Source: a virus (Duplodnaviria > Heunggongvirae > Uroviricota > Caudoviricetes). Taken from it: a stretch of DNA of 64,000 nt. The stretch is taken from IMG/VR virus record IMGVR_UViG_2740892229_000011. One strand, written 5' to 3'. Of the stretch, positions 1-64,000 are shown one piece after another. Position numbers and translations under genes: made by a program. The notes below the pieces were generated by a model. It saw only the letters and a program-made list of their open reading frames with translations, was not told the DNA's origin and did not search any database. Numbering within the stretch: the stretch's first letter is position 1; every line of letters starts with the position of its first letter.

Positions 1-1549
1 TTCGTATGTTTCTTTGTTTGGGGTTAACTCTATTGGTGATATTAAAAAAGCTCTTTATCATTGTGCCACACCAATTAATGAAAAGAAATATAAAGAACTA
101 ATTTTATCTGAAACGGATCGAACTATGATTCGTTATAGAAATGGGTTTTTGGGATGGTTGAAATACAACTCCTTGTCAAAATTTTTAATACATTTCGGAA
201 AGAACGATTTTTTTGGGTTCAAAACAGATAACCTGCTGTCATCTCTTGAGTATAAATTTGTTAATAATTATTTGGTTTGTATTGATGATGTTGAAAGAAA
301 AGGTAATTCGCTAGAAGTTAAAGAAATTATGGGGGTAATTGATGAATTGGCAAGAAGAAAAGGCTGCAAAGTTGTTCTAATTTTAAATGAAGATAATTTA
401 CATGATGAAACTGCAAAAAAACAGTTTTTAGAGTACAGAGAAAAAGTAATTGATGTCGAAATAAAATACGATCCTACGCCTGAGAAGAACTTACGTAAAG
501 TTTTTTATGAAACTGATTCTGATTTTCTTTTGTTAAAAGTCTTAGCAAATGACTTAGACATTAAAAATATCCGTATATTAAATAAAATAAAAACATCTCT
601 GGTTAATCTTAGGAATGAGCTAAGCTTGGCAGAGGATAAGGTTAGAGAAAGTTTTATCAATAGATTGGTTCTGTTTTCAGTGGTTTACTATTCTGGTGTT
701 CCAGGTGTTGATTATGCCTTGTTTAAAGAATCAATTAAAAACATACATGTATTTGATTACATGTTAGATGATAAAAAGGATGATTCTGTATATTCATTTA
801 TTAATAGTCTTGATATTATTTATGAACGAGCGGAAATTGCTTTCGATGATGACATAGATTTTTATCTCAAGAATGGTTATCTTTCTACTGAAAGCAATAT
901 TCGAGGTATAATAGAAGAAAAAAATAAACAATATAAAGAACACAAGGCTTTATGTGAGGTTAACAATGTTTGGGATATTTTTAGTGACTCATTCAAGGAC
1001 AATGAATCTGAGTTTATTTCTAAGATAAAATGTGTAATTAACGACAATCTTTCACACATACCTGTTGCTCACTTCATAGGCTTGATTGATATCTTAAATA
1101 GATTGGAGATTGATTGTGATAGTTATATAGAGGCATATGCAGATGCCTTTGTTAGCCAAGATGATGCTTATACTGCTTTTCGGAATTTGTATGTAGAGAT
1201 ATTTGGTAACGAAAAGTTAGGTCTGCTAATTCAAAAAAAATTGATGGATAAGAAGCCTGAAGAGACTAATTTAGAGAATGTTTTATACAAAATAATTGAA
1301 GGCAAATTTAATCATAGTGACATAGCATATCTTAACAGTTTCTCTGAAGATGATTATTTAAAGTGGATATTATCCCGCAATCAGGATGCTTTGGATTTAG
1401 TGAGAAAGGGGTTGCTCAGATTCAAAAGTATGCAAGAACTAACAGAAGAACAGCAAAAAATCACGAATAAAGCAATAGGTGCATTAACGAAACTGGCCTC
1501 TAGATCAAGTCTTAACAAACTACGTGTGAGCAGATTGCTTAATAATTAA
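1..1549 (+). CDS. AT-rich cargo gene, 5'-partial (open to window edge); possible P-loop NTPase (KAP/Abi-like) of unknown function
   Basis: Reading frame open from nt 2 to stop at 1547-1549; about 30% GC versus about 50% for neighbours; Walker-B-like hhhhDD motif (LVCIDDVER) near the visible N-terminus; no Walker A in the visible part (expected upstream of window). Confidence 0.45.
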   Translation, partial: SYVSLFGVNSIGDIKKALYHCATPINEKKYKELILSETDRTMIRYRNGFLGWLKYNSLSKFLIHFGKNDFFGFKTDNLLSSLEYKFVNNYLVCIDDVERKGNSLEVKEIMGVIDELARRKGCKVVLILNEDNLHDETAKKQFLEYREKVIDVEIKYDPTPEKNLRKVFYETDSDFLLLKVLANDLDIKNIRILNKIKTSLVNLRNELSLAEDKVRESFINRLVLFSVVYYSGVPGVDYALFKESIKNIHVFDYMLDDKKDDSVYSFINSLDIIYERAEIAFDDDIDFYLKNGYLSTESNIRGIIEEKNKQYKEHKALCEVNNVWDIFSDSFKDNESEFISKIKCVINDNLSHIPVAHFIGLIDILNRLEIDCDSYIEAYADAFVSQDDAYTAFRNLYVEIFGNEKLGLLIQKKLMDKKPEETNLENVLYKIIEGKFNHSDIAYLNSFSEDDYLKWILSRNQDALDLVRKGLLRFKSMQELTEEQQKITNKAIGALTKLASRSSLNKLRVSRLLNN

Positions 1550-1557
1550 GTATTCAT

Positions 1558-1612
1558 GACCTGTTTCTGTATATAAATAATAAGTAACTTATTAAATATA
1601 CGGAAGCAGGTC
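1558..1612 (+). terminator. Stem-loop A: 15-17 bp stem with AT-rich loop, near-identical to stem-loop B at 49601-49657
   Basis: Arms cctgtttctgtatat / atatacggaagcagg; the two mismatches are G-U wobbles only in the plus-strand transcript; sits 9 nt after the stop of the AT-rich gene. Confidence 0.45.
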
Positions 1613-1718
1613 TTTCAAAAGATACCCACCAGAACAACTCCCTTCCGTTTCCACTTCCAAAAACTGCCACCAATCGCTATCATCAGCTCATTGTGATAAG
1701 TAAGTAACCACCTACCAG

Positions 1719-2468
1719 GTGAGCCACATGAGCCAAATCTTTTTCGACACCATCGACAACGACCAGTACGACTTCATGACAGAGTGGAATACCGCTGTTA
1801 TGGATAAGTGGGTTGCTGAAAACATTGGTTTGTCGCGCTGCAAAGACGAGGCTGAACTCTTCGAGACGAAGTGGTTTGATTACCGCGACATGCATCCTCT
1901 CATGGCCACCTGCCTTTTTACGGAGGCATACAAACGTCAGTACTCAAATATCATGCTGACGCACGGTCGCGAACACTTTGAAACAGCTCCGTTCACCACC
2001 GGGTTAAAACGCCTGCCTTATCAGGAGTTGTCGACTGCCAATAAAACGTCTCTATGGAAAGCACGCCAGTTTGCTGACCGCTATTGCTGCTCATACGACT
2101 ACTTTATCTCCACCGTTCTTTCCGCAGCTGCACGACGGCTGTGGGACAAGCTGCCGCGCCCACAGCATTTATGGCAGCCAGAACTGATTGAGATATTTGA
2201 AGAGAAATTAGCCAGACGCGCAACAACCCGTCTGGATGACTCTCTGGTTAGCTTTAAGCATATGGGAGACATGCAGTTCAACCCGATTCAGGAAAGCTAT
2301 TTTGAATGGATTCTGGAGCGTTTGCGCACCATCCCTCGCAGTAAGCGCATACGCGCAATTTTCTCCGCTATCTGGCTAATGGAAATCGTTCCAGAGCGCC
2401 TTATTTCCGCCCACTTTCCAGAAGAACTGGAAGAAGCACGGCGGTTTATTGATCCCCTATCTAATTAA
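1719..2468 (+). CDS. hypothetical protein immediately upstream of the replicative helicase
   Basis: 249-aa ORF, 51 bp upstream of the helicase gene; no recognisable motif. Confidence 0.5.
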   Translation: MSHMSQIFFDTIDNDQYDFMTEWNTAVMDKWVAENIGLSRCKDEAELFETKWFDYRDMHPLMATCLFTEAYKRQYSNIMLTHGREHFETAPFTTGLKRLPYQELSTANKTSLWKARQFADRYCCSYDYFISTVLSAAARRLWDKLPRPQHLWQPELIEIFEEKLARRATTRLDDSLVSFKHMGDMQFNPIQESYFEWILERLRTIPRSKRIRAIFSAIWLMEIVPERLISAHFPEELEEARRFIDPLSN

Positions 2469-2511
2469 CTAATACTAGAAAACAATTTGTTTAAAAAACA
2501 AAGGAAAGCAC

Positions 2512-3852
2512 ATGACCGAACTTTGCCATACAGGACGCGGGCTGTCCGAAGAGTTTGATGAAGATTTCCAGAACAGACTGACGGCATATTTTTGTCGTGA
2601 TCACGAGTTTCTTACTCGTGCGGGAGATCTGGTTGTGCCTAGCCAATTTGCCAATGCGGCCAATGCCATATTGGTTAATATGGTTTCGGGCTATTACCGT
2701 ATGTACAAGAGCGCGCCTTCTTCATCTGCGATTCTGGATATGCTTAAGCGTGCGAAACGCGATAAGACCATCCGTGAGGAACTCTTCCCGGATGTTGTTG
2801 CTGCGTTTAAGCGCATCCTTGCAGAAAAATTGTCTGATACCTCGTACATGGTTGACCAGGTATCCACATTCGCAAAAAGTGTAGCGTTTGATGATGCTCT
2901 GATTAAAGCTGCTGAACTGAAAGAGAAGGGCGACTTTCAGGGGGCGATGGCAATCATGGCCAAGGTTCAGCAGATAGGCTCGAACGAAGCGACCGGAATC
3001 TATGACTACTACACCTCCGCAAGTGAGCGATTGAAAGCGCGTGAATATGAGGCTTCAGAGGAGTATGTGCCAAACAGCATTACAACTGGACTCCCTCTGC
3101 TTGATAGATTGCTGTACCAAAAAGGCTGGGCAAAGCGCGAAATGGTGCTCTTCATGGGTTTTGCTAAATCCGGTAAATCGACCGCAATGGGTGAGTTTTC
3201 CATAAACGCAACGCTTGCTGGCTACAATGTTCTGTATCTCTCGCTGGAGGTTCACACCACCATTTTATCCGACCGTTTTGATGCAAGATTGTCGGAGACA
3301 GAAATGTCCAAGCTGGTGGAACGGCGCGATGAGGTTCATCGTAAGTTGGCAGAGTTGGGAGCCACGAAGGGGATTGGTAGTTTGTGGGTGGTTGAGCGTC
3401 CGTCAGGAAGTATGTCACCGGCAGATCTGGACCGTATGCTTAACAGCATGAAAGCCAACGGCATGGTGCCTGACATGGTTGTTGTCGACTACGCAGATTT
3501 GATGCGTGCCAGTTATGACCTTCGTGATGATCGCGCCAACATTCGTAGTATCTACACCGATTTACGTGCTCTTTATGACAAGCATAACGTTGCTGGAATA
3601 ACGGCATCGCAGACAAACCGTGAAGGTGGCGCGTCAGAAGTTGCCACAATGATGCACGCCGCCGACAACATCGAAAAAGTACGTATTGCTGACCTGGTAA
3701 TAACGATCAACAAAACCGAAGAAGAAGAAGCGAAAGGAGAGGCTCGTCTCTACTTTGCTGGTTCGCGTAACCAGCAGGGAGGGATCAGCATTCGCGTTAA
3801 ACAAAACCTCGAACAAATGCGCTTCATTGAGCGAATCTTAGACGTTACCTAA
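2512..3852 (+). CDS. DnaB-family replicative DNA helicase
   Basis: RecA-like C-terminal domain with Walker A (GFAKSGKST), Walker B (MVVVDYADLM) and the overall DnaB/gp41 layout; conserved TIR AAAGGAAAGCACATG. Confidence 0.8.
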   Translation: MTELCHTGRGLSEEFDEDFQNRLTAYFCRDHEFLTRAGDLVVPSQFANAANAILVNMVSGYYRMYKSAPSSSAILDMLKRAKRDKTIREELFPDVVAAFKRILAEKLSDTSYMVDQVSTFAKSVAFDDALIKAAELKEKGDFQGAMAIMAKVQQIGSNEATGIYDYYTSASERLKAREYEASEEYVPNSITTGLPLLDRLLYQKGWAKREMVLFMGFAKSGKSTAMGEFSINATLAGYNVLYLSLEVHTTILSDRFDARLSETEMSKLVERRDEVHRKLAELGATKGIGSLWVVERPSGSMSPADLDRMLNSMKANGMVPDMVVVDYADLMRASYDLRDDRANIRSIYTDLRALYDKHNVAGITASQTNREGGASEVATMMHAADNIEKVRIADLVITINKTEEEEAKGEARLYFAGSRNQQGGISIRVKQNLEQMRFIERILDVT

Positions 3853-3933
3853 AAAATAAGCGTGGAGAACACCTCCACGCTTGATTCATTGGTGAAACAA
3901 CTTTTCTTTTGCCAAACCACAAAAGAAAAACAC

Positions 3934-5115
3934 ATGAGCCTTTATGTTATATCAACATTTAGGTTGGTAACAATATTGCCTGTTAAAAGTGGAATTATCG
4001 TGAGCGAGCTGAAAGAGTTAATTACCGAATTAGATTTTGAACAATGGTTGGACACTGAAGGTATCGTTTATCGACGTGGAGGCGTGAGTACTCGCGGTCG
4101 TGAAGTGAATATCAAGGAGTGTCCGGTATGCGGCAGCTCCAACTGGAAGGTATATTTCAATCTGACCAGTGGCGTCGGTAAATGCTTCGCTGGTGATCAT
4201 CCCGAAGAGATTCAGTTCAATAAGCTGGTCTTCCTCAAGCACTACAGCGGCAAATCACGACGACAGTTCGAGGAATATGTGCAGAACGCCCTTCTTTCCC
4301 AGGGGTGGGCACCAAAGAAAGAAGAGCTAGTGCTTGCAAGCACAGTCGAGTTAGAGGGGCCAGTTGCACTCCCTCGTCATTACGAACTTCCTATAGATGG
4401 CCGTCTTCCAGACTATCTGGTTGAACGAAATATATCGCCTGAAATGGCAAAGTATTTTGACCTACGATACTGCGTCGAAGGTAAGCACGCCTATGTAGAT
4501 CCGTATACAGATCAGGTTAAAGGACAGATATTCGATATGCGAATACTGATACCGGTTTACGATCTGGATGGGGTAATGAAGACATTTCAGGGACGAGACA
4601 TTACCGGTACAGCAGAACGCCGCTACCTCTTTCCTATGCAGCTTCCAGCTTCAGGTAAGTTTCTCTACAACGGCTATAATGCAGTCGGCAAACAGACTGT
4701 AGTTGTCTGTGAGGGGGCGTTCGATGTTATGGGGGTTAAACGAGCTATTTTTGACGAAGAAACATTACGTGATTACGTGGAACCAATAGGAACGTTCGGG
4801 ATGCATCTATCTGGTAACACCACTCAGGATGCAGAAGATCAGTTAGGCGCGTTCCTGACGCTCAAGGCGCGTGGGTTACGTAATGTGATCATGATGTGGG
4901 ATAGTGAAAAGCAAGCTATACGAAACACTATGGCCGCAGCCAGGCGACTGACCAGTATCGGTCTTAATGTGAAAATTGCATGTTTGGGCGAGGAAGGACT
5001 CGACCCCGGCGATGCGACCCCGGGGCAGATTATCAAAGCCTACTATTGCGCAAAACCTTACTCACGACGGCTTGAACTTTTAAGCAAGGTAAAAGGCATA
5101 GCAGCATTAGTTTGA
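3934..5115 (+). CDS. DnaG-like DNA primase (zinc ribbon + TOPRIM)
   Basis: CPVCGSS..CFAGDH zinc-binding motif; TOPRIM motifs VVVCEGAFDVMGV and MMWDSE; start chosen at internal ATG preceded by the conserved AAAAGAAAAACACATG context (track ORF begins 3862). Confidence 0.75.
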   Translation: MSLYVISTFRLVTILPVKSGIIVSELKELITELDFEQWLDTEGIVYRRGGVSTRGREVNIKECPVCGSSNWKVYFNLTSGVGKCFAGDHPEEIQFNKLVFLKHYSGKSRRQFEEYVQNALLSQGWAPKKEELVLASTVELEGPVALPRHYELPIDGRLPDYLVERNISPEMAKYFDLRYCVEGKHAYVDPYTDQVKGQIFDMRILIPVYDLDGVMKTFQGRDITGTAERRYLFPMQLPASGKFLYNGYNAVGKQTVVVCEGAFDVMGVKRAIFDEETLRDYVEPIGTFGMHLSGNTTQDAEDQLGAFLTLKARGLRNVIMMWDSEKQAIRNTMAAARRLTSIGLNVKIACLGEEGLDPGDATPGQIIKAYYCAKPYSRRLELLSKVKGIAALV

Positions 5116-5797
5116 ACCAGTATTAGTCACGTACACATTGACCGAAAATGATTTAACTTCTGTGTTGAAGTTGTCAGTCATTACCGCGAGGTAGGCATTC
5201 TTGGTATCTCTGAATTGCTTCAGTATGATTTGAACGTTATCGGTGCAAACAAACGAGGTAGCCAGATTGCCTCCTTTCTCTGAAAAATCCTTCAGGAAGG
5301 TGCAGTCAACTTTGCCATCATTAGCGGTGAAGGTAGCATCATCACCCTGCCAGGTAAATGTAGCGTTAACGCCCTTATCAATGGATTTAGCAATAAGTCG
5401 CTGGGTGGCGGATTTTGTTTTGGCTTTGGAAGCCGGCGCTCGATATTTGCCGCTTTCTTTCAGTTCTGCAATGTAATCACAGCCATTTTTATCTTCTTTA
5501 TCACAAGCAGCCTGATAAAGCTCAGCTGCTTTTTTATAGTCTTTTTTAACCCCTTCACCATACTCATACATAATGCCAAGATTTGTCATGGCATCGGCGT
5601 TTCCGAGTTCAGCAGCTTTTTTATACCACTTAATTGCTTCGGCATCGTTGCGTTTAACACCTAAACCGTCATCGTATAAGGTGCCTAATGCGAACATGCC
5701 ATCTGAACTACCTTGATCCGCCGCTTTTTTGTAATAAGTAAAAGCTTTTTTATAACTCTTTTGTACACCTTTACCATATTGGTAATACGCACCAAGA
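5107..5797 (-). pseudogene. Sel1-repeat secreted protein, C-terminal fragment (gene split by IS100-like insertion)
   Basis: Sel1/TPR-like repeats (KWYKKAAELGNADAMTNLGIMYEYGEGV) continue in frame upstream of the annotated Met up to the IS boundary at 5797. Confidence 0.6.
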
Positions 5798-8211
<2,414 letters not shown>

Positions 8212-8444
8212 ATTTTTTGTTCTGTTGATATAGGATGAACAGTTTAGACGCGGCAAGTGTCAAGTGTGCGAAAAATGGTACTTAAATTTAGTTAATATGT
8301 CAGCTTTGTTGATTTAGTTTATGGTCGGTAAAGTTACTAGGAAACTAATAACCATAAGAAATAGTACGTCATTTAATTATTGTGGCACTGCTCGTGTTTT
8401 GATTAACTAATACCTGCGATAAATATAAATAAAGGGAAGCCAAC

Positions 8445-8858
8445 ATGAGCAAAAATAAGCTGATTTTAACAGGAGCTTTATTGTCTTTGTTTGCTTTAGT
8501 GGGGTGTAAGCCTACAGACGAGAAGGCTATTGCTCTGGGCCAACAAGCAATTGCGGATGATATGAAAGATCCCACGTCGGTGATGTTTAGGAAAGATAAG
8601 TTTGTCAGGACTGATCATGACGATGGGAGTGTGACAGGCTTTGTGTGCGGAGAATTGAACGCCAAAAATGGCTTTGGTGCATACGTGGGCTATCACTCAT
8701 ATGTTGTTGAACTCGAAATGAAGCCAAAGGGCATGTTTTCGAAAGGGGTGGTATACAAAATCCTATCGAAGTCGTTGGCACCTAATGATCCTCATGACTT
8801 ACAGCGTTATAAGCAGGTCTACAGAAAGATGTGCAACAGTGAGGCTGTAGCTCATTAA
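8445..8858 (+). CDS. putative lipoprotein
   Basis: Signal peptide with lipobox LVGC (MSKNKLILTGALLSLFALVGC). Confidence 0.5.
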   Translation: MSKNKLILTGALLSLFALVGCKPTDEKAIALGQQAIADDMKDPTSVMFRKDKFVRTDHDDGSVTGFVCGELNAKNGFGAYVGYHSYVVELEMKPKGMFSKGVVYKILSKSLAPNDPHDLQRYKQVYRKMCNSEAVAH

Positions 8859-8983
8859 TGGTGAATGCCGGGCAGACTATAAGCCCGGCATCTTCGTATA
8901 GGGAACTATTGCGCCTAAAATGATAAGTAGATACATACTTAGTTTTTTGTAAGAATACTTTCATCTGTTAGCTAGGAGTTGGT

Positions 8984-9760
8984 ATGAAAGACGAAATTCA
9001 GAAATTGGCCTGTGACATCATTGATAAAACAGGTTTAGAAATCAGCGAGGGCAGTCGACTAGACATCATTGGAAAGGCCGTCAATACAGCAATGAATCAT
9101 ATCGCTGCTCGTATGGACGAGATCCCGCTACCAGGGTTGCCTTATCTGAAAGTTGAGTTACACGTATGGGGCGAACCTTCTTGTGCACGGCGTTCTGCAT
9201 TAGTTGTTTTTATTAGCAAAGAAAACCCGCTCAGTCTTAAAGTGCAGGTTGGAGCATGGCTTGATGGCAGAGTGATCTACACAAATACCGTTTTTTGTCT
9301 TTCAAACGACGAAACTATTGAAGCGGCCATTCAAGAAGCAGTTCTAGCAATGCGCAGCAGCGGTTTGATGAAGAATAACTACGAAGAGTACTTGCGTTCG
9401 ATAAGTGGTGAAAAGACATTATCTCTGAAAGCAGATTTCGTTACCCCGAAAAATCTGTTGGAAGTTTTGATTAATAAAGGGGCTAATAGTGCCGTAAATG
9501 TAATCAGAGAGAGTGAATACGCGTCTCTTTGGGATATGTGCAAAAGCCAGTTGGATCTTGTGCATATCGTTGTTGATGCGGGGAAGGCTTGTGATGGCGT
9601 AATGGCGGAATTTGCTGGGAAGATGGTCAGGATTGCTAACGAATTACCGATGATTAAGCAAGAGGCTAAATCATACGCCACCAATCATGTCACAGAGCTT
9701 CTTGCCCCTTATCGCTTAGAAAGCGATCAGCGCAAGATGATTAGCTGGGGAAGTTGGTAA
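8984..9760 (+). CDS. hypothetical protein
   Basis: 258-aa ORF with SD AGGAG upstream. Confidence 0.45.
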   Translation: MKDEIQKLACDIIDKTGLEISEGSRLDIIGKAVNTAMNHIAARMDEIPLPGLPYLKVELHVWGEPSCARRSALVVFISKENPLSLKVQVGAWLDGRVIYTNTVFCLSNDETIEAAIQEAVLAMRSSGLMKNNYEEYLRSISGEKTLSLKADFVTPKNLLEVLINKGANSAVNVIRESEYASLWDMCKSQLDLVHIVVDAGKACDGVMAEFAGKMVRIANELPMIKQEAKSYATNHVTELLAPYRLESDQRKMISWGSW

Positions 9761-9827
9761 GCTCTCTGTGTGTCGTTTTTTACGCAAACAATGATAGGTA
9801 AGCACAAGATTATTTCTGGCGGTAATT

Positions 9828-10298
9828 GTGAAAGCTGATTTATCAAAAATCCCTTCTATTTCAGGAAATAACGGTTATTCACTTCGTTGTGAGGAAGTAA
9901 AGATAAACGGTGAGTCGGCATATTGCAGCTATTCCGTTTGCCAGCACACCATTCTTGCCTTCAAAGAAAACCGTCTTCCTCGAACTTCTTTCCAGTCGTG
10001 CGCAACCGCTATTAAAGCAGGCAAATGCAAGGCGTTAAAAATGATGGTTGAAGAGATTCGTAAAGGAGAATCTCTGTATTTCGAAGATATGACCGCACTC
10101 ATTAAGGAGGTTGAAGAACGGAATAAACAAGCCAGAACTATAAAACGAAAACGTGACAGTGTAACGATTAATAGCATGGTTAAGAAGAGCGCCACATCAC
10201 AAACAGCGATCACTGACGTGTATGCGGCGTTGCTTGAAGAAACAACAAAAGAAACACATGAGCAAATCGATCAACATATGGAGGCAAAACAACAATGA
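9828..10298 (+). CDS. hypothetical protein (start uncertain)
   Basis: ORF in the gene string between 8984 and the ligase; weak RBS at the listed start. Confidence 0.3.
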   Translation: MKADLSKIPSISGNNGYSLRCEEVKINGESAYCSYSVCQHTILAFKENRLPRTSFQSCATAIKAGKCKALKMMVEEIRKGESLYFEDMTALIKEVEERNKQARTIKRKRDSVTINSMVKKSATSQTAITDVYAALLEETTKETHEQIDQHMEAKQQ

Positions 10299-11617
10299 AA
10301 AAGTTGATCGCACTTAAGCATAAGCTGGACGAAATGAAAGCTATGGGAACCAATGCAAAAAAAGAGGCATTGGCCAACATGGATGACTTCGAGCAAAGCA
10401 TGGTTTCATTGATGCTCAACCCTTTCATCCGTTTTGGGGTAAAGAAATACAAAGTGGTAGAGCCGCTTAGTGAGTCCGTCCCAAGTGACGAAAAAGCCAT
10501 TGATATACTGAATAAGCTGGCCTCTCGCGAGCTGACGGGGAACGCAGCAATAGCTGCTGTTGAGTCTATCGTGGCGTCAATGTGCGCCGATGGGCAGGAC
10601 GTCTTCCGTCGTTTCCTCTTAAAAGATCCGAAAGCTGGCGTTGGGATTAGCCTATGCAACAAGGTTTTTGAAAATCCCATTCCGAAATTCGAGGTGCAGC
10701 TGGCGTCACCGTATAAAGAAAAAGGCGACAAATACCCCTTCAAGCCAAACCCTAAAGCAAAATGGCCGATGATTGGCAGCCTTAAGCTCGATGGTTTGCG
10801 AGTAATTTGCGAGGTTATTGTTGACGAGGAAGAGGTTAACTTCCTTTCTCGTACTGGTAATCCAATCACGTCTCTCGATCACTTAAAGCCAGCCATGCTC
10901 GAATTAGGCAAACTTTCAGGCCACAAACACATCTTCTTCGATGGTGAAGGAACAGCCGGTTCATTTAACCAGTCCGTATCTGCATTGCGCAAAAAGAACG
11001 TGCAGGCAATTGGCGCTATTTATCATGTTTTCGACTTCTTCCTACCGGAATGGCGAGCACAGGCTAAATCCAAAGAGTATGCAAAGACAGGTATGAAGCT
11101 GAAAGAGCGCCTGGCTATGCTGGTGGCGTTGTTCAAAAACGATCGCAGTGAAGGCTACACACAAGACATTCACCTGCATCCGTTCTACATCATCCATAGC
11201 CACGAAGACTTCATCGAACGCTTCATGAAACGCCTGGACGATAACGAAGAAGGGGAGATGGGCAAAGATCCGAACTCTGTTTACGAGTTTAAACGTACCC
11301 GCAGCTGGTGGAAGTTAAAAGACGAAGACTCAGAAGATGGTGAAATTATCGACTTTGAGCCGGGCGACCCGGACTCTGGTTTTGCCAACACGCTTGGAAA
11401 AATTGTTATTCGCCTTGAAAACGGTGTGATTGTTCGTGCGAGCGGCATTAAGCATAAATATCTGGACGAGATCTGGAACAACAAAGAGAAGTACCGTGGT
11501 CGTATTGTCGAGGTTCATTGTCACGAGAAAACGCCGGATGGCAGCTTACGCCACCCACGACTGAAATGGCCGCGTTGCTTACGCGATACCGAAGATCGAA
11601 TCGGAGATAAAGAATGA
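10295..11617 (+). CDS. ATP-dependent DNA ligase
   Basis: Adenylation motif KLDGLR (motif I), EGEMGK (motif IV-like) and WWKLK (motif V). Confidence 0.7.
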   Translation: MKKLIALKHKLDEMKAMGTNAKKEALANMDDFEQSMVSLMLNPFIRFGVKKYKVVEPLSESVPSDEKAIDILNKLASRELTGNAAIAAVESIVASMCADGQDVFRRFLLKDPKAGVGISLCNKVFENPIPKFEVQLASPYKEKGDKYPFKPNPKAKWPMIGSLKLDGLRVICEVIVDEEEVNFLSRTGNPITSLDHLKPAMLELGKLSGHKHIFFDGEGTAGSFNQSVSALRKKNVQAIGAIYHVFDFFLPEWRAQAKSKEYAKTGMKLKERLAMLVALFKNDRSEGYTQDIHLHPFYIIHSHEDFIERFMKRLDDNEEGEMGKDPNSVYEFKRTRSWWKLKDEDSEDGEIIDFEPGDPDSGFANTLGKIVIRLENGVIVRASGIKHKYLDEIWNNKEKYRGRIVEVHCHEKTPDGSLRHPRLKWPRCLRDTEDRIGDKE

Positions 11618-11829
11618 TCGTATTAAGTAAAAGGGAGAAAGAAACGCTTCATGAAATCAGTAAGTGGCCGGAGTTCCCTGAGTACTGGAAGCCTAAAACG
11701 CGAGCTAAGTTAGAGCGTTTAGGGTTGGTTGCAAACGTTTCTGAAACGTGGTGCTCGGCCAACTACCAGTTAACTGATAAAGGGAAAGTATTGCTACAGC
11801 AATTAGTAGAATCAGGAGCGTTAAAATGA
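11614..11829 (+). CDS. hypothetical small protein
   Basis: ATGA start/stop overlap with the ligase gene; SD GGAG. Confidence 0.4.
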   Translation: MIVLSKREKETLHEISKWPEFPEYWKPKTRAKLERLGLVANVSETWCSANYQLTDKGKVLLQQLVESGALK

Positions 11830-11974
11830 TTCCATACATCTCATTAGCTTTTATGGGTGGCTTCCTTATTGGCTTCGGCATCTGTCGTGATTTAATTAAG
11901 CAGGAACTTAAAACCAAAACACTGTGCATCGGAAAGCGTGTGTATCGGGTAGTTCATGAAACAAAGGTTAGAAA

Positions 11975-12265
11975 ATGAGCAATTTAACTTCTTGGGACTG
12001 GTGGTTGGCCACCTATTTCTTAGCGGCCGGAGTCGCATTCGCCTTTTACGTAGGTCAGTTAGTCGTAAAACTGTTGCTGATAAAATTTGCTAGTCATAAA
12101 CGTATCGATGATGGTCTGTGGCGTCTTGGCACTCTGGTGGAAACTCGCTACGGGCAACTTAAGGAGAACGAAACCATTACTATCCAAGCGAAACGGTTCA
12201 CTGCCACCATCACAAGAACACCTAGTCGTAGAGTGGCCTTGATCAAAAAAGTCACAACCGAATAA
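11975..12265 (+). CDS. small membrane protein
   Basis: Hydrophobic N-terminal segment (WWLATYFLAAGVAFAFYVGQLVV). Confidence 0.4.
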   Translation: MSNLTSWDWWLATYFLAAGVAFAFYVGQLVVKLLLIKFASHKRIDDGLWRLGTLVETRYGQLKENETITIQAKRFTATITRTPSRRVALIKKVTTE

Positions 12266-12655
12266 AAACACAATGATAAGTATTTACTTACTTATCTTTT
12301 ATGTATAAGATGACTTTGTTTTCGTTGAGACGCGACTGTTTGAACTTAAATACAAGTGCAAACGAAGAAGTCTATCTGGCAGTAGCCTAATAAGCCAAAC
12401 ACCAGCGAGGTCAGTTTCCAGCCTCGTTACCGAAATGGGACACACTGAGCGAGTGTGATTGCAGAACGCAGGAGGGAACATTCATGTTCCCTCCGATGAA
12501 GTAACAGAATGGGCGGTTGGTATATTTTCAACTCCATATGACTCCCGGATTCTTAGCCACTGACCGCCCATCCTGTTACGTCATTTTGTTCAATTATGTC
12601 GTTTATACTGGGTTAAAAAGCGGCGACGTAGCCCGGCTGGTATGGTTAGCCAGCA

Positions 12656-12777
12656 CACAACGTTGAGGCCATTACATTTTTATCAATTCTAAGGTTCTAT
12701 TCACAGAGATACCGGCGAGCGTTGATATGTAACATGTTGGGCAAACATTCAATCGGAGTAGTGGCCTCAACGTTGTG
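12656..12777 (+). repeat. Long inverted-repeat hairpin element E1 (CACAAC..GTTGTG termini)
   Basis: 16-nt arms cacaacgttgaggcca / tggcctcaacgttgtg enclosing about 90 nt. Confidence 0.5.
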
Positions 12778-13043
12778 AAGACAGGATTGTTGTGTAGGTT
12801 TAACCACTGTTGCCATTGGTGCCTGTTTTCACAACAAATGATTCCATACATCACATTGTATAAATTACAAAGTAGGTGCTGTCCTCAGAAACATCATCTA
12901 CTTAAAGATTTTGCCTTCTACTATTGAGCGAAGTCGAAAGCGTCTGGCACTAACGAAAAGTGCAAGTAGCGGTGCGTTTCCTGGCAGAAACTAAACCGTC
13001 GCGATTGGCACTGTTGAGTAATAAATACTGGCAGTGCTGAATT

Positions 13044-13118
13044 GATGGTGTAGCTCAGCGGTAGAGCAGTTGGCTGTTAACCAACTGGTCGGTGGTTCGA
13101 ATCCACCCACCATCGCCA
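13044..13118 (+). tRNA. tRNA-Asn (anticodon GTT)
   Basis: Cloverleaf read by hand: acceptor gatggtg/caccatc, anticodon loop ctGTTaa, T-loop GGTTCGAATCC, 3' CCA encoded; differs from the recalled E. coli tRNA-Asn. Confidence 0.85.
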
Positions 13119-13123
13119 ATTTA

Positions 13124-13210
13124 GGGGAGTTAGTCCGTAGGGGCAGCGGGGTAGACTGTAAATCTACTGTCATTGCGACTCGGGTGGTTCGACTCCATCA
13201 CTCCCCACCA
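13124..13210 (+). tRNA. tRNA-Tyr (anticodon GTA), type II with long variable arm
   Basis: Acceptor ggggagt/actcccc, anticodon stem gtaga/tctac with loop ctGTAaa, long variable arm, T-loop ttcgact, CCA encoded. Confidence 0.7.
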
Positions 13211-13214
13211 AATT

Positions 13215-13290
13215 GCCGGTTTAGCTCAGTTGGTAGAGCGCCTGCCTTGTAAGCAGGATGTCAGCGGTTCGATCCCGTTAACCGGCACCA
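13215..13290 (+). tRNA. tRNA-Thr (anticodon TGT)
   Basis: Acceptor gccggtt/aaccggc, D-arm tagctcagttggtagagc, anticodon loop ctTGTaa, T-loop ttcgatc, CCA encoded; 4-nt spacer from tRNA-Tyr. Confidence 0.8.
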
Positions 13291-13291
13291 A

Positions 13292-13380
13292 CACAACAGG
13301 TAAGAGCATTGGGCGAATCGGCGATACTGACCCACAAGCCCGTAAATCGATAGAGTCAGACCAGTGCTCTTACCGTTGTG
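13292..13380 (+). repeat. Long inverted-repeat hairpin element E2
   Basis: Arms cacaacaggtaagagca / tgctcttaccgttgtg enclosing about 56 nt, directly after tRNA-Thr. Confidence 0.5.
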
Positions 13381-13426
13381 AGGAAGTGCAGCTCTTTGAA
13401 GCAACCAGAAGATAAGCATCTGGCTT

Positions 13427-13510
13427 CACAACACAACGATAAGATCATTACGGTTAATCGTCGTTCATGTGCACAATGACTGGTCGAAAGGTAGTGATCT
13501 TACCGTTGTG
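13427..13510 (+). repeat. Long inverted-repeat hairpin element E3
   Basis: Arms cacaacgataagatca / tgatcttaccgttgtg; the 3' arm is near-identical to that of E2. Confidence 0.5.
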
Positions 13511-13610
13511 ATGAATGCACAGGCTGATGTGCCGCAACTACAGTAGTGCGCGCTTTGCGGGGCTTGCTACAACCCTGTGTCGGAGTTCAGCACCGACCAT
13601 CACAATAGCT

Positions 13611-13697
13611 GGAGAGTAGGGAGCATGGTGCTCAAGCGGTCTTGAAATCCGTCCCATTGTGCAAACGATGATGGTTCGATTCCATTACTCTCCGCCA
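13611..13697 (+). tRNA. tRNA-like element, type II (possible tRNA-Ser, anticodon TGA) with weak anticodon stem
   Basis: Acceptor ggagagt/actctcc, T-arm gatggTTCGATTccatt, CCA encoded, loop cTTGAaa; the anticodon stem is only 4 bp plus a U-U, so function is uncertain. Confidence 0.4.
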
Positions 13698-13699
13698 GA

Positions 13700-13777
13700 C
13701 ACAGCGTTGAGCGGTTTGGCCTTTTAATCACCCAGATTAAGACTCCGCTAACATAAACCAGACCGCTCAACGCTGTG
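13700..13777 (+). repeat. Long inverted-repeat hairpin element E4
   Basis: Perfect 16-bp arms cacagcgttgagcggt / accgctcaacgctgtg enclosing about 46 nt. Confidence 0.5.
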
Positions 13778-13918
13778 ATAGACAATTACGGCAGACGTTC
13801 TTAACCATAGCTTGCTAACATCCTAGCAACACTTTTTTTCAGCGCAAAATTCAAAGGGGCTTCGGCCCCTTTTTTGCAACTGAAAGAGTCAAGTCTACGA
13901 ACTTTGTAGGAAGAAATA

Positions 13919-14269
13919 ATGACCAGCAAAGAGAACACACCACTAAAAGTCACCCCTGAACACATTGAACAACTCATTCAAAGTGAACATTATTTCACTG
14001 CATATGATGCCAGCCACGGGGATAACTTCATCTCTGTTTACAATTCAAAAACAGATATCGACAAAGGTCATGAGTCGTTAAAACTCTTAACGTTCTGCGT
14101 TATGGTTCTCAAAAATGGATATACCGTAACGGGAAAATCTGCGTGCGTAAGACCAGAAATCTTCAACTTTGATGTTGGTCGCGAGTACGCTCGAAAAGAT
14201 GCTATCGATCAAATCTGGCCACTGGAAGGCTATCTCCTGAAGCAAAAGTGGCATGAGGCAAAGCAATGA
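13919..14269 (+). CDS. hypothetical phage protein (Gp49-like family suspected)
   Basis: 116-aa ORF with SD AGGAAG; motif LTFCVMVLKNGYTVTGKSACV resembles the phage Gp49 family. Confidence 0.4.
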   Translation: MTSKENTPLKVTPEHIEQLIQSEHYFTAYDASHGDNFISVYNSKTDIDKGHESLKLLTFCVMVLKNGYTVTGKSACVRPEIFNFDVGREYARKDAIDQIWPLEGYLLKQKWHEAKQ

Positions 14270-14511
14270 CGATCACTATCTACGGACGAGATAACTGCTC
14301 ATACTGCAAACGTGCAGTCGAGCTGGCGAAGCAACTAAAGGGACATGGCTACGGTGATTATGAGTACATCGACATCACCACTGCCGGTATCGACAAGGAA
14401 AAACTAAGTGAAATTGTTGGTAAACCGGTAGAGACTATCCCCAAGGTGCTGATCGATGGCCAGCCGATTGGCGGATACACAGAACTGGCTGCATACGTCA
14501 GCACCCTCTGA
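14266..14511 (+). CDS. glutaredoxin-like protein (NrdH/T4 NrdC-like)
   Basis: CSYC active-site motif near the N-terminus; 81 aa; followed by a stem-loop plus T-run at 14518-14545. Confidence 0.65.
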   Translation: MTITIYGRDNCSYCKRAVELAKQLKGHGYGDYEYIDITTAGIDKEKLSEIVGKPVETIPKVLIDGQPIGGYTELAAYVSTL

Positions 14512-14675
14512 TTTTAACGGCTCACAGGAGCCGTTTTTATTCCCACCAAACTCACTCCCATTTCCCTTAAAATTCAAAAAACAACGTCAAAATGATTCCA
14601 TACCTACTATGTATGGAATCATTGCTGAAAATGAGTTACTTTTACTCTTGATCCTATAAGAATCTATGCCTAATA

Positions 14676-14695
14676 TACTGTTTACTTATACAGTG
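14676..14695. promoter_or_regulatory. LexA (SOS) box-like palindrome upstream of the recombinase gene
   Basis: TACTGTTTACTTATACAGTG matches CTGT-N8-ACAG with an AT-rich centre; 26 bp upstream of the ATG at 14722. Confidence 0.5.
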
Positions 14696-14721
14696 CATCG
14701 GCGTAACTCGGTGATTGTCAT

Positions 14722-15825
14722 ATGAAAAATAGCTTTGACAGAGCACGCGCTGCGGAGAACACCTCAAAAGAGGCGATAGAGTATCTCGAAAGAGCATCTC
14801 AAATGCAGGCCGTTATGATCTCCCAGGTCAGCAATGACATGAGATTCTCGGACGCATTCATGTTATTCACTCGCTTATCTCTGCTGATAACCAGACGTCG
14901 GCCAGAGATCGCTGTTCATTGTATTTTGATACATGTTTTGCCGCACATTGCCGATGTAAAAGTAAGTGACATTAATAGGTTCATGGTGAACCAACTGGTC
15001 AACCCACTAATACTGGATGGCAAAATTGTTATGGGCCGCCGCGTTTTCTCTCTGATGAAGCAGTTCCTTAGCTGGTGCGCCTTCCAGGGGATGATAGACG
15101 TGTCACCGTTAAACGATATGTCACTTAACAAAGTTGCCGGTGGCGCAAAGCCCACACCTCGCGAGCGGAAGCTGACCGACGCAGAGGTATGGGTGTTCTG
15201 GAATATATGGGACTACTTCAATGTGTGTGCTGGTACAAAATGGGCGGCCAGGCTATGTCTTGTATCCGCAAGACGACCTGACGAAGTACTGCGGGCTAAA
15301 AAAAGTGAGTTCAATCTTAAGCGTGGGGTTTGGAATCAAGGCAAGAGGAACAAATCTGCCCGTGAGCATTCTCTGCCTTTAAGCTCATTAATGCGCACTT
15401 GTATTGAAGAGTTGTTCGAATATGGTAAAGACAGCCAGTGGCTCGTGCCTTCGAATAAAAAAATCGGGAAAGACCTTCCTATGTCTAAAGTGGCAATAGC
15501 CCAGGCATTACGTCGTATTCTGGAACGACCAGAACTGATGGAGCTTGAGCCATTTACACCCCGAGATTTGCGCCGTACTGCGCGTAGTTACTTCCCAGCA
15601 TTAGGCATAAGCCAGGAGGTATCACGTAAAATCATGAACCACAGTCTTGAGGGGATAGATCGGGTCTACGACCGGCACGATTATATGGACGAGATGCGAG
15701 ACGCCTTAGAAAGTTTCTCGACGTACATCGCATCAATCGTAGAGCAACCGGATTTAGACGAAATTGACCACAAATTTAAGGGAGATCGTCTATCAACAGA
15801 GCTTATTCGTGTAAATTTTTCATAG
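14722..15825 (+). CDS. tyrosine site-specific recombinase / integrase (P4-like family)
   Basis: C-terminal catalytic region FTPRDLRRTARSYF ... KIMNHS ... RVYDRHDY (R, RxxR, H and Y positions of tyrosine recombinases; the usual H of the HxxR box is R here). Confidence 0.7.
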   Translation: MKNSFDRARAAENTSKEAIEYLERASQMQAVMISQVSNDMRFSDAFMLFTRLSLLITRRRPEIAVHCILIHVLPHIADVKVSDINRFMVNQLVNPLILDGKIVMGRRVFSLMKQFLSWCAFQGMIDVSPLNDMSLNKVAGGAKPTPRERKLTDAEVWVFWNIWDYFNVCAGTKWAARLCLVSARRPDEVLRAKKSEFNLKRGVWNQGKRNKSAREHSLPLSSLMRTCIEELFEYGKDSQWLVPSNKKIGKDLPMSKVAIAQALRRILERPELMELEPFTPRDLRRTARSYFPALGISQEVSRKIMNHSLEGIDRVYDRHDYMDEMRDALESFSTYIASIVEQPDLDEIDHKFKGDRLSTELIRVNFS

Positions 15826-16206
15826 AGACTTTATGGCCTCAACAACCTTTTGTGATGCGCCTTTCTCTTTACCGAATCGCTCGTTATATGCAGCAAGAAC
15901 CTGTTTTTCGTCCTCGTTAAGAGGAGCAGTGCCTTCTTTGTATAAAAATGCTGCGAGTTCGGGTTGGCGTTCTTCCAGCACCATCATCATAAGACGACTT
16001 GGCTCAATACCCAGTGCCAGCGCCAGCGGACGAACCTTATCGATAGGCAAAGGAATTTTGCCGCTTTTAATTAAAGAAAGGTTGTTGGCGTTTTTATACC
16101 CAATTGTTTTGGCTATCTGGGCCTGGCTCATAGGTGAGGATTCAATCAACCCTGCGATAAAAGCAGCGTAGCGACTTTCTATAAATTCAATCTTGTTATC
16201 AGACAT
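15820..16206 (-). CDS. XRE-family HTH transcriptional regulator (repressor-like)
   Basis: Helix-turn-helix MSQAQIAKTIGYKNANNLSLIKSGK; divergent from downstream genes, with a 250-bp intergenic region. Confidence 0.55.
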   Translation of the reverse strand: MSDNKIEFIESRYAAFIAGLIESSPMSQAQIAKTIGYKNANNLSLIKSGKIPLPIDKVRPLALALGIEPSRLMMMVLEERQPELAAFLYKEGTAPLNEDEKQVLAAYNERFGKEKGASQKVVEAIKSL

Positions 16207-16457
16207 GGTTACAACCTTTGCGCGTTCAATTCTCTCTGGTAAGTGCTTACCGATATTACATCAAAGGTTAGGGTTGTAAAGCTATTATCATTTTTTTCGA
16301 TAGGCACTTAAAAGACCGGTTAAAGGCCATTGCACGGAGAAAAATTAGCCCAAAACAGGTAAGAAAATCAACTTGCATATGATATGAATGTATTCAGTAT
16401 TGATACAAATTTTAGTAGTATTCCTTACCATAGTATAAGTTAGAATGGATTGATTGA

Positions 16458-16670
16458 ATGAACACCACTATTTCCAGCCTAATCGCTCTTGAGATCGGAC
16501 ACGTACAGAAATTAGCTGATGAGTGTGTAGCTGACATCCTCACCGATCTACCGAATGAGCAGATTCAGGTTGGTGTGAATGACACAACTGGATTTATATT
16601 CGAACTTAACAACAAACGCTTCACGCTTCTCAATACCGGCTCCGGGTCTTTAGCCGTCAGAATCTGTTAA
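16458..16670 (+). CDS. hypothetical small protein
   Basis: 70-aa ORF divergent from the XRE regulator; followed by a 9-bp-stem palindrome. Confidence 0.3.
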   Translation: MNTTISSLIALEIGHVQKLADECVADILTDLPNEQIQVGVNDTTGFIFELNNKRFTLLNTGSGSLAVRIC

Positions 16671-16768
16671 CCCCTCTTCTCCCTGCGCGAATGGCTTAGT
16701 TCCCTGTTCGCGCAGTGCTACATTAAACACACTAGTAAATAATTTGTTTTCATAACAAAGGATTAGCC

Positions 16769-18877
16769 ATGTCTAAAAAACGTTCCATCAAAGAGGTTCA
16801 GGACTTCCGTGACAGTGTAAAACGAGTAGTCGCTCTCCTTTCAGGTAAAAACATCCCTGTTGCAGAACGAGGGGACGACGCTTATGTATGCTATAACGAT
16901 GATGGAGAGCCAATTCTCGTAAACATCCCATCAATCCCGGATAACGCAACACCGGCATTGATGAATGCTGTGCGCGGATTTCTCGATCATGAGGTTGCTC
17001 ACATTTTGTTTACCGATATTCGTGTGTCCAACAAAATGAGAGAAAAAGGACGCGTTCCTTCCTGGTCGCTATGGAATGCCTTAGAAGACGTGTTCATCGA
17101 GCGAAAAATGGGTCAGGTCTTTAACGGAACAAGACGTAATCTGATGGCAACTCAGCGCCTTATAATCGAAAAAGTCTTTAAACCAAAGGCTTCAGAGGCT
17201 ATTGCTTATTGTGGCAAAGATCAGCGCGCGCTTTTTCTAAACTTCTTTCTCTGTCCGGTTGTAAGAGCCTGGGATGGCCAAGCACCGTTCGTAGATTTCA
17301 TGGATGAATATTGGCCTGTCATTGAGAAACCAATTTCATTATTAAAAGAACATGGTATCGATGTGGCCGTGCGTAACATGTCTTGCACCGAGGATTGTGT
17401 AAAGGTGGCTGCGACCATAGCTAAGATCCTCAAAGACACTGAAAGTGAAAGCAAAGGTAAGGAGTCAGCTCCGGGAAAAACTTCCGATCCTTCAGACGCT
17501 GAACAGACGGATGCCTCTGGAGAAAACAATGAAGATAACGAAGATCATGAGACACCCTCAGCGTTAGATAATCACAAATCTATCAAATCAGAATCACACA
17601 GTAAGCACAAACATGATAATAACGACGGTGATGATTCAGATAATTCTGAATCATCAGAAACAATATTCGATGATACAGAAAATGATAAAGAGGTATCAGA
17701 TTCTGATGCTTCTGATAACGCGGTGTCAGAATCATTTACCGCTGACCACGAAAAAAGAAAAACGACAGAAGACGGCTCTTCAGATATCCCAACTCCGTCA
17801 AAAATGAGTCTGGAAGAGGCTTTAGAGGAGCTGGATAGCATAGAAGATGAAGTCGGAGGCATGACAGAAGATGCTCTATCCGAAACGATTAAAAGCGAGT
17901 TAACAGAAAGCTCGAAAAGCGAATACAGGCCATACAATCGCTCATACGACTTCATCGGCTCGATTGATCAGGCAGAAGCCCATATCAAACGGCTTATTAA
18001 AACATTCTCCGATATTGATTTAGGAGGATATCCAATCAGCCGCTATCGCATCGTTCCTGAAGGCAACCAGCTCTTCGACAAATATATTGAAAAGCATCTT
18101 TCGTCAGGTGTTTCGTCGACGCTGGCAAAAGACCTGGAGCGAGCAATAGCAAGCAGAAACAGAGTTCAGTTTATACCGGGCCAGCGTCGGGGGCGCATTC
18201 ATGGTTCTAGTATCTACAGATTAGCAATGAATGATGATCGCGTGTTTCGTAAAAAAGAAGAATCTAAAGCCGTTAACGCCTGTGTTCAACAAGTGATTGA
18301 TTTATCAGGTTCAATGAGTGGTATAACGATACAATTGGCTCTTGCAAGTGCATATACCATCGCCGATGCCCTTGATCGAATAAATGTTCCCAACATTATC
18401 ACCGGCTTCACTACATTTGGTAGTCATATGGCGGCAGGAGAACTTAAGGCTGTCAAGTATGAGTTCTCTCGCTTTGAATCTTTAATGCTACCTATCATCA
18501 AAAATTGGAATGAAAAGGTAAATTCTCGCGAAGTTCGCTCACGTATGGGGTGCGTAGGCTACACATTCCCACTTCTTAATAACGTGGATGGTGAAAGCAT
18601 AGCCAGCCTTGCATCGTTATTTTCCGGTCGCATGGAGGACAGGAAGATCATGCTTGTTCTGAGTGATGGCGCGCCGTGGGCTGTTGGGAGAGGTTTTGAC
18701 GCTCATTTGCGTTCGGTTGCGAAGCAAATTGAAACGCAGACTGACATTGATTTGATGGCAATTGGCATCATGACTGACGCACCGGAGAGATTTTACTCAA
18801 ATCATGCCCTGGTAACGAGCGTTGATAGTCTTGGTTCATCTGTAGTTACTGAACTATCTCGTATCATTTTGAAGTGA
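16769..18877 (+). CDS. CobT-like protein: N-terminal HExxH region, acidic linker, C-terminal vWA domain
   Basis: HEVAH motif; long D/E/S-rich central stretch; vWA MIDAS motif DLSGSMSG and VLSDGAPW; conserved TIR. Confidence 0.6.
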   Translation: MSKKRSIKEVQDFRDSVKRVVALLSGKNIPVAERGDDAYVCYNDDGEPILVNIPSIPDNATPALMNAVRGFLDHEVAHILFTDIRVSNKMREKGRVPSWSLWNALEDVFIERKMGQVFNGTRRNLMATQRLIIEKVFKPKASEAIAYCGKDQRALFLNFFLCPVVRAWDGQAPFVDFMDEYWPVIEKPISLLKEHGIDVAVRNMSCTEDCVKVAATIAKILKDTESESKGKESAPGKTSDPSDAEQTDASGENNEDNEDHETPSALDNHKSIKSESHSKHKHDNNDGDDSDNSESSETIFDDTENDKEVSDSDASDNAVSESFTADHEKRKTTEDGSSDIPTPSKMSLEEALEELDSIEDEVGGMTEDALSETIKSELTESSKSEYRPYNRSYDFIGSIDQAEAHIKRLIKTFSDIDLGGYPISRYRIVPEGNQLFDKYIEKHLSSGVSSTLAKDLERAIASRNRVQFIPGQRRGRIHGSSIYRLAMNDDRVFRKKEESKAVNACVQQVIDLSGSMSGITIQLALASAYTIADALDRINVPNIITGFTTFGSHMAAGELKAVKYEFSRFESLMLPIIKNWNEKVNSREVRSRMGCVGYTFPLLNNVDGESIASLASLFSGRMEDRKIMLVLSDGAPWAVGRGFDAHLRSVAKQIETQTDIDLMAIGIMTDAPERFYSNHALVTSVDSLGSSVVTELSRIILK

Positions 18878-18972
18878 ATAAAACAGCCTTAATGATAAGT
18901 AACCACTTACGATAGTTAATGGTATATTTATATAAGAAGTTGAACGCTCATTAGAGAACAAAGGAAAAACGC

Positions 18973-20208
18973 ATGACGACTACTGCACTGCAAAATGAAA
19001 AAAATCATTCTGATTACCTTGTTTGCAAGTGGTGCGGCAAATCATTTCACTATTTTAAGTCCCATGTAGCCAATGGTAATTGCGAGGGCATTCCTGAGTC
19101 AGTAAAAGATGCCGATCCTGACACCGTACTGAAAATGTACACAACGCAGTTTCCAGATGAGCCAACGCTATCGAAAAAGGCACTTGATGCAATTCAAGCT
19201 AAACGTGCCGAGCAAAAAAGCGAAATGGCCAAATCTTCTGGCTTGACCAGTAGCCCTGGCTACACAGGCACAGTTGAGTACAAGACAGATCTGGTCGCAG
19301 CTCACGAACTGCTAAACGTAACGGTGGAAGAACTCGGAACAAAACGTGGGACGCCGCTCATGGTTAGCGTCAACGTCAATACGCCGTATCCAGAGTTCGT
19401 TCCAGAAGTGAAGAAGGGCTACGTATATGGCGACTTCGAACTGATCAAAGATATTTTCATGATGCTTGAACTTGGCATACCTGGCTATTTGTGGGGTCAT
19501 GCAGGAACAGGCAAATCGTCATTGCCTACACAGCTATGTGCTTTGCTCAATCGTCCGTTGATCCGTGCCCAACATACAGCATCAATGGAAGAGGCACATG
19601 TTACGGGGCAAATTCTGGCGCGTGATGGCTCTACGTATTTCGAGCCTGGCTTGCTTGCGCTCGCAATGAAGCATGGCTGGGTTTACCTCGCGGATGAATA
19701 CGACTTTGCGTTTCCACAGATTCTTGGCGTGTATCAGCCAGTGCTGGAAGGTGAAGCGTTGGTCATCAAAGAGGCGACTCCAGAATGGCGTCGCATTACT
19801 CCGCATGAACGGTTTGCTTTCATTGGCACTGGCAACACGAACGGATCTGGTGATGAAACCGGCTTGTACCAGGGTACAAACATCCAGAACGCCGCGAACT
19901 TTTCGCGTTTTGGCATCGTTTCGAATGTGAAATACATGAGCAAAGAGGCAGAGATCAACATGTTGATAAATGCCGGTATCGTGGGTGAATACGCAGAAAA
20001 GATGGTTAAGTTTGCCGGTATCGTTCGCGATGGATACGAAGAACACCTTATCAGTCAGCCAATTGGCCCTCGTGAACTTTTGTTGTCGGCCAAGATTGGA
20101 ATGATGCGAGGCGACTTTGTGACAGGTATTGAGCGTTCTTTCATTAACAAACTCCCTTCAGCTTCTGCACAAGCGGCTCGTGAAGTTGTTCAAAAAATAT
20201 TTGGTTGA
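18973..20208 (+). CDS. CobS/MoxR-like AAA+ ATPase with N-terminal Cys-rich extension
   Basis: Walker A GHAGTGKSS, Walker B VYLADEYD; N-terminal CKWCGKSFHYFKSHVANGNC zinc-ribbon-like motif. Confidence 0.65.
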   Translation: MTTTALQNEKNHSDYLVCKWCGKSFHYFKSHVANGNCEGIPESVKDADPDTVLKMYTTQFPDEPTLSKKALDAIQAKRAEQKSEMAKSSGLTSSPGYTGTVEYKTDLVAAHELLNVTVEELGTKRGTPLMVSVNVNTPYPEFVPEVKKGYVYGDFELIKDIFMMLELGIPGYLWGHAGTGKSSLPTQLCALLNRPLIRAQHTASMEEAHVTGQILARDGSTYFEPGLLALAMKHGWVYLADEYDFAFPQILGVYQPVLEGEALVIKEATPEWRRITPHERFAFIGTGNTNGSGDETGLYQGTNIQNAANFSRFGIVSNVKYMSKEAEINMLINAGIVGEYAEKMVKFAGIVRDGYEEHLISQPIGPRELLLSAKIGMMRGDFVTGIERSFINKLPSASAQAAREVVQKIFG

Positions 20209-20388
20209 TCGTGCGTAAAGGATGTTTCGGCTCTCTTATCGCTGCTTCTGAAACTGGTAAGGCTTGTCTGGTGTGTCCAGACAAGCCTGATTGTCACCAA
20301 TCAGCAAAAGAAGTTGCGATTTCGATGCATGGGAAGTTCGTAGGCTTCCCAAATGACAAAATCAAAAAAACCAGAAAGGTAAAAACAC

Positions 20389-23300
20389 ATGAAGGCACTG
20401 ATGGTTCGAACTGACTTCTCACTTGGGGAGTCGGCTTTAAAAGCAGAAAACGCGGTGAAGATTGCCAGAGAAGCTGGCTACACCGCTGTAATTTCAGCAG
20501 ATAGCATGAATATTGCGAGTGTTATTCCACTACAACGTGCCGCTGGTGACGACATGGCGGTTATTTGTGGTGTGAAACTAAATATCGTTGATGATCCCAC
20601 ATACGAGCACCGGGCTAAACTTGCTAAAGAATCTAAGGGATGTATGGAATCATTAGAGCGAGGACGTAACTACTCGTTTACCGCTCTAATTAAAAATGAG
20701 AAAGGATATCGCGACATCTGCGAACTAATGACGGCGGCCAACACACGAGAACAGTTCTACTTTGTACCGCGTCTCTCGCTCGAACAGTTGGTTTCTACAT
20801 ATGCCAAAGGCAACATCATCCTGCTTACTTCCGACATCGGTAGCGTGTTCCAACGCAACGATTTTGCAAAAATCATAAGCACACTGATTACAGCGGGTGG
20901 AAAAGACAACTTCTATAGTGTGGTTTATCCGCACCCTACCCCATTCTACGACCAGATTAACGTCCGGGCGATGAAAGTCGCCAGCGCATTGAAAATAGAG
21001 CCAGTGGCGTTCTATCCCGCTTATTACGAATCGATCGACGATGCAGACATTAAAGACATTGCGCACATGGTTACGAACAACATCAAAATCGACCAGCCGC
21101 ATCGTCTGCGTATCCCCCACCAGCGAGATAACGCCGTCAATGGTCGCCGCCATCTCCTTGAGGCGCTTAAAGCCTTCTCCGTTCGCATGGATGTGCCGGT
21201 AACAGCTGCAATGGCCTCAACAACGCAGGATACCATTATCGATGCCTGCACATGGCGCTGGCATGAATTGCCGCCAGCACTGCCAAAGATGGCAGACGAC
21301 GAGCCTGCAACGCTTATGAAACTGGCTGTTGCAGGGCTGCGTAAACGTCTTACCACAAAAGAGTTTGGCTACACACCACCTGCTTCTGAGAACAGGGTTT
21401 ATGTTGAGCGGCTAAAGTACGAAATGGACACGCTGACTCGCCTGGGATTTTGTGGTTACTTCCTGATGGTACGCGATCTGATGAATCACAGCCGTGAAAC
21501 TGGCATTCCTGTCGGGCCTGGTCGTGGTTCCTCCGCTGGCTCTTTGGTGGCATGGTGCATAGGCATAACCAACGTCGACCCTATCCGTCACGGTCTTCTG
21601 TTTGAACGTTTCATCAACCCTGAGCGTCTCGACTTGCCAGATGCGGATTTGGACTTCAGCCAGGCACGTCGCCATGAGGTGATCGAGTATCTGAATGAAC
21701 GATACGGCGAAGATTACGTTGCGGGTATTCCGAACTTCACATATCTGGGCGCAGCCTCTGCACTACGTGACACCGCTCGTATTTATGGTGTGGAGTCCGC
21801 AGATATGGCGGTATCAAAAGAGCTGAGGAACGTCGAGGATGATAGCCTTCCATTGGAAGAGCTGCGCGAACAACTGGCAAGTCTCGACAAATACGCGACA
21901 AAATACCCTGATGCATTCAATGCTGCCTGCAAGTTACAAAGTCTTATGCGTGGCTTTGGTAGACATGCGGCAGGGATGATCGTAGCAGGTGTTCCTCTGA
22001 CAGAACGTACACCGGTTGAACGCCGTGGTGACGCGCGTTGTATCGCATTTGACAAGCGTTACTGCGAGGCTATGGGCCTAATTAAGCTGGACGTACTTGG
22101 TCTGGCAACTCTCGATTTGCTCGATAGTGCAAAACGCTACATAAAAGAGAACACAGGTGAAGATATCAATCTTGATGCCATTTCTCTTGAAGATCGCAAG
22201 GTGCTGGATGGTTTTGCTGCTGGGTACACTCAAGGTGTTTTCCAGCTTGAATCAGGCCCAATGCGCAAGCTGCTTAAAGATTTAGGTGGTGGAATTGAGC
22301 CAATGAGCTTTAAAACGGTCGTTGCTACGACTGCGCTCTTCCGGCCGGGGCCAATTCAGTCAGGCATGTTGGATGATTATGTTTCTGTCGCCAAAGGCTT
22401 TATGACGCCGGAATCATTACACCCCGTTCTTGATGAACTTACCGCAGAAACAAATGGCGTGATTCTCTATCAGGAACAGACGATGAACGCGACTCGATTG
22501 CTTGCCGGCTTCACAATGGCTGAAGCTGACGGTGTTCGTAAAGCGATCGGCAAAAAAGACATGGAGAAAATGAAGAGCATGGGTGAGAAGTTCATCGTTC
22601 AGGCTCAAGCTGGCTGGATCGACGTTGAGCTGGAAGATGGCACTACACAGCGCATTCACCGTGCGGAACATTTTAAATGCGAAGACGGAACTCTGAAAAC
22701 TGTCGAAGAGGCACTTGAGTTCGGTGCAAAACTACCTATAAACGCAGTACGCGTTACAGCGTCACATCCAGGGCTATCAGAGATGAAAGCGAAGGAGATC
22801 TGGACCGCATTCGAAAAGAATGGTGCCTACCAGTTCAACAAATCACACTCTGTTGCTTACTCCTTAATCAGTTATCAATCTATGTGGTTGAAAACTCATT
22901 ATCCCGCAGAGTTTTTCGCTGCTGCTCTCACTATTCTTGGCGAAGATAAACACCAGGGGCTGGTTAAAGATGCGCTGACCTATGGTATTCGCGTATTGCC
23001 ACCAGACGTTAACGTGTCATCTAACCGAATCGAGATCCGCACGCTTGAAGATGGCAGCCAGGTGCTGTATGCGCCCTTCTCTGCTGTGAAGGGGTGTTCT
23101 GAGAATGGCTGCCAGGCCATCATGAGAGCGCGAGAAAAGGTTGGCGGCAAATTCGAGTCACTTGCGCAATTCGAAGAAGCTGTCGAGAAACGTGCCTGTA
23201 ATAGTCGAGTGCGCGAATCGCTGCAAAAAGTAGGGGCGTTTGCATCCATCGAGCCAGGTAGTCTGCCAGCAACTGATCCAGAGCGCCTCCGCGACCAGGC

Positions 23301-23907
23301 TGAATTGATGGGAAACCTTGTCATAGATGCAGTTAAAGCCTCACGTCCGTTTGAGATGAACCCCAAACGTTCGGCTGAGATTAACGTGCTCATGACACGG
23401 ATGGCGGCTGAAATGGGCTTAGGTGATGAACTAATCCGCCCCAGCATTGGTATTAAGCCGAAAATCATGATCATTCTGGACAATGCAAACGGCAATGATG
23501 CTCGAACCGGTTACTTCATGGAGAACGGATACGACGATTTTAAGGCCAAGCTGTTGACGGCTGGAGATTTGCGCATGGGCGATCTGTATGTCACAGGCGT
23601 TTGCAAAAAGGTGAAAGACAAAGAAAAGGACTACACCAAAGACGAGATCGGCCAGTTCACCGACTTTATGCGTGAAGAGATCAATCTGGTACGTCCGACC
23701 TATGTGCTGACGTGTGGCAGTCGGGCAACGGCATTGTTTAACAACAAAAACAAGCCATCCGATTTAGTCGGTAGGAAGGAGTATCTTCCAGACCTTGACG
23801 TTACAGTCTTTTACGGGTTTAACCCCAACATTCTTTACTTCAGACCTGAAGAGGGAGAACGACTAGAAGCGATATTAGCCGACGTAGCAGAAACTATTAA
23901 GTCGTGA
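20389..23907 (+). CDS. DnaE-type DNA polymerase III alpha subunit homolog (PHP + polymerase core)
   Basis: 1172 aa; layout with N-terminal PHP-like region and central polymerase region (motifs GFCGYFLMVRDL, PGRGSSAGSLVA) resembling bacterial DnaE. Confidence 0.85.
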   Translation: MKALMVRTDFSLGESALKAENAVKIAREAGYTAVISADSMNIASVIPLQRAAGDDMAVICGVKLNIVDDPTYEHRAKLAKESKGCMESLERGRNYSFTALIKNEKGYRDICELMTAANTREQFYFVPRLSLEQLVSTYAKGNIILLTSDIGSVFQRNDFAKIISTLITAGGKDNFYSVVYPHPTPFYDQINVRAMKVASALKIEPVAFYPAYYESIDDADIKDIAHMVTNNIKIDQPHRLRIPHQRDNAVNGRRHLLEALKAFSVRMDVPVTAAMASTTQDTIIDACTWRWHELPPALPKMADDEPATLMKLAVAGLRKRLTTKEFGYTPPASENRVYVERLKYEMDTLTRLGFCGYFLMVRDLMNHSRETGIPVGPGRGSSAGSLVAWCIGITNVDPIRHGLLFERFINPERLDLPDADLDFSQARRHEVIEYLNERYGEDYVAGIPNFTYLGAASALRDTARIYGVESADMAVSKELRNVEDDSLPLEELREQLASLDKYATKYPDAFNAACKLQSLMRGFGRHAAGMIVAGVPLTERTPVERRGDARCIAFDKRYCEAMGLIKLDVLGLATLDLLDSAKRYIKENTGEDINLDAISLEDRKVLDGFAAGYTQGVFQLESGPMRKLLKDLGGGIEPMSFKTVVATTALFRPGPIQSGMLDDYVSVAKGFMTPESLHPVLDELTAETNGVILYQEQTMNATRLLAGFTMAEADGVRKAIGKKDMEKMKSMGEKFIVQAQAGWIDVELEDGTTQRIHRAEHFKCEDGTLKTVEEALEFGAKLPINAVRVTASHPGLSEMKAKEIWTAFEKNGAYQFNKSHSVAYSLISYQSMWLKTHYPAEFFAAALTILGEDKHQGLVKDALTYGIRVLPPDVNVSSNRIEIRTLEDGSQVLYAPFSAVKGCSENGCQAIMRAREKVGGKFESLAQFEEAVEKRACNSRVRESLQKVGAFASIEPGSLPATDPERLRDQAELMGNLVIDAVKASRPFEMNPKRSAEINVLMTRMAAEMGLGDELIRPSIGIKPKIMIILDNANGNDARTGYFMENGYDDFKAKLLTAGDLRMGDLYVTGVCKKVKDKEKDYTKDEIGQFTDFMREEINLVRPTYVLTCGSRATALFNNKNKPSDLVGRKEYLPDLDVTVFYGFNPNILYFRPEEGERLEAILADVAETIKS

Positions 23908-24032
23908 TCCAATAAACATGGCCTCTATGGCCATGTTTTCTCTTATCCCCTCATATCCCCTATCCTCGAACTCCTTGCCTTATCATCACAATGATATAAT
24001 CAATATAAGATGATAAGTAAAAAGGAAAGCAC

Positions 24033-24464
24033 ATGATCACCGATATTTACGAGAAAATAATGTCTGATCTCGAGTTTGACCGAGACAATCTGGAGGAAGT
24101 CTGGCGTAGACAACCCCGCCTTTTAATGGAGTATGGCTCAAAACTCGCTCATGCAGAAAGAAGTGTCGCAGAGGCAAAACTTAACCTTGAAGCTGTTGAA
24201 GCAAAGCTATACGACACAGAGCGTAAGAACTTGAGTATGAACGGCATTAAGTTCAACGAGTCTGTACTGGACGCTAAGGTTAAAACAAACCCACAGTATC
24301 TATCTAAACGTCAGAAGTTGGATGACGCACGGCACATAGCAGACATATACAAACATGCTGTCGCCGCCTTTTCGCATCGCCGAGACATGATCGTTCAGGC
24401 GTCGAAGATGGCCATTGTTGAATTAGAGCGATTAGGCTCCGAACGCTTTATTACTCCCCGTTGA
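24033..24464 (+). CDS. hypothetical protein (possible UvsY-like recombination mediator)
   Basis: 143-aa helical protein immediately upstream of the SSB gene; similarity to UvsY is only impressionistic. Confidence 0.3.
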   Translation: MITDIYEKIMSDLEFDRDNLEEVWRRQPRLLMEYGSKLAHAERSVAEAKLNLEAVEAKLYDTERKNLSMNGIKFNESVLDAKVKTNPQYLSKRQKLDDARHIADIYKHAVAAFSHRRDMIVQASKMAIVELERLGSERFITPR

Positions 24465-24581
24465 TTTTTGATAGATAATAAGTAAGTACTGATCTATCAT
24501 TTAACAGCTCGAAAGAGCCACGAATGAACGAAAGCCCAACGCGCATAGCGCCATCGGCCAAATCACAACAAGGAGAAACAC

Positions 24582-25610
24582 ATGTCTAAGACATTACTTG
24601 ATTTGCTTAACAAAACTCGTGAAGACATTGCCGCCAAACGTGGTAACAACGTTGATCTGACTCGCTTAAAAGACGGCGTCAACTATATCCGCATCTTCCC
24701 GAATAAAGACGACCCAAACGGTAAGTTCTTCCAGACTTTCGGTATGCACTACGTTAAGTATCAGAACGAGGAAGGTAAAGAAGCAACCAACGCTTATATT
24801 TGTGAGCAACATACTCACGGTCGCGCTTGTCAGCTATGCGAAATGGTGATGGAAGGTCGCGCTCGTCACAAGGGTAACAAAGCAATGGAAGAACGCATCG
24901 GTCAAATGCGTGCCACTCCTCGCTACCTGGTCAACGGCATTCTTTCTGCTCGTGAGGATTTCGCAGATGCTGAGAAATGCCAGTTAATCGAGCTGCCGTC
25001 TACTGTATTCGATGATATCTGCAAAGCAATCACCGAAGACATCGCTGATGATATCGGCAATCCACTGAGCAAAGAGGAAGGCTACGCATTCCTGATTAAA
25101 CGTACTGGCTCTGGTCGCGATACCAAATATGACGTCTCGCCTAAGCGTAAAGTCTACAAAGGCGATATCGAAGATAAATTCTGGAACACCCAGCATGATC
25201 TGATCGCATACGCAAATCAGGCTGATGAAACTCGTCTTCTGTCGACAGTTCGCACTATGGGTCGTCTGATTGGCATCGCTGCACCAACTGCCGCAGCATC
25301 TGCACCAGCAATATCCTCAACCGCGAAAACATCGGCTGCGGCACTACCTGGATTTGGCTCTGTCACTGGTCATACAGAAGGAGCGACGGCTGTAGCAACC
25401 GCGCACACACCGGCTTCTGAACCAACCAGTCTGGTTGATGAAGAAATCCTCCGTGCCGTTGAAACTGAATTTAAACCAGAGGCAAGTTCCGCTGCCGTTG
25501 CCGTATCAGTCAAAGAGTCTGAAGCAGTCGCAGCGACATCTGTAGCAACCGCATCTGCGACGGAAGATGAAGGTCTGGATGACCTACTGAGAGAGCTGGA
25601 CTCTCTGTAA
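24582..25610 (+). CDS. T4 gp32-like single-stranded DNA-binding protein
   Basis: His/Cys zinc motif (H..C..C-x2-C in HYVKYQ..YICEQHTHGRACQLCE), N-terminal resemblance to gp32 (YIRIFPNKDDPNGKFF), acidic C-terminal tail. Confidence 0.55.
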   Translation: MSKTLLDLLNKTREDIAAKRGNNVDLTRLKDGVNYIRIFPNKDDPNGKFFQTFGMHYVKYQNEEGKEATNAYICEQHTHGRACQLCEMVMEGRARHKGNKAMEERIGQMRATPRYLVNGILSAREDFADAEKCQLIELPSTVFDDICKAITEDIADDIGNPLSKEEGYAFLIKRTGSGRDTKYDVSPKRKVYKGDIEDKFWNTQHDLIAYANQADETRLLSTVRTMGRLIGIAAPTAAASAPAISSTAKTSAAALPGFGSVTGHTEGATAVATAHTPASEPTSLVDEEILRAVETEFKPEASSAAVAVSVKESEAVAATSVATASATEDEGLDDLLRELDSL

Positions 25611-25626
25611 TCCCATTACGTGACCA

Positions 25627-25656
25627 GTAAGGCGTCTACGGACGCCTTACTTTTTG
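25627..25656 (+). terminator. Intrinsic terminator (AGGCGTC-N4-GACGCCT + T-run); one of three near-identical copies
   Basis: taaggcgtctacggacgccttacttttt directly after the SSB stop; copies at 29228-29255 and 30366-30392. Confidence 0.6.
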
Positions 25657-25670
25657 GAAGGAATGTACCG

Positions 25671-26615
25671 GTGAATTATCTCTTCGTAGATGGCAATAGC
25701 CTGGGTTATTACCACCAACAATCTGACAAATTGCACAACGGCGAAATGGAAGTACAGGCTGCTTTCGGCTTTGTTAAGAACGTCCGTCGTTATGCCTCCA
25801 TCCTCCATGCCCGACCTATGATTCTTTGGGATGGATTTAGTGACAAGCGTCGCGACTTTTACCCGGACTACAAAGCAAATCGCGACGACGATCCTGATAT
25901 GAAAAAGATGAAGGAAGGCTTTGCTATCCAGAAGCCATACATCCTCAAAATGATGACCGCGCTTGGAGTTACCCAACTCATTGCAAAAGATGCAGAAGCG
26001 GATGATCTGGCCGGGCTGCTGGTATCCCGCATGGCACCGCAGCCAACCGTTGAACACATCTATCTGTTAACAGGCGATAGCGACTGGCTTCAGTTAGTTC
26101 GTGAAAACGTAAGCTGGGTAAGCCTGCGTGAAGACGCCAAAAACAAGCAGGTTAATTTTGAGCAATTTGCGGAGCTGACAGGATTCGCCACGCCTCGCGC
26201 ATTTTTGGAAGCAAAAGCATTACAAGGCGATAACTCGGACAACATTAGCGGTGTTGGTGGCATTGGTGCTGGCGGTGCGAAAGAGCTGCTGCATGAATGG
26301 GGAAGTGTCGCAACGATGGTACGCGGCATCAACGACGGCTCAATCGTGGTTAATAAAGGGCGTCATAAGACCGCCTTCAACAAACTAGCGAAGAATGCCT
26401 TCAACGAGAAAACAGGCTGTCGAATGCTCGAAGCGTTCAAGAGAAACATCACGCTAATGAACCTGATTGAGACGAAGTTTCCGCCTACCGAAATCGAAAC
26501 AATCAAAGGCAATCGTGACGTGAAAGCATTCGAGCAACTGTGCTACGAGCTGAATTTCCGTTCGTTCCTTGAAGACCTTGAAGTGTTTGTTCTTCCATTC
26601 GAAAGGTATTGCTAA
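25671..26615 (+). CDS. 5'-3' exonuclease / flap endonuclease (FEN, T4 RNase H / Pol I 5'-exo family)
   Basis: Motifs LFVDGNSLGYY, ILWDG, EADDLAGLL, LLTGDSDWLQL, H3TH GVGGIGAGGAKELL; start set at GTG after the terminator (track ORF begins 25620). Confidence 0.75.
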   Translation: MNYLFVDGNSLGYYHQQSDKLHNGEMEVQAAFGFVKNVRRYASILHARPMILWDGFSDKRRDFYPDYKANRDDDPDMKKMKEGFAIQKPYILKMMTALGVTQLIAKDAEADDLAGLLVSRMAPQPTVEHIYLLTGDSDWLQLVRENVSWVSLREDAKNKQVNFEQFAELTGFATPRAFLEAKALQGDNSDNISGVGGIGAGGAKELLHEWGSVATMVRGINDGSIVVNKGRHKTAFNKLAKNAFNEKTGCRMLEAFKRNITLMNLIETKFPPTEIETIKGNRDVKAFEQLCYELNFRSFLEDLEVFVLPFERYC

Positions 26616-26881
26616 TGCTTAAATCGATTATCAATGGCGCTACAACCACCCCTGCCCAACTGGCAAAAGAGATTGTCTTTTATCACGGTGAGTACGCTGT
26701 CATCGCACTGCCGTCAATTCTAGGCGCTGCCGGAATGAAAGCGACAGATCGCGAGTTTGGATTAGTCAGCGAGCAGGTCGTAAAAATCCTCGCTCGTGTA
26801 TCCAGACTCCTTAACCACGATGCGATTGTATTCGATGAATCCGCCGCTTTAAAACGAATCAACGAAACAAAAGGAGCCTGA
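26609..26881 (+). CDS. hypothetical protein
   Basis: 90-aa ORF between the FEN and RecA genes. Confidence 0.4.
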   Translation: MLMLKSIINGATTTPAQLAKEIVFYHGEYAVIALPSILGAAGMKATDREFGLVSEQVVKILARVSRLLNHDAIVFDESAALKRINETKGA

Positions 26882-26883
26882 TC

Positions 26884-29223
26884 ATGGCAAAAGGAAAATC
26901 CGCACTGGCACTTGCTCTGAAAAAGAAAATCGGTAGCAACGACGAAATTCAGAAAGTAACTCATTGGATTGATACAGGCTTTCCACCGTTAAACAAAGCT
27001 ATTTCTGGTCGTTACGATGGCGGCTTCCCATGTGGTCGTATCGTCGAAGTATTCGGTCCTCCAAGTGCAGGGAAATGTGTTACCGCAGACACCATGCTGC
27101 TGACGGAGCGTGGAATGGTAACAGTGAAAGAGTTGTTTGAGATTGAAGGGTACAAAGCGACATGCACTACTCGCGATGTAGAGCATAACGTTGGACTCAT
27201 CAATGAAAATGGCGTGATAGAGAAGACCTCACACCTGACATGGAACAACCGTCGCAAATTCAAGCGTATTAAGCTGGCATCAGGCGGTTATATCGAGGCT
27301 ACGTTCCGTCACCCAATCCGTGTGGTTGACGACTTAGGTAATGTCGTCTGGCGACATGCTGAAAAAATCAGTGTAGGCGACACGATTCCTTCAATGGTTG
27401 GCACACATCAATTCGGCGATCAGCACCTGGATGCCAATATCGCAAAACTGATGGGCTATTTAATTGCTGACGGATACGTGGCCTCTGAAAATTCAGTGAA
27501 TTTTTCTAACACAGATCCTTTCATCAAGGATGAGTACTACCGCCTCATTTCGCTGGTATCAGACAAGATGCCAGTTACGAGAAAACATAACGGCTCGGAA
27601 GACCATGTGCTGTTTAGCAAAGAGGTGCGTTCGCTGCTTTTTAAAGAATATGGTCTGGAGTATGAGAAAGCTGCTGGCAAGCAGGTTCCGTTGAGTGTGC
27701 GTCGCGCCAATAGCGAGGCTCAAATTGCATTCCTTCGCGGCTACTTTGAGCTGGAATGCCACGTCAATGATGGTCGCTGCATTGAGGTTGTGAGCGCGAG
27801 TGGGCTGCTGCTACAGCAAATTCGCCTCATGCTCCTGAATCTGGGGATTACGTCAACTATCTCTGAAAAACACGTCGCGGGTTATGAAAATACATATTAC
27901 CGGCTGTCATTCAGTGGCTCTAATTACGACCTTTTTCTGTCAACGATTGGTTTCGAATCTCCGGCACGTTTATCAGTGGCAACCAAACGGGACATTGGTT
28001 TTGACCGCACTTACTCAGGCTATGTTCCGCACATCAGCGGCTTAGTGAAATCACTCTACGAGTCGCTCACCAAGACCACCCGTGAAGACTACGCTCTGGT
28101 AGACCACGTTATTGGCCGCGGCGATCGTGTCGGAATAGACAAACTGCGAGAAATCTATGTCTCCTTCATTGGCAGAAAGAATCGTTTTAACGAGCATCTG
28201 TTTGCACAACTGGCAGCGGTAATTGGCTCTAACTTGTTCTACGACGAAGTCGTGGCTATTGAGGAAGGTGAAGCACCAACGTTCGACGTAGCGATGCCGG
28301 AAACACACTCTTTCTGGTCTAACGGGATTATCAGCCACAACACATTCCTTGCAACAGCAGCGATGATCTCCGCTCAAAAACAAGATGGTCTGGCGGTATT
28401 CCTCGATCATGAAAACAGTTTTGACGTTGGCCTGGCTGTAGCCAATGGCCTGAACGCAGATGAGGATGACGGTCAGTGGGTATACAAGCAGCCAGATACC
28501 TTCGAAGACTCTGTAGAGTTGATCGGCACAATACTTAAATTGGTTCGTGATGAAGAGCTTATCCCCGAATCAGCACCTATCTGTATCGTGGCTGACTCAC
28601 TTGCGTCTATGGTTCCGAACTCCAAAGCCGAGAAGTTCGAAAAGATGGCTGAAGGCACTGCCAAAGACAAAGATCAGCTAAACATGAACGACAATACGGC
28701 ACTGGCTCGTGCGACAAGTGCGAACTTCCCTACTCTGGCTTTGTGGGCACGCAAATACAACGCCTGCATCATCTTCTTGAATCAGGTTCGCACAAAAATC
28801 GGTGTAATGTTTGGCGACCCTACTACGTCGCCAGGTGGAGATTCACCGAAGTTCTACGCTTCTGTACGTATCCGTCTTGGTGCATCGGTGATGAAGGATG
28901 GTAAAGAGAAGATCGGCCAGGACGTAGGCGCAGAATGCATCAAAAACAAAGTTGCACCACCGTATGGCAAATGCACCTGGAAATTCTACTTCGATCCTAC
29001 TCGTGGCCTCGACGTTATCGAATCGCTCGTCGAGTACATGCTGGAAGAAGGATACCTGCCAAAGAACGCCAGCGGGCGAGTTGAAATTGGTGACAAGAAA
29101 TACACCAAATCGCAGATCGTCGAGATGTATCGGGAGAAGCCACTGGCTGAAATCATTGCGGCTTTGCAGGCAATCGACGACCGAAGAGCAAAAGACAACC
29201 CCACCGAGTCAGTAGAAGAGTAA
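26884..29223 (+). CDS. RecA-like recombinase interrupted by an intein in the P-loop
   Basis: Extein joins to GPPSAGK|TFLATAAM ... FLNQVRTKIGVMFGDPTTSPGGDSPKFYASVRIRLG, closely matching RecA core motifs; extein about 357 aa. Confidence 0.85.
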   Translation: MAKGKSALALALKKKIGSNDEIQKVTHWIDTGFPPLNKAISGRYDGGFPCGRIVEVFGPPSAGKCVTADTMLLTERGMVTVKELFEIEGYKATCTTRDVEHNVGLINENGVIEKTSHLTWNNRRKFKRIKLASGGYIEATFRHPIRVVDDLGNVVWRHAEKISVGDTIPSMVGTHQFGDQHLDANIAKLMGYLIADGYVASENSVNFSNTDPFIKDEYYRLISLVSDKMPVTRKHNGSEDHVLFSKEVRSLLFKEYGLEYEKAAGKQVPLSVRRANSEAQIAFLRGYFELECHVNDGRCIEVVSASGLLLQQIRLMLLNLGITSTISEKHVAGYENTYYRLSFSGSNYDLFLSTIGFESPARLSVATKRDIGFDRTYSGYVPHISGLVKSLYESLTKTTREDYALVDHVIGRGDRVGIDKLREIYVSFIGRKNRFNEHLFAQLAAVIGSNLFYDEVVAIEEGEAPTFDVAMPETHSFWSNGIISHNTFLATAAMISAQKQDGLAVFLDHENSFDVGLAVANGLNADEDDGQWVYKQPDTFEDSVELIGTILKLVRDEELIPESAPICIVADSLASMVPNSKAEKFEKMAEGTAKDKDQLNMNDNTALARATSANFPTLALWARKYNACIIFLNQVRTKIGVMFGDPTTSPGGDSPKFYASVRIRLGASVMKDGKEKIGQDVGAECIKNKVAPPYGKCTWKFYFDPTRGLDVIESLVEYMLEEGYLPKNASGRVEIGDKKYTKSQIVEMYREKPLAEIIAALQAIDDRRAKDNPTESVEE
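27076..28341 (+). other. Intein (422 aa) with LAGLIDADG homing-endonuclease domain inside the RecA Walker A motif
   Basis: Starts with Cys (CVTADTML), block B TxxH (ATFRHPIRV), LAGLIDADG motifs (LMGYLIADGYV, FLRGYFELECHV), ends SHN followed by Thr +1. Confidence 0.8.
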
Positions 29224-29227
29224 ACAC

Positions 29228-29255
29228 AAGGCGTCCACAGGACGCCTTTTTTATC
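29228..29255 (+). terminator. Intrinsic terminator after the RecA gene
   Basis: aaggcgtccacaggacgcctttttta. Confidence 0.65.
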
Positions 29256-29315
29256 TCTTGAAAATATATAAGTACTTACTTATTATTTTCGCATAACAAC
29301 CACATAGGAAAACAC

Positions 29316-29516
29316 ATGATCAAAATCTATCTATTGGCAGTAGCCACAGGCCTTTCAGTGGCTCTCATCTACGGTTTACTGGTTCCGTCGCTGATTTCTA
29401 CCAAGAGTGATTTAGCCGTCATGTTTGGAGTTATCGTTGGTTTTGGTGCTCCTGTAATCGGTCTTATTGCTGGTCGTAAGTTTATCAACTCATTAATCAA
29501 AGCAAAGGGGAAATAA
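29316..29516 (+). CDS. small membrane protein
   Basis: 66 aa, two hydrophobic helices; immediately upstream of the SPFH lipoprotein gene. Confidence 0.45.
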   Translation: MIKIYLLAVATGLSVALIYGLLVPSLISTKSDLAVMFGVIVGFGAPVIGLIAGRKFINSLIKAKGK

Positions 29517-29519
29517 GTA

Positions 29520-30350
29520 ATGAAGAAAGGTTTACTTGCAGTTGCTCTGGCGGCTATTTGCACAATGGGTCTTACTGGCTGTGATCGCGTGGAGCCTGGA
29601 TACGTTGGCATCAAAGTAAACAAATTAGGTGAAGACAAAGGGATCGGTGAAGTGGTTGGCGTTGGTCGCCAATGGACAGGTCTTAACACCGAACTTTACG
29701 TATTCCCGACCTTCAAACAAATGAAGACCTACGACGAGCCGTTCACATTCCAGATGAGTGACGGTACTGCTATTGGTCACAAAATTGGCGTTGCGTATCT
29801 GGTTAATCGTGACAAGGTAACGACGGTGTTCCAGACCTATCGCAAAGGCGTAGACGATATCACCGAATCAGATCTGCGTCAGAAAATTGCCGACTCTCTA
29901 AACCGTTTGGCCAGCCGTATGACCACTGACTCATTTATCGACGGTGGTAAGGCGCAATTGCTGGACAACGCACTGAAAGATATTCAGAAAGAGATGTCTC
30001 CGGTTGGTATTGAGGTACTGAGCCTGTCATGGGTTGGAAAGCCTGATTACCCAAAAACTGTCATTGAATCTATTAACGCCAAAGTAACGGCTAACCAGCG
30101 TACTCTGCAACGTCAGCAGGAAGTTGAACAACGTAAAGCTGAGGCGAATATGCTACGTGAACAGGCTAATGGTGAAGCTGATGCTATCCGTGCTCGTGCG
30201 CAAGCAGAAGCAGACGCCATTCGTCTGCGCGGTGAAGCTCTGCGTCAAAACCCGAACGTTATGGAACTGGAAGCCATCAATAAATGGAATGGCCAGTTAC
30301 CGCAGTACATGACTCAAGGGGCTAACACTCCTTTCATTACAGTGAAATAA
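29520..30350 (+). CDS. SPFH/band-7 (prohibitin-like) lipoprotein
   Basis: Lipobox LTGC; band-7-like core; C-terminal coiled coil rich in EAxA/RxR repeats. Confidence 0.55.
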   Translation: MKKGLLAVALAAICTMGLTGCDRVEPGYVGIKVNKLGEDKGIGEVVGVGRQWTGLNTELYVFPTFKQMKTYDEPFTFQMSDGTAIGHKIGVAYLVNRDKVTTVFQTYRKGVDDITESDLRQKIADSLNRLASRMTTDSFIDGGKAQLLDNALKDIQKEMSPVGIEVLSLSWVGKPDYPKTVIESINAKVTANQRTLQRQQEVEQRKAEANMLREQANGEADAIRARAQAEADAIRLRGEALRQNPNVMELEAINKWNGQLPQYMTQGANTPFITVK

Positions 30351-30365
30351 CTCCCCTAAAAAGTT

Positions 30366-30392
30366 CAGGCGTCCAGTTGGACGCCTTTTTTA
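30366..30392 (+). terminator. Intrinsic terminator after the SPFH gene
   Basis: caggcgtccagttggacgcctttttta. Confidence 0.65.
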
Positions 30393-30441
30393 TCGCAATT
30401 ATCTTATTAAGAAAACAATTTGTTTAAAAGAATAAGAAAAC

Positions 30442-30867
30442 ATGACAGCTATTAAGAAACTCTACGATGCCGCAAACGTGGCTCTGGATGTTATTGATGA
30501 TGAAGCAGCAAAAGGCTTTCCTGAACCTGATTGGGCGCATCAGCTACGAAACGCTATCGCCGAAATGAATCCACCAGATCCGACCACCGACGAGACAGAC
30601 TGGCAGCGATTTATCCGTATGTACGCTCAGGAAATAGGTCCAACGCCAACGGCAGAGCAAGCAATGCTGCTGAAATACTTCAAAGAGGCGGGAGAGGATT
30701 TACCAATTGATGACTCAGCATATTGGTTCCACTGCGCATGGCGTAAGTATGACGTGATATTCACACAAGGCATGGGGAGCAAAGATATGGTTGTGTGGCA
30801 TCTACTCCATATAGACACAGCCGTTGACAGAGTTATTGAACAGTTTTTCCCTAAACAAGAAGATTGA
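30442..30867 (+). CDS. hypothetical protein
   Basis: 141-aa ORF preceded by motif-1 palindrome and RBS. Confidence 0.5.
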   Translation: MTAIKKLYDAANVALDVIDDEAAKGFPEPDWAHQLRNAIAEMNPPDPTTDETDWQRFIRMYAQEIGPTPTAEQAMLLKYFKEAGEDLPIDDSAYWFHCAWRKYDVIFTQGMGSKDMVVWHLLHIDTAVDRVIEQFFPKQED

Positions 30868-30922
30868 TCGCCTATTCATAACTAACAAAATAAGTAAACA
30901 CTAACCACAAAAGGAAAAACAC

Positions 30923-31198
30923 ATGAGAGTTTTAGTTCGAATCGTTACCAGCACTGTCTATGACGTGTTTCCGCTTTTTATGGTCAAAGCCGATGGCCTT
31001 AACGACGAAGAAACTGACGCGCTGATCCAGCGTATTCTCGTTGAATATACAGGTCATGACGCTGATTCAGTGATGGTTGATGATGATGGTGTTTGTTGGC
31101 ATAACGGCAACTGTTGGTACGTAGAAGAGACTCAACAAATCAGTGATGAAGATGCCGCACATCTTGAGCGTATTTTAAGCATCAGCACTTTTGAGTGA
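30923..31198 (+). CDS. hypothetical protein
   Basis: 91-aa ORF with the conserved TIR AAAGGAAAAACACATG. Confidence 0.45.
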   Translation: MRVLVRIVTSTVYDVFPLFMVKADGLNDEETDALIQRILVEYTGHDADSVMVDDDGVCWHNGNCWYVEETQQISDEDAAHLERILSISTFE

Positions 31199-31413
31199 GT
31201 TTACAGTAAAATTTATATAAGTTAGTGTCTACCTATCATGAAGATTTTTATTGAATACTTGTTACTCATCGTTTCAATAGCTTTTGTCATCGACTGCATT
31301 TTCACCGGTGTCATTCGTAAAGTCTTTTCCCCGGTGAACGACGTAGTCATAAACGCTTTGGCTATCGTGCTCGTATTTAATTCAGCATTTGATGTAATCA
31401 AAGAGGTGGCAGC

Positions 31414-31749
31414 ATGAAGGCCATCCCATTCGCGCTGTTGTTCCTTTCTTCGATCGTTGTGGCCGACACCACTGTTTATCAGTGTGAAATGTCTGTAGCC
31501 GACGTTAAGAATGGCGCTCTTACCGACGTCATAAAAGCACCATATGGAGCGATGGTCGTAGACAGCGGCGACCAGTTCTATGTTGTGCGTGACGATCGAG
31601 TGTTGTCATCCCCATATCTCACAAATCGTAATGGCAAATTAACCGGCGTCGGAGAAGACCACTTCGTATACAACAAATACAAGGGCTTCTATGGTGTTCA
31701 CGCTTCTCAGCAAAGCTACCTTTTCGATGACTGCAAGGAGGTTGGATAA
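31414..31749 (+). CDS. small secreted protein
   Basis: N-terminal signal peptide MKAIPFALLFLSSIVVA; SD AGAGG. Confidence 0.45.
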   Translation: MKAIPFALLFLSSIVVADTTVYQCEMSVADVKNGALTDVIKAPYGAMVVDSGDQFYVVRDDRVLSSPYLTNRNGKLTGVGEDHFVYNKYKGFYGVHASQQSYLFDDCKEVG

Positions 31750-31961
31750 TGGCATTAACACTGGCAGGTCTGGAAATCGAGAAAACAAGCGGCTACTGGC
31801 GTGCTAAGGGTTTCAAGCAGCCTGGCATTCTTGAGCGTCTGGAACGTGAAGATGGGTATATCGTCCACCAGCGGCGTGAATGGCGTATGTACGATCCAGA
31901 AACAGGAAAACTGACTACAAAAGCCGGAACACTTTGGGGTCTGTTAAAGAAAATACACTAA
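31749..31961 (+). CDS. hypothetical small protein
   Basis: ATAATGG overlap with the upstream gene; SD AGGAGG. Confidence 0.35.
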   Translation: MALTLAGLEIEKTSGYWRAKGFKQPGILERLEREDGYIVHQRREWRMYDPETGKLTTKAGTLWGLLKKIH

Positions 31962-32004
31962 ATGCAAACTGACTGCGGTACGTTCCGCAGTCATATTTCA
32001 TAGT

Positions 32005-32541
32005 CGTCACCGCTGACAGCATACACAATCAACTACCGCTGATAGCATATCGAGAGTCTATCTCACCGCTCACAGCATACTTTACTCGATTTTTTACCGC
32101 TGACAGCATACTTAAGACATTGCATGAATAATGTGTACCGGTATGGGTATAACCAGAACAAAATTACCGCTGGCAGCATACGAAGGTCTGACATATACCA
32201 TTAATTACCGCTGATAGCATATCCAAACAAAAATTCCTCAATAAAACACCGCTGACAGCATACGTTCTATCAGGGAGCAGCAGGCAATAAATGCCTTTCA
32301 CTACAAGCAATCAGCGCAATAGCAATAGAATGTTAGTGAGCGCAAACCTATATGGAATGCACTCTTCGAGGTTAGTAACCACTGGGGAGGTATGACAGAG
32401 CATTGAGTGGTGATAGATGATTTACCGCCCACAGCATACGTTCATCTCACTATACCGCTGGTAGCATATATTTAACCGTTTACAGCATACTTTTCAGAAA
32501 AATAGCCGCTGATAGCATACATTTCACCGCTGACAGCATAT
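32005..32541. repeat. Iteron array (about 12 copies of 17-bp ACCGCTGACAGCATA[CT]), incA-like copy-control locus downstream of rep
   Basis: Direct and inverted copies at irregular 10-40 bp spacing, with a 150-bp repeat-free gap at 32270-32420. Confidence 0.8.
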
Positions 32542-33635
32542 CAAAGCAGTTTGAGACTATTGGAAAGGATCTCAATCATCTTGATATTTTCAGGCGTCAA
32601 ATTCTGCGAAAGTTCGGTTATCTTGTTGATAATGTTCTGTTTGGCATCAATTTCCCCAGCTTTCTCATCTAGTTTTTTGGGTTCGATGTCTTCAGGTTTT
32701 GGCGGTGCGACTTTGAGTTTTGGATTGCGGCTGTGAATCTGGATATAGATCGACCGCCCTCGCTTAATCTCGCTGTATTCGAGATAACCCAAATCTTGGA
32801 GAGCTTTTAAGCCGTTGCGTATAGTCTGATTCTGCGAGCTGACATTCCTGCTACTCAAATTGAGTCGCGCACGCAATCGAGCAAGCGATACCGGCGCAGG
32901 CTTGGTTGGAAGACTTTCGATGAAGGTGTACAGAGCCTGTGCTGTTTCTTTGCGTGGTAGCTTATTGATAACCTTTAACTGCAAAAGAACCTTATGGTCA
33001 AAGCGATATAGTTCGGCCAGCTTCGGTTCTGCATAGAACACCACCGTATCTTTCTGCTCGTTGTAGTCCACGCTATTGATGAGGTGCACCATCAGAAGCG
33101 AGATCTTGTTAGAGCCGTCGACGTTCTTTTCTTCATACGTTCTCTGGAAAGACAGAGTTGTACGCATGATCTTCAAAAGACTGTTTGTAAGCCGGTCGCG
33201 GAGTGTTTTGCGGATCTGTGACGATGGATAGCCACAAAACTTCGCAAATTTCGTGATGCTTAACTCGACACGACCGTTAGGTTCGCCGTATTCTGCCAGC
33301 GAACGCACAACGCCCACCCACGTTTTGAAATCATGATCCATGTCGAGACGAGGACCGGTTATCTTGATATCGGAATAGCCTTCAGAACGGGCTACTTCGA
33401 GCTGAACAAGCTCCTTTGAAGCATCGATCTCATTTGGCTTGTTACGCTTGCTGTATTTTGTCCCCTTGAGCGTGGGCACGAACAATCCCAGCCGCATCAA
33501 CGCAATTGGTTGGACTGTATTGTTGCTATTAGGGACAAGTTCCCCTGTGTACAATTCAAGGGAACCTTCTTCAAAGTTGTCGAGATTATCTTCTACTTCT
33601 TTGTTATTTTTACCTTTTTTATTTTTTGTGGACAT
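32541..33635 (-). CDS. Iteron-binding replication initiator (RepA/Rep_3-like)
   Basis: Gene flanked on both sides by iterons; start set at internal ATG with SD AAAGG (MSTKNKKGKNNK...); motif IALMRLGLFVPT resembles Rep_3-family initiators. Confidence 0.65.
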   Translation of the reverse strand: MSTKNKKGKNNKEVEDNLDNFEEGSLELYTGELVPNSNNTVQPIALMRLGLFVPTLKGTKYSKRNKPNEIDASKELVQLEVARSEGYSDIKITGPRLDMDHDFKTWVGVVRSLAEYGEPNGRVELSITKFAKFCGYPSSQIRKTLRDRLTNSLLKIMRTTLSFQRTYEEKNVDGSNKISLLMVHLINSVDYNEQKDTVVFYAEPKLAELYRFDHKVLLQLKVINKLPRKETAQALYTFIESLPTKPAPVSLARLRARLNLSSRNVSSQNQTIRNGLKALQDLGYLEYSEIKRGRSIYIQIHSRNPKLKVAPPKPEDIEPKKLDEKAGEIDAKQNIINKITELSQNLTPENIKMIEILSNSLKLL

Positions 33636-33654
33636 GTGGACACCTTTGTCATTC

Positions 33655-33757
33655 AACCGCTGACAGCATACTTGATTTGCCGCTGACAGAATACCAAAAA
33701 CAGTTGGCAGCATACGGTGAACCGCTGACAGACTATCAATTACCGCTGACAGCATAC
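33655..33757. repeat. Upstream iteron set (about 4 copies) overlapping the rep promoter region (incC-like)
   Basis: aaccgctgacagcatac, tgccgctgacagaatac, gaaccgctgacagactatc, taccgctgacagcatac. Confidence 0.75.
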
Positions 33758-33794
33758 ATGAACATGGCTTCAGACCAGTCGTGGCGCGGCTTAC

Positions 33795-33870
33795 AGCGAT
33801 CGGGGATCTTATTTGATCTATACAAGGATCTATCTATGGATCTCTTTATTAGGATCTATCCTGTGGATAT
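33795..33870. promoter_or_regulatory. Origin core: cluster of six GATC (Dam) sites plus DnaA-box-like ATATCCACA
   Basis: Six GATC within about 60 bp, followed by tcctgtggatat (reverse complement ATATCCACAGGA, 8/9 match to TTATCCACA); adjacent to the upstream iterons, as in the P1 oriR layout. Confidence 0.6.
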
Positions 33871-33956
33871 GTGAATAATTAAAACAGGCATTTACTACCT
33901 TCGGCGCACCTGGTGGGTTATCGTTGCCTCGGCTAACAATCACAGAAAAATGACAT

Positions 33957-34601
33957 ATGGATCTAAAACGCACGCGCTGGGTTCGTCGTCTTGAAGACGG
34001 CTCCTACACTATCGAATCAAATTCCAACCTGAATAAGCAGAAGTTGCTTTGTGACATCTGCGGTATAGCGGCGAAGTGCCCGATCTACGAAACCAGAATT
34101 AAACTTGATAAGGCTGGTGTGAATTTTCATTTAAACAGTTGCATCAGGTACGTTCCATTACTCGCATTTCGTAAACCGATCATCGGATTGGATGCTCCCT
34201 ACTTCAACACACTCCGTTCAGGTGTGACGTGGCGAGATCGTTTATCACCAGACAAGCTGATTTGCCTCGTATCCGCAGACACAGGGAAAATCATCCGTTT
34301 TGGGAAAGTAGACAAGGTTTACTCAGGCCCAGTAGACGAAATGTTGCGGAAGCACAGCCGGTTTAATCATCTCTGTATGGGTGGTGAGAAAATCGAGAAA
34401 GTAGAAGAAGTGATCCGCAAATCCTACGGACACTTTCTGACCAAAGATAGCCTGCTCACCGCAATCTACATCAGACATGTAAAACGTGAGTTCGACCTCG
34501 AATACCACAGCGAAGAAGAGCTTAACCTTGTTGACCCACGTCCAAAAGCTGGCGTCATAAGCATAAACGCAGCGCGTAAAAAGCCCACTGACGCGCTGTA
34601 A
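33957..34601 (+). CDS. hypothetical protein adjacent to the origin
   Basis: 214-aa ORF; no recognisable motif. Confidence 0.4.
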   Translation: MDLKRTRWVRRLEDGSYTIESNSNLNKQKLLCDICGIAAKCPIYETRIKLDKAGVNFHLNSCIRYVPLLAFRKPIIGLDAPYFNTLRSGVTWRDRLSPDKLICLVSADTGKIIRFGKVDKVYSGPVDEMLRKHSRFNHLCMGGEKIEKVEEVIRKSYGHFLTKDSLLTAIYIRHVKREFDLEYHSEEELNLVDPRPKAGVISINAARKKPTDAL

Positions 34602-34855
34602 CCCTCCAGATCGTATATTGGCGTAGATAGAATCTACGCCCCCTCAAAATAGCTCTCATAGCGTTCTACAGTGATCCTGTCTTATTTTTAGTCATACAGA
34701 CAAGCAAAGTTGCGCCACGATAAATAGGTATATACTTACTTATAAATTTTGTATATTAAGGCGCTCGTTTCATTCCTAACATACCGTTATGCATAGTTGT
34801 TTACCTCCTCATTGCTCTTAGAATTTGTATCAAAATAACCACAAAGGAAAAATAC

Positions 34856-35941
34856 ATGACTTTGCCATACGGCGTCATTTCTGACTGCCACTACCACAAA
34901 TGGGATGCGTTCTCCACGACGAACGCTGAGGGGCTTAACTCCAGACTTGAAATACAGTTGGAAGCAACGAAAGAAGCAGCCATCGCCATGAAGAAGGCCG
35001 GTTGTAAGTACATGTTGGTTGCCGGTGATACATTTCACGTCCGAGGAACTGTGTCCCCTTCTGTTTTGCATTACGTAACTGAAACGTACAAGTGGATTAT
35101 CAACGAGCTTGATCTGACAGTAGTAATGCTGGCCGGTAATCACGATCTTGAAACCAACGATTCAGTATATAGCGCCAACGCAGCAGCATCGCTGAGTTCT
35201 ATCGGCGTGGTAATCGTATGTGGCAAGCGCCCACACTCAATAAAAATTGGTGATGTGACTGTCCACCTGATTAGCTGGCGTAACAATCATGCGGAGCTTA
35301 TCAGCGATCTGAAAGCATTACGTAAGAGCGTAGAAGGTGATAATCATGACGTTGTTATCCATACATCCATTAACAAAGCCATTCCAACAATGCCTGACGT
35401 CGGTATCGATGCGCAGGAGTTAAAGGATATCGGCTTTCGTCTCGTGCTTAGTGGGCATTACCACAACCACAAAGAGGTCATTCCTGGAGTTATCAGTGTC
35501 GGTGCACTGACTCATCAAAATTGGGGAGATGTTGGATCTCTGGCTGGCTACATGATCGTAAACCCGGACGGCAGTTTCAGTCACTACGAAACCAGTGCGC
35601 CTAAATTCATTAACCTGGAAGATGATGTTGCTGATGACCAAATTCGCGGCAACTACGTGCGTTTCCGCGCCGTAATTGAGAACGATGAAGAAGGCATTAA
35701 GTACCAGAACATCCTCAAAACAATGGGTGCAAAAGGTGTCGTGTGCAACTTCATCCGTAAGTCATCAATGATGGAAGGGACAGCCAGCACAACTGAAACC
35801 AGCAAAATCGATAGCCTGGGAGAGTCGGTATCTGCTTATTGCAAGATTGTCCACGATACTGACGGCGGATTTGATCTGAGCAAATTGGATATTTTGTGTC
35901 AGGAAATCCTCACCGAAGCGGAGAGTTCGGAGGCTGTGTGA
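34856..35941 (+). CDS. Mre11/SbcD-like nuclease (calcineurin-like phosphoesterase; T4 gp47-like)
   Basis: Phosphoesterase motifs VISDCHYH, AGDTFH, LAGNHD, SGHYHNH; conserved TIR. Confidence 0.75.
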   Translation: MTLPYGVISDCHYHKWDAFSTTNAEGLNSRLEIQLEATKEAAIAMKKAGCKYMLVAGDTFHVRGTVSPSVLHYVTETYKWIINELDLTVVMLAGNHDLETNDSVYSANAAASLSSIGVVIVCGKRPHSIKIGDVTVHLISWRNNHAELISDLKALRKSVEGDNHDVVIHTSINKAIPTMPDVGIDAQELKDIGFRLVLSGHYHNHKEVIPGVISVGALTHQNWGDVGSLAGYMIVNPDGSFSHYETSAPKFINLEDDVADDQIRGNYVRFRAVIENDEEGIKYQNILKTMGAKGVVCNFIRKSSMMEGTASTTETSKIDSLGESVSAYCKIVHDTDGGFDLSKLDILCQEILTEAESSEAV

Positions 35942-36170
35942 AGCAAAGTCGTTATGGGAGCTTTCGAGACTTTGCCATCACGATGAAAAGACTTGAACGA
36001 GGCCAGACGGTGATGTTTCACAAGCCCTACCCGCCACAAGGAAATCCCGTAGCGTTTTATCTTGGAAGGTTAACAAGAAAAGGCGTATTGAGGCGCAGAT
36101 CCTTCCCGGCGCATACGGAGTTCAGATTGAAAGAAGGCCAAAAGCTAACACACGGTATCAGAGGTGTTAT

Positions 36171-38087
36171 ATGAAGTTTTTAAAGCTCCAGGTTGAGAAT
36201 TTTATGGCTATCGCCAGCGCGGAGGTCGAGTTAGATCAGCGTGGTTTAGTGCTCATTCAGGGTGTTAATAGTGATGATAGTTCCGCATCAAGTAATGGCT
36301 CTGGAAAGTCAACTCTAATGAATAGCCTGATGTGGTGTCTTTATGGCGAAACAGCTCATGGTGTGAAGGGTGACGATGTGTTGTCTACCGACCATGAAAA
36401 GAACTGTCGTGTTGCAGTAACCATCGAGGATGAAGGCAAGAGATACGCAATCATTCGTCACCGTAAACACAAAGAGTTCAAAAATCGTCTTATCGTTCGT
36501 GGTGAAGATGGCGATATGACGAAAGGCAAAGATGCGCTGACGCAGGAGTTCGTCGAGCGTCTGATCGGTGCATCTAAAGAGGTTTTCATGGCTTCCATCT
36601 ATGCGAGCCAAGAAGCTATGCCAGATTTACCTGGAATGTCCGACAAAAACCTCAAAACCATCGTAGAAGAAGCCGCTGGCGTTGACAGACTGACACGCGC
36701 CTACGCTATTGCTTGTGAGCGAGCTAATGCAGCTGCCGCACGTATGGATGTGGTTAAAACCAAATTGGAGTCGACAATCTCGACCATTGAGGCAACACAG
36801 TCAGAAATTGAGTCAGCGAAAGCCTCCTCTGAATCATGGGAGCAAGAGCGTTTTAAACGTTATGACGATGCCCTGGCTGGGCTGGCCAGTGCCGAAGTTG
36901 AGTTAACGGAAGTTGAACTTGAGATCCGCACTCTGCCCGAACAGATACGTGATACCGAGAAGGCAATCGAAAGTGAGCGCAAAAAGTTAGCCTCAAAAGA
37001 AGAACATGACGCCAAGTTGCTCAAAGTTCGTGGTGCGATAACTGATATTCGGGCAAGCATCAAAGCTACAGAAAATAGTCAGGCTGATGCAATGAACCGC
37101 GCGCGTAATTTTAAGACCAAAGCAGAAGAGGTTGGTACTAAAGTGGGATCACCATGCCCTACTTGTGGCAAAGCCTACTGCGAAGAAGATCTATCAACGG
37201 TGAAGGAGAATTTCATTGAACAAGCACGACAGGAAATTGGTCAGGCGAAGACACTTGCAGAGGCAATGGCTAAACACAAAACGAATCTTGAGAAAGCGTT
37301 AAGCATTGAGTCTGCCCTTGTTAAAACGACACCTGATGTAACGGCTATCATTGCCCGGATTGAAGAGCTTACGAAACAACTCTCATCTTTGCGTCATCGT
37401 GAGAAGGAGGTTGTTGCTATTGAGTCTCTTGTGACTCGTGCTCGTACTGAGGTCGATCGTATATCAAAAGAGATTAATCCGTTTATTGCTCTTATCGCCA
37501 GACACGAAAATAACTTGGTATCCAGTAAGTCTACCTTCAAGTCCTTAAAAGATGAGTTGAAGGCTATTCAGGAACAAACGTTGCTATTGGAAAAAGCTCG
37601 TCAGGTCTACTCTCCTGCCGGGGTGCGTTCTCATATTTTGACGTCTGTTACGCCTTTCCTGAATACACGCACTGCCGAGTATCTCAATACGTTGTCTGAC
37701 GGGAATATTACTGCTGAGTGGTCGACGATGGATGTCACTAAAAAAGGTGAGTATCGCGACAAATTCAACATTAGTGTGCAGAAGAAAGGTTCAAGTAAGT
37801 CGTTCCAAACCCTCTCTGGTGGTGAGAAGCGGAAGGTTCGCATTGCGTGTTCTTTGGCATTGCAGGATCTGGTTAGTAACCGGGCGAGTAAAAACATCGA
37901 TTTGTTTATCGGCGACGAAATTGACGATGCACTCGATACAGCCGGTCTTGAACGCCTCATGGGTATTCTGGAGTCCAAAGCTCGCGAGCGAGGTACTGTG
38001 CTGATTATCTCCCATAAAGAGATGAAGTCATGGTTCCGGGAAACTATTACGCTGGAAGTTAAAGAGGGGCGCAGCTATGTCGTTTAA
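36171..38087 (+). CDS. Rad50/SbcC-like ATPase (T4 gp46-like)
   Basis: Walker A NGSGKSTL, central coiled coil with zinc-hook-like CPTCGKAYC, signature LSGGEKRKV, Walker B LFIGDEIDDALD. Confidence 0.8.
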   Translation: MKFLKLQVENFMAIASAEVELDQRGLVLIQGVNSDDSSASSNGSGKSTLMNSLMWCLYGETAHGVKGDDVLSTDHEKNCRVAVTIEDEGKRYAIIRHRKHKEFKNRLIVRGEDGDMTKGKDALTQEFVERLIGASKEVFMASIYASQEAMPDLPGMSDKNLKTIVEEAAGVDRLTRAYAIACERANAAAARMDVVKTKLESTISTIEATQSEIESAKASSESWEQERFKRYDDALAGLASAEVELTEVELEIRTLPEQIRDTEKAIESERKKLASKEEHDAKLLKVRGAITDIRASIKATENSQADAMNRARNFKTKAEEVGTKVGSPCPTCGKAYCEEDLSTVKENFIEQARQEIGQAKTLAEAMAKHKTNLEKALSIESALVKTTPDVTAIIARIEELTKQLSSLRHREKEVVAIESLVTRARTEVDRISKEINPFIALIARHENNLVSSKSTFKSLKDELKAIQEQTLLLEKARQVYSPAGVRSHILTSVTPFLNTRTAEYLNTLSDGNITAEWSTMDVTKKGEYRDKFNISVQKKGSSKSFQTLSGGEKRKVRIACSLALQDLVSNRASKNIDLFIGDEIDDALDTAGLERLMGILESKARERGTVLIISHKEMKSWFRETITLEVKEGRSYVV

Positions 38088-38820
38088 ATTAAGCCGCTCG
38101 CAGTTTTTGCAGGTATTTGCAGTGATGCAGTCGATAAAACTGATCAATGGGCATACTTCCAATGGTGCGGCTCCACGTATTCTGTGGGGCAGCAACAATA
38201 TTGACGGAGTACAATTCGCCGCGTTGCTTGGTCTAATATCCGAGACACCATTGATGCAAAGTTTGAAATCACTACCACCTGGATGTATTGCGCCGATCCT
38301 GATTAATCCTTTTGTTGAGGGGGGATATCTTCCCAACGTCGGGCCTGGGTTTATTGCATCCCATGAAACTGAAGATCTTAACATTAATAGCGAAGGGTTC
38401 TTTGGGGGAATGGGTGCGCATCACTGTATGGCTTTCACGAACCTTATTCGACTTGCCAATAAGCGGGTGGATAGTTTGGCATCGCCAGGTGATGCTTTTA
38501 CTGGTTTCCTTATCCAAAGGAGGGATAAAAAGTACAGTGCGGACAAACTACAGTTTGTTGGTAAGTATGGAGAAATGGTAGAAATCGAACTTCAGCTCCC
38601 TCATGTTTTAGCAAACGATAGTGCAGACAGTCGGAGGCTGTTGGGCATCATGCGTCATTTCATAGCAAGTGGCGTTAAACATGCCGTAGATAAACGTGTC
38701 ACGCAGGAAAATGAGTATTCAGACTTTGCAAACTATCCCCAACCAACGTTGCAAACGGCAATAGTAACCAATTCGTTGGAGGCGAGATTATTGGAAAACC
38801 CTATATGGGGAACATGGTAA
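38077..38820 (+). CDS. hypothetical protein
   Basis: 247-aa ORF overlapping the end of the Rad50-like gene; SD GAGGGG. Confidence 0.45.
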   Translation: MSFKLSRSQFLQVFAVMQSIKLINGHTSNGAAPRILWGSNNIDGVQFAALLGLISETPLMQSLKSLPPGCIAPILINPFVEGGYLPNVGPGFIASHETEDLNINSEGFFGGMGAHHCMAFTNLIRLANKRVDSLASPGDAFTGFLIQRRDKKYSADKLQFVGKYGEMVEIELQLPHVLANDSADSRRLLGIMRHFIASGVKHAVDKRVTQENEYSDFANYPQPTLQTAIVTNSLEARLLENPIWGTW

Positions 38821-38829
38821 GGAGACTAT

Positions 38830-39399
38830 ATGAGTAAAAAAATCAGCGTAGTTGGTGTTGATCCCTCTATGAGCAACTTTGGGCTTGCTGTGGGCACTTT
38901 AGACCTTGAAACGGACGAACTTGAGATTCACGGCCTTACTCTTGTTGAGACTAAAGCGGGGAGTAACAAAAAGACCGTTCGTGTGAACAGTGACGATCTG
39001 CGCCGTGCCAGTGAAATATGGCGTGTTGCGAAGCCAATCATTGATAAGGCGAATATGGTTTTTTGTGAACTACCGGTTGGGAGCCAAAACTCTCGTTCGC
39101 AGACGTCTTACGGTATTTGTATCGGTGTACTTGCGTGTGTGGATAAGCCATTGATCCAGGTCACTCCAAACGAAATCAAGCATTTTGTTGGCAATAAACT
39201 TACTACATCGAAAGAAGAGATTATCCAGTGGGCTACGAAAAAACACCCTAAAGCACCGTGGCTGCGTCGTAAGCAATCTGGACAGGATGTTCTCGTGAAC
39301 AAAAACGAACATTTGGCTGATGCGGTGGCTGCCATCCATACCGGTATGCAAACGGATCAGTTCCGCCAGGTTCGCGATGTTCTTAAGTCTCTCATTTGA
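38830..39399 (+). CDS. RuvC-like Holliday-junction resolvase
   Basis: N-terminal VVGVDPSMSNFGLAVG, acidic residue in FCELPVG, C-terminal ADAVAAIHTG, matching the RuvC catalytic layout. Confidence 0.6.
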   Translation: MSKKISVVGVDPSMSNFGLAVGTLDLETDELEIHGLTLVETKAGSNKKTVRVNSDDLRRASEIWRVAKPIIDKANMVFCELPVGSQNSRSQTSYGICIGVLACVDKPLIQVTPNEIKHFVGNKLTTSKEEIIQWATKKHPKAPWLRRKQSGQDVLVNKNEHLADAVAAIHTGMQTDQFRQVRDVLKSLI

Positions 39400-39472
39400 T
39401 TTCATTGATAGGTAAGTGCTTATCTATTAACATGGGCCACTATATTTAGTGGCCCTCTTTATTTGGTGATAC

Positions 39473-41788
39473 ATGATAAGCATCGTAAAACGTAACGGCC
39501 AAACAGAGCCGTTATCCGAAGAAAAATACAACCGCGTCGTAATGTATGGCGTAGAAGGCATTCGTGGCGTAAGCGCATCCGCTGTAGCAATGGGAGCTGC
39601 GGCCAGCATTTTTGATGGGATGACCACCAGCCAGTTGCATGAGGCTTTGGTTAAATCTGCCGCTGATTTGATCTCACCAGAAGCACCAAATTACTCACAG
39701 GTGGCTGCCCGCCTGAACATTTTTAAAATCCGCAAAGATGCCTTCGGTCGTTACGACTATCCGAACTTCTACCAACACATTGTCAAGAACGTTAACAAGG
39801 GCGTTTATGACAAGGATTTGCTGACACATTATTCGTTTGAAGAGATCGAAGAACTCGGCAATTACATTAAGCCGAAACGTGACGATCTTTTTGGCTATGC
39901 AGCTACGGTGCAGTTGCAAAGCAAATACCTCGTTCAAAACCGTGTTACTGGTGAGATTCATGAGGGGCCGCAACATATCTATATGCTGGTAGGCATGTGT
40001 CTGTTCCAGAATTGGGAAGACGACTGCGCTGGCAAAACACGTATGGAGATGGTCAAAGGTTTCTATGACGTTACAAGTACGTTCAAACTGTCTCTGCCCA
40101 CACCAATCATGGCCGGCGTCCGTACTCCAACCCGTCAGTTCTCCAGTTGTGTGCTGATTGAGTCTGGCGATAGTCTGAAAGGGATTAGTGCAGCTTCAGC
40201 CGCAATTATCGACTACGTTTCACGTCGTGCTGGAATTGGTATTGGTTTTGGCCGTATCCGTGCGCTGGGCAGCGAGATCCGCAATGGTGAAGCCACCCAT
40301 ACCGGAGTTATTCCATTCCTGAAGCATTTCCAGACGGCTGTTAAATCTTGTTCGCAAGGTGGTGTTCGTGGTGGCGCAGCAACAGCGTTTTACCCGATCT
40401 GGCATCTTGAAGTTGAAAGTCTGCTGGTGGTGAAAAATAACCGTGGTATTGATGAAAACCGCGTTCGCCATCTTGATTACGGCGTCATGAGTAACCGTCT
40501 AATGTACCGTCGACTCGTCAGAAGCGAGAACATCACTCTGTTCAGCCCGCATGATGTGCCTGATATGTACGAAGCCTTCTTCACAGACCAGGAGCTGTTT
40601 GAAAAGCTGTACCATAAATACGAAGCCGATGATTCAATTCGCAAGAAGTCAGTACCTGCCATTGAGCTGTTCTCATCTCTGATGCAGGAACGAGCGTCCA
40701 CGGGCCGAATTTATATTGCGAACGTAGATCATATTAACGAGCATGGCGCTTTCATTCCTGCTCTTGCACCTGTTCGCCAGTCAAACCTGTGCATGGAGAT
40801 CACTCTACCCACTCGTCCACTGGCATTTACCGACGACCCGAACGGTGAGATCGCGCTATGCACTTTATCCGCTTTTAACCTCGGAGCCATCCGTTCACTG
40901 GAGTCTCTTAAAGAGGTGGCGTTCTATGCCGTTGCTGCACTGGATTCGTTACTGGATTATCAAGACTATCCGATGGAGGCAGCCGAAGTGCCTGCCAAAG
41001 CTCGTCGTAGCTTGGGAATTGGTGTAACCAACTTTGCTTATTACCTGGCAAAGAATGGCGTTCGTTATTCTGATACCGCTGGCAATAAACTGGTGCATGA
41101 AACGTTCGAAGCTATCCAGTATTACCTTCTTGATGCCAGCTGCCGACTTGCTGAAGCAAAAGGTGAGTGTGACTGGTTTGAGCAGACCAAGTACGCAATT
41201 GGTCAGTTGCCGATCGACCATTACCGTTCTTCATTAGACGAAAGTGGCGAAACCAACTTTGAGTTAAAGATGCCGTGGGAAGAACTGCGTGAACGTATTG
41301 CAAAATACGGCCTTCGCAACTCCACACTGACGGCACAAATGCCATGCGAGACTTCCAGCCAGATCACTAATTCCACCAACGGCATCGAACCGCCTCGTGG
41401 CCCGGTGTCGGTGAAATCTTCTAAGGACGGCATCGTTAAGATGGTCGTGCCTGAGTTTGAAAAACTGAAGGAACAGTATGAATACCTGTGGGATATGCCG
41501 GACAACCGCGGCTATCTGACAAAGGTGGCGATCATCCAGAAGTTCTTTGACCAGGCTATTTCAGCCAATACCAACTATGACCCTTCTCGCTTTGAAGGCG
41601 ATAAAGTCCCAATGATGACGCTACTGTCAGATTTGCTTCTCGCCTACAAGATGGGAGTTAAAACGCTTTACTACCACAACACCAGAGATGGGGCAGGAAA
41701 GCGTGATGACGACGAACCGCAGAATCCACTGACGCAAGCTGTAGCCGTCGAGCCAGAAGATGAGTGCGACGGAGCCTGCAAAATCTGA
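39473..41788 (+). CDS. nrdA: Ribonucleotide reductase class Ia large subunit
   Basis: Full-length alignment by eye to E. coli NrdA, including KYLVQNRVTGEI, PTRQFSSCVLIE, VKSCSQGGVRGGAAT, and the C-terminal CxxC tail. Confidence 0.9.
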   Translation: MISIVKRNGQTEPLSEEKYNRVVMYGVEGIRGVSASAVAMGAAASIFDGMTTSQLHEALVKSAADLISPEAPNYSQVAARLNIFKIRKDAFGRYDYPNFYQHIVKNVNKGVYDKDLLTHYSFEEIEELGNYIKPKRDDLFGYAATVQLQSKYLVQNRVTGEIHEGPQHIYMLVGMCLFQNWEDDCAGKTRMEMVKGFYDVTSTFKLSLPTPIMAGVRTPTRQFSSCVLIESGDSLKGISAASAAIIDYVSRRAGIGIGFGRIRALGSEIRNGEATHTGVIPFLKHFQTAVKSCSQGGVRGGAATAFYPIWHLEVESLLVVKNNRGIDENRVRHLDYGVMSNRLMYRRLVRSENITLFSPHDVPDMYEAFFTDQELFEKLYHKYEADDSIRKKSVPAIELFSSLMQERASTGRIYIANVDHINEHGAFIPALAPVRQSNLCMEITLPTRPLAFTDDPNGEIALCTLSAFNLGAIRSLESLKEVAFYAVAALDSLLDYQDYPMEAAEVPAKARRSLGIGVTNFAYYLAKNGVRYSDTAGNKLVHETFEAIQYYLLDASCRLAEAKGECDWFEQTKYAIGQLPIDHYRSSLDESGETNFELKMPWEELRERIAKYGLRNSTLTAQMPCETSSQITNSTNGIEPPRGPVSVKSSKDGIVKMVVPEFEKLKEQYEYLWDMPDNRGYLTKVAIIQKFFDQAISANTNYDPSRFEGDKVPMMTLLSDLLLAYKMGVKTLYYHNTRDGAGKRDDDEPQNPLTQAVAVEPEDECDGACKI

Positions 41789-41888
41789 CATATGGTGGGG
41801 CATATCCCCACCTTATCTTTGATTTGTAAGCCTTGTTTAAACACATAAGATAACAACTTGTTTAAACACATCAAAAAAGGAAAAACAC

Positions 41889-43031
41889 ATGTCATATTCA
41901 ACGTTCCGTTTGGGTGCTAATGATGCAACCAAAGAGCCTATGTTCCTCGGACAATCTGTCAACGTGGCACGTTACGATCAGCAAAAATACCGTGATTTTG
42001 AAAAGTTGATTGAACGTCAATTGTCTTTCTTCTGGCGGCCGGAAGAAGTTGATATTTCGAGCGATCGTATCGACTTCAACACGAAGCTGCGTGACCACGA
42101 ACGTCACATTTTTCTGAGCAATCTCCGTTATCAAACGTTACTCGACTCAGTTCAGGGACGTAGCCCAAATGCAACGCTGCTGCCGCTTATCTCTATTCCT
42201 GAACTGGAAACGTGGGTTGAAACATGGTCTTTCTCTGAGACTATCCATAGCCGCAGCTACACCCACATTATTCGTGGCATGGTGGACGATCCGAGCATTG
42301 TTTTTGACGGTATTGTTACGGATGAAGAAATCATCAACCGAGCGATCAGTATCTCTGCTGAATATGACAGGCTTTATGGGATGACCTGCGAGCGCCAGTC
42401 GTTAGGTGAGAAAGAGTTTGAACGTCTGTACGTAAATGAATATGGCTGGGAGCCATACCCTTTGCACCGTCAGCTTTTCCGCACGTTGGTGTCCATTAAT
42501 GCGCTTGAGGCGATCCGTTTCTATGTAAGTTTTGCATGTACGTTTGCCTTTGGCGAACGGAAGTTGCTTGAGGGTAACACCAAAATTATGCGCTTTATTG
42601 CCCGTGATGAAGCTCTGCATTGCGAAGGAACTGAACGCATGATCCGCTTCATGCGTACCGGTCGCGAAGGTTTATTGTGGAAAGAGATTGCTGCTGATGA
42701 AGAAAACGTCATTTACGACACCATGAAATCAGTCGCCGAACAAGAAATGAACTGGGCAGACTATCTCTTCAAAGACGGTTCGATGATTGGTTTAAACGCG
42801 GATATTCTGAAGACCTATGTAAAATACCGAACCAATCTGGCTATGAATCGTCTTGGCCTGAAGGCTTTATTTCCAGAAGTTACCACAGATCCGCTGGTCT
42901 GGATGAACAAGTGGTTGTTAACCGACACACTGCAAATTGCACCACAAGAGGCAGAGCAAAGCACATATCTGGTAGGTCAGATCGATTCTACCGTGGACAA
43001 GGCTTCTCTAAGCCAGTTTGCAGACCTGTAA
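41889..43031 (+). CDS. nrdB: Ribonucleotide reductase class Ia small subunit
   Basis: Unusually close to recalled E. coli NrdB ([42 protein letters not shown]); di-iron ligands present. Confidence 0.9.
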
Positions 43032-43108
43032 ACCGATACAAAGCATTATGTGGCCTGGCAACGCTGGGCCACAATGGATCACAAGAATTAAGAAGGAACA
43101 AAACTAGC

Positions 43109-43978
43109 ATGAACTTTACCAAACTGACTGACCACCTGAAACTTGCCACCGATCGTCTCATTGGATTTAAGCCAGAACCATATGAGTTGCATGAAGGTCA
43201 TGGTGTAGCTACTGAAAGTATTTACAAGATGGTCGATCAGTTTCATGAACTCTTCCAGCATCCGAGACGCGTTATGCCGACACCAGAGCTGCTTCGTCTC
43301 CGTGCAAGCCTGATTCATGAAGAAGCTGTAGTGGAAGGTATTCCAGCTGCAATGAATGGGGATATTGAGCAACTGCTGGATGCAATGGCCGACTTTTTAT
43401 ACGTTGGTGTTGGTACGATGGTCGCCATCAAAGGTGGTATTTCTACCGGCATGACCTATTACACGCAGGAACAGAGCATTGATCGCTTTATGCAGACAAT
43501 TTTTGTGCCCGGTAACACTGTTTTCGATGATATGGCAATGCCATTTCAGGAAGCTCGTGAGGCGTCATGTATGCTCGAAGAGCTGGCAGATAAACTTGAG
43601 AACAAGACTGTTAAGGATTCTGAGCTGATTCAGGAACTGCGCCGTGTCATGAACAAAATCTATGTGGCGTGCATGATGACCTATCGACTGGCTGATTTCC
43701 TCGGTATCAATGTAGTCGAGCTGGTTGGCGAAATTCATCGGTCTAACATGACAAAATTATGGCCTGCTGATGTAGAGGAACGTCGCCAGGCTGTGGCCAA
43801 CTGCAAATACGACTCTTCAGACCTGGGATTTCGCCATGCTGATGGTACCGATAAGATGATCGGTTTTCGAATTTCCGATGGAAAGATTCTGAAGTCTCCA
43901 ACCTATAGTGATGTCGATTTATCCTCCTTTGTTGAGCAAGCTAAAGCCTCAGCAATGTACGGAATGATCAAAAAATAA
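43109..43978 (+). CDS. MazG/HisE-like nucleoside triphosphate pyrophosphohydrolase (putative)
   Basis: Two all-alpha NTP-PPase-like modules (LIHEEAVVEG...LLDAMADFLYV and LEELADKLENK...RLADFLGIN); start at internal ATG with SD AAGGAA (track ORF begins 42911). Confidence 0.45.
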   Translation: MNFTKLTDHLKLATDRLIGFKPEPYELHEGHGVATESIYKMVDQFHELFQHPRRVMPTPELLRLRASLIHEEAVVEGIPAAMNGDIEQLLDAMADFLYVGVGTMVAIKGGISTGMTYYTQEQSIDRFMQTIFVPGNTVFDDMAMPFQEAREASCMLEELADKLENKTVKDSELIQELRRVMNKIYVACMMTYRLADFLGINVVELVGEIHRSNMTKLWPADVEERRQAVANCKYDSSDLGFRHADGTDKMIGFRISDGKILKSPTYSDVDLSSFVEQAKASAMYGMIKK

Positions 43979-44149
43979 TTGTAGGTAGTTATCTATCTAT
44001 GTATATTGTGTTGGCGCGTTAAATTCCTGAAACAACTATTCGTTTTTGGTGGCCTATGGCCACCATTTTTTTATCTATCTGGCCTTGTTCCCTCAATAAA
44101 TGTAAACTCACGTAATGAATAAGTGGTTACTTATCTTTGTGAGGTTTTT

Positions 44150-45253
44150 GTGTCACTCCTTTTGAATCGTGAGCATACGAACGGTCAGGTAACAAACGCA
44201 TCGTATGCAAAAGTTATTGAGACGGTGCTTAAAAGCGGCGTGCAGGCTGATGATCGCACAGGCACTGGTACTTTAAGCACCTGCTACGTTCCCTCTTACT
44301 ACATGCTTACTGGTGGGACTGTGCCGCTTATTTCTGGAAAGGCGGTAAATCTTAAGCCACTGCTTGTCGAACTTGAGTGGTATCTGAAAGGCACGGGCAA
44401 CATCCAATTTCTCAAGGATAACGGCGTTAAGATTTGGGATGCATGGGCCGATGAGAATGGCGATTTGGGGCCGGTTTACGGTAAGCAGTGGCGTCGATGG
44501 GAAGATACCCGCATCGTGAGCCATAGTGAATATCTGAGCAAGATCGATACTTTCCGTGAACGCGGGTACAAAGTCGAGGGATACCTGGGTATCAGTGAAG
44601 ATCGCGTAGTGCTGTCCCGTGAAATCGATCAGCTACAGCGTATTGTCGATACACTGCGCACGAACCCTACCGATCGTCGCATCATGCTTAACGCATGGAA
44701 CGTAGGCGAGCTTGAGGATATGAAACTGCCACCTTGCCACTTTGTCTTCTCTTTGTGGAGTCGTGAGCTGGATTTTGAAACCCGTTTAACGATGGCAACT
44801 GACATTGGTCTTCAACACAGTCGCCTCGGTTACGAGTCTATCTACACCAAGATGCTATACGATCTGGAGATGGACGGCAGTGTTACTGAAGCTGAACTGG
44901 ATGAACTTGGAATCCCCAAACGCATCCTCAACTCCTGCCTCGTACAGCGTAGCGTAGACACTTTTGTTGGTATGCCATTCAATATTGCTGGCTATGGCAT
45001 TCTCACTCATTTTCTCGCGAAGATTACGGGTCACATGGCCGGTGCATTTGTGCATTTTGGCTTTGACGTGCATTTGTACAACAACCACATGGAAGGTGTG
45101 TGTGAGCTAATGAAACGACAAGCTCCAGAGCATTCAGATCCGGTCGTTATTTTCCCTCATGAATGGTCAGAGTTGGATGATTTCAAATGGGACGAGATTT
45201 TAATTCTTGGCTATGACCCTCTACCGTGGATCAAGGTTCCAGTGGCGGTGTGA
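44150..45253 (+). CDS. thyA: Thymidylate synthase (ThyA family) with two insertions
   Basis: DRTGTGT, WADENGDLGPVYGKQWR, catalytic PPCH, QRSVDTFVGMPFNIAGY, HLYNNH; insertions of about 35 and 60 aa relative to E. coli ThyA; start set at GTG with SD GAGG (track start 44123). Confidence 0.8.
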   Translation: MSLLLNREHTNGQVTNASYAKVIETVLKSGVQADDRTGTGTLSTCYVPSYYMLTGGTVPLISGKAVNLKPLLVELEWYLKGTGNIQFLKDNGVKIWDAWADENGDLGPVYGKQWRRWEDTRIVSHSEYLSKIDTFRERGYKVEGYLGISEDRVVLSREIDQLQRIVDTLRTNPTDRRIMLNAWNVGELEDMKLPPCHFVFSLWSRELDFETRLTMATDIGLQHSRLGYESIYTKMLYDLEMDGSVTEAELDELGIPKRILNSCLVQRSVDTFVGMPFNIAGYGILTHFLAKITGHMAGAFVHFGFDVHLYNNHMEGVCELMKRQAPEHSDPVVIFPHEWSELDDFKWDEILILGYDPLPWIKVPVAV

Positions 45254-45254
45254 T

Positions 45255-45668
45255 ATGGCAAGAGGTATGTATGTCTTATGCGAAATTGAAGGTGTGCTGG
45301 CAAATACCAGTCATCGTAAATCTGTATCTGACGCGGATGCAGGCCAGCTCATTGCCGGTGATGAACTCATTTTCCCCACCAGCCGTATGTTGCGTGGTTT
45401 TGCTCGCTCAGGGGCTGAAGTGGTGCTTATCAGTAGCCGCTCTGAAACTCTTGAAGCGCCCACTAAACGATGGCTGAAAGATTTTGGCGTTGATTACGAC
45501 TGGCTTCATCTCGTACCGAATAGCACCAGTTATGAGAAGCATATTAAACGCACATTAGCGGAGCATAAAGGCGATCTGCTTATCGCTGCGCTGGTGCACG
45601 ATCCTCGACTCCGTGCCGCTTTAGCTGACTCTCATCATAGACCGGTCATCTATGAGGTGAGCAAATGA
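45255..45668 (+). CDS. hypothetical protein (HAD-like fold possible; catalytic Asp motif not evident)
   Basis: Sits between thyA and the DHFR gene; N-terminal CEIEGVL where HAD enzymes have DxDGV. Confidence 0.35.
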   Translation: MARGMYVLCEIEGVLANTSHRKSVSDADAGQLIAGDELIFPTSRMLRGFARSGAEVVLISSRSETLEAPTKRWLKDFGVDYDWLHLVPNSTSYEKHIKRTLAEHKGDLLIAALVHDPRLRAALADSHHRPVIYEVSK

Positions 45669-46141
45669 AGATGATAGCTGCTGTTGGCCGTAACTATGAG
45701 ATCGGCATAGCGAACGAACTGCCCTGGCGTTGTTCTACCGATCTGAAGCTATTTAAGAGACTCACCAAAAACGCCACTGTCGTTATGGGGCGTAAAACGA
45801 TGGAAAGTCTCAAACGCCCTCTTCCAGAGCGTCATAACCTCGTTTTGACGCGCTCTCATGGCTTTGTACCAAATGGATTCTACCCTGCTGGTGTGGATGA
45901 TGTGTTGCGATTACCAGAGCCTGTGTGGGTGATTGGCGGGGAACAAATTTACTCGCTATTCATGCCGCATGTTGAAGAGATTTGGCTCTCCCACATCGGC
46001 GTTGATGTGCCAAACGCCGATGCATTCTTCCCGGCAAGCATGATGCGTAATTTAGGCTTTGTGCCTGTTGAAACAGTTTTTACCCAACGAGCCAGCGAGG
46101 AAGAGCCTGGCTTTTCGCAGATCGTATACAGAAGGTCGTAA
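45665..46141 (+). CDS. Dihydrofolate reductase
   Basis: DHFR signature ELPW...LFKRLTKN...VVMGRKTMESLKRPLPER...VIGGEQIY. Confidence 0.8.
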   Translation: MKMIAAVGRNYEIGIANELPWRCSTDLKLFKRLTKNATVVMGRKTMESLKRPLPERHNLVLTRSHGFVPNGFYPAGVDDVLRLPEPVWVIGGEQIYSLFMPHVEEIWLSHIGVDVPNADAFFPASMMRNLGFVPVETVFTQRASEEEPGFSQIVYRRS

Positions 46142-46785
46142 TGGATTACCGGATTGGGATCACTGGTGCTCAGGGCAGTGGGAAAACAACCCTGGCAAAA
46201 TATATCGACAAACATTACGGAATCCCTTACGTGGATGCTGGGGTCGGAAGTTTGATGAGCCGACTCGGTGTTCGAGTAGGTGAGTCTATGCCTCTATATG
46301 AGCGGCTTCAGATTCAAATGGAAATAGCAAAGCATATAGAGCTACTTACGCGTGGTGTTGAAGGCTTTGTTATCGATCGCACACCTGCTGATGTTATGGC
46401 CTACACGTTGGATTTGGTCGGCCATACCAATGAAGATCGATGTATTGAGTTAGCCCTCGATATCGAAAAGTTTTGCCACAAAACTGCTATTTCAAACTTT
46501 AACGCCATTGCTGGCCTACGCCCGGGGGTCGCTCTCTCAGAGCGAGATTACTTGCGGTCACAACGAGCATCATTAGACCGTCTGTATGTCGCTCGTATTG
46601 ATGCGTTGATGTGCGGGGAACTGACAAAAATTCACCTGCATCCGCAAAGGGGAGATCTGCAAACCTTCGTCGTTTCCAACCGGTATCGCACAGTTGAAGC
46701 AAGAGCCAGATCAGTAATGAGAATGCTCGATAACGCGGTAGAAAAGATAGAAAACCGCTTCTGTGGCCGAGTAACCGTTCATTAG
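46141..46785 (+). CDS. P-loop nucleotide kinase (dNMP-kinase-like)
   Basis: Walker A GITGAQGSGKTTLA at the N-terminus; small kinase size; located in the nucleotide-metabolism cluster. Confidence 0.45.
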   Translation: MDYRIGITGAQGSGKTTLAKYIDKHYGIPYVDAGVGSLMSRLGVRVGESMPLYERLQIQMEIAKHIELLTRGVEGFVIDRTPADVMAYTLDLVGHTNEDRCIELALDIEKFCHKTAISNFNAIAGLRPGVALSERDYLRSQRASLDRLYVARIDALMCGELTKIHLHPQRGDLQTFVVSNRYRTVEARARSVMRMLDNAVEKIENRFCGRVTVH

Positions 46786-46846
46786 AAATTGTTCGCCTCT
46801 TCGACATTGCGACAATAAAACTCTCAAAATGGGTTAAGGATAAAAA

Positions 46847-47266
46847 ATGTTTAGTGAAATGTTGCTTGAAGATGAACTGGATCGGAAAACAACAGAGGCT
46901 TTGATTCGTGTAGCGGACGAACATTCCCGGTCGCTTATGAGCGATCGAGAGGCTCGTCTGGCTATTCGTGCCATATTCGAAACTGCGCAGGGGCTTGTTG
47001 GCGCACAAGTAGGTGAAGCCATTAACATCGCCATGTCTCAGTTCAGTGAAGACAGTAAAAAGCCTCTGTTTCCTATGCATTTGATGCTGGCTGGTGGCAC
47101 GGTGCTTTATATCTCTGTTTGTCTGGATAGCAACCAAATCAATATTCTCAACACTGCGTCAGGTAAGTGGAAAGATCCGATTGTCTGTGAAACCAGTGAA
47201 GAAACTTTGAAAAAAGCGGCTCAATTTGTACGTAGCGCACTACTTAAGGGCGCTAAGAAGTTGTAA
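46847..47266 (+). CDS. hypothetical protein
   Basis: 139-aa ORF with SD AAGGA. Confidence 0.45.
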   Translation: MFSEMLLEDELDRKTTEALIRVADEHSRSLMSDREARLAIRAIFETAQGLVGAQVGEAINIAMSQFSEDSKKPLFPMHLMLAGGTVLYISVCLDSNQINILNTASGKWKDPIVCETSEETLKKAAQFVRSALLKGAKKL

Positions 47267-47275
47267 GGAGTTCTG

Positions 47276-47833
47276 ATGACAACGATTGTTGCAGGCATCG
47301 ATATCGAGTCTACGGGACTGGATTTCCTTGCTGGTCATAAAATTATTGAAATCGCAATTACCCGCTATGAACTGGAGACACAGAGACATATTGATAGTCT
47401 GGAGATGCGTTTTAACCCTCGCAGAAACATAGATCCGAAAGCTCAAGCCGTTCATGGCATTTCATTAGAACAGCTCGCAGCTGAACCTTTGTTGTCAAAT
47501 CATGCCAGCGAAATTGGCGCTTATATGGGGGCATGTAGTGCGTGGATTGCTCATAACGGCGAAGCGTTTGATATACCATTTATTCGACACGAGTTTTCAG
47601 GGTATGGAGTAAGACTGCCAGACGTTCCCGTTATAGATACTATGTTATCGGGATTGTGGGCCACAGAAGACGGTAAACGTCCTCGCCTTGAAGAATTGGC
47701 CTTCTCTCTTGGCTTTATATACGATCATGCCAAAGCACATAGTGCCTTATATGACACAAACTTAATGATGCAATGCTTCTTTAAGGCACGTAATAAATAC
47801 GGATTTTTTAAATTACCCTCTGAAATTGTGTAA
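47276..47833 (+). CDS. DnaQ-like 3'-5' exonuclease (DEDDh family)
   Basis: Exo I GIDIESTG, Exo II HNGEAFDIPFI, Exo III HSALYDTNL. Confidence 0.7.
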   Translation: MTTIVAGIDIESTGLDFLAGHKIIEIAITRYELETQRHIDSLEMRFNPRRNIDPKAQAVHGISLEQLAAEPLLSNHASEIGAYMGACSAWIAHNGEAFDIPFIRHEFSGYGVRLPDVPVIDTMLSGLWATEDGKRPRLEELAFSLGFIYDHAKAHSALYDTNLMMQCFFKARNKYGFFKLPSEIV

Positions 47834-47993
47834 AACAAAAGCCTGCTTTAAAGAGAGTTTGAAGCAGGCTTTCTTTTAAAGAACAGTCGCCTTTCAATCA
47901 TTTCCTGCCTGTATTTAATACTTTTCCGCCTGATAGGTTTAGTCAAAATGTAGCCATCGAAACGCAAATGCAACTAAACAGAAGGAGACTTAC

Positions 47994-48803
47994 ATGAGTT
48001 CGGTTGAAAATGTAATGACAAATGATGATCTGGATGAGCTGACAGCCATGTTGCAATCACTTGATGAACCAGTAAAAAAAGCTGCACAGGTTGAAAATAC
48101 TGATGATATTGACGATCTGCTTCTCGGCCTCGATGCTGGCGTAGCCATGAGTTCTGATGATGTTGCCGAAGAACTGTTCAATGAAGAAAAAGCAGGTGAT
48201 TTCAGCTCCGCTTTAAATGAGTTGGAGTTAGCTCATGAGCCTATAAACGTAATTAAGGCTGAAAGTGTTGAATCTGCCGAAAACGAGCCAGAACAATTGG
48301 GATTTATTGAGGTTGAAGAGTGTGTTGAGGTTAATGATGAATTAAAAGTTCAACAGTCAAATGATAGCAATACAAATAAAATAGCTCGTACTGCAAGAGG
48401 TCCTCGTTTTACTTTAAGTGATAAAGATGATTTGTTTTTCAATAAAGCAGGCTTAGAAAAAGATATTTTCTTAGACGCTTACGAAAACGCGCCTGTCAAA
48501 GCAAAGGATAAGATATTAAACCTTCTTAATTGGTTTAGCGGAGGTCCAGATATTAGTGTTTACACGGTAATTTCCATGAGACACCTTCTCACAGAAAAGA
48601 AGGCTACAAGTAATAGTATTAAGATTGCTTTAATGAGCAATCCAGAAAAACCGTATCCGCTTAACACTGCGTCAACTCAGGCTGGGCAAATGATGGCTGT
48701 ATTTCCAGCTACAGGAATTGCTGTTAGAGACGGTGGAAATCTAACATTGAACGAAGAATCACCGATCGTTAAGAAGTTTGTCGCGGAGTACACTATTGGA
48801 TGA
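47994..48803 (+). CDS. hypothetical protein with strongly acidic N-terminal half
   Basis: About 40% GC (lower than neighbours); N-terminal 120 aa rich in D/E; lies directly upstream of the Dam-like MTase gene. Confidence 0.45.
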   Translation: MSSVENVMTNDDLDELTAMLQSLDEPVKKAAQVENTDDIDDLLLGLDAGVAMSSDDVAEELFNEEKAGDFSSALNELELAHEPINVIKAESVESAENEPEQLGFIEVEECVEVNDELKVQQSNDSNTNKIARTARGPRFTLSDKDDLFFNKAGLEKDIFLDAYENAPVKAKDKILNLLNWFSGGPDISVYTVISMRHLLTEKKATSNSIKIALMSNPEKPYPLNTASTQAGQMMAVFPATGIAVRDGGNLTLNEESPIVKKFVAEYTIG

Positions 48804-48985
48804 CGTTCCCCTACTGAAAATAAAGCCCATAGAGAGCTTTATAGTGCTGGGTAAGCTAACCCATACCCAGCACCACAAAAACGCGCCAGAGAGCTTCTTG
48901 TTCGCATTTCTGGCGCGTTTTATTTTATTGCCATACATAAAATCAAATGCAAAAATAGGTAATCACTTACCTACCGAGAAAGAAG

Positions 48986-49579
48986 ATGATTGCAGCCGAA
49001 AAAATCAAACAGCGAAAGCGCGACAACTCTCTTCGTGACCTCTGGAGAACACCTGATTGGCTGTTTTCTGCCATTCAACGTTATCTTGGAGTGACATTTG
49101 ATGTTGACGTTGCCTGCAACAAGGACAATGCAAAGCTGCCTATTTTCATAGGCGTTGAGCGCGATGCTTTGAAATCTGAATGGGGGCAGCCAGGTACAAT
49201 TGCCTTCCTCAATCCACCCTACTCCAAAATCTCCCCCTGGATTGATGCGGCTATACGTGAGCAGGCTCGCGGAGTTACAACAGTGATGCTAATTCCTCAA
49301 TCCCTCGATACAAAGTGGTATGAGCGTGCAACAGAGTGTGCGAATGAGACGATTATTCTGTCTGGTGGCCGCGTAGCGTTTGTCGAGCCTGACGTCAATT
49401 TGGGTCAGGTAGAAGTAAACATCAACCCCGGTGGCAGTATGCTCGTTGTTTTTCGAGGATTCTGTCAGGACGCTGGGCACTCTATAAGCAAGATCCCTTT
49501 GGACGTCATGAAAAGTCTGGGAGGGTATGATCCTGCGAATGTGATCAGGAAAAAAAGACCATCAAAGAAGGCTGCTTAG
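48986..49579 (+). CDS. Phage-type DNA N6-adenine methyltransferase (Dam-like)
   Basis: FLNPPYSKI (NPPY catalytic motif), about 197 aa, phage Dam-like architecture. Confidence 0.75.
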   Translation: MIAAEKIKQRKRDNSLRDLWRTPDWLFSAIQRYLGVTFDVDVACNKDNAKLPIFIGVERDALKSEWGQPGTIAFLNPPYSKISPWIDAAIREQARGVTTVMLIPQSLDTKWYERATECANETIILSGGRVAFVEPDVNLGQVEVNINPGGSMLVVFRGFCQDAGHSISKIPLDVMKSLGGYDPANVIRKKRPSKKAA

Positions 49580-49600
49580 TTTGTTCTGGCGTCTGTAATT

Positions 49601-49657
49601 AGCCTGCTTCTGTATATAAATAACTACATATTAATTATTAATATACGGAAGCAGGCT
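49601..49657 (+). terminator. Stem-loop B, near-identical to stem-loop A
   Basis: Arms agcctgcttctgtatat / atatacggaagcaggct; the single mismatch is a G-U wobble in the plus-strand RNA; 22 nt after the MTase stop. Confidence 0.45.
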
Positions 49658-49763
49658 GTTTTATATCAGAGACTCCCAGACCTGAACACCACTACAGAAT
49701 CCACTAGAACCCCTTCCCAGACGCTTTAAAATCGATTTTATGAACCACTTTAAGGAAACCAAC

Positions 49764-49994
49764 ATGTCATACCCGACTAATGTCGTTGCGCTCGTAGAGA
49801 GCGATTTTCTGGCCCAGGCTCGTGAAATGATGAAAGATCGTGAGCAGGCTTTCAACTTGTACGAGTGGGCAATTAAGTGCTTGCATCTTGGCGAGCATCG
49901 CGAACTTGTTGAACAGCTTTTAGGTGAGTTGATCAATGAGGTGTTTGCCTTGAATGTTCAACTACATGGTCGAGAAAATAATCAATCAAAATGA
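49764..49994 (+). CDS. hypothetical small protein
   Basis: Start chosen at the ATG preceded by AAGGAAACCAACATG (track start 49740). Confidence 0.35.
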   Translation: MSYPTNVVALVESDFLAQAREMMKDREQAFNLYEWAIKCLHLGEHRELVEQLLGELINEVFALNVQLHGRENNQSK

Positions 49995-50577
49995 TAGATA
50001 AGTACAAACTATTCATAAAGTGAATTGTAAGTGCTAAGATCTGATAGTTTCCAGTCGTAGACTGGAGGCTCGACCTGATGGGTGGGGGTAAGCGTCACTG
50101 GCGTCAGGTTTAAAAAAGCTCACTACCAGCGTAGAACCGGTGCCGTATAGGTGTCGGGGAAGGGGGAACCAAAGTGAGCGGAGACAAGGGTCACTTTATG
50201 ATTGTCGAGTCTGGGGTGTTTCGAGAGGTTGAATCCAGTACTCCCCTTCATAAAGTGTGGGAAGATCTCGGTTCTGGGGTGCTGTCATCCATAACTTCCC
50301 AAGTCTAAGCTGGCAGTAGACTTAGACCATAGCTTTTCAGGTTATGAAACGACCAGGTTGGTGAGGAATTTTATACTCACCTCCCTGGGAGAGTATTACC
50401 TGAAAAGACAACCTCTCACTTCGTTCGAGGTGAACTTCACTCACTTCGTTCGTTCAGTTCAGGTTTATAAAAACCTGTTCTGGGAAGTAATTTGTTTATT
50501 TTAATAATTATTAACACGCACGCGTGTGCGCACGCGCGAGGAAAAAAATCGGCGCGGCGCTTGATTCAGGAGTTTAT

Positions 50578-51168
50578 ATGACGACGAAGACACCAGCCCG
50601 ATCGCAAGCAAAAACTCGCAAAAAAGCCAAAAACAAAAATTCTCCCCGCACCAATCCCACAACGCCTGTCGTAGAGTTCAATCCCCAGCTTAAAACCGTG
50701 AAAATCTTCAGTGATGGCTCTTGCCTTAAAAATCCGGGTGGCCCGGGCGGTTACGGTATCGTTCTTCAGTATCGTGGAGAGGAACGCGAGTTCTCAGATG
50801 GTTTTCATAGCACCACCAATAACCGCATGGAGATGATGGGGGCACTTATCGGGCTGGAGCGTTTGAAATATCCATGCAACGTTATTTTGCACTCTGATAG
50901 CCAGTATCTGAAAAACGGCATGACACAGTGGATGAAATGGTGGAAACGCAATGGATGGATGACTTCTGACAAAAAACCGGTAAAGAATGTTGATCTGTGG
51001 AAGCGTCTGGATGAGGCCGCAAGTCGACATAATGTTCGCTGGAAGTGGGTTAAAGGTCACGCCGGGCATCGTGAAAATGAAATATGTGATCGACTCGCGA
51101 AGATCGCAGCTTTTTCAGCAGCAGATATGCCTCACAAGAAAGATATTGGTTTTGTTTATAACAAGTAG
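50578..51168 (+). CDS. rnhA: Ribonuclease H (RnhA type) with short N-terminal basic extension
   Basis: Near-complete match to recalled E. coli RNase HI motifs ([47 protein letters not shown]); start at ATG with SD AGGAG (track 50524). Confidence 0.85.
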
Positions 51169-51316
51169 TAAGTAAGTGTTTACCTATCATTTTAAATCAT
51201 GTATCTTATCGGCGTCAGGATGACAATGTGTCGGTAAGACACAGTTCCAGGATGGAACGAGAAAGGCGGCTGGCAATCGCCAGCCGCAACTCTTTCTGAC
51301 ACTGGATGGGGTCCAC

Positions 51317-51811
51317 ATGGCACGTCAAACCTATTTCACTTCTGCAACTAAACGTCCTCGTTCTTTACGTCAAATTTTGGCCGAATTATTTAGCGGTCGT
51401 GTTATGTCACGTCTTGATGAACTAGAGACTACCGTTCGGTTGCTGAATGAACGTTTAGATAATCAAGCGTCAGTTGTTGCGAACGTGGGGGCGATTGTTG
51501 CCTCTGGTTCTTCACGCGAAGCGAAAAATGCACGGCCTTTAGTGAAGGAGAAAAACAACAAGGACAGTTCGAATGGAAAATTTTCAAAGAAAGAGGCTGA
51601 AACCAATGGCCTACGTTCTCATTATAGTTTCACTGGCGACGGTAGCCGTTCCAGCCGGTCAGTGCCTTTTGATGCCGGATTCATCCATCACCACACCTTC
51701 GTCGACGACAATTACCACCACTCCAGTGGAGCGTCCTGTCACTCTGGATGGGATGGCGGTGGATGCGATACCTCAAGTTCATCCAGTTACTCAGGATCAT
51801 GCTGTGACTAA
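51317..51811 (+). CDS. hypothetical protein
   Basis: 164-aa ORF; low-complexity Ser/Gly/His-rich C-terminus. Confidence 0.3.
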   Translation: MARQTYFTSATKRPRSLRQILAELFSGRVMSRLDELETTVRLLNERLDNQASVVANVGAIVASGSSREAKNARPLVKEKNNKDSSNGKFSKKEAETNGLRSHYSFTGDGSRSSRSVPFDAGFIHHHTFVDDNYHHSSGASCHSGWDGGGCDTSSSSSYSGSCCD

Positions 51812-51820
51812 GGCGGTTGT

Positions 51821-52009
51821 ATGAACTGGTTTTCAAATCACTTTGGAAAAATTTGGCTGGCAATTCTTGCCCTCATGGCCGCCGGTTGGGTATCGAACAT
51901 TATAAAACTTGTTTGCTCTGGCGATCTCCAGTTTCAGGCTGGTATGACCTTGGCTCGTGTAGTTGGGATTTTTATTTTTCCAGTCGGTTCGGTACTTGGT
52001 TATTTCTGA
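51821..52009 (+). CDS. small membrane protein
   Basis: 62 aa with two hydrophobic segments. Confidence 0.3.
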   Translation: MNWFSNHFGKIWLAILALMAAGWVSNIIKLVCSGDLQFQAGMTLARVVGIFIFPVGSVLGYF

Positions 52010-52102
52010 CGGTTGTTAGTGCATATGCATTGACCGTCTTTGCGTAAGCAATTTATTTAACTAGAAAACAACTTGTTTTGACAAATAACAAAAGGAAAAC
52101 AC

Positions 52103-52528
52103 ATGTTAGGTTTCTTCAAAAAGAAAACTCGTAAAGCAGTTATCGAAGTCAAAAAAATGGAGAACCGTGATGCGGTTGAGGCCACCGTGTGGGGCGCGTA
52201 CATGATCTCCTATGCCGACGGCACATGTGACGCAAAAGAAATTGCCATTCTTGAGAAGACAATTGCAGCTCTGCCTGCGTTTTCTCCGTTTGCTGGTGAA
52301 ATTGCCCAAATGAGCGCCAATATCCGTGCTCGTTACGAAGCGTCCCCTCGTTCTGCTAATGCACAGGCTATTCGTGAGCTGTCTGATATTGCGGGTACTC
52401 CAGAGGCGGTCGATGTTCTGTGTCTGTGCCTTGATATTGCCGATCAGGATGGCATTGGTGAACAAGAAGAGCAGGCACTGAAAAAGATCGCCCAGGCGCT
52501 TCAGTTGTCACTGGATGCTTATCTCTAA
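52103..52528 (+). CDS. TerB-like domain protein (putative)
   Basis: 141 aa; helical with an acidic patch (DIADQDGIGEQEEQALKKIA) resembling TerB-family proteins; motif-1 palindrome and conserved TIR upstream. Confidence 0.35.
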   Translation: MLGFFKKKTRKAVIEVKKMENRDAVEATVWGAYMISYADGTCDAKEIAILEKTIAALPAFSPFAGEIAQMSANIRARYEASPRSANAQAIRELSDIAGTPEAVDVLCLCLDIADQDGIGEQEEQALKKIAQALQLSLDAYL

Positions 52529-52825
52529 TGCTTGAGAGATTCCGGCTTGTGATCGTCATTGCTCTTCTGGTGATGGCGGTGTTGGTGGATTTTACGGGAA
52601 AGATGATGTCTGTCATTTCTGATGGCGTCCTCATTGGTTTGGCGATCTACTTCGCTTATCCGTTAGTTCGTAAAGCAAAGTGTTAATGACAAGGGCCATT
52701 TGGCCCTTGTGTTTCGTTGACCGAAATAGAGAGTTTGCACCTTTACGTTTAGCTTGCTCCCCTCATATGCCACATCACAATAAAGCCAATAAGAAAACAA
52801 CTTGTTTAAGCATTAAGGAAAACAC

Positions 52826-53392
52826 ATGTGCGAGAAATGCAAAGCAATAGCTGATGAACAAAACGCCCTATTCGAAGAAATGGATGCTAATGAACTTGTC
52901 AAAATGTTAGCCATTCTTCGAGGAATAGAAGACGTTTCCATATTTGAGAGACTGTTTACAATACTTAATTTTAATTCCACCTTTGAAGAGCCAACTCAGA
53001 TTGTAGCTTTGGCACACCATTTCGGTGTTCATTACCTTGCTGAAAAAGAGAGAGTTGATAAGTTGCAAGCGACTTTGGATATGGTGAGCGAGACTCAAGG
53101 AACTCATGACGGTAACAAAAGTGAGACGATTATTGCCAGCAAAGATCGTGAAATTGCCGGGCTTAAATCCTCTCTAATGATGTTGATGTCTGCAATTAAC
53201 CTTATGTCTTCTAAAGCAGGTTATAAAATGCCATCACTAAACAGCGACGATCCGATGGCCGTTCGCCAGCTTTTAGGTGCAATGGCCGACCAGCTCGACG
53301 ACACAAAGAGTCGCCTTGAAGACATGATGCGGGAGCTCACGCATCGCCATGACTTGAATAAGCAGCCGCACAAAACGCAATACGCACTCTAA
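52826..53392 (+). CDS. hypothetical protein
   Basis: 188-aa ORF with motif-1 palindrome and conserved TIR upstream. Confidence 0.45.
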   Translation: MCEKCKAIADEQNALFEEMDANELVKMLAILRGIEDVSIFERLFTILNFNSTFEEPTQIVALAHHFGVHYLAEKERVDKLQATLDMVSETQGTHDGNKSETIIASKDREIAGLKSSLMMLMSAINLMSSKAGYKMPSLNSDDPMAVRQLLGAMADQLDDTKSRLEDMMRELTHRHDLNKQPHKTQYAL

Positions 53393-53533
53393 TACTGCAC
53401 CAGTCGACAGGGGGCGAAAGCCCCCATTTTTACGCCTTTAATCTGCTGTAACGCCTATGAATACAGCTTTTATGCCTTTTCAAGTTTGCGATAATTACAC
53501 CAATCAGAAAACAAATTATTTAATGGTGTAATT

Positions 53534-55222
53534 ATGAATACAGCCCTTTCCATCATCGACGATGCCAGCTCAAACACGGCTATCGACTATCGTCAGGAAA
53601 TGAATGTCATCCACGAAATCGTGGCCGAGTGCGAGAAAGAGATCGCCTTCATGTATCAGGTACACGACTTCGTTTATGGCGACGAACGCCACAACATGAT
53701 TAATCGCCTGCTGAGACTAAACCATCGACCAGATGAAGATCGCTCGCGTTTAAATCGAGGTTGGTTGGATAAAGTCGATCTGGAATGGGTGAAACAGAAT
53801 ATTTGGGCCGAGTACTGGAGGAAGGTCACGGACATGACTAACGTTTTGCTGATCATGCCAGCTTCCCGTCGAGATGAGTGGCGCGAGCAGTTTATAGAGG
53901 GCAAACAGGAAGTCATCAAAACTGACAGAACCGGCTACCAGATGAAGGTTAAAGAGTTCGTTGGTGTACCGGAGTTCAAAGCAGAAACGGTCATACCCAC
54001 GATGCTTAATTTGCTGAATGACAGGCACAAATATCTCTCTGAGCGCGTGTATGGCTTGTTTAAGGCGCTGAGTCCTGCGCACAAGACAAATAAGACAAAC
54101 GGTTTCAGCGAGCGTCTGATAATCGCTGACTGCATTTCTGATTTCTGGCGGGACAGCGTTAGCGTGAACTATCGCAAAGAGGACTACATCGACGATCTGC
54201 GTGTCTTGCTTCATTTCTTCGCGCACAAAGAATTTATTACCATCAACCGCACTGCTGAGGTGCTATCAGCTGCGTATCGGGCAAACGACTGCCAGACCGG
54301 TGACTGGATGAACGTCGATGGAAATCTGATGCGCGTGAAGATGTTCAAGAACGGCAACGTTCACTTTGAAATACATCCTGACGTGGCCTGGAAGTTGAAT
54401 GAGGTGCTGGCTTACAGTATGCCTGCTGCAATCCCCGCGCCATGCCGAACTGCGCCAAAAACACGGGCACCAAAGCAGTTCGGGTTAATCCAGAAGACGA
54501 TCTCCATGCCGGTTCGCACTGCGCTTCGTGACGGGCGATTGAGCAAAGACAAAGGCGTATGGTACTTCTCTGATTCAGCTCTCCAGAAGTCGCAGGTGGA
54601 AGAGCTTGAGCGCACACTGAGCTTCATTGGCGGCGTGCAGGAGAAAAAGCACTGGCAGTTCCCGTATGAGATCGGCCATACGCTAAATACGATTGTGGCT
54701 ACCGGATTAATACCGGATACAAAATCACACCAGTTCTACCCTACCCCACGCTTGATTGCTGAGTACGTTGCCAGAGCCACTGAATTGAAGCCTGGTGAGA
54801 AGCTGCTGGAGCCTCAAGCCGGACGTGGGGATCTTCTGGCCTATATTAACGCCGATCTGGAAGATGTTACCTGTATAGAAATCGCACCTCTCTTCGCTGA
54901 TATCCTGCGTGGAAAAGGGTATACGAACACGATTTGCTGCGACTTCATAAAGTGGTCTGAGGACAACGCAGGTTATCAGTTCGACAAAATCGTTATGAAC
55001 CCGCCGTACTCGCTTGGTCGTCATAGAGAGCACACGATGGCTGCGCTGGGGCATCTGAAAGTCGGCGGGCGTCTTGTAGCAGTATTGCCGGGCACTGCAC
55101 CAATACTGGACTGGATGACGATGGATAATTACGTTTATGCCAGAGGGAAGTCGTTTACCAACGAGTTTGAAGACACAGGGATCACAGTCAGCGTATACGT
55201 TTTCAAACGCGTTAAAAGATAG
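53534..55222 (+). CDS. DNA methyltransferase (N6-adenine/N4-cytosine class) with large N-terminal domain of unknown function
   Basis: C-terminal SAM-MTase motifs LEPQAGRGDL (motif I) and IVMNPPYS (motif IV); about 380-aa N-terminal region without recognisable motifs. Confidence 0.65.
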   Translation: MNTALSIIDDASSNTAIDYRQEMNVIHEIVAECEKEIAFMYQVHDFVYGDERHNMINRLLRLNHRPDEDRSRLNRGWLDKVDLEWVKQNIWAEYWRKVTDMTNVLLIMPASRRDEWREQFIEGKQEVIKTDRTGYQMKVKEFVGVPEFKAETVIPTMLNLLNDRHKYLSERVYGLFKALSPAHKTNKTNGFSERLIIADCISDFWRDSVSVNYRKEDYIDDLRVLLHFFAHKEFITINRTAEVLSAAYRANDCQTGDWMNVDGNLMRVKMFKNGNVHFEIHPDVAWKLNEVLAYSMPAAIPAPCRTAPKTRAPKQFGLIQKTISMPVRTALRDGRLSKDKGVWYFSDSALQKSQVEELERTLSFIGGVQEKKHWQFPYEIGHTLNTIVATGLIPDTKSHQFYPTPRLIAEYVARATELKPGEKLLEPQAGRGDLLAYINADLEDVTCIEIAPLFADILRGKGYTNTICCDFIKWSEDNAGYQFDKIVMNPPYSLGRHREHTMAALGHLKVGGRLVAVLPGTAPILDWMTMDNYVYARGKSFTNEFEDTGITVSVYVFKRVKR

Positions 55223-55280
55223 GTAAATACTTACTTAATTTGTGTAAGAATGTAGTTACTAAACGATAAGAGAAAAACAC

Positions 55281-55985
55281 ATGAACAACCTCCAGTTAGA
55301 GCATTTTAACGTCACAGGCCATTCTGATTTTCCTTTCAAGTTTACATTGAAAGGTTATGCAGAGGATGCGGTAGGCCAGATCATTATTGATAAAGGCATC
55401 GTTAAGTTTGAGGGGAATTTTGATGAATCCGCGAAAACATTCATAGACTTCGTTGCCAAACGTTGGAGCGAGCAATGGAAAGACCTGGAAAAGCGCGCTA
55501 GTGAGTTTGATCGGTTCATGGATGCAATGGATACAGCAAAAGAGGCTCTTGCTGCCGGTACTCCGTTAGATCTGGAGTCACTTTTCAACGGCGAAGTGGC
55601 CTCTGCGATGTTCGCCACCATGTTCGCGGGTGAGTTCGTCCGCAGCGGTGCCAAAAACTACCTTGAGCTGGATTACAACGTCCCTGCAATTGGCGATTTC
55701 GTCGTTACCATCCAACGCAAAGAAGGTAAGACGCCAGGTGAACGCGTCGCAGAGCTTGAGGCCGTTGTGGATCAGCGTAACGGAGAGTGTGACCGTTTGG
55801 TCAACGAGCTTCATGCACTTCGGGAAGAAAGAATATGTGCGGGTAGCAATACACGTAATGCAGCGGATATCTACTTCCAGTTAGTTGAGGAATGCCAGAT
55901 TCCACCAGGTGGCTCTCTTGTCGATTACGTCAGACATTTAATGGCGGAAGTTAACTCCAGCCATAAAGATGGTGAGGTGCGCTGA
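55281..55985 (+). CDS. hypothetical protein
   Basis: 234-aa ORF with conserved TIR; stop overlaps the next start. Confidence 0.5.
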   Translation: MNNLQLEHFNVTGHSDFPFKFTLKGYAEDAVGQIIIDKGIVKFEGNFDESAKTFIDFVAKRWSEQWKDLEKRASEFDRFMDAMDTAKEALAAGTPLDLESLFNGEVASAMFATMFAGEFVRSGAKNYLELDYNVPAIGDFVVTIQRKEGKTPGERVAELEAVVDQRNGECDRLVNELHALREERICAGSNTRNAADIYFQLVEECQIPPGGSLVDYVRHLMAEVNSSHKDGEVR

Positions 55986-56365
55986 TGTTCGGCATTGACG
56001 CACAGCGTATAGCCGCTTTTGCAAAAAGCCCTCTTGATAATCCCTTGTCTCGTAGTGAGCAAATGGAGCTGGCAAGGCTTTTTCTTCACATTCAAAAACA
56101 GGCAGACATTTTCAATAACATGCCTAATCAACCTATTCTGGATGGTCACATCCAGATGGTCATTAACAGTCATGAGAAAGGCTGGGCTGCAATCGTCCCC
56201 TGCACAATTACATACAAGTTGGCGAAAGAGGTTCAAGAGTTTCGAAAAGCCAGTGTCGAATCGGAGTCTACCAAAGCCGCAATAAACACTCTTATTCGCA
56301 TGGGGTTCACATGGACCGGTGGAGCCTACTGGCAAGCACCTCACCCCATTTTATCCGGCAATTAG
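55985..56365 (+). CDS. hypothetical protein
   Basis: 126-aa ORF translationally coupled to the upstream gene. Confidence 0.45.
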   Translation: MFGIDAQRIAAFAKSPLDNPLSRSEQMELARLFLHIQKQADIFNNMPNQPILDGHIQMVINSHEKGWAAIVPCTITYKLAKEVQEFRKASVESESTKAAINTLIRMGFTWTGGAYWQAPHPILSGN

Positions 56366-56484
56366 ACGCTACAAATCCTTCGGCATGAATAAATAAAGGC
56401 CATAAGTTGTGGCCTTAAATAAATTGTTTTCTACATTTTCTTATTTGTGAAAATAACCACAACTAGAAAACAACGGAGTTAAGA

Positions 56485-57126
56485 ATGTCTAGTATTTCCG
56501 AAGCTCATATGTTCGCCGCTGGCGCTCATGGTGGCGTTGGTCAGAAAAGAAAATATACCGGCGAAGACTACATCAACCACCCGGTTGCTGTCCGAGAGAT
56601 TGTTGCATTGCATGACGGAACCGTGGAGATGCAAATCGCGGCGCTTCTGCATGATGTGGTCGAAGACACCCATGTAACCATAGAGATGGTTCGTGATCAC
56701 TTCGGTGAGCGCGTAGCTGAAATGGTTCAGGCTCTGACCAACATTGCAAGGCCAGAAGACGGCAATCGAATACAGCGTTTCATCATCAATGTCCGGGAGC
56801 TGGAGCAAAATCTCGACATGCAGACGCGCATGATCAAGCTGGCTGACCTGCTCGACAATACCTCTTCTATCGTGAGTCGCGATCCCGAGTTTTCAGCTGT
56901 CTACCTCGCAGAGAAAGAACTGATGCTGGACGTACTCTTTCACGGCAAAGAGATTGGTGCCAACGCTGATGTTGTCGAGTACATGGAGAGGATAGGTATA
57001 GAACACCCGTTGCTATTAAGCGCAATGGCGAAAGTCACTGAAGGTATTGCGCTTCTGAAACCGGTACACATCAAACGTTATGAAAAACACAAATCGCTGA
57101 TCTGGAGCGCGTTGGAGGCTGCATGA
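56485..57126 (+). CDS. HD-domain hydrolase of the RelA/SpoT type (putative small alarmone (p)ppGpp hydrolase)
   Basis: AHGGVGQKRKYTGEDYINHPVAVREIVAL...ALLHDVVEDT, close to the SpoT/RelA hydrolase HD motif; 213 aa with no synthetase domain. Confidence 0.65.
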   Translation: MSSISEAHMFAAGAHGGVGQKRKYTGEDYINHPVAVREIVALHDGTVEMQIAALLHDVVEDTHVTIEMVRDHFGERVAEMVQALTNIARPEDGNRIQRFIINVRELEQNLDMQTRMIKLADLLDNTSSIVSRDPEFSAVYLAEKELMLDVLFHGKEIGANADVVEYMERIGIEHPLLLSAMAKVTEGIALLKPVHIKRYEKHKSLIWSALEAA

Positions 57127-57665
57127 AGGTCGAAAAAATAGATGTTCTTTCCTTTGTGCTGACGGATCTGGAACGCCTCGATCCGGTTCGAGTGATGATT
57201 GAAAACTACGAACCTGGTAAGGGAAGAATCACCATCATCTGCTACGGAAAAGCGTGGACTGCGGCTTGGTTTGCTATGGGCGGTGATGATGTGCAGACGT
57301 TCATTAAGCGGGTCAGCAACGAGTATCTAATCGGCTATTTCGACTCTCAACTGCGAAGCACGGTCGACGATGACAACGATGCAAATCTGCTTTTCGTGAA
57401 GTCAGAAATCATAAAGTTACGAAGAGAGAGAGAAATCGACGCCGTACTGGCTCGTGAAATGTGGGACGAGGCGGAAAACGCCGATGACGTAAAAGAAAGC
57501 TGCTGTTGTTTCGGCGTCGGTAACAAACTGCTGAATCTCTTTGGTGATGATCCGTGGTATGCCGACTGGCCAACGGTACCAAACCCGAAATACCAGTATC
57601 TGGAACGCATTGTGAACGCGGTACGTGAAGGGCTGAAAGAGTTAGATAAGTTAGAGGCATCGTAA
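57123..57665 (+). CDS. hypothetical protein
   Basis: 180-aa ORF; ATGA overlap with the upstream gene. Confidence 0.45.
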   Translation: MKVEKIDVLSFVLTDLERLDPVRVMIENYEPGKGRITIICYGKAWTAAWFAMGGDDVQTFIKRVSNEYLIGYFDSQLRSTVDDDNDANLLFVKSEIIKLRREREIDAVLAREMWDEAENADDVKESCCCFGVGNKLLNLFGDDPWYADWPTVPNPKYQYLERIVNAVREGLKELDKLEAS

Positions 57666-58165
57666 TGAGAGAGAAAATCAAGAACCCGGTCGTCGTATTG
57701 TATAAACGGGAAACCAGCGATTCTTATGCGGTATCCATCACTGATGGAAGCCAGAACATGCACGATGGTCTGCTAATGGCCTCCGTATCTCCTGATGATT
57801 CTGACTACCCTTTCGCCACTTTCGCTATGGTTGGTTACTACATGGCTGCCGAAATTGAGAAGTTGCGAGCGCAGAGAGACGCATTAGCGGCGGAGAATGC
57901 AGCCCTGAAAGAATCTGAGCGAGCATTCGATGCGATGTGTGCCGAGGAACACGGAGATAATTGGGTTAGCGAATTAACGGAGACTCCAGCCACCGATGCT
58001 TTTCTGGCTGAAGTACGTGCGCAGGGCGTGGATATGGCTCGTAACGCGATGATTGATTTTGTTGATGGTGAAGTTGGGCCAAACAAGAACGTTCCGGGGC
58101 TGATTAGAGGCGCAGAGATATGCGTAAGTATTGCTGAACAGCTTCGTAAAGGAGTCATCCAGTGA
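57665..58165 (+). CDS. hypothetical protein
   Basis: 166-aa ORF; overlapping start/stop. Confidence 0.45.
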   Translation: MREKIKNPVVVLYKRETSDSYAVSITDGSQNMHDGLLMASVSPDDSDYPFATFAMVGYYMAAEIEKLRAQRDALAAENAALKESERAFDAMCAEEHGDNWVSELTETPATDAFLAEVRAQGVDMARNAMIDFVDGEVGPNKNVPGLIRGAEICVSIAEQLRKGVIQ

Positions 58166-58563
58166 GCAAGATTGACTATCAGGCACTGCGTGAGGCGGCA
58201 GAGCGTGCAATTCCGGCAATGGAACGCCTGTTAATGTTGCCAGTTGATGATGATCTGATAAGCGAACAGGAACTTAAAGATAGCGGTGTTGATATTGATG
58301 CCCTCAACGCCTTCAAATTTCTGGCCGGACCAGAAACCGTGCTGGCACTACTGGATGAGATCAACGCATTAGAGGAAACGCGTATCAACGATGTTTGCCG
58401 TATTGCGGAACTAACAAAACAACTGGAGTTGGCAAAATCAAAACTCAACGAGCAGCGTGAGCATTACGAGAGCGTTATCTCGGATGGAAGTAAGCGCATA
58501 GCCGCTCTTCTTCGCAAGGACAATCTTGCCAGCGCCACGAACATTGAAGGTGAAAGAAAATGA
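58162..58563 (+). CDS. hypothetical coiled-coil protein
   Basis: 133 aa; GTG start with SD AAGGAG. Confidence 0.45.
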
Positions 58564-58883
58564 CCACATCGCACTCTGCTATTACCCAAGAAAAAGCCTT
58601 CAACATACTCGAACGACTAGAGACGCTCGCTACGGAGGAGGATATATCCCCGGAGAAACTGGTTGAGTTCAGCCGTGTGATATTGCGTCGCAAGAACGAT
58701 ATGGAGCGGCTGACATCTGGCGCTCCATCCTTATCAGTCAGGCGAACACTTTGTTGCAGCTTCTGCAACAAATCCCAGTACGCCGTCAAAAAGTTAATTG
58801 CTGGGGACGCCGTTTTCATCTGCGACGAGTGTGTGGATGTGTGCAACAGAATTATCCGGGGAGAGAAAGAGGGATCAGCATGA
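58560..58883 (+). CDS. ClpX-type zinc-binding domain (C4 zinc finger) protein lacking any AAA+ module
   Basis: [36 protein letters not shown] is near-identical in pattern to the ClpX N-terminal ZBD ([34 protein letters not shown]); only 107 aa. Confidence 0.65.
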
Positions 58884-59410
58884 AATTTTCCAAATTTTCT
58901 GAGTTGGTGAATCGTATTTTGTCCAACAACCACAGCCATCGTCGCGATATGGATGTAACGATCGTTGTTCATTCGCCTGGTCGCATCGGTTCAACACCAT
59001 CAGTTGAGGTTCAGTCAATTCAGGCTGGTTTTGATTGGGATTCCGGGAAAGTGATGATTTTTCCAGCACAGCCACTGACCACGCTAACACCAGAGCAGGT
59101 TGCTGATATCACTGATAGTGTGCGCAAAGGTCAGTCTTGGCACGCGTATCAGGAATACAAGAAGCATAAAGAGCAGTTGGAAAAATTGTCGATGGAGTTG
59201 GAAGCCGCTAAACAGCGGGAAAAAGATCTGTTTATGGAAAATGTTCGACTTAAGTCAGGTATAGCCGGTCTGATACACCTCGGTATTCGATATGCGGATG
59301 TTGAGGTCATGAAAATTGCTGGAGATGCCCAGCTTTCTACTCCATGCACTGACAGCATCATAAACAGCATTGCAGCAGGCATTTTCACCAAAGAGGGGGC
59401 AGCACGATGA
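58880..59410 (+). CDS. hypothetical protein
   Basis: Start at ATG with SD AGAGGGA (track ORF begins 58751); overlaps the upstream stop. Confidence 0.45.
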
Positions 59411-59592
59411 GAACACTAGAGGTTCGCGCTGAAGACGTAATCCCTGGTGATGTGCTCATAACATCTAAAGGTCAACAATGTGCGGTTAAATCTTTTTGGA
59501 TGGAAAATGACAAAGTGACTCTGTTCGGTACGGATGGTTCCGAAACTGATTATGACTACGACGAATTGCTTGTTGTTGAGAGAGCTGCCTAA
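59407..59592 (+). CDS. hypothetical small protein
   Basis: 61-aa ORF, translationally coupled. Confidence 0.35.
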   Translation: MRTLEVRAEDVIPGDVLITSKGQQCAVKSFWMENDKVTLFGTDGSETDYDYDELLVVERAA

Positions 59593-60245
59593 TGACCACC
59601 GTTAACAATAAGAAATGCTACCCAAGCGAGAAATATCTTAATGAGCTGATCACCAACATTGAGTTTGCTGCAAGGGCACCAGTTGAAGTCGTGAGAGCGA
59701 TTGCAGCAGAGCTACAGAAGCACCGTAAGGCCTATGCCAATACAGCCGCATCTAAGGATGGTTGGATAAGCTGTAGTGAGCGAATGCCTGTAATTGGCGA
59801 GCTAAATTGGAGAACTAGTTTTCCTTTACTGGTTACGTGTGAGATCGGCGTTATACCTGCTTATTACGGCTTTGTGAGCGTTAATGGTGATAGGCATTAT
59901 GGCTTTATGGAGAGTCTTAAATACGGAGACGATAACGGCAACCATCCTCAAACTAATGAATATGGTCTGATTAGCAATGTCACACACTGGATGCAACTAC
60001 CAGAACGCCGCAGGAGTCGAACAGTGAATAATGCAGAGTTATTTCAGAAAATATCGGCTCTCGCGACTGAATGCCACGCTATAGCATCTGAGCTTGATGT
60101 TGGCGATGAACGAACCGAGATGTTCGAAATATACAGTGTGCTGCGCAATCTCTGTCGGCGTGGCTACGCCACTCAAGTAGGGCGAATGACTAACCCACTA
60201 CTCTCATCCTGTGATGAGGATGACTCGGATGAGGATGACGAATGA
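59592..60245 (+). CDS. hypothetical phage protein (DUF551-like suspected)
   Basis: GWISCSERMP motif reminiscent of the DUF551 phage family; acidic C-terminal tail. Confidence 0.35.
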   Translation: MTTVNNKKCYPSEKYLNELITNIEFAARAPVEVVRAIAAELQKHRKAYANTAASKDGWISCSERMPVIGELNWRTSFPLLVTCEIGVIPAYYGFVSVNGDRHYGFMESLKYGDDNGNHPQTNEYGLISNVTHWMQLPERRRSRTVNNAELFQKISALATECHAIASELDVGDERTEMFEIYSVLRNLCRRGYATQVGRMTNPLLSSCDEDDSDEDDE

Positions 60246-60913
60246 TGCATAAATCAGTAGCCGGTGAGTTTCAGAAGGAAGTCGATAATACCACTGATCT
60301 ATTGGACGATATTTTAAGCATTCTCGCGCTGCTTGAGGCTGGCGATTGGTCAGAACATTGCACTAAAACGGAGTTAGGCGGTCGGCTTGAAAGAGAGATT
60401 ACACGACTTATTGGTGATGCGCAGGAAGCTACAGTCACTAGTTATGAGTTAATCGCTGAAGCCTGGCGTTTGATGGATGGACAAGATCCTAAAACCAGCG
60501 ATTGGCATAGCAAGGCTTCGAAGTATTTAAATTCCGATAGGGTAGAAAAAGTTGATGATGTGAAACCGAAGCCAGTAGATCACGGTTTCCGCGATAACTG
60601 CGAATGCTCTAGTTGCCAGACCACGGCCCGTATTTGTTCCGAATTGACAGATAAGTCCAGCCTAATCTACGAAGTTAATGTAGGCGGTAATACATGGGTC
60701 GAATGCACAAGAGCTGCATACGTAAGAGCAAAAGACAAGGGTGAATTAACCAGAGTTGTTGCCCATCACCCAAATAATGAGCTTAAAGATCACCAGATTA
60801 GAGAACTGGTGAATGAGTTGCGGGATATTGCGGTTCAGTACCACGGAACGCAGCAATTGCGGGAGAAAATTGCCAGAGCAGTGAACAACTCAATTAGATC
60901 AGAAAGTATGTAG
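60242..60913 (+). CDS. hypothetical protein
   Basis: 223-aa ORF; last gene of the coupled string; followed by a hairpin ggccccatttggatggggcc. Confidence 0.45.
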   Translation: MMHKSVAGEFQKEVDNTTDLLDDILSILALLEAGDWSEHCTKTELGGRLEREITRLIGDAQEATVTSYELIAEAWRLMDGQDPKTSDWHSKASKYLNSDRVEKVDDVKPKPVDHGFRDNCECSSCQTTARICSELTDKSSLIYEVNVGGNTWVECTRAAYVRAKDKGELTRVVAHHPNNELKDHQIRELVNELRDIAVQYHGTQQLREKIARAVNNSIRSESM

Positions 60914-61673
60914 TCAATACAATAAAATGGCCCCATTTGGATGGGGCCGGTAACAACTAGCATTATGGGCGCTGGTTGACGTACTCAATGATCGCTTCGA
61001 TGATTGCGAACATAGGCGGCACGATTTTGAAAAGTAAGTTAAGCACTATAGGCCTCACTTAGTTTTATCGCACCTAGCTGCAAATACCTTTGAGCTTGCC
61101 TTTGCAGTTGCAATATCTGTAGTCGCCAGATACTTACGGCACGATTTCGAGTTAAGGTAAGGTTTTAGAGTCACCAAAAACCTGGACTTAAATCTTCTTT
61201 GAGAACAACGATGTTTGGTAAATGGTCATTATTACCTAGCATGACGGCTCAACGTTTCTTGATGAATCCAGTACATTCGGTTAATCTTAGCTCAGTCGCC
61301 AGATACTTATGGCTCAGGAACAGAGGCGCAAACTCTGTTTCCTTTTAAAAAGCCCAGCCTAGTCAACTGGGCTTTTTTAATGTCCGTTTTTAACCAAATG
61401 TACCCACAATACCGCAACATCAGTGTCTTGCGAATTAAGATAGGATTTATAGAGACTATGTGCAAGTGCATAACTTTGTGGATAACTCGTAAAGGAAAAA
61501 GTGGTTTCCGCGGACATTAGTTCAGACAAGGAGTCTGGGAAAGTCAATGGGAAGTAAAAATTTGTTAAAAATAACGTTTGTTGGAATTGTATATATTTAT
61601 GCCTTTCAATAGTTAGCATCTTATTAACATCTTTTTTAAGAGATAGAGTTCAAAAATATATAGCTTCAACATA

Positions 61674-61693
61674 TACTGTATGCATATACAGTA
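61674..61693. promoter_or_regulatory. LexA (SOS) box
   Basis: TACTGTATGCATATACAGTA, a near-perfect match to the consensus TACTGT-N8-ACAGTA; 16 bp upstream of the UmuD'-like ATG. Confidence 0.7.
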
Positions 61694-61709
61694 TTAAGAG
61701 GCGAGTATT

Positions 61710-62099
61710 ATGGGCTTCCCTTCTCCTGCGGCGGATTATGCTGAGAGCCGTATTTCTCTTGATCAGCAGATAATTAGACATCCTTCAGCGACCTACTTCA
61801 TGAGGGCGGCTGATAGTCATCATCGTGAGGGAATATTGCAGGGTGCATTGCTGGTGGTCGATTCCTCACTGACTCCTGTTGATGGATCTCTTCTTGTATG
61901 TGCTCTGGATGGGGAATATCGCGTAAAAAGATACCGGAAGTATCCACGTCAACATCTGGAGGATTTAAGAACTGGTAAGAAGGAAGCATTGCCAAAGGAT
62001 GATGATGGATGCACGGGCAGCAATGCCGTGTTTGGTGTGATCACTCACATTATCAACGACGCAAGAAGTGGCGAGTTTGATGATTGTCCTGTGATGTAG
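61710..62099 (+). CDS. UmuD'-like (HumD-like) S24-family protein encoded directly in the processed form
   Basis: Begins M-GFPSPAADYAE, i.e. at the position equivalent to the UmuD Cys24/Gly25 cleavage site; in-frame stop 15 nt upstream prevents any N-terminal extension; Ser and Lys catalytic positions present; no umuC-like gene follows. Confidence 0.75.
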   Translation: MGFPSPAADYAESRISLDQQIIRHPSATYFMRAADSHHREGILQGALLVVDSSLTPVDGSLLVCALDGEYRVKRYRKYPRQHLEDLRTGKKEALPKDDDGCTGSNAVFGVITHIINDARSGEFDDCPVM

Positions 62100-62136
62100 G
62101 AGAACTGTTTAGGTGGTGCATTGCACCACCTTTTTA

Positions 62137-63237
62137 TCACACTGCGCGGAATGCGATTTCGCCAGGTATTACTTCACCTTGCCAATACATTTGGGCAGCA
62201 ACGCGATCTGCGAGGTCACGATAAATAGCCGTAAATTCGCTATCTGGACGACTAATAACGGTTGGTGTTCCGTTATCCAGATCTTCACGAAGAGAGATAT
62301 GAAGTGGCATTTGGCCTAACAACTGCGTGTTGTATTTCTCGGCCAGTTTCTGTGCGCCACCGGTGCCAAAAATTGGCTCGTGATGACCGCAGTTACTGCA
62401 AATATGCACACTCATGTTTTCGACGATACCTAGTACCGGCACTTCGACTTTTTCGAACATCACAATGCCTTTCTTCGCATCGATCAGCGCGATGTCTTGC
62501 GGCGTAGTTACCACAACCGCACCAGTTACAGGAATGTTCTGCGCCAGCGTCAACTGAATATCACCAGTGCCCGGCGGCATATCGAGAACGAGATAGTCCA
62601 GATCAGGCCATAGAGTTTCCTGCAACATCTGCATCAGCGCCTTGCTGGCCATCGGTCCACGCCACACCATTGCATTGTCGTCGGTGACCAGATAACCAAT
62701 AGAGTTGGTTGCCAGGCCATGAGACATGATAGGTGCCATGTGAGTACCGTCAGGTGAGGTTGGACGTTGGTTTTCCGCGCCCAGCATGGTTGGAATTGAT
62801 GGACCATAGATATCGGCATCCAAAATACCAACTTTCGCACCTTCAGCAGCCAAAGCCAGTGCCAAGTTTACTGCTGTGGACGATTTGCCTACACCGCCCT
62901 TGCCTGAGCTTACGGCGATAATATTCTTAACACCATTAATGCCTGGTTGGTTTTTGACGCGCTTAAGCGTGGCAATGTTGTACGACAGCTTCCAGTCAAT
63001 AGCCTTTGCGCCAGTGATACGGAGCAGATCACCACTACATTGCTCTTTCAGGTCTTCAAAAGGCTTATTCCACACGAAAGGCATGATTAGTTCGACATGC
63101 AGTGTGTCATCCATCAACGCAACATGGTGTAACGCTTTAAGCGTAGTCAGGTTGTGTTTCAGGGTTGGGTGCTGAAAATTAGCCAGCGTACCGGCTACCA
63201 TTGCTCTCAGGGCATCCGGCGATTTGGACTCGCTCAT
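62137..63237 (-). CDS. mrp: Fe-S cluster carrier ATPase Mrp/ApbC
   Basis: Full-length near-identity to recalled E. coli Mrp (P-loop GKGGVGKSST, CSNCGH motif). Confidence 0.95.
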   Translation of the reverse strand: MSESKSPDALRAMVAGTLANFQHPTLKHNLTTLKALHHVALMDDTLHVELIMPFVWNKPFEDLKEQCSGDLLRITGAKAIDWKLSYNIATLKRVKNQPGINGVKNIIAVSSGKGGVGKSSTAVNLALALAAEGAKVGILDADIYGPSIPTMLGAENQRPTSPDGTHMAPIMSHGLATNSIGYLVTDDNAMVWRGPMASKALMQMLQETLWPDLDYLVLDMPPGTGDIQLTLAQNIPVTGAVVVTTPQDIALIDAKKGIVMFEKVEVPVLGIVENMSVHICSNCGHHEPIFGTGGAQKLAEKYNTQLLGQMPLHISLREDLDNGTPTVISRPDSEFTAIYRDLADRVAAQMYWQGEVIPGEIAFRAV

Positions 63238-63394
63238 CCCGTCTCCTTTATTTTAATTTGCGCAATTGTCGCCTTGTAGTGTACTCCAGCTGCGACATTT
63301 AATCATTTATGAGAAATGCTGTTATCACATGGCAGACATAAGGCCATTTTGTTACTATCAAGCCCCTTTTCACTACAAAGAAGTAATGCCTACT

Positions 63395-64000
63395 ATGACC
63401 CAAGTCGCGAAGAAAATTCTGGTGACGTGCGCGCTGCCGTACGCTAACGGCTCAATCCACCTCGGCCATATGCTGGAGCACATCCAGGCTGATGTCTGGG
63501 TTCGTTACCAGCGAATGCGCGGCCACGAGGTTAATTTCATCTGTGCCGACGATGCCCACGGTACGCCGATCATGCTGAAAGCACAGCAACTTGGTATCAC
63601 ACCGGAGCAGATGATTGGCGAAATGAGTCAGGAACACCAGACTGATTTCGCAGGCTTTAACATCAGCTATGACAACTATCACTCGACGCACAGCGAAGAG
63701 AACCGTCAGTTGTCTGAGCTTATCTATACTCGCCTGAAAGAGAACGGTTTTATTAAAAATCGCACTATCTCTCAGTTGTACGACCCGGAAAAAGGCATGT
63801 TCCTGCCGGATCGTTTTGTGAAAGGCACCTGCCCGAAATGTAAAGCGCCAGATCAATACGGCGATAACTGTGAAGTTTGCGGCGCGACCTACAGCCCGAC
63901 TGAACTGATCGAGCCGAAATCGGTGGTTTCTGGTGCTACCCCGGTAATGCGTGATTCTGAACACTTCTTCTTTGATCTGCCCTCTTTCAGCGAAATGTTG
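63395..64000 (+). CDS. metG: Methionyl-tRNA synthetase, 5' portion (continues beyond window)
   Basis: [35 protein letters not shown]..., HIGH-type motif and zinc knuckle CPKC...CEVC; no stop before the window end. Confidence 0.95.

Follow-up and report, generated by a model that had tools for sequence, protein, structure and literature searches.

Sequence features of a cobT/cobS-like gene pair in an SSU5-like phage-plasmid point to a probable ATP-driven protein-remodelling machine with an intact putative zinc-protease site rather than to a vitamin B12 enzyme

The closest described relatives of the gene pair analysed here include CobS and CobT of Brucella melitensis (9ujv and 9uka) and the CobNST system of Pseudomonas denitrificans. 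Cellular CobT has been reported to have the same zincin-like fold as its viral counterparts, with a degenerate motif (bioRxiv 10.64898/2026.07.21.739949). Many virome studies of marine and gut samples count viral cobS and cobT as vitamin B12 "auxiliary metabolic genes", and a cobalamin-supply hypothesis for viral cobST has been published (PMC8651126). A phage architecture that pairs MoxR with a metallopeptidase-vWA protein has also been described; for group 2.2 jumbo phages, this pair was proposed to act in virion assembly, on the analogy of the Acidianus two-tailed virus, whose tail development depends on a MoxR-vWA system (PMC7824862). No experiments on any viral CobST-like pair were found in the literature searched.

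The 64,000-nucleotide stretch of DNA analysed here (the window) belongs to an SSU5-like E. coli phage-plasmid. It is 98.9% identical to phage Cyrano and shares 74.9% identity with SSU5 across the 59% of the query that could be matched; the element matches E. coli at 257 places, all of them plasmid-borne, and its genes combine plasmid and phage functions (RepB, ParB, capsid, terminase and tail genes). The same genes have been annotated in SSU5 and Cyrano, as well as in 244 of the 5426 complete E. coli genomes. The pair in the window is this well-known, common pair of SSU5-type E. coli phage-plasmids and a member of the widespread viral "cobT/cobS" module (PHROG 1576 and PHROG 249), whose genes and architecture have already been described. 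It places the module in a genetically tractable host that is unable to use it for cobalt chelation. Some annotations are wrong through a confusion of names, an example being [quoted passage not shown] in Cyrano.

A first-pass annotation, made from the sequence letters, had described a CobT-like vWA protein and a CobS/MoxR-like AAA+ ATPase encoded between a lysogeny-type regulator and a polymerase gene. Both reading frames, on the plus strand and starting with ATG, lie exactly where it had placed them, a script found all of its quoted motifs (HEVAH, DxSGS, Walker A, Walker B and CxxC) at the positions given, and Pfam (PF06213, PF11775 and AAA_5) agrees with both identities. The regulator and dnaE indeed flank the pair, as listed below in window coordinates:

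15820..16206, minus strand: divergent HTH regulator, putative lysogeny repressor (CYRAN_45 in Cyrano; PHROG 8, 1.3e-11; weak HTH_19 match)
16458..16670, plus strand: small ORF of 70 aa, the first of the rightward transcription unit (CYRAN_46; PHROG 2627, 9e-41)
16769..18877, plus strand: CobT-like gene, 702 aa, ATG start (PF06213 and PF11775; PHROG 1576, 3e-299; Brucella CobT 9uka_G)
16769..17443, plus strand: N-terminal domain, aa 1-225, zincin (gluzincin-like) fold
16988..17002, plus strand: HEVAH motif, aa 74-78, on helix 62-81 (script check; conservation counts)
17084..17101, plus strand: E106-D107-x3-E111 on helix 99-117, candidate third zinc ligand ("glutamate helix"; alignment A3, helix from the model)
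17429..17968, plus strand: acidic Ser/Asp/Glu-rich linker, aa 221-400, predicted to be disordered (from composition)
18155..18274, plus strand: equivalent of the CobT "shaft", aa 463-502 (residue mapping, HMMER alignment)
18242..18871, plus strand: vWA domain, aa 492-701, with complete MIDAS (CobT_C, PF11775, 1.3e-82, above the gathering score)
18973..20208, plus strand: CobS-like AAA+ ATPase gene, 411 aa, ATG start (AAA_5; PHROG 249, 2.5e-105; Brucella CobS 9ujv_A)
19012..19170, plus strand: N-terminal Ros/MucR-type zinc-finger-like module, aa 14-66 (family Pfam matches, column conservation, model)
19396..20205, plus strand: AAA+ core and small subdomain, aa 142-411 (residue alignment to Brucella CobS)
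20205..20414, plus strand: small Cys-rich ORF, 69 aa, TTG start (PHROG 6337, 2e-45)
20389..23907, plus strand: dnaE, DnaE-type DNA polymerase III alpha, conserved downstream neighbour (Pfam PHP, DNA_pol3_alpha, finger and HHH_6)

The CobT-like protein has the full organization of the CobT superfamily: an N-terminal CobT domain (PF06213, aa 9-294, 5.2e-27, above the gathering score), an acidic linker and a C-terminal vWA domain with MIDAS. Using the family profile, Brucella CobT (9uka_G) was matched at 6.8e-63. The linker (18% Ser, 15% Glu and 14% Asp; net charge -36) varies in length among homologues and is not a distinctive feature, because Brucella CobT has an equivalent one. The Brucella shaft, Q373-R413, enters the CobS ring, and its phage equivalent, aa 463-502, conserves G471, G475, L482 and F493. 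The five MIDAS residues (D511, S513, S515, N605 and D633) align to Brucella D422/S424/S426/N518/D546 and are invariant in alignment A3; DxSGS, present as DLSGS at aa 511-515, is kept in 373 of 377 sequences.

The first-pass annotation had allowed that HExxH might lie in a non-catalytic helix; the structure model instead puts it on the canonical zincin active-site helix, following a small beta-sheet as in zincins. The viral CobT-like family comprises 5087 clusters at 50% identity, and HExxH is kept in 143 of the best 147 cluster representatives, in all 120 SSU5-like relatives and in 103 of 111 diverse relatives. Both His and the Glu are retained in ~95% of cases across very divergent phages (28-40% identity). 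HExxH also persists in the distant Gordonia phage Anamika (HEIGH), Roseobacter phage CRP-810 (HEAGH) and Vibrio phage ICP2 (HECYH). In contrast, HExxH was found in none of 46 sampled cellular CobT sequences, 45 of which have an SMALR-type sequence instead. As judged from these counts, purifying selection maintains the motif in the viral family, of which it is the conserved and probably ancestral state rather than, as had been proposed, a feature added in a variant. Downstream, alignment A3 shows no variation at E106 and E111; their conservation is no proof of zinc binding, because both persist in cellular CobT, which lacks HExxH. The protein has no sequence-level match to a Pfam peptidase family; a weak match to PHROG 459 ("peptidase") covers the HExxH region. 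Based on the model, the N-domain most likely retains a complete zincin active site, consisting of HExxH and a downstream Glu, and would be a putative zinc protease.

The His ligands have been lost, with the gene kept, in Pseudomonas phage nickie (SEISK) and Stenotrophomonas phage BUCTxx99 (REVST), and they are also gone in about 5% of the diverse relatives; therefore, proteolysis is not indispensable for the core function. The survival of the gene in nickie and BUCTxx99 favours a pure MoxR/vWA-type chaperone without proteolysis, in which the N-domain would be a docking module and HExxH would bind metal for structure or delivery, for example for metal-cofactor insertion into, or assembly of, the DnaE PHP domain or NrdB. 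Likewise, to our knowledge, all characterised relatives (CobST, NorQ/NorD and CbbQ/CbbO) are non-proteolytic remodelling or metal-insertion machines, residues D73 and N124 near the motif correspond to ATPase-contact residues in Brucella, and a PHP-domain dnaE is a conserved neighbour. Nevertheless, such retention of His and Glu at this level of divergence would hardly be expected unless these residues act in catalysis or metal binding, cellular CobT docks without HExxH, and the pair is also found in phages with other polymerase types, such as ICP2. We consider a purely chaperone function rather unlikely.

In the CobS-like protein, AAA_5 covers aa 173-293 (2e-15) and Brucella CobS (9ujv_A) aligns across aa 142-411 (1.4e-25); the AF2 model has a pLDDT of 89.2. 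Walker A (GHAGTGKS, aa 175-182) and Walker B ((LA)DEYD, aa 239-244) are kept in 120 of 120 SSU5-like relatives; with such counts, these motifs, like HExxH and DxSGS, are no chance occurrences. K181 (Walker A), D241/E242 (Walker B), N288 (sensor-1), R312 (Arg finger) and R367 (sensor-2) align to the Brucella catalytic residues K/D141-E142/N186/R210/R271 and are invariant among the 101 sequences of alignment A5; 88 of these 101 family members have a CbbQ_C domain. A full set of ATPase residues next to a MIDAS-bearing vWA gene is the arrangement of a MoxR-type AAA+/vWA pair. On the CobT-like side, D73 and N124 correspond to Brucella D80 and N130; both are invariant in a 78-sequence alignment, and in a 103-sequence alignment D73 is invariant and N124 at least 90% conserved. 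On the ATPase side, Q407 and K408 correspond to Brucella Q311 and R312, with Q407 and R/K at 408 nearly invariant (at least 90%) in alignment A5, and E404 corresponds to E308 as mapped from a pairwise alignment only. Both sides of the Brucella CobT_N-CobS_S interface are conserved in the phage pair, and we infer from these residues that the two proteins form a complex.

The Cys-rich N-terminus of the ATPase had been read as zinc-ribbon-like. We rejected a zinc ribbon since there is only one CxxC and the model has one hairpin followed by helices, not two knuckles or hairpins. Judging from family matches and the model, which is confident and has beta-beta-alpha-alpha elements, it is probably a Ros/MucR-type C2H2-like finger. 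Among the 101 family members, 43 match Pfam ROS_MUCR (PF05443) at E<=0.1, and four of six relatives scanned individually score 28.8-33.8 bits against a gathering score of 25.4; the window protein itself has no match to PF05443 even at E<=10. Ros/MucR fingers have the ligand set C-x2-C-x9-H-x3/4-H or its CysAspHis2 variant. The finger residues in the window protein are CKWC at aa 18-21 (C18 and C21), H26, H31 and C37. Across the family, the C18 column is 100% conserved and H26 99%, C21 occurs as C66/D35 and H31 as H84/Y17, and the ligand patterns are CHH (50), CHC (24), DHH (18), DYH (11) and DYY (7). The window finger has C18, C21 and H31, followed by N36/C37 where the last His is expected. 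DNA binding by this module is doubtful because it is net acidic (charge -3; family mean -1.5). The searched literature holds no description of a Ros/MucR-type finger on a viral CobS-like ATPase.

The clear homology to CobS and CobT, with MIDAS, shaft and ATPase intact, accords with the published view of these genes as auxiliary metabolic genes, according to which phage CobS/CobT would join host CobN in an active cobaltochelatase and yield more cobalamin during infection. Rhizobium and Pseudomonas, hosts of some related phages, use the aerobic B12 pathway, which counts for this reading; Salmonella and Klebsiella, hosts of SSU5-like elements, use the CbiK route, which counts against it. The equivalog models for CobT (TIGR01651; 71.8 bits, cutoff 759.05) and CobS (TIGR01650; 84.2 bits, cutoff 558.55) were missed ~10-fold and 6.6-fold, respectively. 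The PGAP-listed products of the ~110-kb element include no CobN or tetrapyrrole genes, and its ribonucleotide reductase (RNR), of class Ia, does not depend on B12. Neither the conserved HExxH nor the Ros/MucR-type finger has a role in chelation, and both are absent from the cellular subunits; the pair is also silent in lysogens. E. coli cannot make B12 de novo and requires heterologous cobN; its B12 synthesis has required heterologous cobN/S/T and about 30 other genes (PMC6249242). Cobalt chelation by the pair is therefore unlikely, given the lack of CobN in the element, the lack of the pathway in E. coli, the failing equivalog scores and the class Ia RNR, and we hold an auxiliary metabolic role to be highly improbable.

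An integrase (14722-15825) and the repressor are encoded upstream of the pair; a stable hairpin (16683-16715) follows the 70-aa ORF. The 69-aa Cys-rich ORF overlaps both the CobS-like stop codon (TTGA overlap) and the dnaE start, and is a conserved companion in SSU5-like elements, with SSU5_051 at the same place. The pair is part of a conserved replication block, which reads DnaB-like helicase, primase, ligase, integrase/repressor, pair, DnaE, gp32-like SSB, 5'-3' exonuclease and RecA. SSU5, nickie, RHEph10, BUCTxx99 and prophages of betaproteobacteria share the synteny of the pair with dnaE. The ligase-pair-dnaE order is repeated among the phages and prophages found in Salmonella, Pseudomonas, Rhizobium, Stenotrophomonas and Ralstonia; in ICP2, the pair is directly upstream of primase, helicase and polymerase genes. 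The two genes are adjacent in all 11 contexts examined and lie amid replication, recombination or lysogeny-control genes in nine of them. The neighbours are unannotated in Anamika and, except for a DNA-repair glycosylase, in CRP-810. This synteny partly reflects the shared ancestry of one phage supergroup and is not independent evidence.

Expression data are available for lysogens of Cyrano (98.9% identical to the window), in which the two genes do not rise above background (7.8 and 6.7 normalised reads), as is also the case for the capsid and terminase genes; CYRAN_45, annotated as a putative repressor, has 95.8, 10x above the local background. Expression as low as that of structural genes would suit a virion-assembly chaperone/protease that folds and processes structural proteins, the role proposed for the same architecture in jumbo phages. 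However, the pair belongs to a structural or packaging module in none of the 11 contexts, nine have the replication-type setting given above, and tens of kb separate the pair from the capsid, terminase and tail genes of this element. A role in virion assembly appears quite improbable. The published proposals, CobN hijack and virion assembly, do not fit the host and gene context of the element.

A protein-remodelling machine, as the first-pass annotation had suggested, remains the best fit, and the sequence evidence indicates one that is ATP-driven and carries an intact putative zinc-protease site. We consider the chances about even that the pair forms a lytic-phase AAA+/vWA motor-adaptor complex with a live zincin protease acting on a client other than CobN. 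Six CobS-like subunits would form a ring, onto whose ATPase small subdomain the CobT-like N-domain would dock, while the shaft would thread the ring pore and the exposed vWA/MIDAS face would capture a client protein. ATP-driven remodelling would then most likely be coupled to zinc-dependent cleavage of the captured client. The pair would be produced only upon derepression of the lytic/replicative programme and would work alongside the element's own replication and recombination genes; the client may be a protein of the host, which would be removed or inactivated, or a replisome or recombination component of the phage, which would be matured.

If the zincin site is catalytic, thousands of viral "cobalamin biosynthesis" annotations will need correcting, and the origin of the chelatase adaptor subunit will become clearer. 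More tentatively, and with the balance somewhat against it, viral cobT/cobS in general, among them the cyanomyovirus core gene cobS, which is near-universal, may not be cobalamin genes and may instead encode ATP-driven zincin protease/unfoldases that cleave or strip a specific client early in infection; in that case, the cellular chelatase subunits would descend from this machine as a protease-dead derivative, and the Ros/MucR-type finger would be its targeting module.

Compared with Brucella CobS/CobT and P. denitrificans CobNST, the phage pair has the same AAA+ catalytic and ATPase-contact residues and adjacent genes, and shares with cellular CobT the zincin-like N-domain, the acidic disordered linker, and the shaft and vWA/MIDAS. 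It differs in its intact HExxH, where cellular CobT has SMALR, in an ATPase identity to cellular CobS of about 29% with the equivalog cutoffs missed, and in gene order (T then S in the phage, S then T in cells). Relative to Brucella CobS, the phage ATPase has ~100 additional N-terminal residues with the Ros/MucR-type finger and lacks the last ~13 residues. Unlike the aerobic cobaltochelatase, the phage element has no CobN partner.

Among viruses, the same two genes, with a metallopeptidase-like domain fused to vWA, form the cobST or MoxR/metallopeptidase-vWA modules of cyanophages ("cobS" and a neighbouring "peptidase"), haloarchaeal tailed viruses and group 2.2 jumbo phages. Structural matches in BFVD include siphoviruses, podoviruses, the haloarchaeal viruses HVTV-1/HHTV-2/HCTV-2 and Gordonia phages; the sequences are too distant for tblastn, and the 77 phage records it matched include no cyanophage. 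The N-terminal extension of the ATPase depends on lineage, being a Ros/MucR-type finger here, absent in ICP2, and long and unrelated in Anamika and CRP-810.

NorQ/NorD, CbbQ/CbbO, RavA/ViaA and Mg-chelatase BchI/BchD similarly combine an AAA+ ring with a MIDAS adaptor that engages a client, and PDB sequence matches of the pair include CbbQ and NorQ/NorD. The adaptors of these MoxR-family pairs, however, have no zincin domain with an intact HExxH, and their clients are metabolic enzymes encoded nearby, whereas no such client gene is present here. The zincin metallopeptidases compared, active on or near DNA or together with AAA+ partners, were ArdC, Spartan/SprT and Wss1, together with M48 Ste24/BepA, M56 BlaR1 and M32 carboxypeptidases. 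Finally, the finger family has the C-x2-C/D ... H-x4-H signature of the Ros/MucR domain (PF05443), the model of the finger resembles that domain in its beta-beta-alpha-alpha arrangement, and the Cys-to-Asp change at the second ligand in its family is a variant known from Mesorhizobium Ml1-3; in contrast to Ros/MucR proteins, the finger is fused here to an AAA+ ATPase and not to an oligomerisation domain.

The region analyzed shares 98.9% identity with Escherichia phage Cyrano and 74.9% identity with Salmonella phage SSU5 over the matched 59% of the query. Plasmid matches were found in 244 of 5426 complete E. coli genomes and chromosomal matches in none; the top match is the plasmid of E. coli strain 2013C-4991, with a listed identity of 100.0%. 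The element encodes RepB and ParB together with capsid, terminase and tail genes; based on this gene content, the plasmid-only matches and the identity to Cyrano and SSU5, it is an SSU5-like phage-plasmid. The gene pair studied here, a CobT-like gene followed by a CobS-like AAA+ ATPase gene, is located within its replication/recombination block, whose gene identities were obtained from a Pfam run on the neighbouring ORFs.

Features of the window around and beyond the pair
2512-3852, DnaB-like helicase (Pfam)
3862-5115, primase (Pfam)
10295-11617, ATP-dependent ligase (Pfam)
13044-13697, plus strand, four tRNA genes (Asn-GTT, Tyr-GTA, Thr-TGT, Ser-TGA), directly upstream of the integrase
14722-15825, integrase
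15820-16206, minus strand, divergent HTH regulator
16458-16670, 70-aa ORF between the HTH regulator and the CobT-like gene
16769-18877, plus strand, CobT-like ORF, 702 aa
18973-20208, plus strand, CobS-like ORF, 411 aa
20205-20414, plus strand, 69-aa Cys-rich ORF (CLVCPDKPDCH), TTG start (PHROG 6337, 2e-45)
20389-23907, DnaE
24582-25610, gp32-like SSB
25620-26615, 5′-3′ exonuclease
26884-29223, plus strand, RecA with intein
62137-63237, minus strand, and ~63394 to the window end, apbC/metG region

Both ORFs were recovered with exactly the coordinates and lengths proposed in the first-pass annotation, and they lie, as it described, between a lysogeny-type regulator (the HTH gene upstream) and a polymerase gene (dnaE downstream). 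The gap between them is 95 nt. The 69-aa ORF, whose SSU5 counterpart is gp051, overlaps at one end with the CobS-like stop (4 nt) and at the other with the dnaE start (26 nt); translational coupling to both neighbours is possible. At the tRNA position, the window carries four genes, Cyrano three and SSU5 one. The RecA intein carries a LAGLIDADG homing endonuclease (Pfam RecA, Intein_splicing, LAGLIDADG_3), and the gene as a whole appears in PGAP as 'LAGLIDADG family homing endonuclease'. The best-matching plasmid record, NZ_CP027358.1, shows one base difference over 4051, for which reason PGAP calls its CobT-like gene (67144-69251, equivalent to window 16769-18877) a 'frameshifted' pseudogene. 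Several further genes of that record are flagged as frameshifted, and the CobT-like ORF of the window is intact; the frameshifts suggest assembly indel errors rather than real decay. Elsewhere on the element, PGAP annotation of the 100%-identical plasmid names a nucleotide-metabolism block at 45665-46141 (plus strand), with neighbours at 39473-43031 and 44123-45253, that comprises class Ia NrdA/NrdB, thymidylate synthase and the trimethoprim-resistant dihydrofolate reductase DfrA51, as well as the host-like housekeeping genes apbC (Fe-S cluster carrier) and metG (methionyl-tRNA synthetase). The sole defence-system match from PADLOC was a chance-level DrmE hit.

A script scan of the translated ORFs found every motif quoted earlier for the two proteins. 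The CobT-like protein has HEVAH at aa 74-78, DLSGS at aa 511-515 and a linker (aa 221-400) of 18% Ser, 15% Glu and 14% Asp with a net charge of -36; Pfam assigns it CobT (PF06213, aa 9-294, 5e-27) and CobT_C/vWA (PF11775, aa 492-701, 1e-82). The CobS-like protein, an AAA_5 member in Pfam, has GHAGTGKS at aa 175-182, LADEYD at aa 239-244 and, at its N-terminus, CKWC at aa 18-21 plus H26, H31 and C37. The former belongs to PHROG 1576 (3e-299, 'unknown function') and the latter to PHROG 249 (2.5e-105, 'porphyrin biosynthesis'). RefSeq already lists the exact proteins as 'cobaltochelatase CobT-related protein' and 'AAA family ATPase'.

The HExxH motif is kept in 143 of 147 best cluster representatives, 120/120 SSU5-like relatives and 103 of 111 diverse relatives. 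G70, D73, E75, E106 and G120 are invariant in both CobT-like alignments (78 and 103 sequences) and H74 and H78 nearly so, while E111 and N124 are invariant in the former and at least 90% conserved in the latter. Distant phages also retain the motif, which reads HEIGH in phage Anamika, HEAGH in CRP-810 and HECYH in ICP2; phages nickie (SEISK) and BUCTxx99 (REVST) have lost the His residues and retained the gene. In phmmer and profile searches of the PDB, the local alignment to Brucella CobT begins past the HExxH stretch and leaves the motif itself unaligned; therefore, we collected and aligned cellular cobT loci, using as query the Brucella CobT sequence as displayed by HMMER. The N-terminal region was recovered in 46 of the 80 alphaproteobacterial loci fetched. 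None of these 46 regions has HExxH, and 45 carry RG[LH][GA]D[SA][MIL]AL[RK] at the motif position, typically 'RGLGDSMALR'; MAFFT pairs the phage G-F-L-D-H-E-V-A-H with the cellular G-L-G-D-S-M-A-L-R. E106/E111 are conserved in cellular CobT too.

The AlphaFold model of aa 1-225, built on the 103-sequence alignment (pLDDT 92.8, pTM 0.88), has exactly the topology that a 2026 preprint describing the structure of Brucella CobSTN (bioRxiv 10.64898/2026.07.21.739949) reports for CobT_N, i.e., one helix, a three-stranded sheet and eight helices. The model puts HEVAH on helix 62-81 and E106/E111 on helix 99-117. The zincins listed beside it are, with values as given, M32 carboxypeptidase (6.6), ZMPSTE24 (6.5), Ste24 (6.3), ArdC (5.9), BlaR1 (5.5), BepA (5.5), jannalysin (5.4), Spartan (5.4), an M48 peptidase (5.4), CapP (5.2) and Wss1 (5.0). 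Together, the helix placement and these zincins indicate that the modelled HEVAH occupies the place expected of a zincin active site and not the non-catalytic helix that the first-pass annotation had named as the finding that would speak against its proposal. Pfam searches of the N-domains alone at E<=10 returned only PF06213 and chance-level unrelated families (E >= 0.046), and peptidase models gave no sequence-level match apart from faint M48/M3 matches in a Gordonia phage. On balance, we lean slightly towards the CobT-like zincin being an active protease.

Conservation underlies all the evidence for a CobST-like complex. All five MIDAS residues (D511/S513/S515/N605/D633) are invariant and align to Brucella D422/S424/S426/N518/D546, and aa 463-502, with conserved G471, G475, L482 and F493, align to the 'shaft' Q373-R413, which in Brucella goes into the ATPase pore. 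In the CobS-like protein, K181, D241/E242, N288, R312 and R367 are invariant and are equivalent to the Walker, sensor-1, Arg-finger and sensor-2 residues of Brucella. The crystal complex from Brucella shows contacts of CobT_N R76, D80 and N130 with CobS E308, Q311 and R312. The equivalents are R69, D73 and N124 in the CobT-like protein, of which D73 is invariant and N124 varies slightly in one alignment only, and E404, Q407 and K408 in the CobS-like protein, where Q407 and R/K408 are nearly invariant and E404 is mapped from the pairwise alignment only. In contrast to Brucella CobS, the phage ATPase is ~13 residues shorter at its C-terminus and lacks part of helix alpha-10. The two proteins probably form a complex.

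The Cys-rich N-terminus of the ATPase had been read as a zinc ribbon. This reading was discarded based on the single CxxC seen in the motif scan and on the AF2 model (one hairpin, then helices); the family consensus, C-x2-[C/D]-G-x3-H-x4-[H/Y]-L-x3-H-P-x-W-T-x-E-x-Y...P-D-A-P-L-L-S over 101 sequences, and the ROS_MUCR matches point to a Ros/MucR-type finger instead. Forty-three of the 101 members match ROS_MUCR (PF05443) at E<=0.1, and in individual scans four of six pass the gathering score of 25.4 (P0482, 33.8 bits; P0431, P0445 and P0484, ~28.9), with the match spanning profile positions 61-117, the finger region. The second ligand Cys is replaced by Asp in 35/101 members, a CysAspHis2 variant known in Mesorhizobium Ros homologues (PMC9779718). 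The window protein is under Pfam detection for ROS_MUCR and falls in a subgroup (16/101) with N36/C37 where the last His would be; its whole-ATPase model (pLDDT 89.2) is confident across residues 12-89. DNA binding is the classical Ros/MucR function. Since the finger module carries a net negative charge (-3 in the window protein, -1.5 on average in the family), DNA binding is doubtful, a DNA-tethering role is weakened, and protein recognition is as likely. The extension is lineage-specific, being absent from ICP2 and replaced by long unrelated ones in Anamika and CRP-810. No description of a MucR-finger/AAA+ fusion was found in the searched literature.

Published RNA-seq of E. coli LF82 with Cyrano (S1 Table, PMC9928086) gives, in normalised reads for LB lysogens, 7.8 for CYRAN_47 (CobT-like), 6.7 for CYRAN_48 (CobS-like), 10.1 for CYRAN_49 (DnaE), 7.1 and 8.4 for CYRAN_1 and CYRAN_2 (terminase small and large subunits), 7.4 for CYRAN_5 (major capsid protein) and 95.8 for CYRAN_45 (repressor). 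Based on these levels, the pair is silent in the plasmid-prophage state and part of the repressed programme, and its high-level expression is dispensable for plasmid-mode replication. A plasmid-maintenance or moron role is ruled out by the background level of the pair in these lysogens. Promoter and terminator scans of 15700-20600 stayed at shuffle level. A perfect 9-bp inverted repeat, CTGCGCGAA/TTCGCGCAG, lies at 16683-16715 between the 70-aa ORF and the CobT-like gene, in a 106-nt region with a fold of -24.3 kcal/mol (z -2.9) and no U-tract after the hairpin. In macrophages at 6 h, the LF82/Cyrano log2 values were 10.8 for CYRAN_46, the small ORF, and 5.9 for the CobT-like gene, a ~30-fold transcript fall across the gap. 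The hairpin may be a terminator/attenuator controlling entry to the cobT-like/cobS-like/dnaE unit.

An exhaustive HMMER search returned 5087 clusters at 50% identity with E<=1e-3, of which 522 reach E<=1e-30, and by tblastn the CobT-like protein occurs in phages infecting Klebsiella, Rhizobium, Pseudomonas, Stenotrophomonas, Roseobacter, Vibrio, Gordonia, Rhodococcus and Tsukamurella. An AAA+ gene adjoins the CobT-like gene in all 11 contexts inspected. The order ligase, pair, dnaE is common to SSU5, Pseudomonas phage nickie, Rhizobium phage RHEph10 and Stenotrophomonas phage BUCTxx99; in prophages integrated in Ralstonia and a soil betaproteobacterium, the genes run integrase, HTH regulators, small ORF, pair, dnaE, SSB, exonuclease and RecA; and Vibrio podophage ICP2 has primase, helicase and a non-DnaE polymerase directly downstream of the pair. 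In the Ralstonia pickettii prophage (L089, 15033-18401) and the soil contig (L090, 15214-19555), the dnaE after the pair has a C-terminal uracil-DNA-glycosylase-like domain (PF03167), and in the latter an HNH endonuclease gene splits dnaE; the window DnaE has no UDG match at E<=0.001.

In SSU5, gp049/gp050 carry the annotation 'putative porphyrin biosynthetic protein', whereas CYRAN_47/48 (OV696614.1, equivalent to window 16769-20208) are labelled 'dimethylbenzimidazole phosphoribosyltransferase' and 'cobalamin synthetase'. The latter names are those of unrelated Salmonella-nomenclature CobT/CobS enzymes, so the colliding gene names have led to an annotation error; one cyanophage study likewise gives cobS as 'cobalamin synthetase' (PMC9983427). 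The NCBIfam equivalog scores are 71.8 against a cutoff of 759 (CobT-like) and 84.2 against 558.6 (CobS-like), and neither CobN nor any tetrapyrrole gene is among the PGAP-listed products of the element. Class Ia ribonucleotide reductases do not use B12, and the element's own enzyme is class Ia NrdAB, which removes the usual rationale for B12 supply. De novo B12 synthesis in E. coli requires ~30 heterologous genes including cobN, cobS and cobT (PMC6249242). Given also that the phage HExxH and finger lack a counterpart in the cellular cobaltochelatase subunits, the pair is very unlikely to act as a chelatase in its E. coli host.

Most likely, the pair works in the lytic phase as a CobST-type AAA+ motor plus a MIDAS adaptor in which a working zincin site is retained. 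The motor-adaptor would capture a protein client, remodel it at the expense of ATP and probably also cleave it. The conserved position among replication/recombination genes suggests as client a host protein needing removal or a phage replisome component needing maturation, although a replication-related client is a tentative proposal.

Liu et al. (2021; PMC8651126) named the module the cobST cluster, widespread among tailed viruses, pointed out that cyanophage cobT mostly carries a peptidase annotation, and proposed that viral cobST hijacks host CobN; Iyer et al. (PMC7824862) described the same module and proposed a virion-assembly role. No experiments on viral CobST, including those two ideas, were found in the searched literature. 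Thus, the gene pair, its phage distribution and the metallopeptidase-vWA/MoxR architecture have already been described. To these, our analysis adds numbers for how viral HExxH contrasts with cellular SMALR, a map of the conserved residues on the new Brucella interface, the probable Ros/MucR-type finger of the ATPase, and the argument for an E. coli phage-plasmid as a clean test system for viral cobST function.

Follow-up and report, generated by a model that had tools for sequence, protein, structure and literature searches.

Iteron replication of the P1 type, a RepFIB-like class that also includes P7, is a textbook system. In P1, repA is followed by a second iteron array, incA, which controls copy number and is dispensable for initiation. 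For iteron plasmids in general, chaperone-driven monomerization of the initiator, titration and handcuffing have been described (PMC6090056). In the SSU5 supergroup of phage-plasmids, the RepA proteins of pECOH89 and p09EL50 are identical to each other and 48% identical to RepA of pLF82 (PMC3999498), and the RepA gene family of these plasmids is used in replicon typing, under the labels IncFIB or rep_cluster_488 (PMC7969092). The Klebsiella IncpKPHS1 replicon has been reported to be iteron-regulated and SSU5-like, with four iterons downstream of repA (PMC6735626), and induction and packaging have been reported for related SSU5-like phage-plasmids (PMC9600943). A 2026 preprint on phage-plasmid-mediated heteroresistance (bioRxiv 10.64898/2026.08.19.745698) mentions repA, copy number, pSLy3, SSU5, pHCM2 and pMT1, and may include experiments on a related replicon. 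The papers that we consulted on the pECOH89/p09EL50 group do not describe the fine anatomy of the origin.

Here, we analyzed a stretch of 64,000 nucleotides (the window) from the IMG/VR virus record IMGVR_UViG_2740892229_000011, which had been predicted to contain an iteron replicon in the style of P1 oriR, carried by a phage-plasmid. Our results support this reading through homology of RepA, an order and spacing of elements that match P1, occurrence on plasmids only, and the presence of capsid, terminase and tail genes. By sequence comparison, the segment at 31962-33956 follows the layout of the P1 plasmid origin almost base for base; it is real but ordinary.

Results

The element and its relatives

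Barring a single 1,954-bp insertion, the window is 99.98-100% identical to the E. coli plasmid NZ_CP027358.1, a circle of 110,001 bp; the insertion is an IS21-family element that is extra in the window. The plasmid carries capsid, terminase, tape-measure/tail, DnaE, NrdAB, ThyA and gp32 genes, and the element also encodes a primase and a DnaB-like helicase. Its replication genes had been called T4-like, a description that fits gp32 (Pfam gp32, E = 1.7e-66) but not the polymerase, which is of the bacterial DnaE type. Members of the SSU5 supergroup are circular plasmids of ~100-115 kb that combine siphovirus structural genes, a block of DNA-metabolism genes and a RepA replicon. From these sequence matches and gene content, the element belongs to this supergroup and is of the pECOH89/p09EL50 type: p09EL50 (NC_018651.1) is 98.8% identical across the replicon, pECOH89 (NC_023916.1) is 99.9% identical over window positions 61000-64000, and there is no difference of kind between that group and the element studied here. 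The host phage is a siphovirus-type relative of SSU5 (PMC7969092) and not a P1-like phage.

Of 5,426 complete E. coli genomes, 119 (~2%) carry the replicon, at 183 places that are always on plasmids and never on a chromosome. An intact repA with 95-100% conservation is present in 117 of the 119. The same replicon is present in three phage records, one of PhiR41_1 and two of CMS-2020a.

The RepA initiator

The minus-strand Rep reading frame of the original prediction is a real gene:

32541-33635, minus strand: repA, predicted iteron-binding initiator of 364 aa, with its ATG at 33635 (Pfam Rep3_N; P1 RepA homology)

The ATG is preceded, 5 nt upstream, by the ribosome-binding site AAGGTG. The phage CMS-2020a records start repA at the same codon, and the N terminus of the 364-aa protein aligns with those of the RepAs of Klebsiella, SSU5 and pMT1. 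RefSeq gives a 404-aa form starting at 33755, which would run through all five origin iterons and is probably an over-extension.

A comparison of the product with the Rep_3 and P1 RepA families had been proposed, and both comparisons were positive. With Rep_3 initiators defined by Pfam PF01051 (WH1) and PF21205 (WH2), Rep3_N (WH1) matches residues 118-239 above its cutoff (E = 3.9e-9; 37.5 bits versus a gathering cutoff of 22.4) and also matches six of six aligned relatives. Rep3_C (WH2) matches weakly at residues 251-296, directly after WH1 (E = 0.13; 13 bits versus a cutoff of 21.1), and is matched in five of six family members (best E = 1.3e-4). In BLASTP, the protein is 46% identical to P1 RepA over 278 aa (E = 4e-86), spanning residues 20-284 of the 286 in the P1 protein, and tblastn against P1 and P7 gave E = 2e-64 to 2e-68. 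The 46% identity settles membership in the P1 RepA family, and by homology the repA product is a Rep_3-family initiator. Relative to P1 RepA, it has ~12 extra N-terminal and ~55 extra C-terminal residues. Searches of PDB sequences with RepA alone (E up to 1) and with a six-sequence profile (E up to 10) returned no match, so that Pfam is the source of the predicted WH1-WH2 fold. No NCBIfam model matches RepA, the 214-aa neighbor or the 70-aa Cra-like protein.

Iterons on both sides of repA

32005-32541, plus strand: incA-like control array, 12 direct iterons in three clusters (iteron scan)
32009-32111, plus strand: control-array cluster 1, 4 iterons
32166-32263, plus strand: control-array cluster 2, 3 iterons
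32424-32541, plus strand: control-array cluster 3, 5 iterons
33652-33757, plus strand: incC-like set of five direct, helically phased origin iterons, core spacing 23, 21, 21 and 21 bp (iteron scan; P1 comparison)

The iteron core, ACCGCTGACAGCATAC, is present in 17 copies, all on the plus strand. Twelve lie downstream of repA, as had been estimated, and five lie upstream, where about four had been counted. Downstream cores start at 32009, 32035, 32065, 32096, 32166, 32207, 32248, 32424, 32454, 32475, 32505 and 32526, and upstream cores at 33656, 33679, 33700, 33721 and 33742. When up to 3 mismatches were allowed, the iteron 14-mer matched 26 times in the window, compared to 5.06 ± 2.33 times in shuffled sequence (0 of 100 shuffles reached 26); the 17 matches with 0-2 mismatches and one 3-mismatch copy all fall in 32010-33756. 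An iteron-like match inside repA (33288, minus strand, 4 mismatches) was taken as chance because Klebsiella has no equivalent.

Start-to-start spacings in the downstream array are 26, 30, 31, 70, 41, 41, 176, 30, 21, 30 and 21, and the final iteron shares 1 nt with the repA stop codon. Two stretches without iterons, at 32112-32161 (50 bp) and 32264-32419 (about 155 bp), divide the clusters; we counted these gaps against a P1-like explanation. An Rfam search of 31700-34100 at a permissive E-value gave zero matches, leaving the longer gap without a known RNA.

A CRISPR array combines regular repeats of ~23-50 bp with unique spacers that are uniform, and has cas genes close by. The numerous short direct repeats seen here, with variable DNA between them, could in principle form a CRISPR-like or other non-replicative array, and an array with cas genes had been named as grounds for abandoning the replicon reading. 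We rejected this explanation, to which we assign a negligible probability: the core measures just 16 bp, the distance from one start to the next varies irregularly from 21 to 176 bp with gaps between cores down to 5 nt, the record annotation contains no cas genes, and the Rfam search was empty. The repeats also lie on both sides of a P1 RepA homolog, and this homology, together with the anatomy of the locus, refutes a CRISPR-like array.

The origin core

33758-33797, no strand: GC-rich spacer (39% A+T) that separates the iterons from the GATC region (composition; P1 alignment)
33798-33856, no strand: A+T-rich origin core with six GATC sites in GGATCT(A/C)T-type heptamers, spacing 7, 10, 12, 12 and 14
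33862-33878, minus strand: predicted tandem DnaA boxes ATATCCACA and TTATTCACA, 9 bp past the last GATC
33628-33644, minus strand: candidate pair of weak tandem DnaA-box-like 9-mers, ATGTCCACA and GTGTCCACA, each 7/9 to TTATCCACA

The GC-rich spacer contains CGTGGCGCGGC, which is common to P1 oriR, and has a 35-nt local match to P1 at 85.7% identity. The anticipated cluster of six GATC sites is present beyond it (33798, 33805, 33815, 33827, 33839 and 33853), with all six within 59 bp, and it is the only cluster in the 64-kb window at a criterion of at least four GATC per 100 bp. The number of clusters of this density expected by chance in the window is ~0.02 (Poisson estimate), and none of 300 mononucleotide shuffles reached six sites. 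The region 33798-33880 is 66% A+T. The DnaA-box-like site that had been pointed out, ATATCCACA (33862-33870), was also recovered, and it overlaps by 1 nt a better box, TTATTCACA (33870-33878), on the same minus strand. The weak pair at 33628-33644 sits at the end of the origin nearest to repA, and the equivalent place is occupied by GTATCCACA in Klebsiella and by CTATCCACA in P1. Identity of ~83% to P1-type plasmids is restricted to 33769-33878.

The GATC core is a putative Dam/SeqA target and unwinding region, and the conserved GATC sites, taken with the P1 precedent, suggest that Dam methylation may control the origin. A Dam-like methylase had been placed next to the origin in support of such control:

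48986-49579, plus strand: predicted phage-type N6-adenine methyltransferase of the Dam family, 197 aa (Pfam PF05869; TIGR01712)

The element does encode this enzyme (Pfam PF05869 Dam, E = 1.7e-37; NCBIfam TIGR01712, E = 1.4e-32, above cutoff), but the gene is ~15 kb from the origin, and a functional tie between the two would be speculative.

The upstream iterons had also been said to overlap the repA promoter. A strict scan for sigma-70 promoters (at least 9/12) on the minus strand, that of repA, gave no candidate within the iterons. The best match was weaker:

33668-33697, minus strand: weak candidate repA promoter, TTGGTA-18 nt-AAGTAT, 7/12 (consensus score; position as in P1)

Its hexamers straddle iteron junctions, as do those of P1 PrepA, and the curated P1 promoter (TTGCTA, 18 nt, TAGGAT) itself scores 8/12. 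Thus, the candidate is at the P1-equivalent position, but because there is no match of at least 9/12, its overlap with the iterons stands as an analogy to P1, and it is from position that autoregulation of repA is suggested.

Comparison with the P1 replicon

Using the curated P1 annotation, we found the same order in both replicons: DnaA boxes, GATC heptamers, GC spacer, five iterons, repA and control array. Distances agree closely. Origin iterons are spaced 23/21/21/21 here versus 22/21/21/21 in P1 incC, the iterons are 41 bp from the GATC sites versus 40 bp, and 9 bp separate the last GATC from the DnaA box in both (the annotated DnaA site in P1). The GATC heptamer cluster can be aligned with P1 oriR at the nucleotide level, with six intact GATC sites here and five annotated at the same place in P1, and the tandem DnaA box pair is common to both. 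The iteron itself is different (ACCGCTGACAGCATAC here, CCCTCCAGCACACATC in P1).

The downstream array abuts the repA stop codon in both replicons, and its spacings of ~21, 31 and 41 bp compare with 30-31 and 41-43 bp in P1 incA. However, P1 has nine downstream iterons, the six distal ones inverted, whereas the 12 here are all direct and fall in three clusters; because of this difference in orientation, the geometry of array pairing may differ from that of P1. The parAB operon adjoins the array in P1, but no par operon is next to the array here, which we counted against the P1-like explanation; a ParA-like ATPase is encoded ~33 kb from the array, just beyond the window.

These differences bear on what the array does. 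A copy-number role is predicted from its likeness to incA, since it overlaps the repA stop as in P1, although its all-direct orientation departs from the P1 pattern. It might instead serve mainly another RepA-dependent role, such as silencing of convergent transcription, plasmid clustering or a second initiation site. The uniform orientation, unlike that of P1 incA, would suit such a role, as would the 50-bp and 155-bp inserts between the three clusters, the variable size and layout among relatives (12 copies here, 9 in Klebsiella) and the remote partition genes. We nonetheless consider this improbable, since the array has the same sequence as the origin iterons, begins at the repA stop and resembles P1 incA in its spacings, and neither a GATC cluster nor a DnaA box lies beside it. 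If the array does act on copy number, the all-direct, three-cluster arrangement of 12 iterons may set it differently from P1 incA.

Conservation among relatives

RepA of the Klebsiella IncpKPHS1/pKpn group is 85-87% identical to RepA here. The IncpKPHS1 replicon shares an identical iteron core, five origin iterons, six GATC sites and a downstream array in which every iteron is direct, but that array has 9 iterons in two clusters, compared to 12 in three here, and is rearranged in its distal part. Between the two homologs, origin iteron cores are 91% identical and inter-iteron spacers 50%, and all six GATC sites are kept.

One could suppose that RepA and its iterons are no more than an inactive relic and that the element is maintained from another origin by its own replisome (DnaE, primase and DnaB-like helicase); it does encode a near-complete replication apparatus, and the scan for a strong repA promoter consensus was negative. 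This seems quite unlikely given the intact, highly conserved repA in nearly all matching E. coli genomes (117/119) and the retention of iteron cores and GATC sites while the spacers drift. In addition, the annotation of the 110-kb record contains no other plasmid initiator, and it is this repA family that typing schemes use.

Exchange of the replicon in a fixed slot

31970-31993, no strand: hairpin of 9 pairs (6 G-C) at the distal cassette edge, resembling a terminator in either direction

In SSU5, pHCM2, pMT1 and pLF82 (Cyrano), the replicon occupies the same genomic slot with the same flanking genes, and synteny around repA is shared with SSU5, pMT1 and Cyrano. Proteins encoded by the flanking genes of Cyrano are 99-100% identical to those here, whereas the RepAs of this group, although homologous and sharing the C-terminal extension, are only 47-48% identical. 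Their iteron is CTCTCTACAGTGGATA rather than ACCGCTGACAGCATAC, with an unrelated core sequence in Cyrano/pLF82, the origin core is duplicated upstream of repA, and the downstream array is of mixed orientation. The DnaA boxes are the same as here, and GATC spacing in SSU5, pMT1 and Cyrano is 7, 10, 12, 12 and 13; GATC spacing is thus conserved among replicons with three different iteron specificities.

Alignment with Cyrano/pLF82 at high identity (98%) stops at 31979, within the hairpin, which comes just past the stop of the 70-aa Cra-like gene. One boundary of the exchange falls at the stop codon of the gene upstream, the other at the start codon of the gene downstream. The RepA/iteron unit has been swapped as a sharply bounded cassette between this element and Cyrano/pLF82. 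The RepA difference had already been noted in the pECOH89 paper (PMC3999498); the sharp bounding of the swap is the one mildly new point.

Discussion

Our results support a model in which 31962-33956 is, with high probability, the plasmid-prophage maintenance replicon of a pECOH89/p09EL50-type phage-plasmid of the SSU5 supergroup and works like P1 oriR. By analogy with P1 and other iteron plasmids, DnaK/DnaJ would convert RepA dimers to monomers, which would bind the five origin iterons and, together with host DnaA, melt the A+T-rich GATC region, which would allow the host replisome to load. Firing would require full Dam methylation of the GATC sites, and SeqA would sequester the hemimethylated core once initiation was done. 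RepA bound to the origin iterons would repress its own promoter, and the downstream array would reduce copy number by titrating RepA and pairing with the origin (handcuffing). Lytic replication would use the DnaE, primase and helicase genes of the element and start from a separate origin.

Both the element and this replicon type are already known. The finding carries little weight as a discovery because the P1-type system is textbook, the plasmid group is common and published, and its RepA is already a typing marker. Nonetheless, the origin map, with 5 + 12 iterons, the GATC core, DnaA boxes and the repA start, may be the fullest for this RepA variant. These phage-plasmids carry resistance genes, and changes in copy number affect resistance; the map could thus guide work on copy-number control.

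It is an evenly balanced question whether 31962-33956 is, more generally, a discrete and exchangeable 2-kb specificity cassette, in which RepA and iterons vary and the GATC/DnaA core that engages host factors is kept. If so, phage-plasmids of the SSU5 type would vary their incompatibility through swaps of the whole replicon, which would let relatives co-reside, a selective meaning that we infer. The bounded replicon swap between near-identical phage-plasmids would in that case provide a testable model of incompatibility escape.

Organization of the replicon

The replicon of this SSU5-supergroup phage-plasmid is a member of a textbook class, carried by a published and common group of phage-plasmids. 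Seventeen copies of a 16-bp core, ACCGCTGACAGCATAC, surround the minus-strand Rep ORF, all 17 of them on the plus strand. Twelve lie downstream of repA (core starts 32009 to 32526), as originally predicted, and five rather than the expected four or so lie upstream (core starts 33656, 33679, 33700, 33721 and 33742). Allowing up to three mismatches, the iteron 14-mer matched the window 26 times, compared with 5.06 +/- 2.33 times in 100 dinucleotide-preserving shuffles of the window, none of which reached 26. All 17 matches with 0-2 mismatches, and one further copy with three, fall inside 32010-33756. The iteron finder recovered 14 of 14 annotated iterons in P1, which validates the method. Beyond the upstream iterons, the following features were found.

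33758-33797, GC-rich stretch, 39% A+T
33798-33856, six GATC sites (A+T is 66% over 33798-33880)
33862-33870, minus strand, DnaA box ATATCCACA
33870-33878, minus strand, DnaA box TTATTCACA, overlapping the ATATCCACA box and the better of the two

The predicted run of six GATC sites in 60 bp is thus present; it was equalled in 0 of 300 shuffles and is the sole cluster in the 64-kb window with at least four GATC per 100 bp. The DnaA-box-like site of the original prediction is the first of the two boxes, and the better second box is an addition to it.

The curated P1 record (AF234172) runs from a DnaA site through five Dam sites and a set of five incC iterons carrying PrepA to repA and nine incA iterons; the repA-proximal incA iteron overlaps the stop codon of repA. 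Order and spacings match those of the window, supporting the core interpretation of a P1-style replicon.

Spacing of origin elements in the window and in P1
Origin iterons (bp): window 23, 21, 21, 21; P1 22, 21, 21, 21
Last iteron to first GATC (bp): window 41; P1 40
Last GATC to DnaA site (bp): window 9; P1 9

The GC spacer, GATC heptamers and DnaA boxes can even be aligned to P1 at the nucleotide level, and hundreds of P1-type plasmids show about 83% identity to the window, confined to 33769-33878. The iteron sequence, however, is unlike that of P1. The 12 downstream iterons are all direct and form three clusters, with stretches of 50 and 155 bp between them that lack iterons, whereas the six distal iterons of the nine in P1 are inverted; six GATC sites are intact, against five in P1; and the array is not adjoined by a par operon. 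A small ParA-type ATPase and a 117-aa partner are encoded about 33 kb from the array, just beyond the window edge. The 155-bp insert within the array (32264-32419) gave no match in Rfam and contains a near-palindrome, GGTTAGTAACC (inside GGTTAGTAACCACTGGGGAGG); a similar segment in Klebsiella, GGTTAGTGACCACTGGGGAAG, lies outside the array there.

RepA and its start codon

The RepA protein aligns with P1 RepA at 46% identity over 278 aa (BLASTP, E = 4e-86), an alignment that takes in residues 20-284 of the 286 in the P1 protein, and its assignment to the Rep_3 family is borne out by a Pfam match to Rep3_N (WH1) above the cutoff (E = 3.9e-9; 37.5 bits vs 22.4 bits). The Rep3_C (WH2) match directly after WH1 is sub-threshold (E = 0.13), and Rep3_C was matched in 5 of 6 relatives (best E = 1.3e-4). 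About 55 C-terminal residues are additional to P1 RepA and common to the four other SSU5-supergroup RepAs compared. PDB sequence searches with RepA returned no matches.

The minus-strand ORF spans 32541-33755, and RefSeq calls a 404-aa repA that starts inside the fifth origin iteron and reads through all five origin iterons. This call is probably over-extended. The likely start is ATG 33635 (364 aa), which is favoured because AAGGTG lies 5 bases upstream as a ribosome-binding site, because the resulting N-terminus (MSTK...) is conserved and aligns with the RepAs of Klebsiella, SSU5, pMT1 and Cyrano, and because two phage CMS-2020a records start repA exactly at the equivalent position.

The element and its relatives

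Positions 31900-33950 are 100% identical to the circular E. coli plasmid NZ_CP027358.1 (110,001 bp), and elsewhere the window is collinear with this plasmid at 99.98-100%, except for one 1,954-bp insertion. The plasmid encodes the major capsid protein, the large terminase, and tape-measure and tail proteins. It also has genes for DnaE, primase, a DnaB-like helicase, ligase, a gp32-like SSB and a RecA that contains an intein, together with SbcCD-like proteins, NrdAB, thymidylate synthase, DHFR and RNase H. A tyrosine recombinase and a Dam-family methylase complete the list. The replication genes had been described as T4-like, which holds for the gp32 homologue and not for the polymerase, which is DnaE-type. 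Nor does the methylase adjoin the origin as proposed: the Dam-family gene (PF05869, E = 1.7e-37; TIGR01712 above cutoff) is at 48986-49579, about 15 kb away. In E. coli, host Dam would be enough.

The replicon region matched 203 plasmid records and 4 phage records, and three of the latter (PhiR41_1 and, twice, CMS-2020a) contain the whole replicon. It occurs in 119 of 5,426 complete E. coli genomes, at 183 places, all plasmid; no chromosomal copy was found among the 5,426. Identity to p09EL50 (PMC3486847) is 98.8% over the replicon, and pECOH89 agrees at 99.9% with a different part of the window; according to the pECOH89 paper, this plasmid and p09EL50 have the same RepA, and the pECOH89 protein shares 48% identity with the pLF82 one (PMC3999498). 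Such plasmids are assigned to the SSU5 phage-plasmid supergroup and type mostly as IncFIB (PMC7969092; 10.1101/2025.09.12.675607), and induction and packaging of SSU5-like phage-plasmids have been demonstrated (PMC9600943). A Klebsiella RepA homologue (85-87% identity) belongs to the published IncpKPHS1 replicon, which was described as regulated by iterons and as having "four" of them downstream (PMC6735626).

Between the window and the Klebsiella replicon, identity is 91% in the iteron cores and 50% in the inter-iteron spacers, and all six GATC sites are kept, which at the level of sequence comparison is evidence of selection. A GATC spacing of 7, 10, 12, 12, 13-14 is kept in the element, Klebsiella, SSU5, pMT1 and Cyrano, across three distinct iteron specificities, and that of P1 is close. 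The downstream iterons vary: there are 12 in the window and 9 in Klebsiella, and their orientation is mixed in SSU5 and pMT1. In SSU5 (positions 780-823 and 1155-1198 of locus L003) the origin core is duplicated in tandem upstream of repA, each unit comprising a DnaA box and a partly degenerate GATC region with a separate iteron group; pMT1 and Cyrano share this duplication, which is absent from the window's replicon.

Other features of the window

The insertion (5798-7751) lies between the two copies of a 5-bp direct duplication (CAAGA). Its terminal inverted repeats are imperfect and begin with TGTCA, and its two ORFs, of 340 and 260 aa, are on the minus strand. The insertion looks like an IS21-family element of the IS100 type and, by coordinate mapping, disrupts a tetratricopeptide-repeat protein gene of NZ_CP027358.1. 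A 779-aa RecA-family recombinase (26884-29223, plus strand) carries an interrupting intein that bears a LAGLIDADG homing-endonuclease domain (Pfam RecA, 3.3e-36; LAGLIDADG_3, 2.4e-17; Intein_splicing, 2.1e-11); the recombinase appears in RefSeq solely as "LAGLIDADG family homing endonuclease". Four tRNA genes (Asn-GTT, Tyr-GTA, Thr-TGT, Ser-TGA) cluster at 13044-13697 on the plus strand; for pECOH89, only two (Thr, Asn) were reported (PMC3999498). From 62137 to 64000 and past the window end run apbC/mrp and metG (methionyl-tRNA synthetase), housekeeping genes of chromosomal type. An assembly artefact was considered and rejected, since this region is present at 97-100% identity in all 15 group members listed, including pECOH89; metG is a second MetRS kept by the phage-plasmid.

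Proposed mechanism

The proposed mechanism starts from the parts list and homology of the replicon, and its remaining steps are extrapolated from knowledge of P1 and iteron plasmids. Part of that knowledge is the classic P1 work of Abeles, Austin, Chattoraj, Wickner and Brendler. DnaK/DnaJ would release RepA monomers from dimers, the monomers would occupy the five origin iterons, and RepA together with DnaA would open the A+T-rich GATC region. Firing would need full Dam methylation, and after initiation the hemimethylated core would be sequestered by SeqA. RepA would repress its own promoter within the iterons, and the downstream array would hold copy number down via titration and origin pairing. 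Besides this classic work, the mechanism draws on the P1 record annotation (AF234172) and a review (PMC6090056).

The promoter step is its weakest part. A strict promoter scan of the repA strand yielded no candidate. The best repA promoter candidate, TTGGTA-18-AAGTAT, scores 7/12 and lies at the iteron junctions that the promoter occupies in P1; the P1 promoter itself reaches 8/12.

Replicon replacement in a fixed slot

In all five cases examined (SSU5, pMT1, Cyrano, Klebsiella and the element), the replicon sits between two small conserved genes.

31749-31961, plus strand, 70-aa gene annotated as "P1 Cra" (Cre-associated) protein
33957-34601, plus strand, 214-aa gene adjoining the origin, an ASCH-domain protein by the phage Cyrano annotation

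Pfam and NCBIfam searches gave no matches for the 214-aa protein. Compared with Cyrano/pLF82, three flanking proteins are 99-100% identical, whereas RepA is only 47-48% identical, a difference noted already in 2014 (PMC3999498), and the iterons are unrelated. At the nucleotide level, identity stays at 98% as far as 31979, just beyond the stop codon of the gene upstream, and then collapses; it is 89% over 33769-34650 (origin core and downstream gene), lower in the core itself, and near-identity resumes at ATG 33957 of the downstream gene. The boundaries of the swap (31962-33956) are the stop and start codons of the neighbouring genes. Near-identical flanks, a divergent RepA and sharp identity boundaries thus document whole-replicon replacement in a fixed slot. 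What is mildly new is that the replicon forms a cassette with sharp boundaries, and escape from incompatibility is a plausible reason for its replacement.

Follow-up and report, generated by a model that had tools for sequence, protein, structure and literature searches.

A 64,000-nucleotide stretch of viral DNA (the window) carries, between positions 47994 and 55222, a gene for an acidic protein, a dam-like gene and a large methyltransferase (MTase) gene, which raises the question of whether these constitute a layered anti-restriction set, as a sequence-only reading had proposed. All three ORFs are present on the + strand at the coordinates given by that reading, and they lie in an SSU5-like phage-plasmid, in its arm for replication and nucleotide metabolism: the window is 97.6% identical to Escherichia phage Cyrano and 82.6% identical to Salmonella phage SSU5, and among the element's own products are a DnaE-like Pol III alpha, a gp32-like SSB, a flap endonuclease and a ligase. 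The observation behind the proposal is correct and its interpretation is partly supported: we assign a probability of about 0.6 to the reading that these are three separately transcribed genes, coding for two orphan MTases and an acidic winged-helix accessory factor, rather than one anti-restriction module.

The dam-like gene (48986..49579, + strand) encodes a 197-aa orphan phage-type N6-adenine DNA MTase with the NPPY motif (in the context FLNPPYS), as had been recognized from the sequence; it matches PF05869 (E = 1.7e-37) and TIGR01712 (112.5 bits; cut-off, 97), both above their cut-offs, as well as phrog_111. Its product is 39% identical to the dam protein of the Stx phage VT2-Sakai (M.EcoVT2Dam), which is GATC-specific (PMC6602927), and 28-32% identical to enzymes of several ~50-kb coliphages and Klebsiella phages; by this homology it is likely to be GATC-specific too. 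Since all known hosts already have Dam, such an enzyme could be redundant. Of the 777 plasmid records that contain the gene, 760 are non-mobilizable.

The second, large MTase is likewise real: its gene (53534-55222, + strand; 562 aa, MNPPYS) starts 3.95 kb past the end of dam. However, its N-terminal domain, previously described as uncharacterized, is not wholly so, for the N-terminal region of ~390 aa (53534..54715, + strand) contains a DUF4942 domain (PF13708; aa 140-295, 53951-54418, + strand; 74 bits, the cut-off being 25). This region is followed by a gamma-class amino-MTase catalytic domain (54716..55222, + strand), with the motif I EPQAGRGD and then the motif IV NPPY. The N-terminal region is modeled at a pLDDT of mostly 80-90, obtained no fold match in structure comparison, and is fused to the MTase domain in all the full-length homologs found; the DUF4942 region is most likely a DNA-binding or target-recognition module. 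Members of the DUF4942-MTase family are widespread, both on phages and on conjugative plasmids: there are 4570 plasmid records, of which 2987 are conjugative, and 213 phage records, the latter including domains within DarB-like or structural proteins. As the best structural match of the large enzyme is METTL5, an rRNA m6A MTase, an RNA substrate is also possible. Domain and family profile matches recovered no recognizable nuclease domain in the genes neighboring either MTase, so that neither has a restriction partner next to it. Both adenine MTases are ordinary orphan phage enzymes, and both already carry an MTase annotation in public records.

The acidic gene (47994-48803, + strand) codes for a 269-aa protein, whose N-terminal half is indeed highly acidic: residues 1-110 contain 31 D/E against 4 K/R (net charge -27, pI ~4), residues 1-135 contain 35 against 8, and residues 136-269 are neutral with 15 of each. 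The acidic half (aa 1-135; 47994..48398, + strand) is predicted to comprise a few low-confidence helices and then a disordered polyanionic linker (pLDDT 30-39 at residues 81-131), and it varies in both length and sequence between homologs, with the exception of residues ~10-47 within the SSU5 clade. The conserved part of the protein is a C-terminal winged helix-turn-helix domain (aa 138-269; 48405..48800, + strand), whose predicted structure resembles the dimeric repressors ArsR, MarR, Fur and MecI and which displays invariant polar residues (K, N, T, S, Q) on its helices. This domain has a net charge of 0 and its putative recognition helix is devoid of basic residues, so that DNA binding by it is not assured. 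The sole family matches are to phrog_5235 and phrog_3932, both labeled function-unknown, and searches of Pfam, NCBIfam and PADLOC gave none; the protein belongs to a phage-specific family. This family spans 647 clusters, nearly all with members of 220-300 aa and the winged helix at the C-terminus, and is conserved across siphovirus-sized genomes of ~103-122 kb. Across it the N-terminal acidity is kept but the sequence is not, the N-terminal net charge having a median of -18 and being -10 or lower in 85% of 134 members.

The genomic associations of the acidic gene point away from the MTases. A DnaQ-like 3'-5' exonuclease gene (47276..47833, + strand; 185 aa; PF00929 RNase_T, E = 1.1e-20) precedes it in 77/77 SSU5-like loci, and the same order recurs in Aeromonas, Pseudomonas, Stenotrophomonas and Rhizobium phage contexts, making five divergent lineages together with the SSU5 clade. 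Among these five, dam follows the acidic gene only in the SSU5 clade; the other four have no annotated MTase near it, and one Raoultella relative retains the exonuclease and acidic genes in this order but lacks Dam. Thus, the conserved neighbor of the acidic gene is the exonuclease gene and not an MTase. Such a neighborhood does not prove a physical or functional link between the two products, and a terminator-like hairpin lies between their genes. Within the SSU5 clade, the acidic gene is followed by dam in 74/74 loci, at a nearly invariable distance of ~187 bp, and this invariance makes some functional coupling of the two possible. In the window, the acidic gene is upstream of dam, as had been stated, but not immediately so, the gap being 182 bp. 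Its lower GC content is confirmed (39.1% against 45.9% for the window) and extends to synonymous sites, with a GC3 of 0.31 in both halves. The low GC3 is common to the exonuclease gene (0.37) and not to dam, which, with rnhA, the large MTase gene, thyA, folA, nrdA and dnaE, falls at 0.47-0.59.

The three genes are also transcribed separately and form no operon. The hairpin between the exonuclease and acidic genes (inverted repeat I5; 47838..47879, + strand) has a 15-bp stem followed by a T-run and folds at -20.9 kcal/mol (z = -3.5; 0/200 shuffles fold as well). Three consecutive hairpins follow the acidic gene (48820..48930, + strand; -48.3 kcal/mol, z = -7.4), of which the last (48878-48921), trailed by a T-run, resembles an intrinsic terminator; this structure is conserved among 48 distinct SSU5-like spacers, one of which (L056) has a compensatory change. 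Next, a promoter scan detected a promoter-like TTGCCA-17-TGcAAAAAT succeeded by a perfect palindrome, TAGGTAA-N4-TTACCTA (48928..48973, + strand), which is 30 bp from the start codon of dam and shows at least 90% column conservation in the 48 spacers. It belongs to a family of 18-bp palindromes (TAGGTAAGTACTTACCTA) with eight intergenic sites in the window against 0.04 expected, which precede dam, nrdA and an sbcD-like gene, among others. Directly 3' of dam is a long hairpin (inverted repeat I2; 49601..49657, + strand) with 26-nt arms that are 88% complementary and a 5-nt loop, and a GC-rich terminator-like hairpin, GGGGGCGAAAGCCCCC followed by ATTTTT (53410..53432, + strand), lies before the large MTase gene. 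The latter is preceded not by the palindrome but by a different upstream motif, AGAAAACAAATTATTT (53506..53521, + strand), 28 bp before its start codon. This motif occurs at eight distinct sites of the window, where 0.53 would be expected; seven of the sites are 28-41 bp upstream of a + strand ATG, with the eighth (56417) in inverse orientation before the gene at 56485. The terminator-like hairpins between the genes, their different upstream motifs and the linkage of the acidic gene to the exonuclease outside the SSU5 clade hence argue against a single functional unit, and the claim of one anti-restriction set is not supported.

The GATC-rich origin that the Dam-like enzyme had been suggested to methylate does exist, ~15 kb from the acidic gene and dam. 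It lies at 33657..33856, outside the interval and upstream of the Rep3-type repA (32541-33755, - strand) that adjoins it, and has a P1-like layout, with four CCGCTGACAG iterons and six GATC in 59 bp (33798-33856; the average of 4.4 per kb for the window would give ~0.26); nine further iteron copies are at 32010-32536, on the other side of repA. The phage-plasmid strongly avoids 6-bp palindromes while keeping GATC: AAGCTT, AGCGCT, CTGCAG, GAGCTC, GCATGC, CCATGG, GGCGCC, CTCGAG, GAATTC and GGATCC each have 0-2 copies against 6.5-20 expected, and GATC is retained at 283 sites (O/E 0.85).

From these observations on domains, fold, transcription units, synteny and sites, we infer the MTase specificities, their protective role and a function for the acidic protein as follows. 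The Dam-like enzyme would be expressed from its own promoter bearing the operator-like palindrome, and could keep the many GATC sites of the element fully methylated during fast copying by its own Pol III-type replisome, thereby protecting them from GATC-cutting endonucleases and keeping the GATC-clustered origin methylated. The large protein, a second orphan gamma-class adenine MTase, would act on a motif other than that of the Dam-like enzyme, and its methylation may widen protection against restriction in new hosts. Restriction evasion by methylation is plausible, though ordinary. The acidic protein might be an accessory or regulatory factor associated with DNA or the replisome, in which the winged helix serves as an anchor and the acidic tail modulates or recruits a basic partner that binds nucleic acid; inhibition of restriction is probably not its dedicated function.

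On this last point the proposal of layered restriction evasion is not supported: the methylation layer is reasonable, given two orphan MTases and the avoidance of 6-bp palindromes, itself a further sign of restriction selection, but the acidic protein does not look like an anti-restriction DNA mimic. That this protein is an Ocr/ArdA-like DNA mimic acting in one set with both MTases is very unlikely, despite its net charge of -27 over 110 residues, the family-wide acidity and the invariant order with dam in the SSU5 clade. An acidic segment that is variable and predicted to be disordered offers no rigid charge array; the conserved part is instead the winged helix, Pfam, NCBIfam and PADLOC give no match, and the gene differs from dam in GC3, is separated from it by a terminator-like structure, and is maintained lineage-wide beside the exonuclease, with no annotated MTase nearby in four lineages and no Dam in the Raoultella relative. 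Only a looser notion of DNA mimicry survives, as bulk negative charge kept without sequence is what is expected of an electrostatic nucleic-acid decoy.

The winged helix raises another alternative, namely that the acidic protein regulates transcription of an early/middle replication regulon, binding as a dimer to a recurrent palindrome such as that at the dam promoter just downstream, with the acidic tail contacting RNA polymerase or serving self-regulation. The likeness to dimeric repressors, the invariant polar residues and the eight palindrome sites are consistent with it. Yet, the domain is not basic, the palindrome is not tied to this protein in particular when other DNA-binding proteins are surely encoded, and the palindrome evidence comes from the window and SSU5-like spacers while the protein spans distant lineages; we therefore consider it unlikely. 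Tentatively, one may also entertain that the MTases act in transactions of the element's own DNA and not in restriction evasion. They might govern the firing or sequestration of the origin through its GATC cluster, mark strands for mismatch repair while replication is fast, control packaging, or regulate genes epigenetically. In P1, oriR function requires adenine methylation of its GATC repeats, and cleavage at pac is methylation-regulated; this precedent, the P1-like origin layout, the placement of dam in the replication module with an operator-like palindrome in common with nrdA and the sbcD-like gene, and the little extra GATC protection to be gained in Dam-positive hosts all favor such a role. 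It leaves unexplained the second MTase, with relatives in plasmid leading-region-like contexts and DarB-like proteins, and the Raoultella relative manages without Dam; moreover, it is not mutually exclusive with restriction evasion.

Among known systems, the Dam-like enzyme is closest to the M.EcoVT2Dam-type phage Dams (including those of T1 and HP1, which we take to be orphan members of the PF05869/TIGR01712 family), sharing with them the HMM family, NPPY, a length of ~200 aa and the lack of a restriction partner; however, its gene is part of a replication module, where it has a palindromic operator-like site to itself, and does not lie in a lambdoid early region. The gamma-class enzymes M.TaqI, M.BseCI and CamA have a target-recognition domain C-terminal to the catalytic domain, whereas in the large enzyme ~390 residues including DUF4942 precede it. 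Its catalytic domain is 30-37% identical over ~120 aa to the MTase domains of DarB-like or "polyvalent" virion proteins and to a 187-aa class I SAM MTase of the IncF leading region, all of them borne on mobile elements and found in anti-defense contexts. Unlike the DarB-like proteins, it is a stand-alone 562-aa protein without helicase or other polyvalent modules; virion packaging is not indicated, nor does its gene lie in a conjugative leading region. The pESBL-borne M.EcoGIX, a single-strand-specific, promiscuous plasmid MTase, is also an orphan with a proposed anti-restriction role (PMC7736820, PMC4288162). The window MTases parallel it as orphan adenine MTases of mobile elements with such a proposed role, but it is a beta-class PF01555 enzyme and was rejected as a relative of either (BLASTP E = 0.69 against the Dam-like enzyme, and E = 0.02 against the large enzyme, over the NPPY motif only).

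With Ocr (T7 gp0.3) and ArdA the acidic protein has in common a strongly negative net charge. Those two fold compactly and imitate B-DNA by means of rigid arrays of carboxylates; the acidic part of the present protein is predicted to be disordered, is variable and is tethered to a winged helix, and Pfam, NCBIfam and PADLOC give no match. Acidic tails are also a feature of nucleic-acid-binding proteins such as T7 gp2.5, T4 gp32 and, at their C-termini, bacterial SSBs. While the acidic protein differs from these in having a long (~120 aa) N-terminal tail, a winged helix rather than an OB fold and a partner that is only hypothetical, it resembles them in joining a disordered polyanionic segment to a nucleic-acid-binding-type domain in the midst of replication genes.

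Megablast of the 47000-56000 segment recovered four phage records at 98-99% query coverage and 97-98% identity (Escherichia phages Cyrano, CMS-2020a and PhiR41_1), together with Salmonella phage SSU5 at 82.6% and Klebsiella phage-plasmids at 78-81% identity; thus, the element is an SSU5-like phage-plasmid. Upstream of the genes considered here it codes for an integrase, CobT/CobS-like proteins, a DnaE-like Pol III alpha subunit, a gp32-like SSB, a flap endonuclease, an intein-containing RecA, a Rep3-type RepA with iterons, SbcCD-like proteins, NrdAB, a MazG-like protein, ThyA, DHFR, a kinase-like ATPase and a DnaQ-like exonuclease. A Pol III-type replication set and the CobT/CobS-like AAA+/VWA pair lie at 16769-29223 and 47276-47833: the set consists of the DnaE-like alpha subunit (1172 aa, 20389-23907), an epsilon-like exonuclease, the gp32-like SSB, the flap endonuclease and a ligase, and its exonuclease (47276-47833, plus strand) is only 185 aa long, apparently without a C-terminal tail. 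The RecA homologue (26884-29223, plus strand; PF00154, PF14890, PF14528) is split by an intein with a LAGLIDADG homing-endonuclease domain.

Three plus-strand ORFs downstream of this set had been grouped by a sequence-only reading as a candidate anti-restriction set, and all are present: a gene for an acidic protein (47994-48803, 269 aa), a Dam-like methyltransferase gene, dam (48986-49579, 197 aa), and a gene for a large methyltransferase (53534-55222, 562 aa). In Cyrano they are labeled ‘Hypothetical protein’, ‘Adenine methyltransferase’ and ‘DUF4942 domain-containing protein’, and in SSU5 ‘hypothetical protein’ followed by two ‘DNA methyltransferase’ genes.

The compositional peculiarities that had singled out the acidic protein are real: its gene has 39.1% GC against 45.9% for the window, and residues 1-110 carry 31 D/E versus 4 K/R, as against 15 versus 15 in residues 136-269. 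The low GC is not an artefact of amino acid usage, since GC3 is likewise low (0.31 in both halves); it is 0.47-0.59 in dam, rnhA, thyA, folA, nrdA, dnaE and the large methyltransferase gene, and the exonuclease gene (0.37) is the only similar one among those compared. The proposal that the protein is a DNA mimic fares poorly, as it has no family match to that effect and its acidic part is predicted to be disordered and is variable in length and sequence. Searches against Pfam, NCBIfam and PADLOC gave no match, phmmer against the PDB returned nothing below E = 0.14, and the only family matches were to phrog_5235 and phrog_3932, both of which are function-unknown; among the BFVD viral structures the single match (E = 5e-4) is unnamed, and no annotated one came up.

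When 21 homologues are aligned, conservation is seen in a short N-terminal segment (about residues 10-47) and, strongly, in the C-terminal 135 residues, with an acidic linker between them that varies in length and sequence. The structural model follows the same division, with pLDDT above 90 at residues 140-269, 30-60 over the acidic region as a whole and 30-39 at residues 81-131. The modeled C-terminal domain is a three-helix bundle followed by a beta-hairpin wing, as is characteristic of the winged helix-turn-helix fold. Taken together, the predicted disorder and the conserved C-terminal fold point to a winged-helix protein with a disordered polyanionic tail. The net charge of the winged-helix domain is 0, and the K, N, T, S and Q residues that are invariant in it hint, though no more than that, at sequence-specific DNA binding. 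One homologue (P0002, 292 aa) diverges completely after about residue 205, in the manner of a frameshift inside the winged-helix domain, and is probably either a pseudogene or an assembly error.

A profile of the winged-helix domain, run against 1.84 billion representatives, retrieved 647 clusters at E <= 1e-3; nearly all are 220-300 aa long with the domain at the extreme C-terminus. For 134 of these family members, the medians for the N-terminal region are 119 aa in length and -18 in net charge, and in 85% the charge is -10 or below. A DDLDxLxAML-like N-terminal motif, which seemed recurrent by eye, was rejected as a family-wide feature: a regular expression found it in 27/130 members versus 13/130 shuffled sequences, and a profile of residues 8-48 matched only 3 of 143 family representatives at E <= 0.01. 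As judged from these sequence comparisons, the N-terminal sequence is not conserved beyond close relatives, and across the wider family only its composition is. The distant members themselves match phrog_5235 and phrog_3932 only and no Pfam family; an alignment of diverse members offered no conserved stretch on which to search IMG/VR loci, four single distant representatives gave no confirmed relatives there, and a collection of annotated phages was used in place of those loci.

The gene neighborhoods of this family identify a partner other than Dam. In 80 SSU5-like viral loci, counted wherever a locus was informative, the acidic gene has the exonuclease gene before it in 77/77 and dam after it in 74/74, mostly across a spacer of 186-192 bp, with the large methyltransferase gene within 7 kb in 52 of 62. 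A Raoultella element keeps the exonuclease gene followed by the acidic gene and is without Dam. Farther afield, in an Aeromonas phage-plasmid, Pseudomonas phage Nican01, Stenotrophomonas phage BUCTxx99 and Rhizobium phage RHph_X66, the family member again lies downstream of a gene for a DnaQ-like/Pol III epsilon exonuclease on the same strand, with 0-4 small ORFs between them, and none of these four loci has an annotated methyltransferase near it. Isolated phages with the family have genomes of 103-122 kb, with the exception of one 84-kb Klebsiella record. Thus, the stable partner of the acidic gene is the exonuclease gene, not Dam.

The organization of the intergenic regions also speaks against the coordinated three-gene set. 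The acidic gene is upstream of dam, as had been described, but does not abut it, with a gap of 182 bp between the two. A hairpin with a T-run follows the exonuclease gene (z = -3.5). After the acidic gene come three more hairpins (-48.3 kcal/mol, z = -7.4), of which the last has a T-run; they are kept across 48 distinct spacers, where one change is compensatory. A search of 47000-56000 against Rfam gave no match. Upstream of dam there is a promoter-like site and then, 30 bp from the gene, the perfect palindrome TAGGTAA-N4-TTACCTA; downstream is a hairpin with 26-nt arms, and a GC-rich terminator-like hairpin (53410-53425) precedes the large methyltransferase gene. The palindrome at dam is one of a family: an 18-bp palindrome, TAGGTAAGTACTTACCTA (TAGGTAAGT|ACTTACCTA), recurs at 16236, 24479, 29265, 34725, 39409, 48956, 51169 and 55220 (<=3 mismatches), making 8 distinct sites in the window against 0.04 expected. 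All are intergenic and 30-150 bp upstream of plus-strand genes, including those for the SbcD-like protein, NrdA and Dam, and the palindrome could serve a regulon of the replication module as its operator. A second motif, AGAAAACAAnTTGTTT, has 8 sites in the window against 0.53 expected (2477, 16734, 30410, 41848, 52063, 52792, 53506 and, on the minus strand, 56417). At seven of these it lies at a nearly constant distance, 28-41 bp, upstream of a plus-strand start codon, as in the cobT-like, nrdB and terB-like genes, and at 56417 it is inverted in the gap before the gene at 56485; it could be a promoter-proximal or 5′-UTR control element. The large methyltransferase gene carries this motif 28 bp before its ATG in place of the palindrome seen at dam. 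Given the predicted hairpins and the differing upstream motifs, the three genes appear to be separate, differently controlled units.

The boldest reading is that the acidic-tailed winged-helix proteins (phrog_5235, phrog_3932; about 650 clusters) might constitute an unrecognized lineage-wide component of the ~110-kb phages that encode their own Pol III alpha and epsilon subunits; we regard it as a long shot, with a probability of roughly 0.15. Under it, the protein could have an accessory role, tethering the tail-less epsilon-like proofreading exonuclease or the replisome to DNA or regulating it there. In another version, the protein, anchored on DNA, would serve as a polyanionic decoy and sequester a nucleic-acid-binding protein of the host (a nucleoid protein or a defence nuclease, for example) where the phage genome is being replicated. 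As a family, the gene is conserved in a broad lineage of phages, and its stable pairing with the DnaQ-like exonuclease furnishes a concrete hypothesis on phage-encoded Pol III-type replication.

The assignment of the Dam-like enzyme as a phage-type N6-adenine methyltransferase holds: it matches both PF05869 (129 bits, threshold 28.1, E = 1.7e-37) and TIGR01712 (112.5 bits, cut-off 97.05), and its FLNPPYS contains the catalytic (D/N)PPY motif; a PDB sequence search with the enzyme found nothing significant. It is 39% identical to the dam product of Stx phage VT2-Sakai, and several ~50-kb coliphages and Klebsiella phages encode enzymes of 28-32% identity to it. About 2000 phage records contain homologues, as do 777 plasmid records, 760 of them non-mobilizable; among the matches listed, nearly all of the plasmid records are about 105-120 kb, which is the size of phage-plasmids. 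As the target of M.EcoVT2Dam was reported to be GATC (PMC6602927), the window enzyme is likely, though at only 39% identity, to be GATC-specific. The ORFs flanking the methyltransferases code for hypothetical proteins, RNase H, and TerB-like and Ead/Ea22-like proteins. No nuclease domain was found by Pfam or PHROGs in the neighbors of dam, which makes the Dam-like enzyme an orphan, and none adjoins the large methyltransferase gene. Orphan Dam-like enzymes of phages are textbook material. In two relatives from the Enterobacter cloacae complex (L007 and L008, 7735-8046), a gene of 103 aa lies downstream of dam and has a Pfam match, a weak one, of Tad2-like (anti-Thoeris) type; the equivalent stretch of the window holds rnhA and other genes, and this may be a variable accessory or anti-defence slot. 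The region 51317-52686 codes for a 164-aa protein whose C-terminal tail is rich in Cys, Ser and His (...SSSSSYSGSCCD), then for a small membrane protein and a pair resembling P1 TciA/TciB (TerB domain).

It had also been suggested that the Dam-like enzyme may methylate a GATC-rich origin. The minus-strand Rep3-type repA (32541-33755) has nine CCGCTGACAG-type iterons downstream (32010-32536), and four iterons (33657-33752) and six GATC sites within 59 bp (33798-33856) upstream, a layout that we take to mirror oriR/incC and incA of P1. The origin function of P1 requires GATC methylation, and by this analogy the suggestion is reasonable; host Dam would serve as well. Against maximal-order Markov expectations for the whole window, GATC is retained (283 sites, O/E 0.85) and TCGA and TTCGAA are not depleted, whereas CTAG has an O/E of 0.39. 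Many 6-bp palindromic sites are strongly under-represented, among them AAGCTT (HindIII; 2 versus 19.7 expected), CTGCAG (PstI; 2 versus 16.1), GAGCTC (SacI), CTCGAG (XhoI) and GAATTC (EcoRI; each of these three 1 versus 9-12.5), and AGCGCT, GCATGC (SphI), CCATGG (NcoI), GGCGCC and GGATCC (BamHI; each 0 versus 6.5-12.8). This pattern would fit passive avoidance of the rarer 6-bp sites with methylation cover for the unavoidable 4-bp site.

The large enzyme has the NPPY motif, and the N-terminal region that had been called uncharacterized contains a named, if functionless, Pfam domain: residues 140-295 match DUF4942 (PF13708; 74 bits, gathering threshold 25). Motif I (LEPQAGRGD) precedes motif IV (MNPPYS) in gamma-class order, both align to M.TaqI, and in an AlphaFold model built from 20 homologues (mean pLDDT 82) the predicted catalytic-domain fold resembles that of gamma-class N6-adenine DNA methyltransferases. 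The N-terminal 390 residues are fused to the catalytic domain in every full-length homologue found; no fold match was obtained for them, an architecture search with DUF4942 returned only methyltransferase fusions or truncated proteins, and our literature search found no functional study of DUF4942. By tblastn the enzyme reaches 4570 plasmids, 2987 of them conjugative, with full-length relatives of about 30% identity on IncHI2 plasmids. One such conjugative plasmid, pMS8345A (L004, 4351-8635), encodes a full-length DUF4942 methyltransferase 1.8 kb from a canonical Dam-family enzyme; hence, the pairing of the two types recurs on an unrelated element. In phages, 213 records were recovered, with full-length relatives of 31-36% identity in Aeromonas, Vibrio and Pseudomonas phages; the PHROG matches are to profiles of 1259-3925 positions, and the catalytic domain also occurs within ‘virion structural’ and ‘DarB-like antirestriction’ proteins. 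This domain further shares 31% identity (E = 3e-14) with a 187-aa methyltransferase that is encoded, with DUF3560 on one side and ssb on the other, in an IncF leading region. Kinship with the single-strand-specific M.EcoGIX type, suggested by the name ‘YdiA’ and the plasmid leading-region matches, was rejected for both window enzymes: M.EcoGIX (from pESBL) matches PF01555, a beta-class family, and BLASTP found no significant similarity between it and either enzyme.

Of the proposed layered evasion of restriction, there is left a pair of orphan phage methyltransferases that plausibly protect the DNA, an ordinary and already annotated role, shorn of the acidic-protein layer and the coordination. 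Our literature search found no paper describing these genes of SSU5 as anti-restriction; the methyltransferase status of both genes is already known from the annotations of SSU5, Cyrano and hundreds of plasmid records, and this part adds little. The residual interest lies in the DUF4942-fused methyltransferases, very widespread enzymes that occur in enterobacteria on thousands of plasmids and phage-plasmids of clinical relevance, and in the acidic-tailed winged-helix proteins linked to the phage DnaQ-like exonuclease, for which dropping the DNA-mimic label keeps a misleading anti-defence annotation from spreading. Unlike the M.TaqI-like enzymes, in which the target-recognition domain is C-terminal, the catalytic domain of the large enzyme ends at the C-terminus and the extra ~390 aa are N-terminal. 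The DarB-like polyvalent proteins are giant multidomain proteins (methyltransferase, helicase and others) delivered with the DNA, whereas the window protein has 562 aa and shares only the methyltransferase domain with the DarB-like protein of Serratia phage Parlo (33.6% over 119 aa). Ocr and ArdA are compact, folded DNA mimics presenting carboxylates in a rigid array, an architecture from which that of the acidic protein, with its predicted disordered and variable acidic part, differs.
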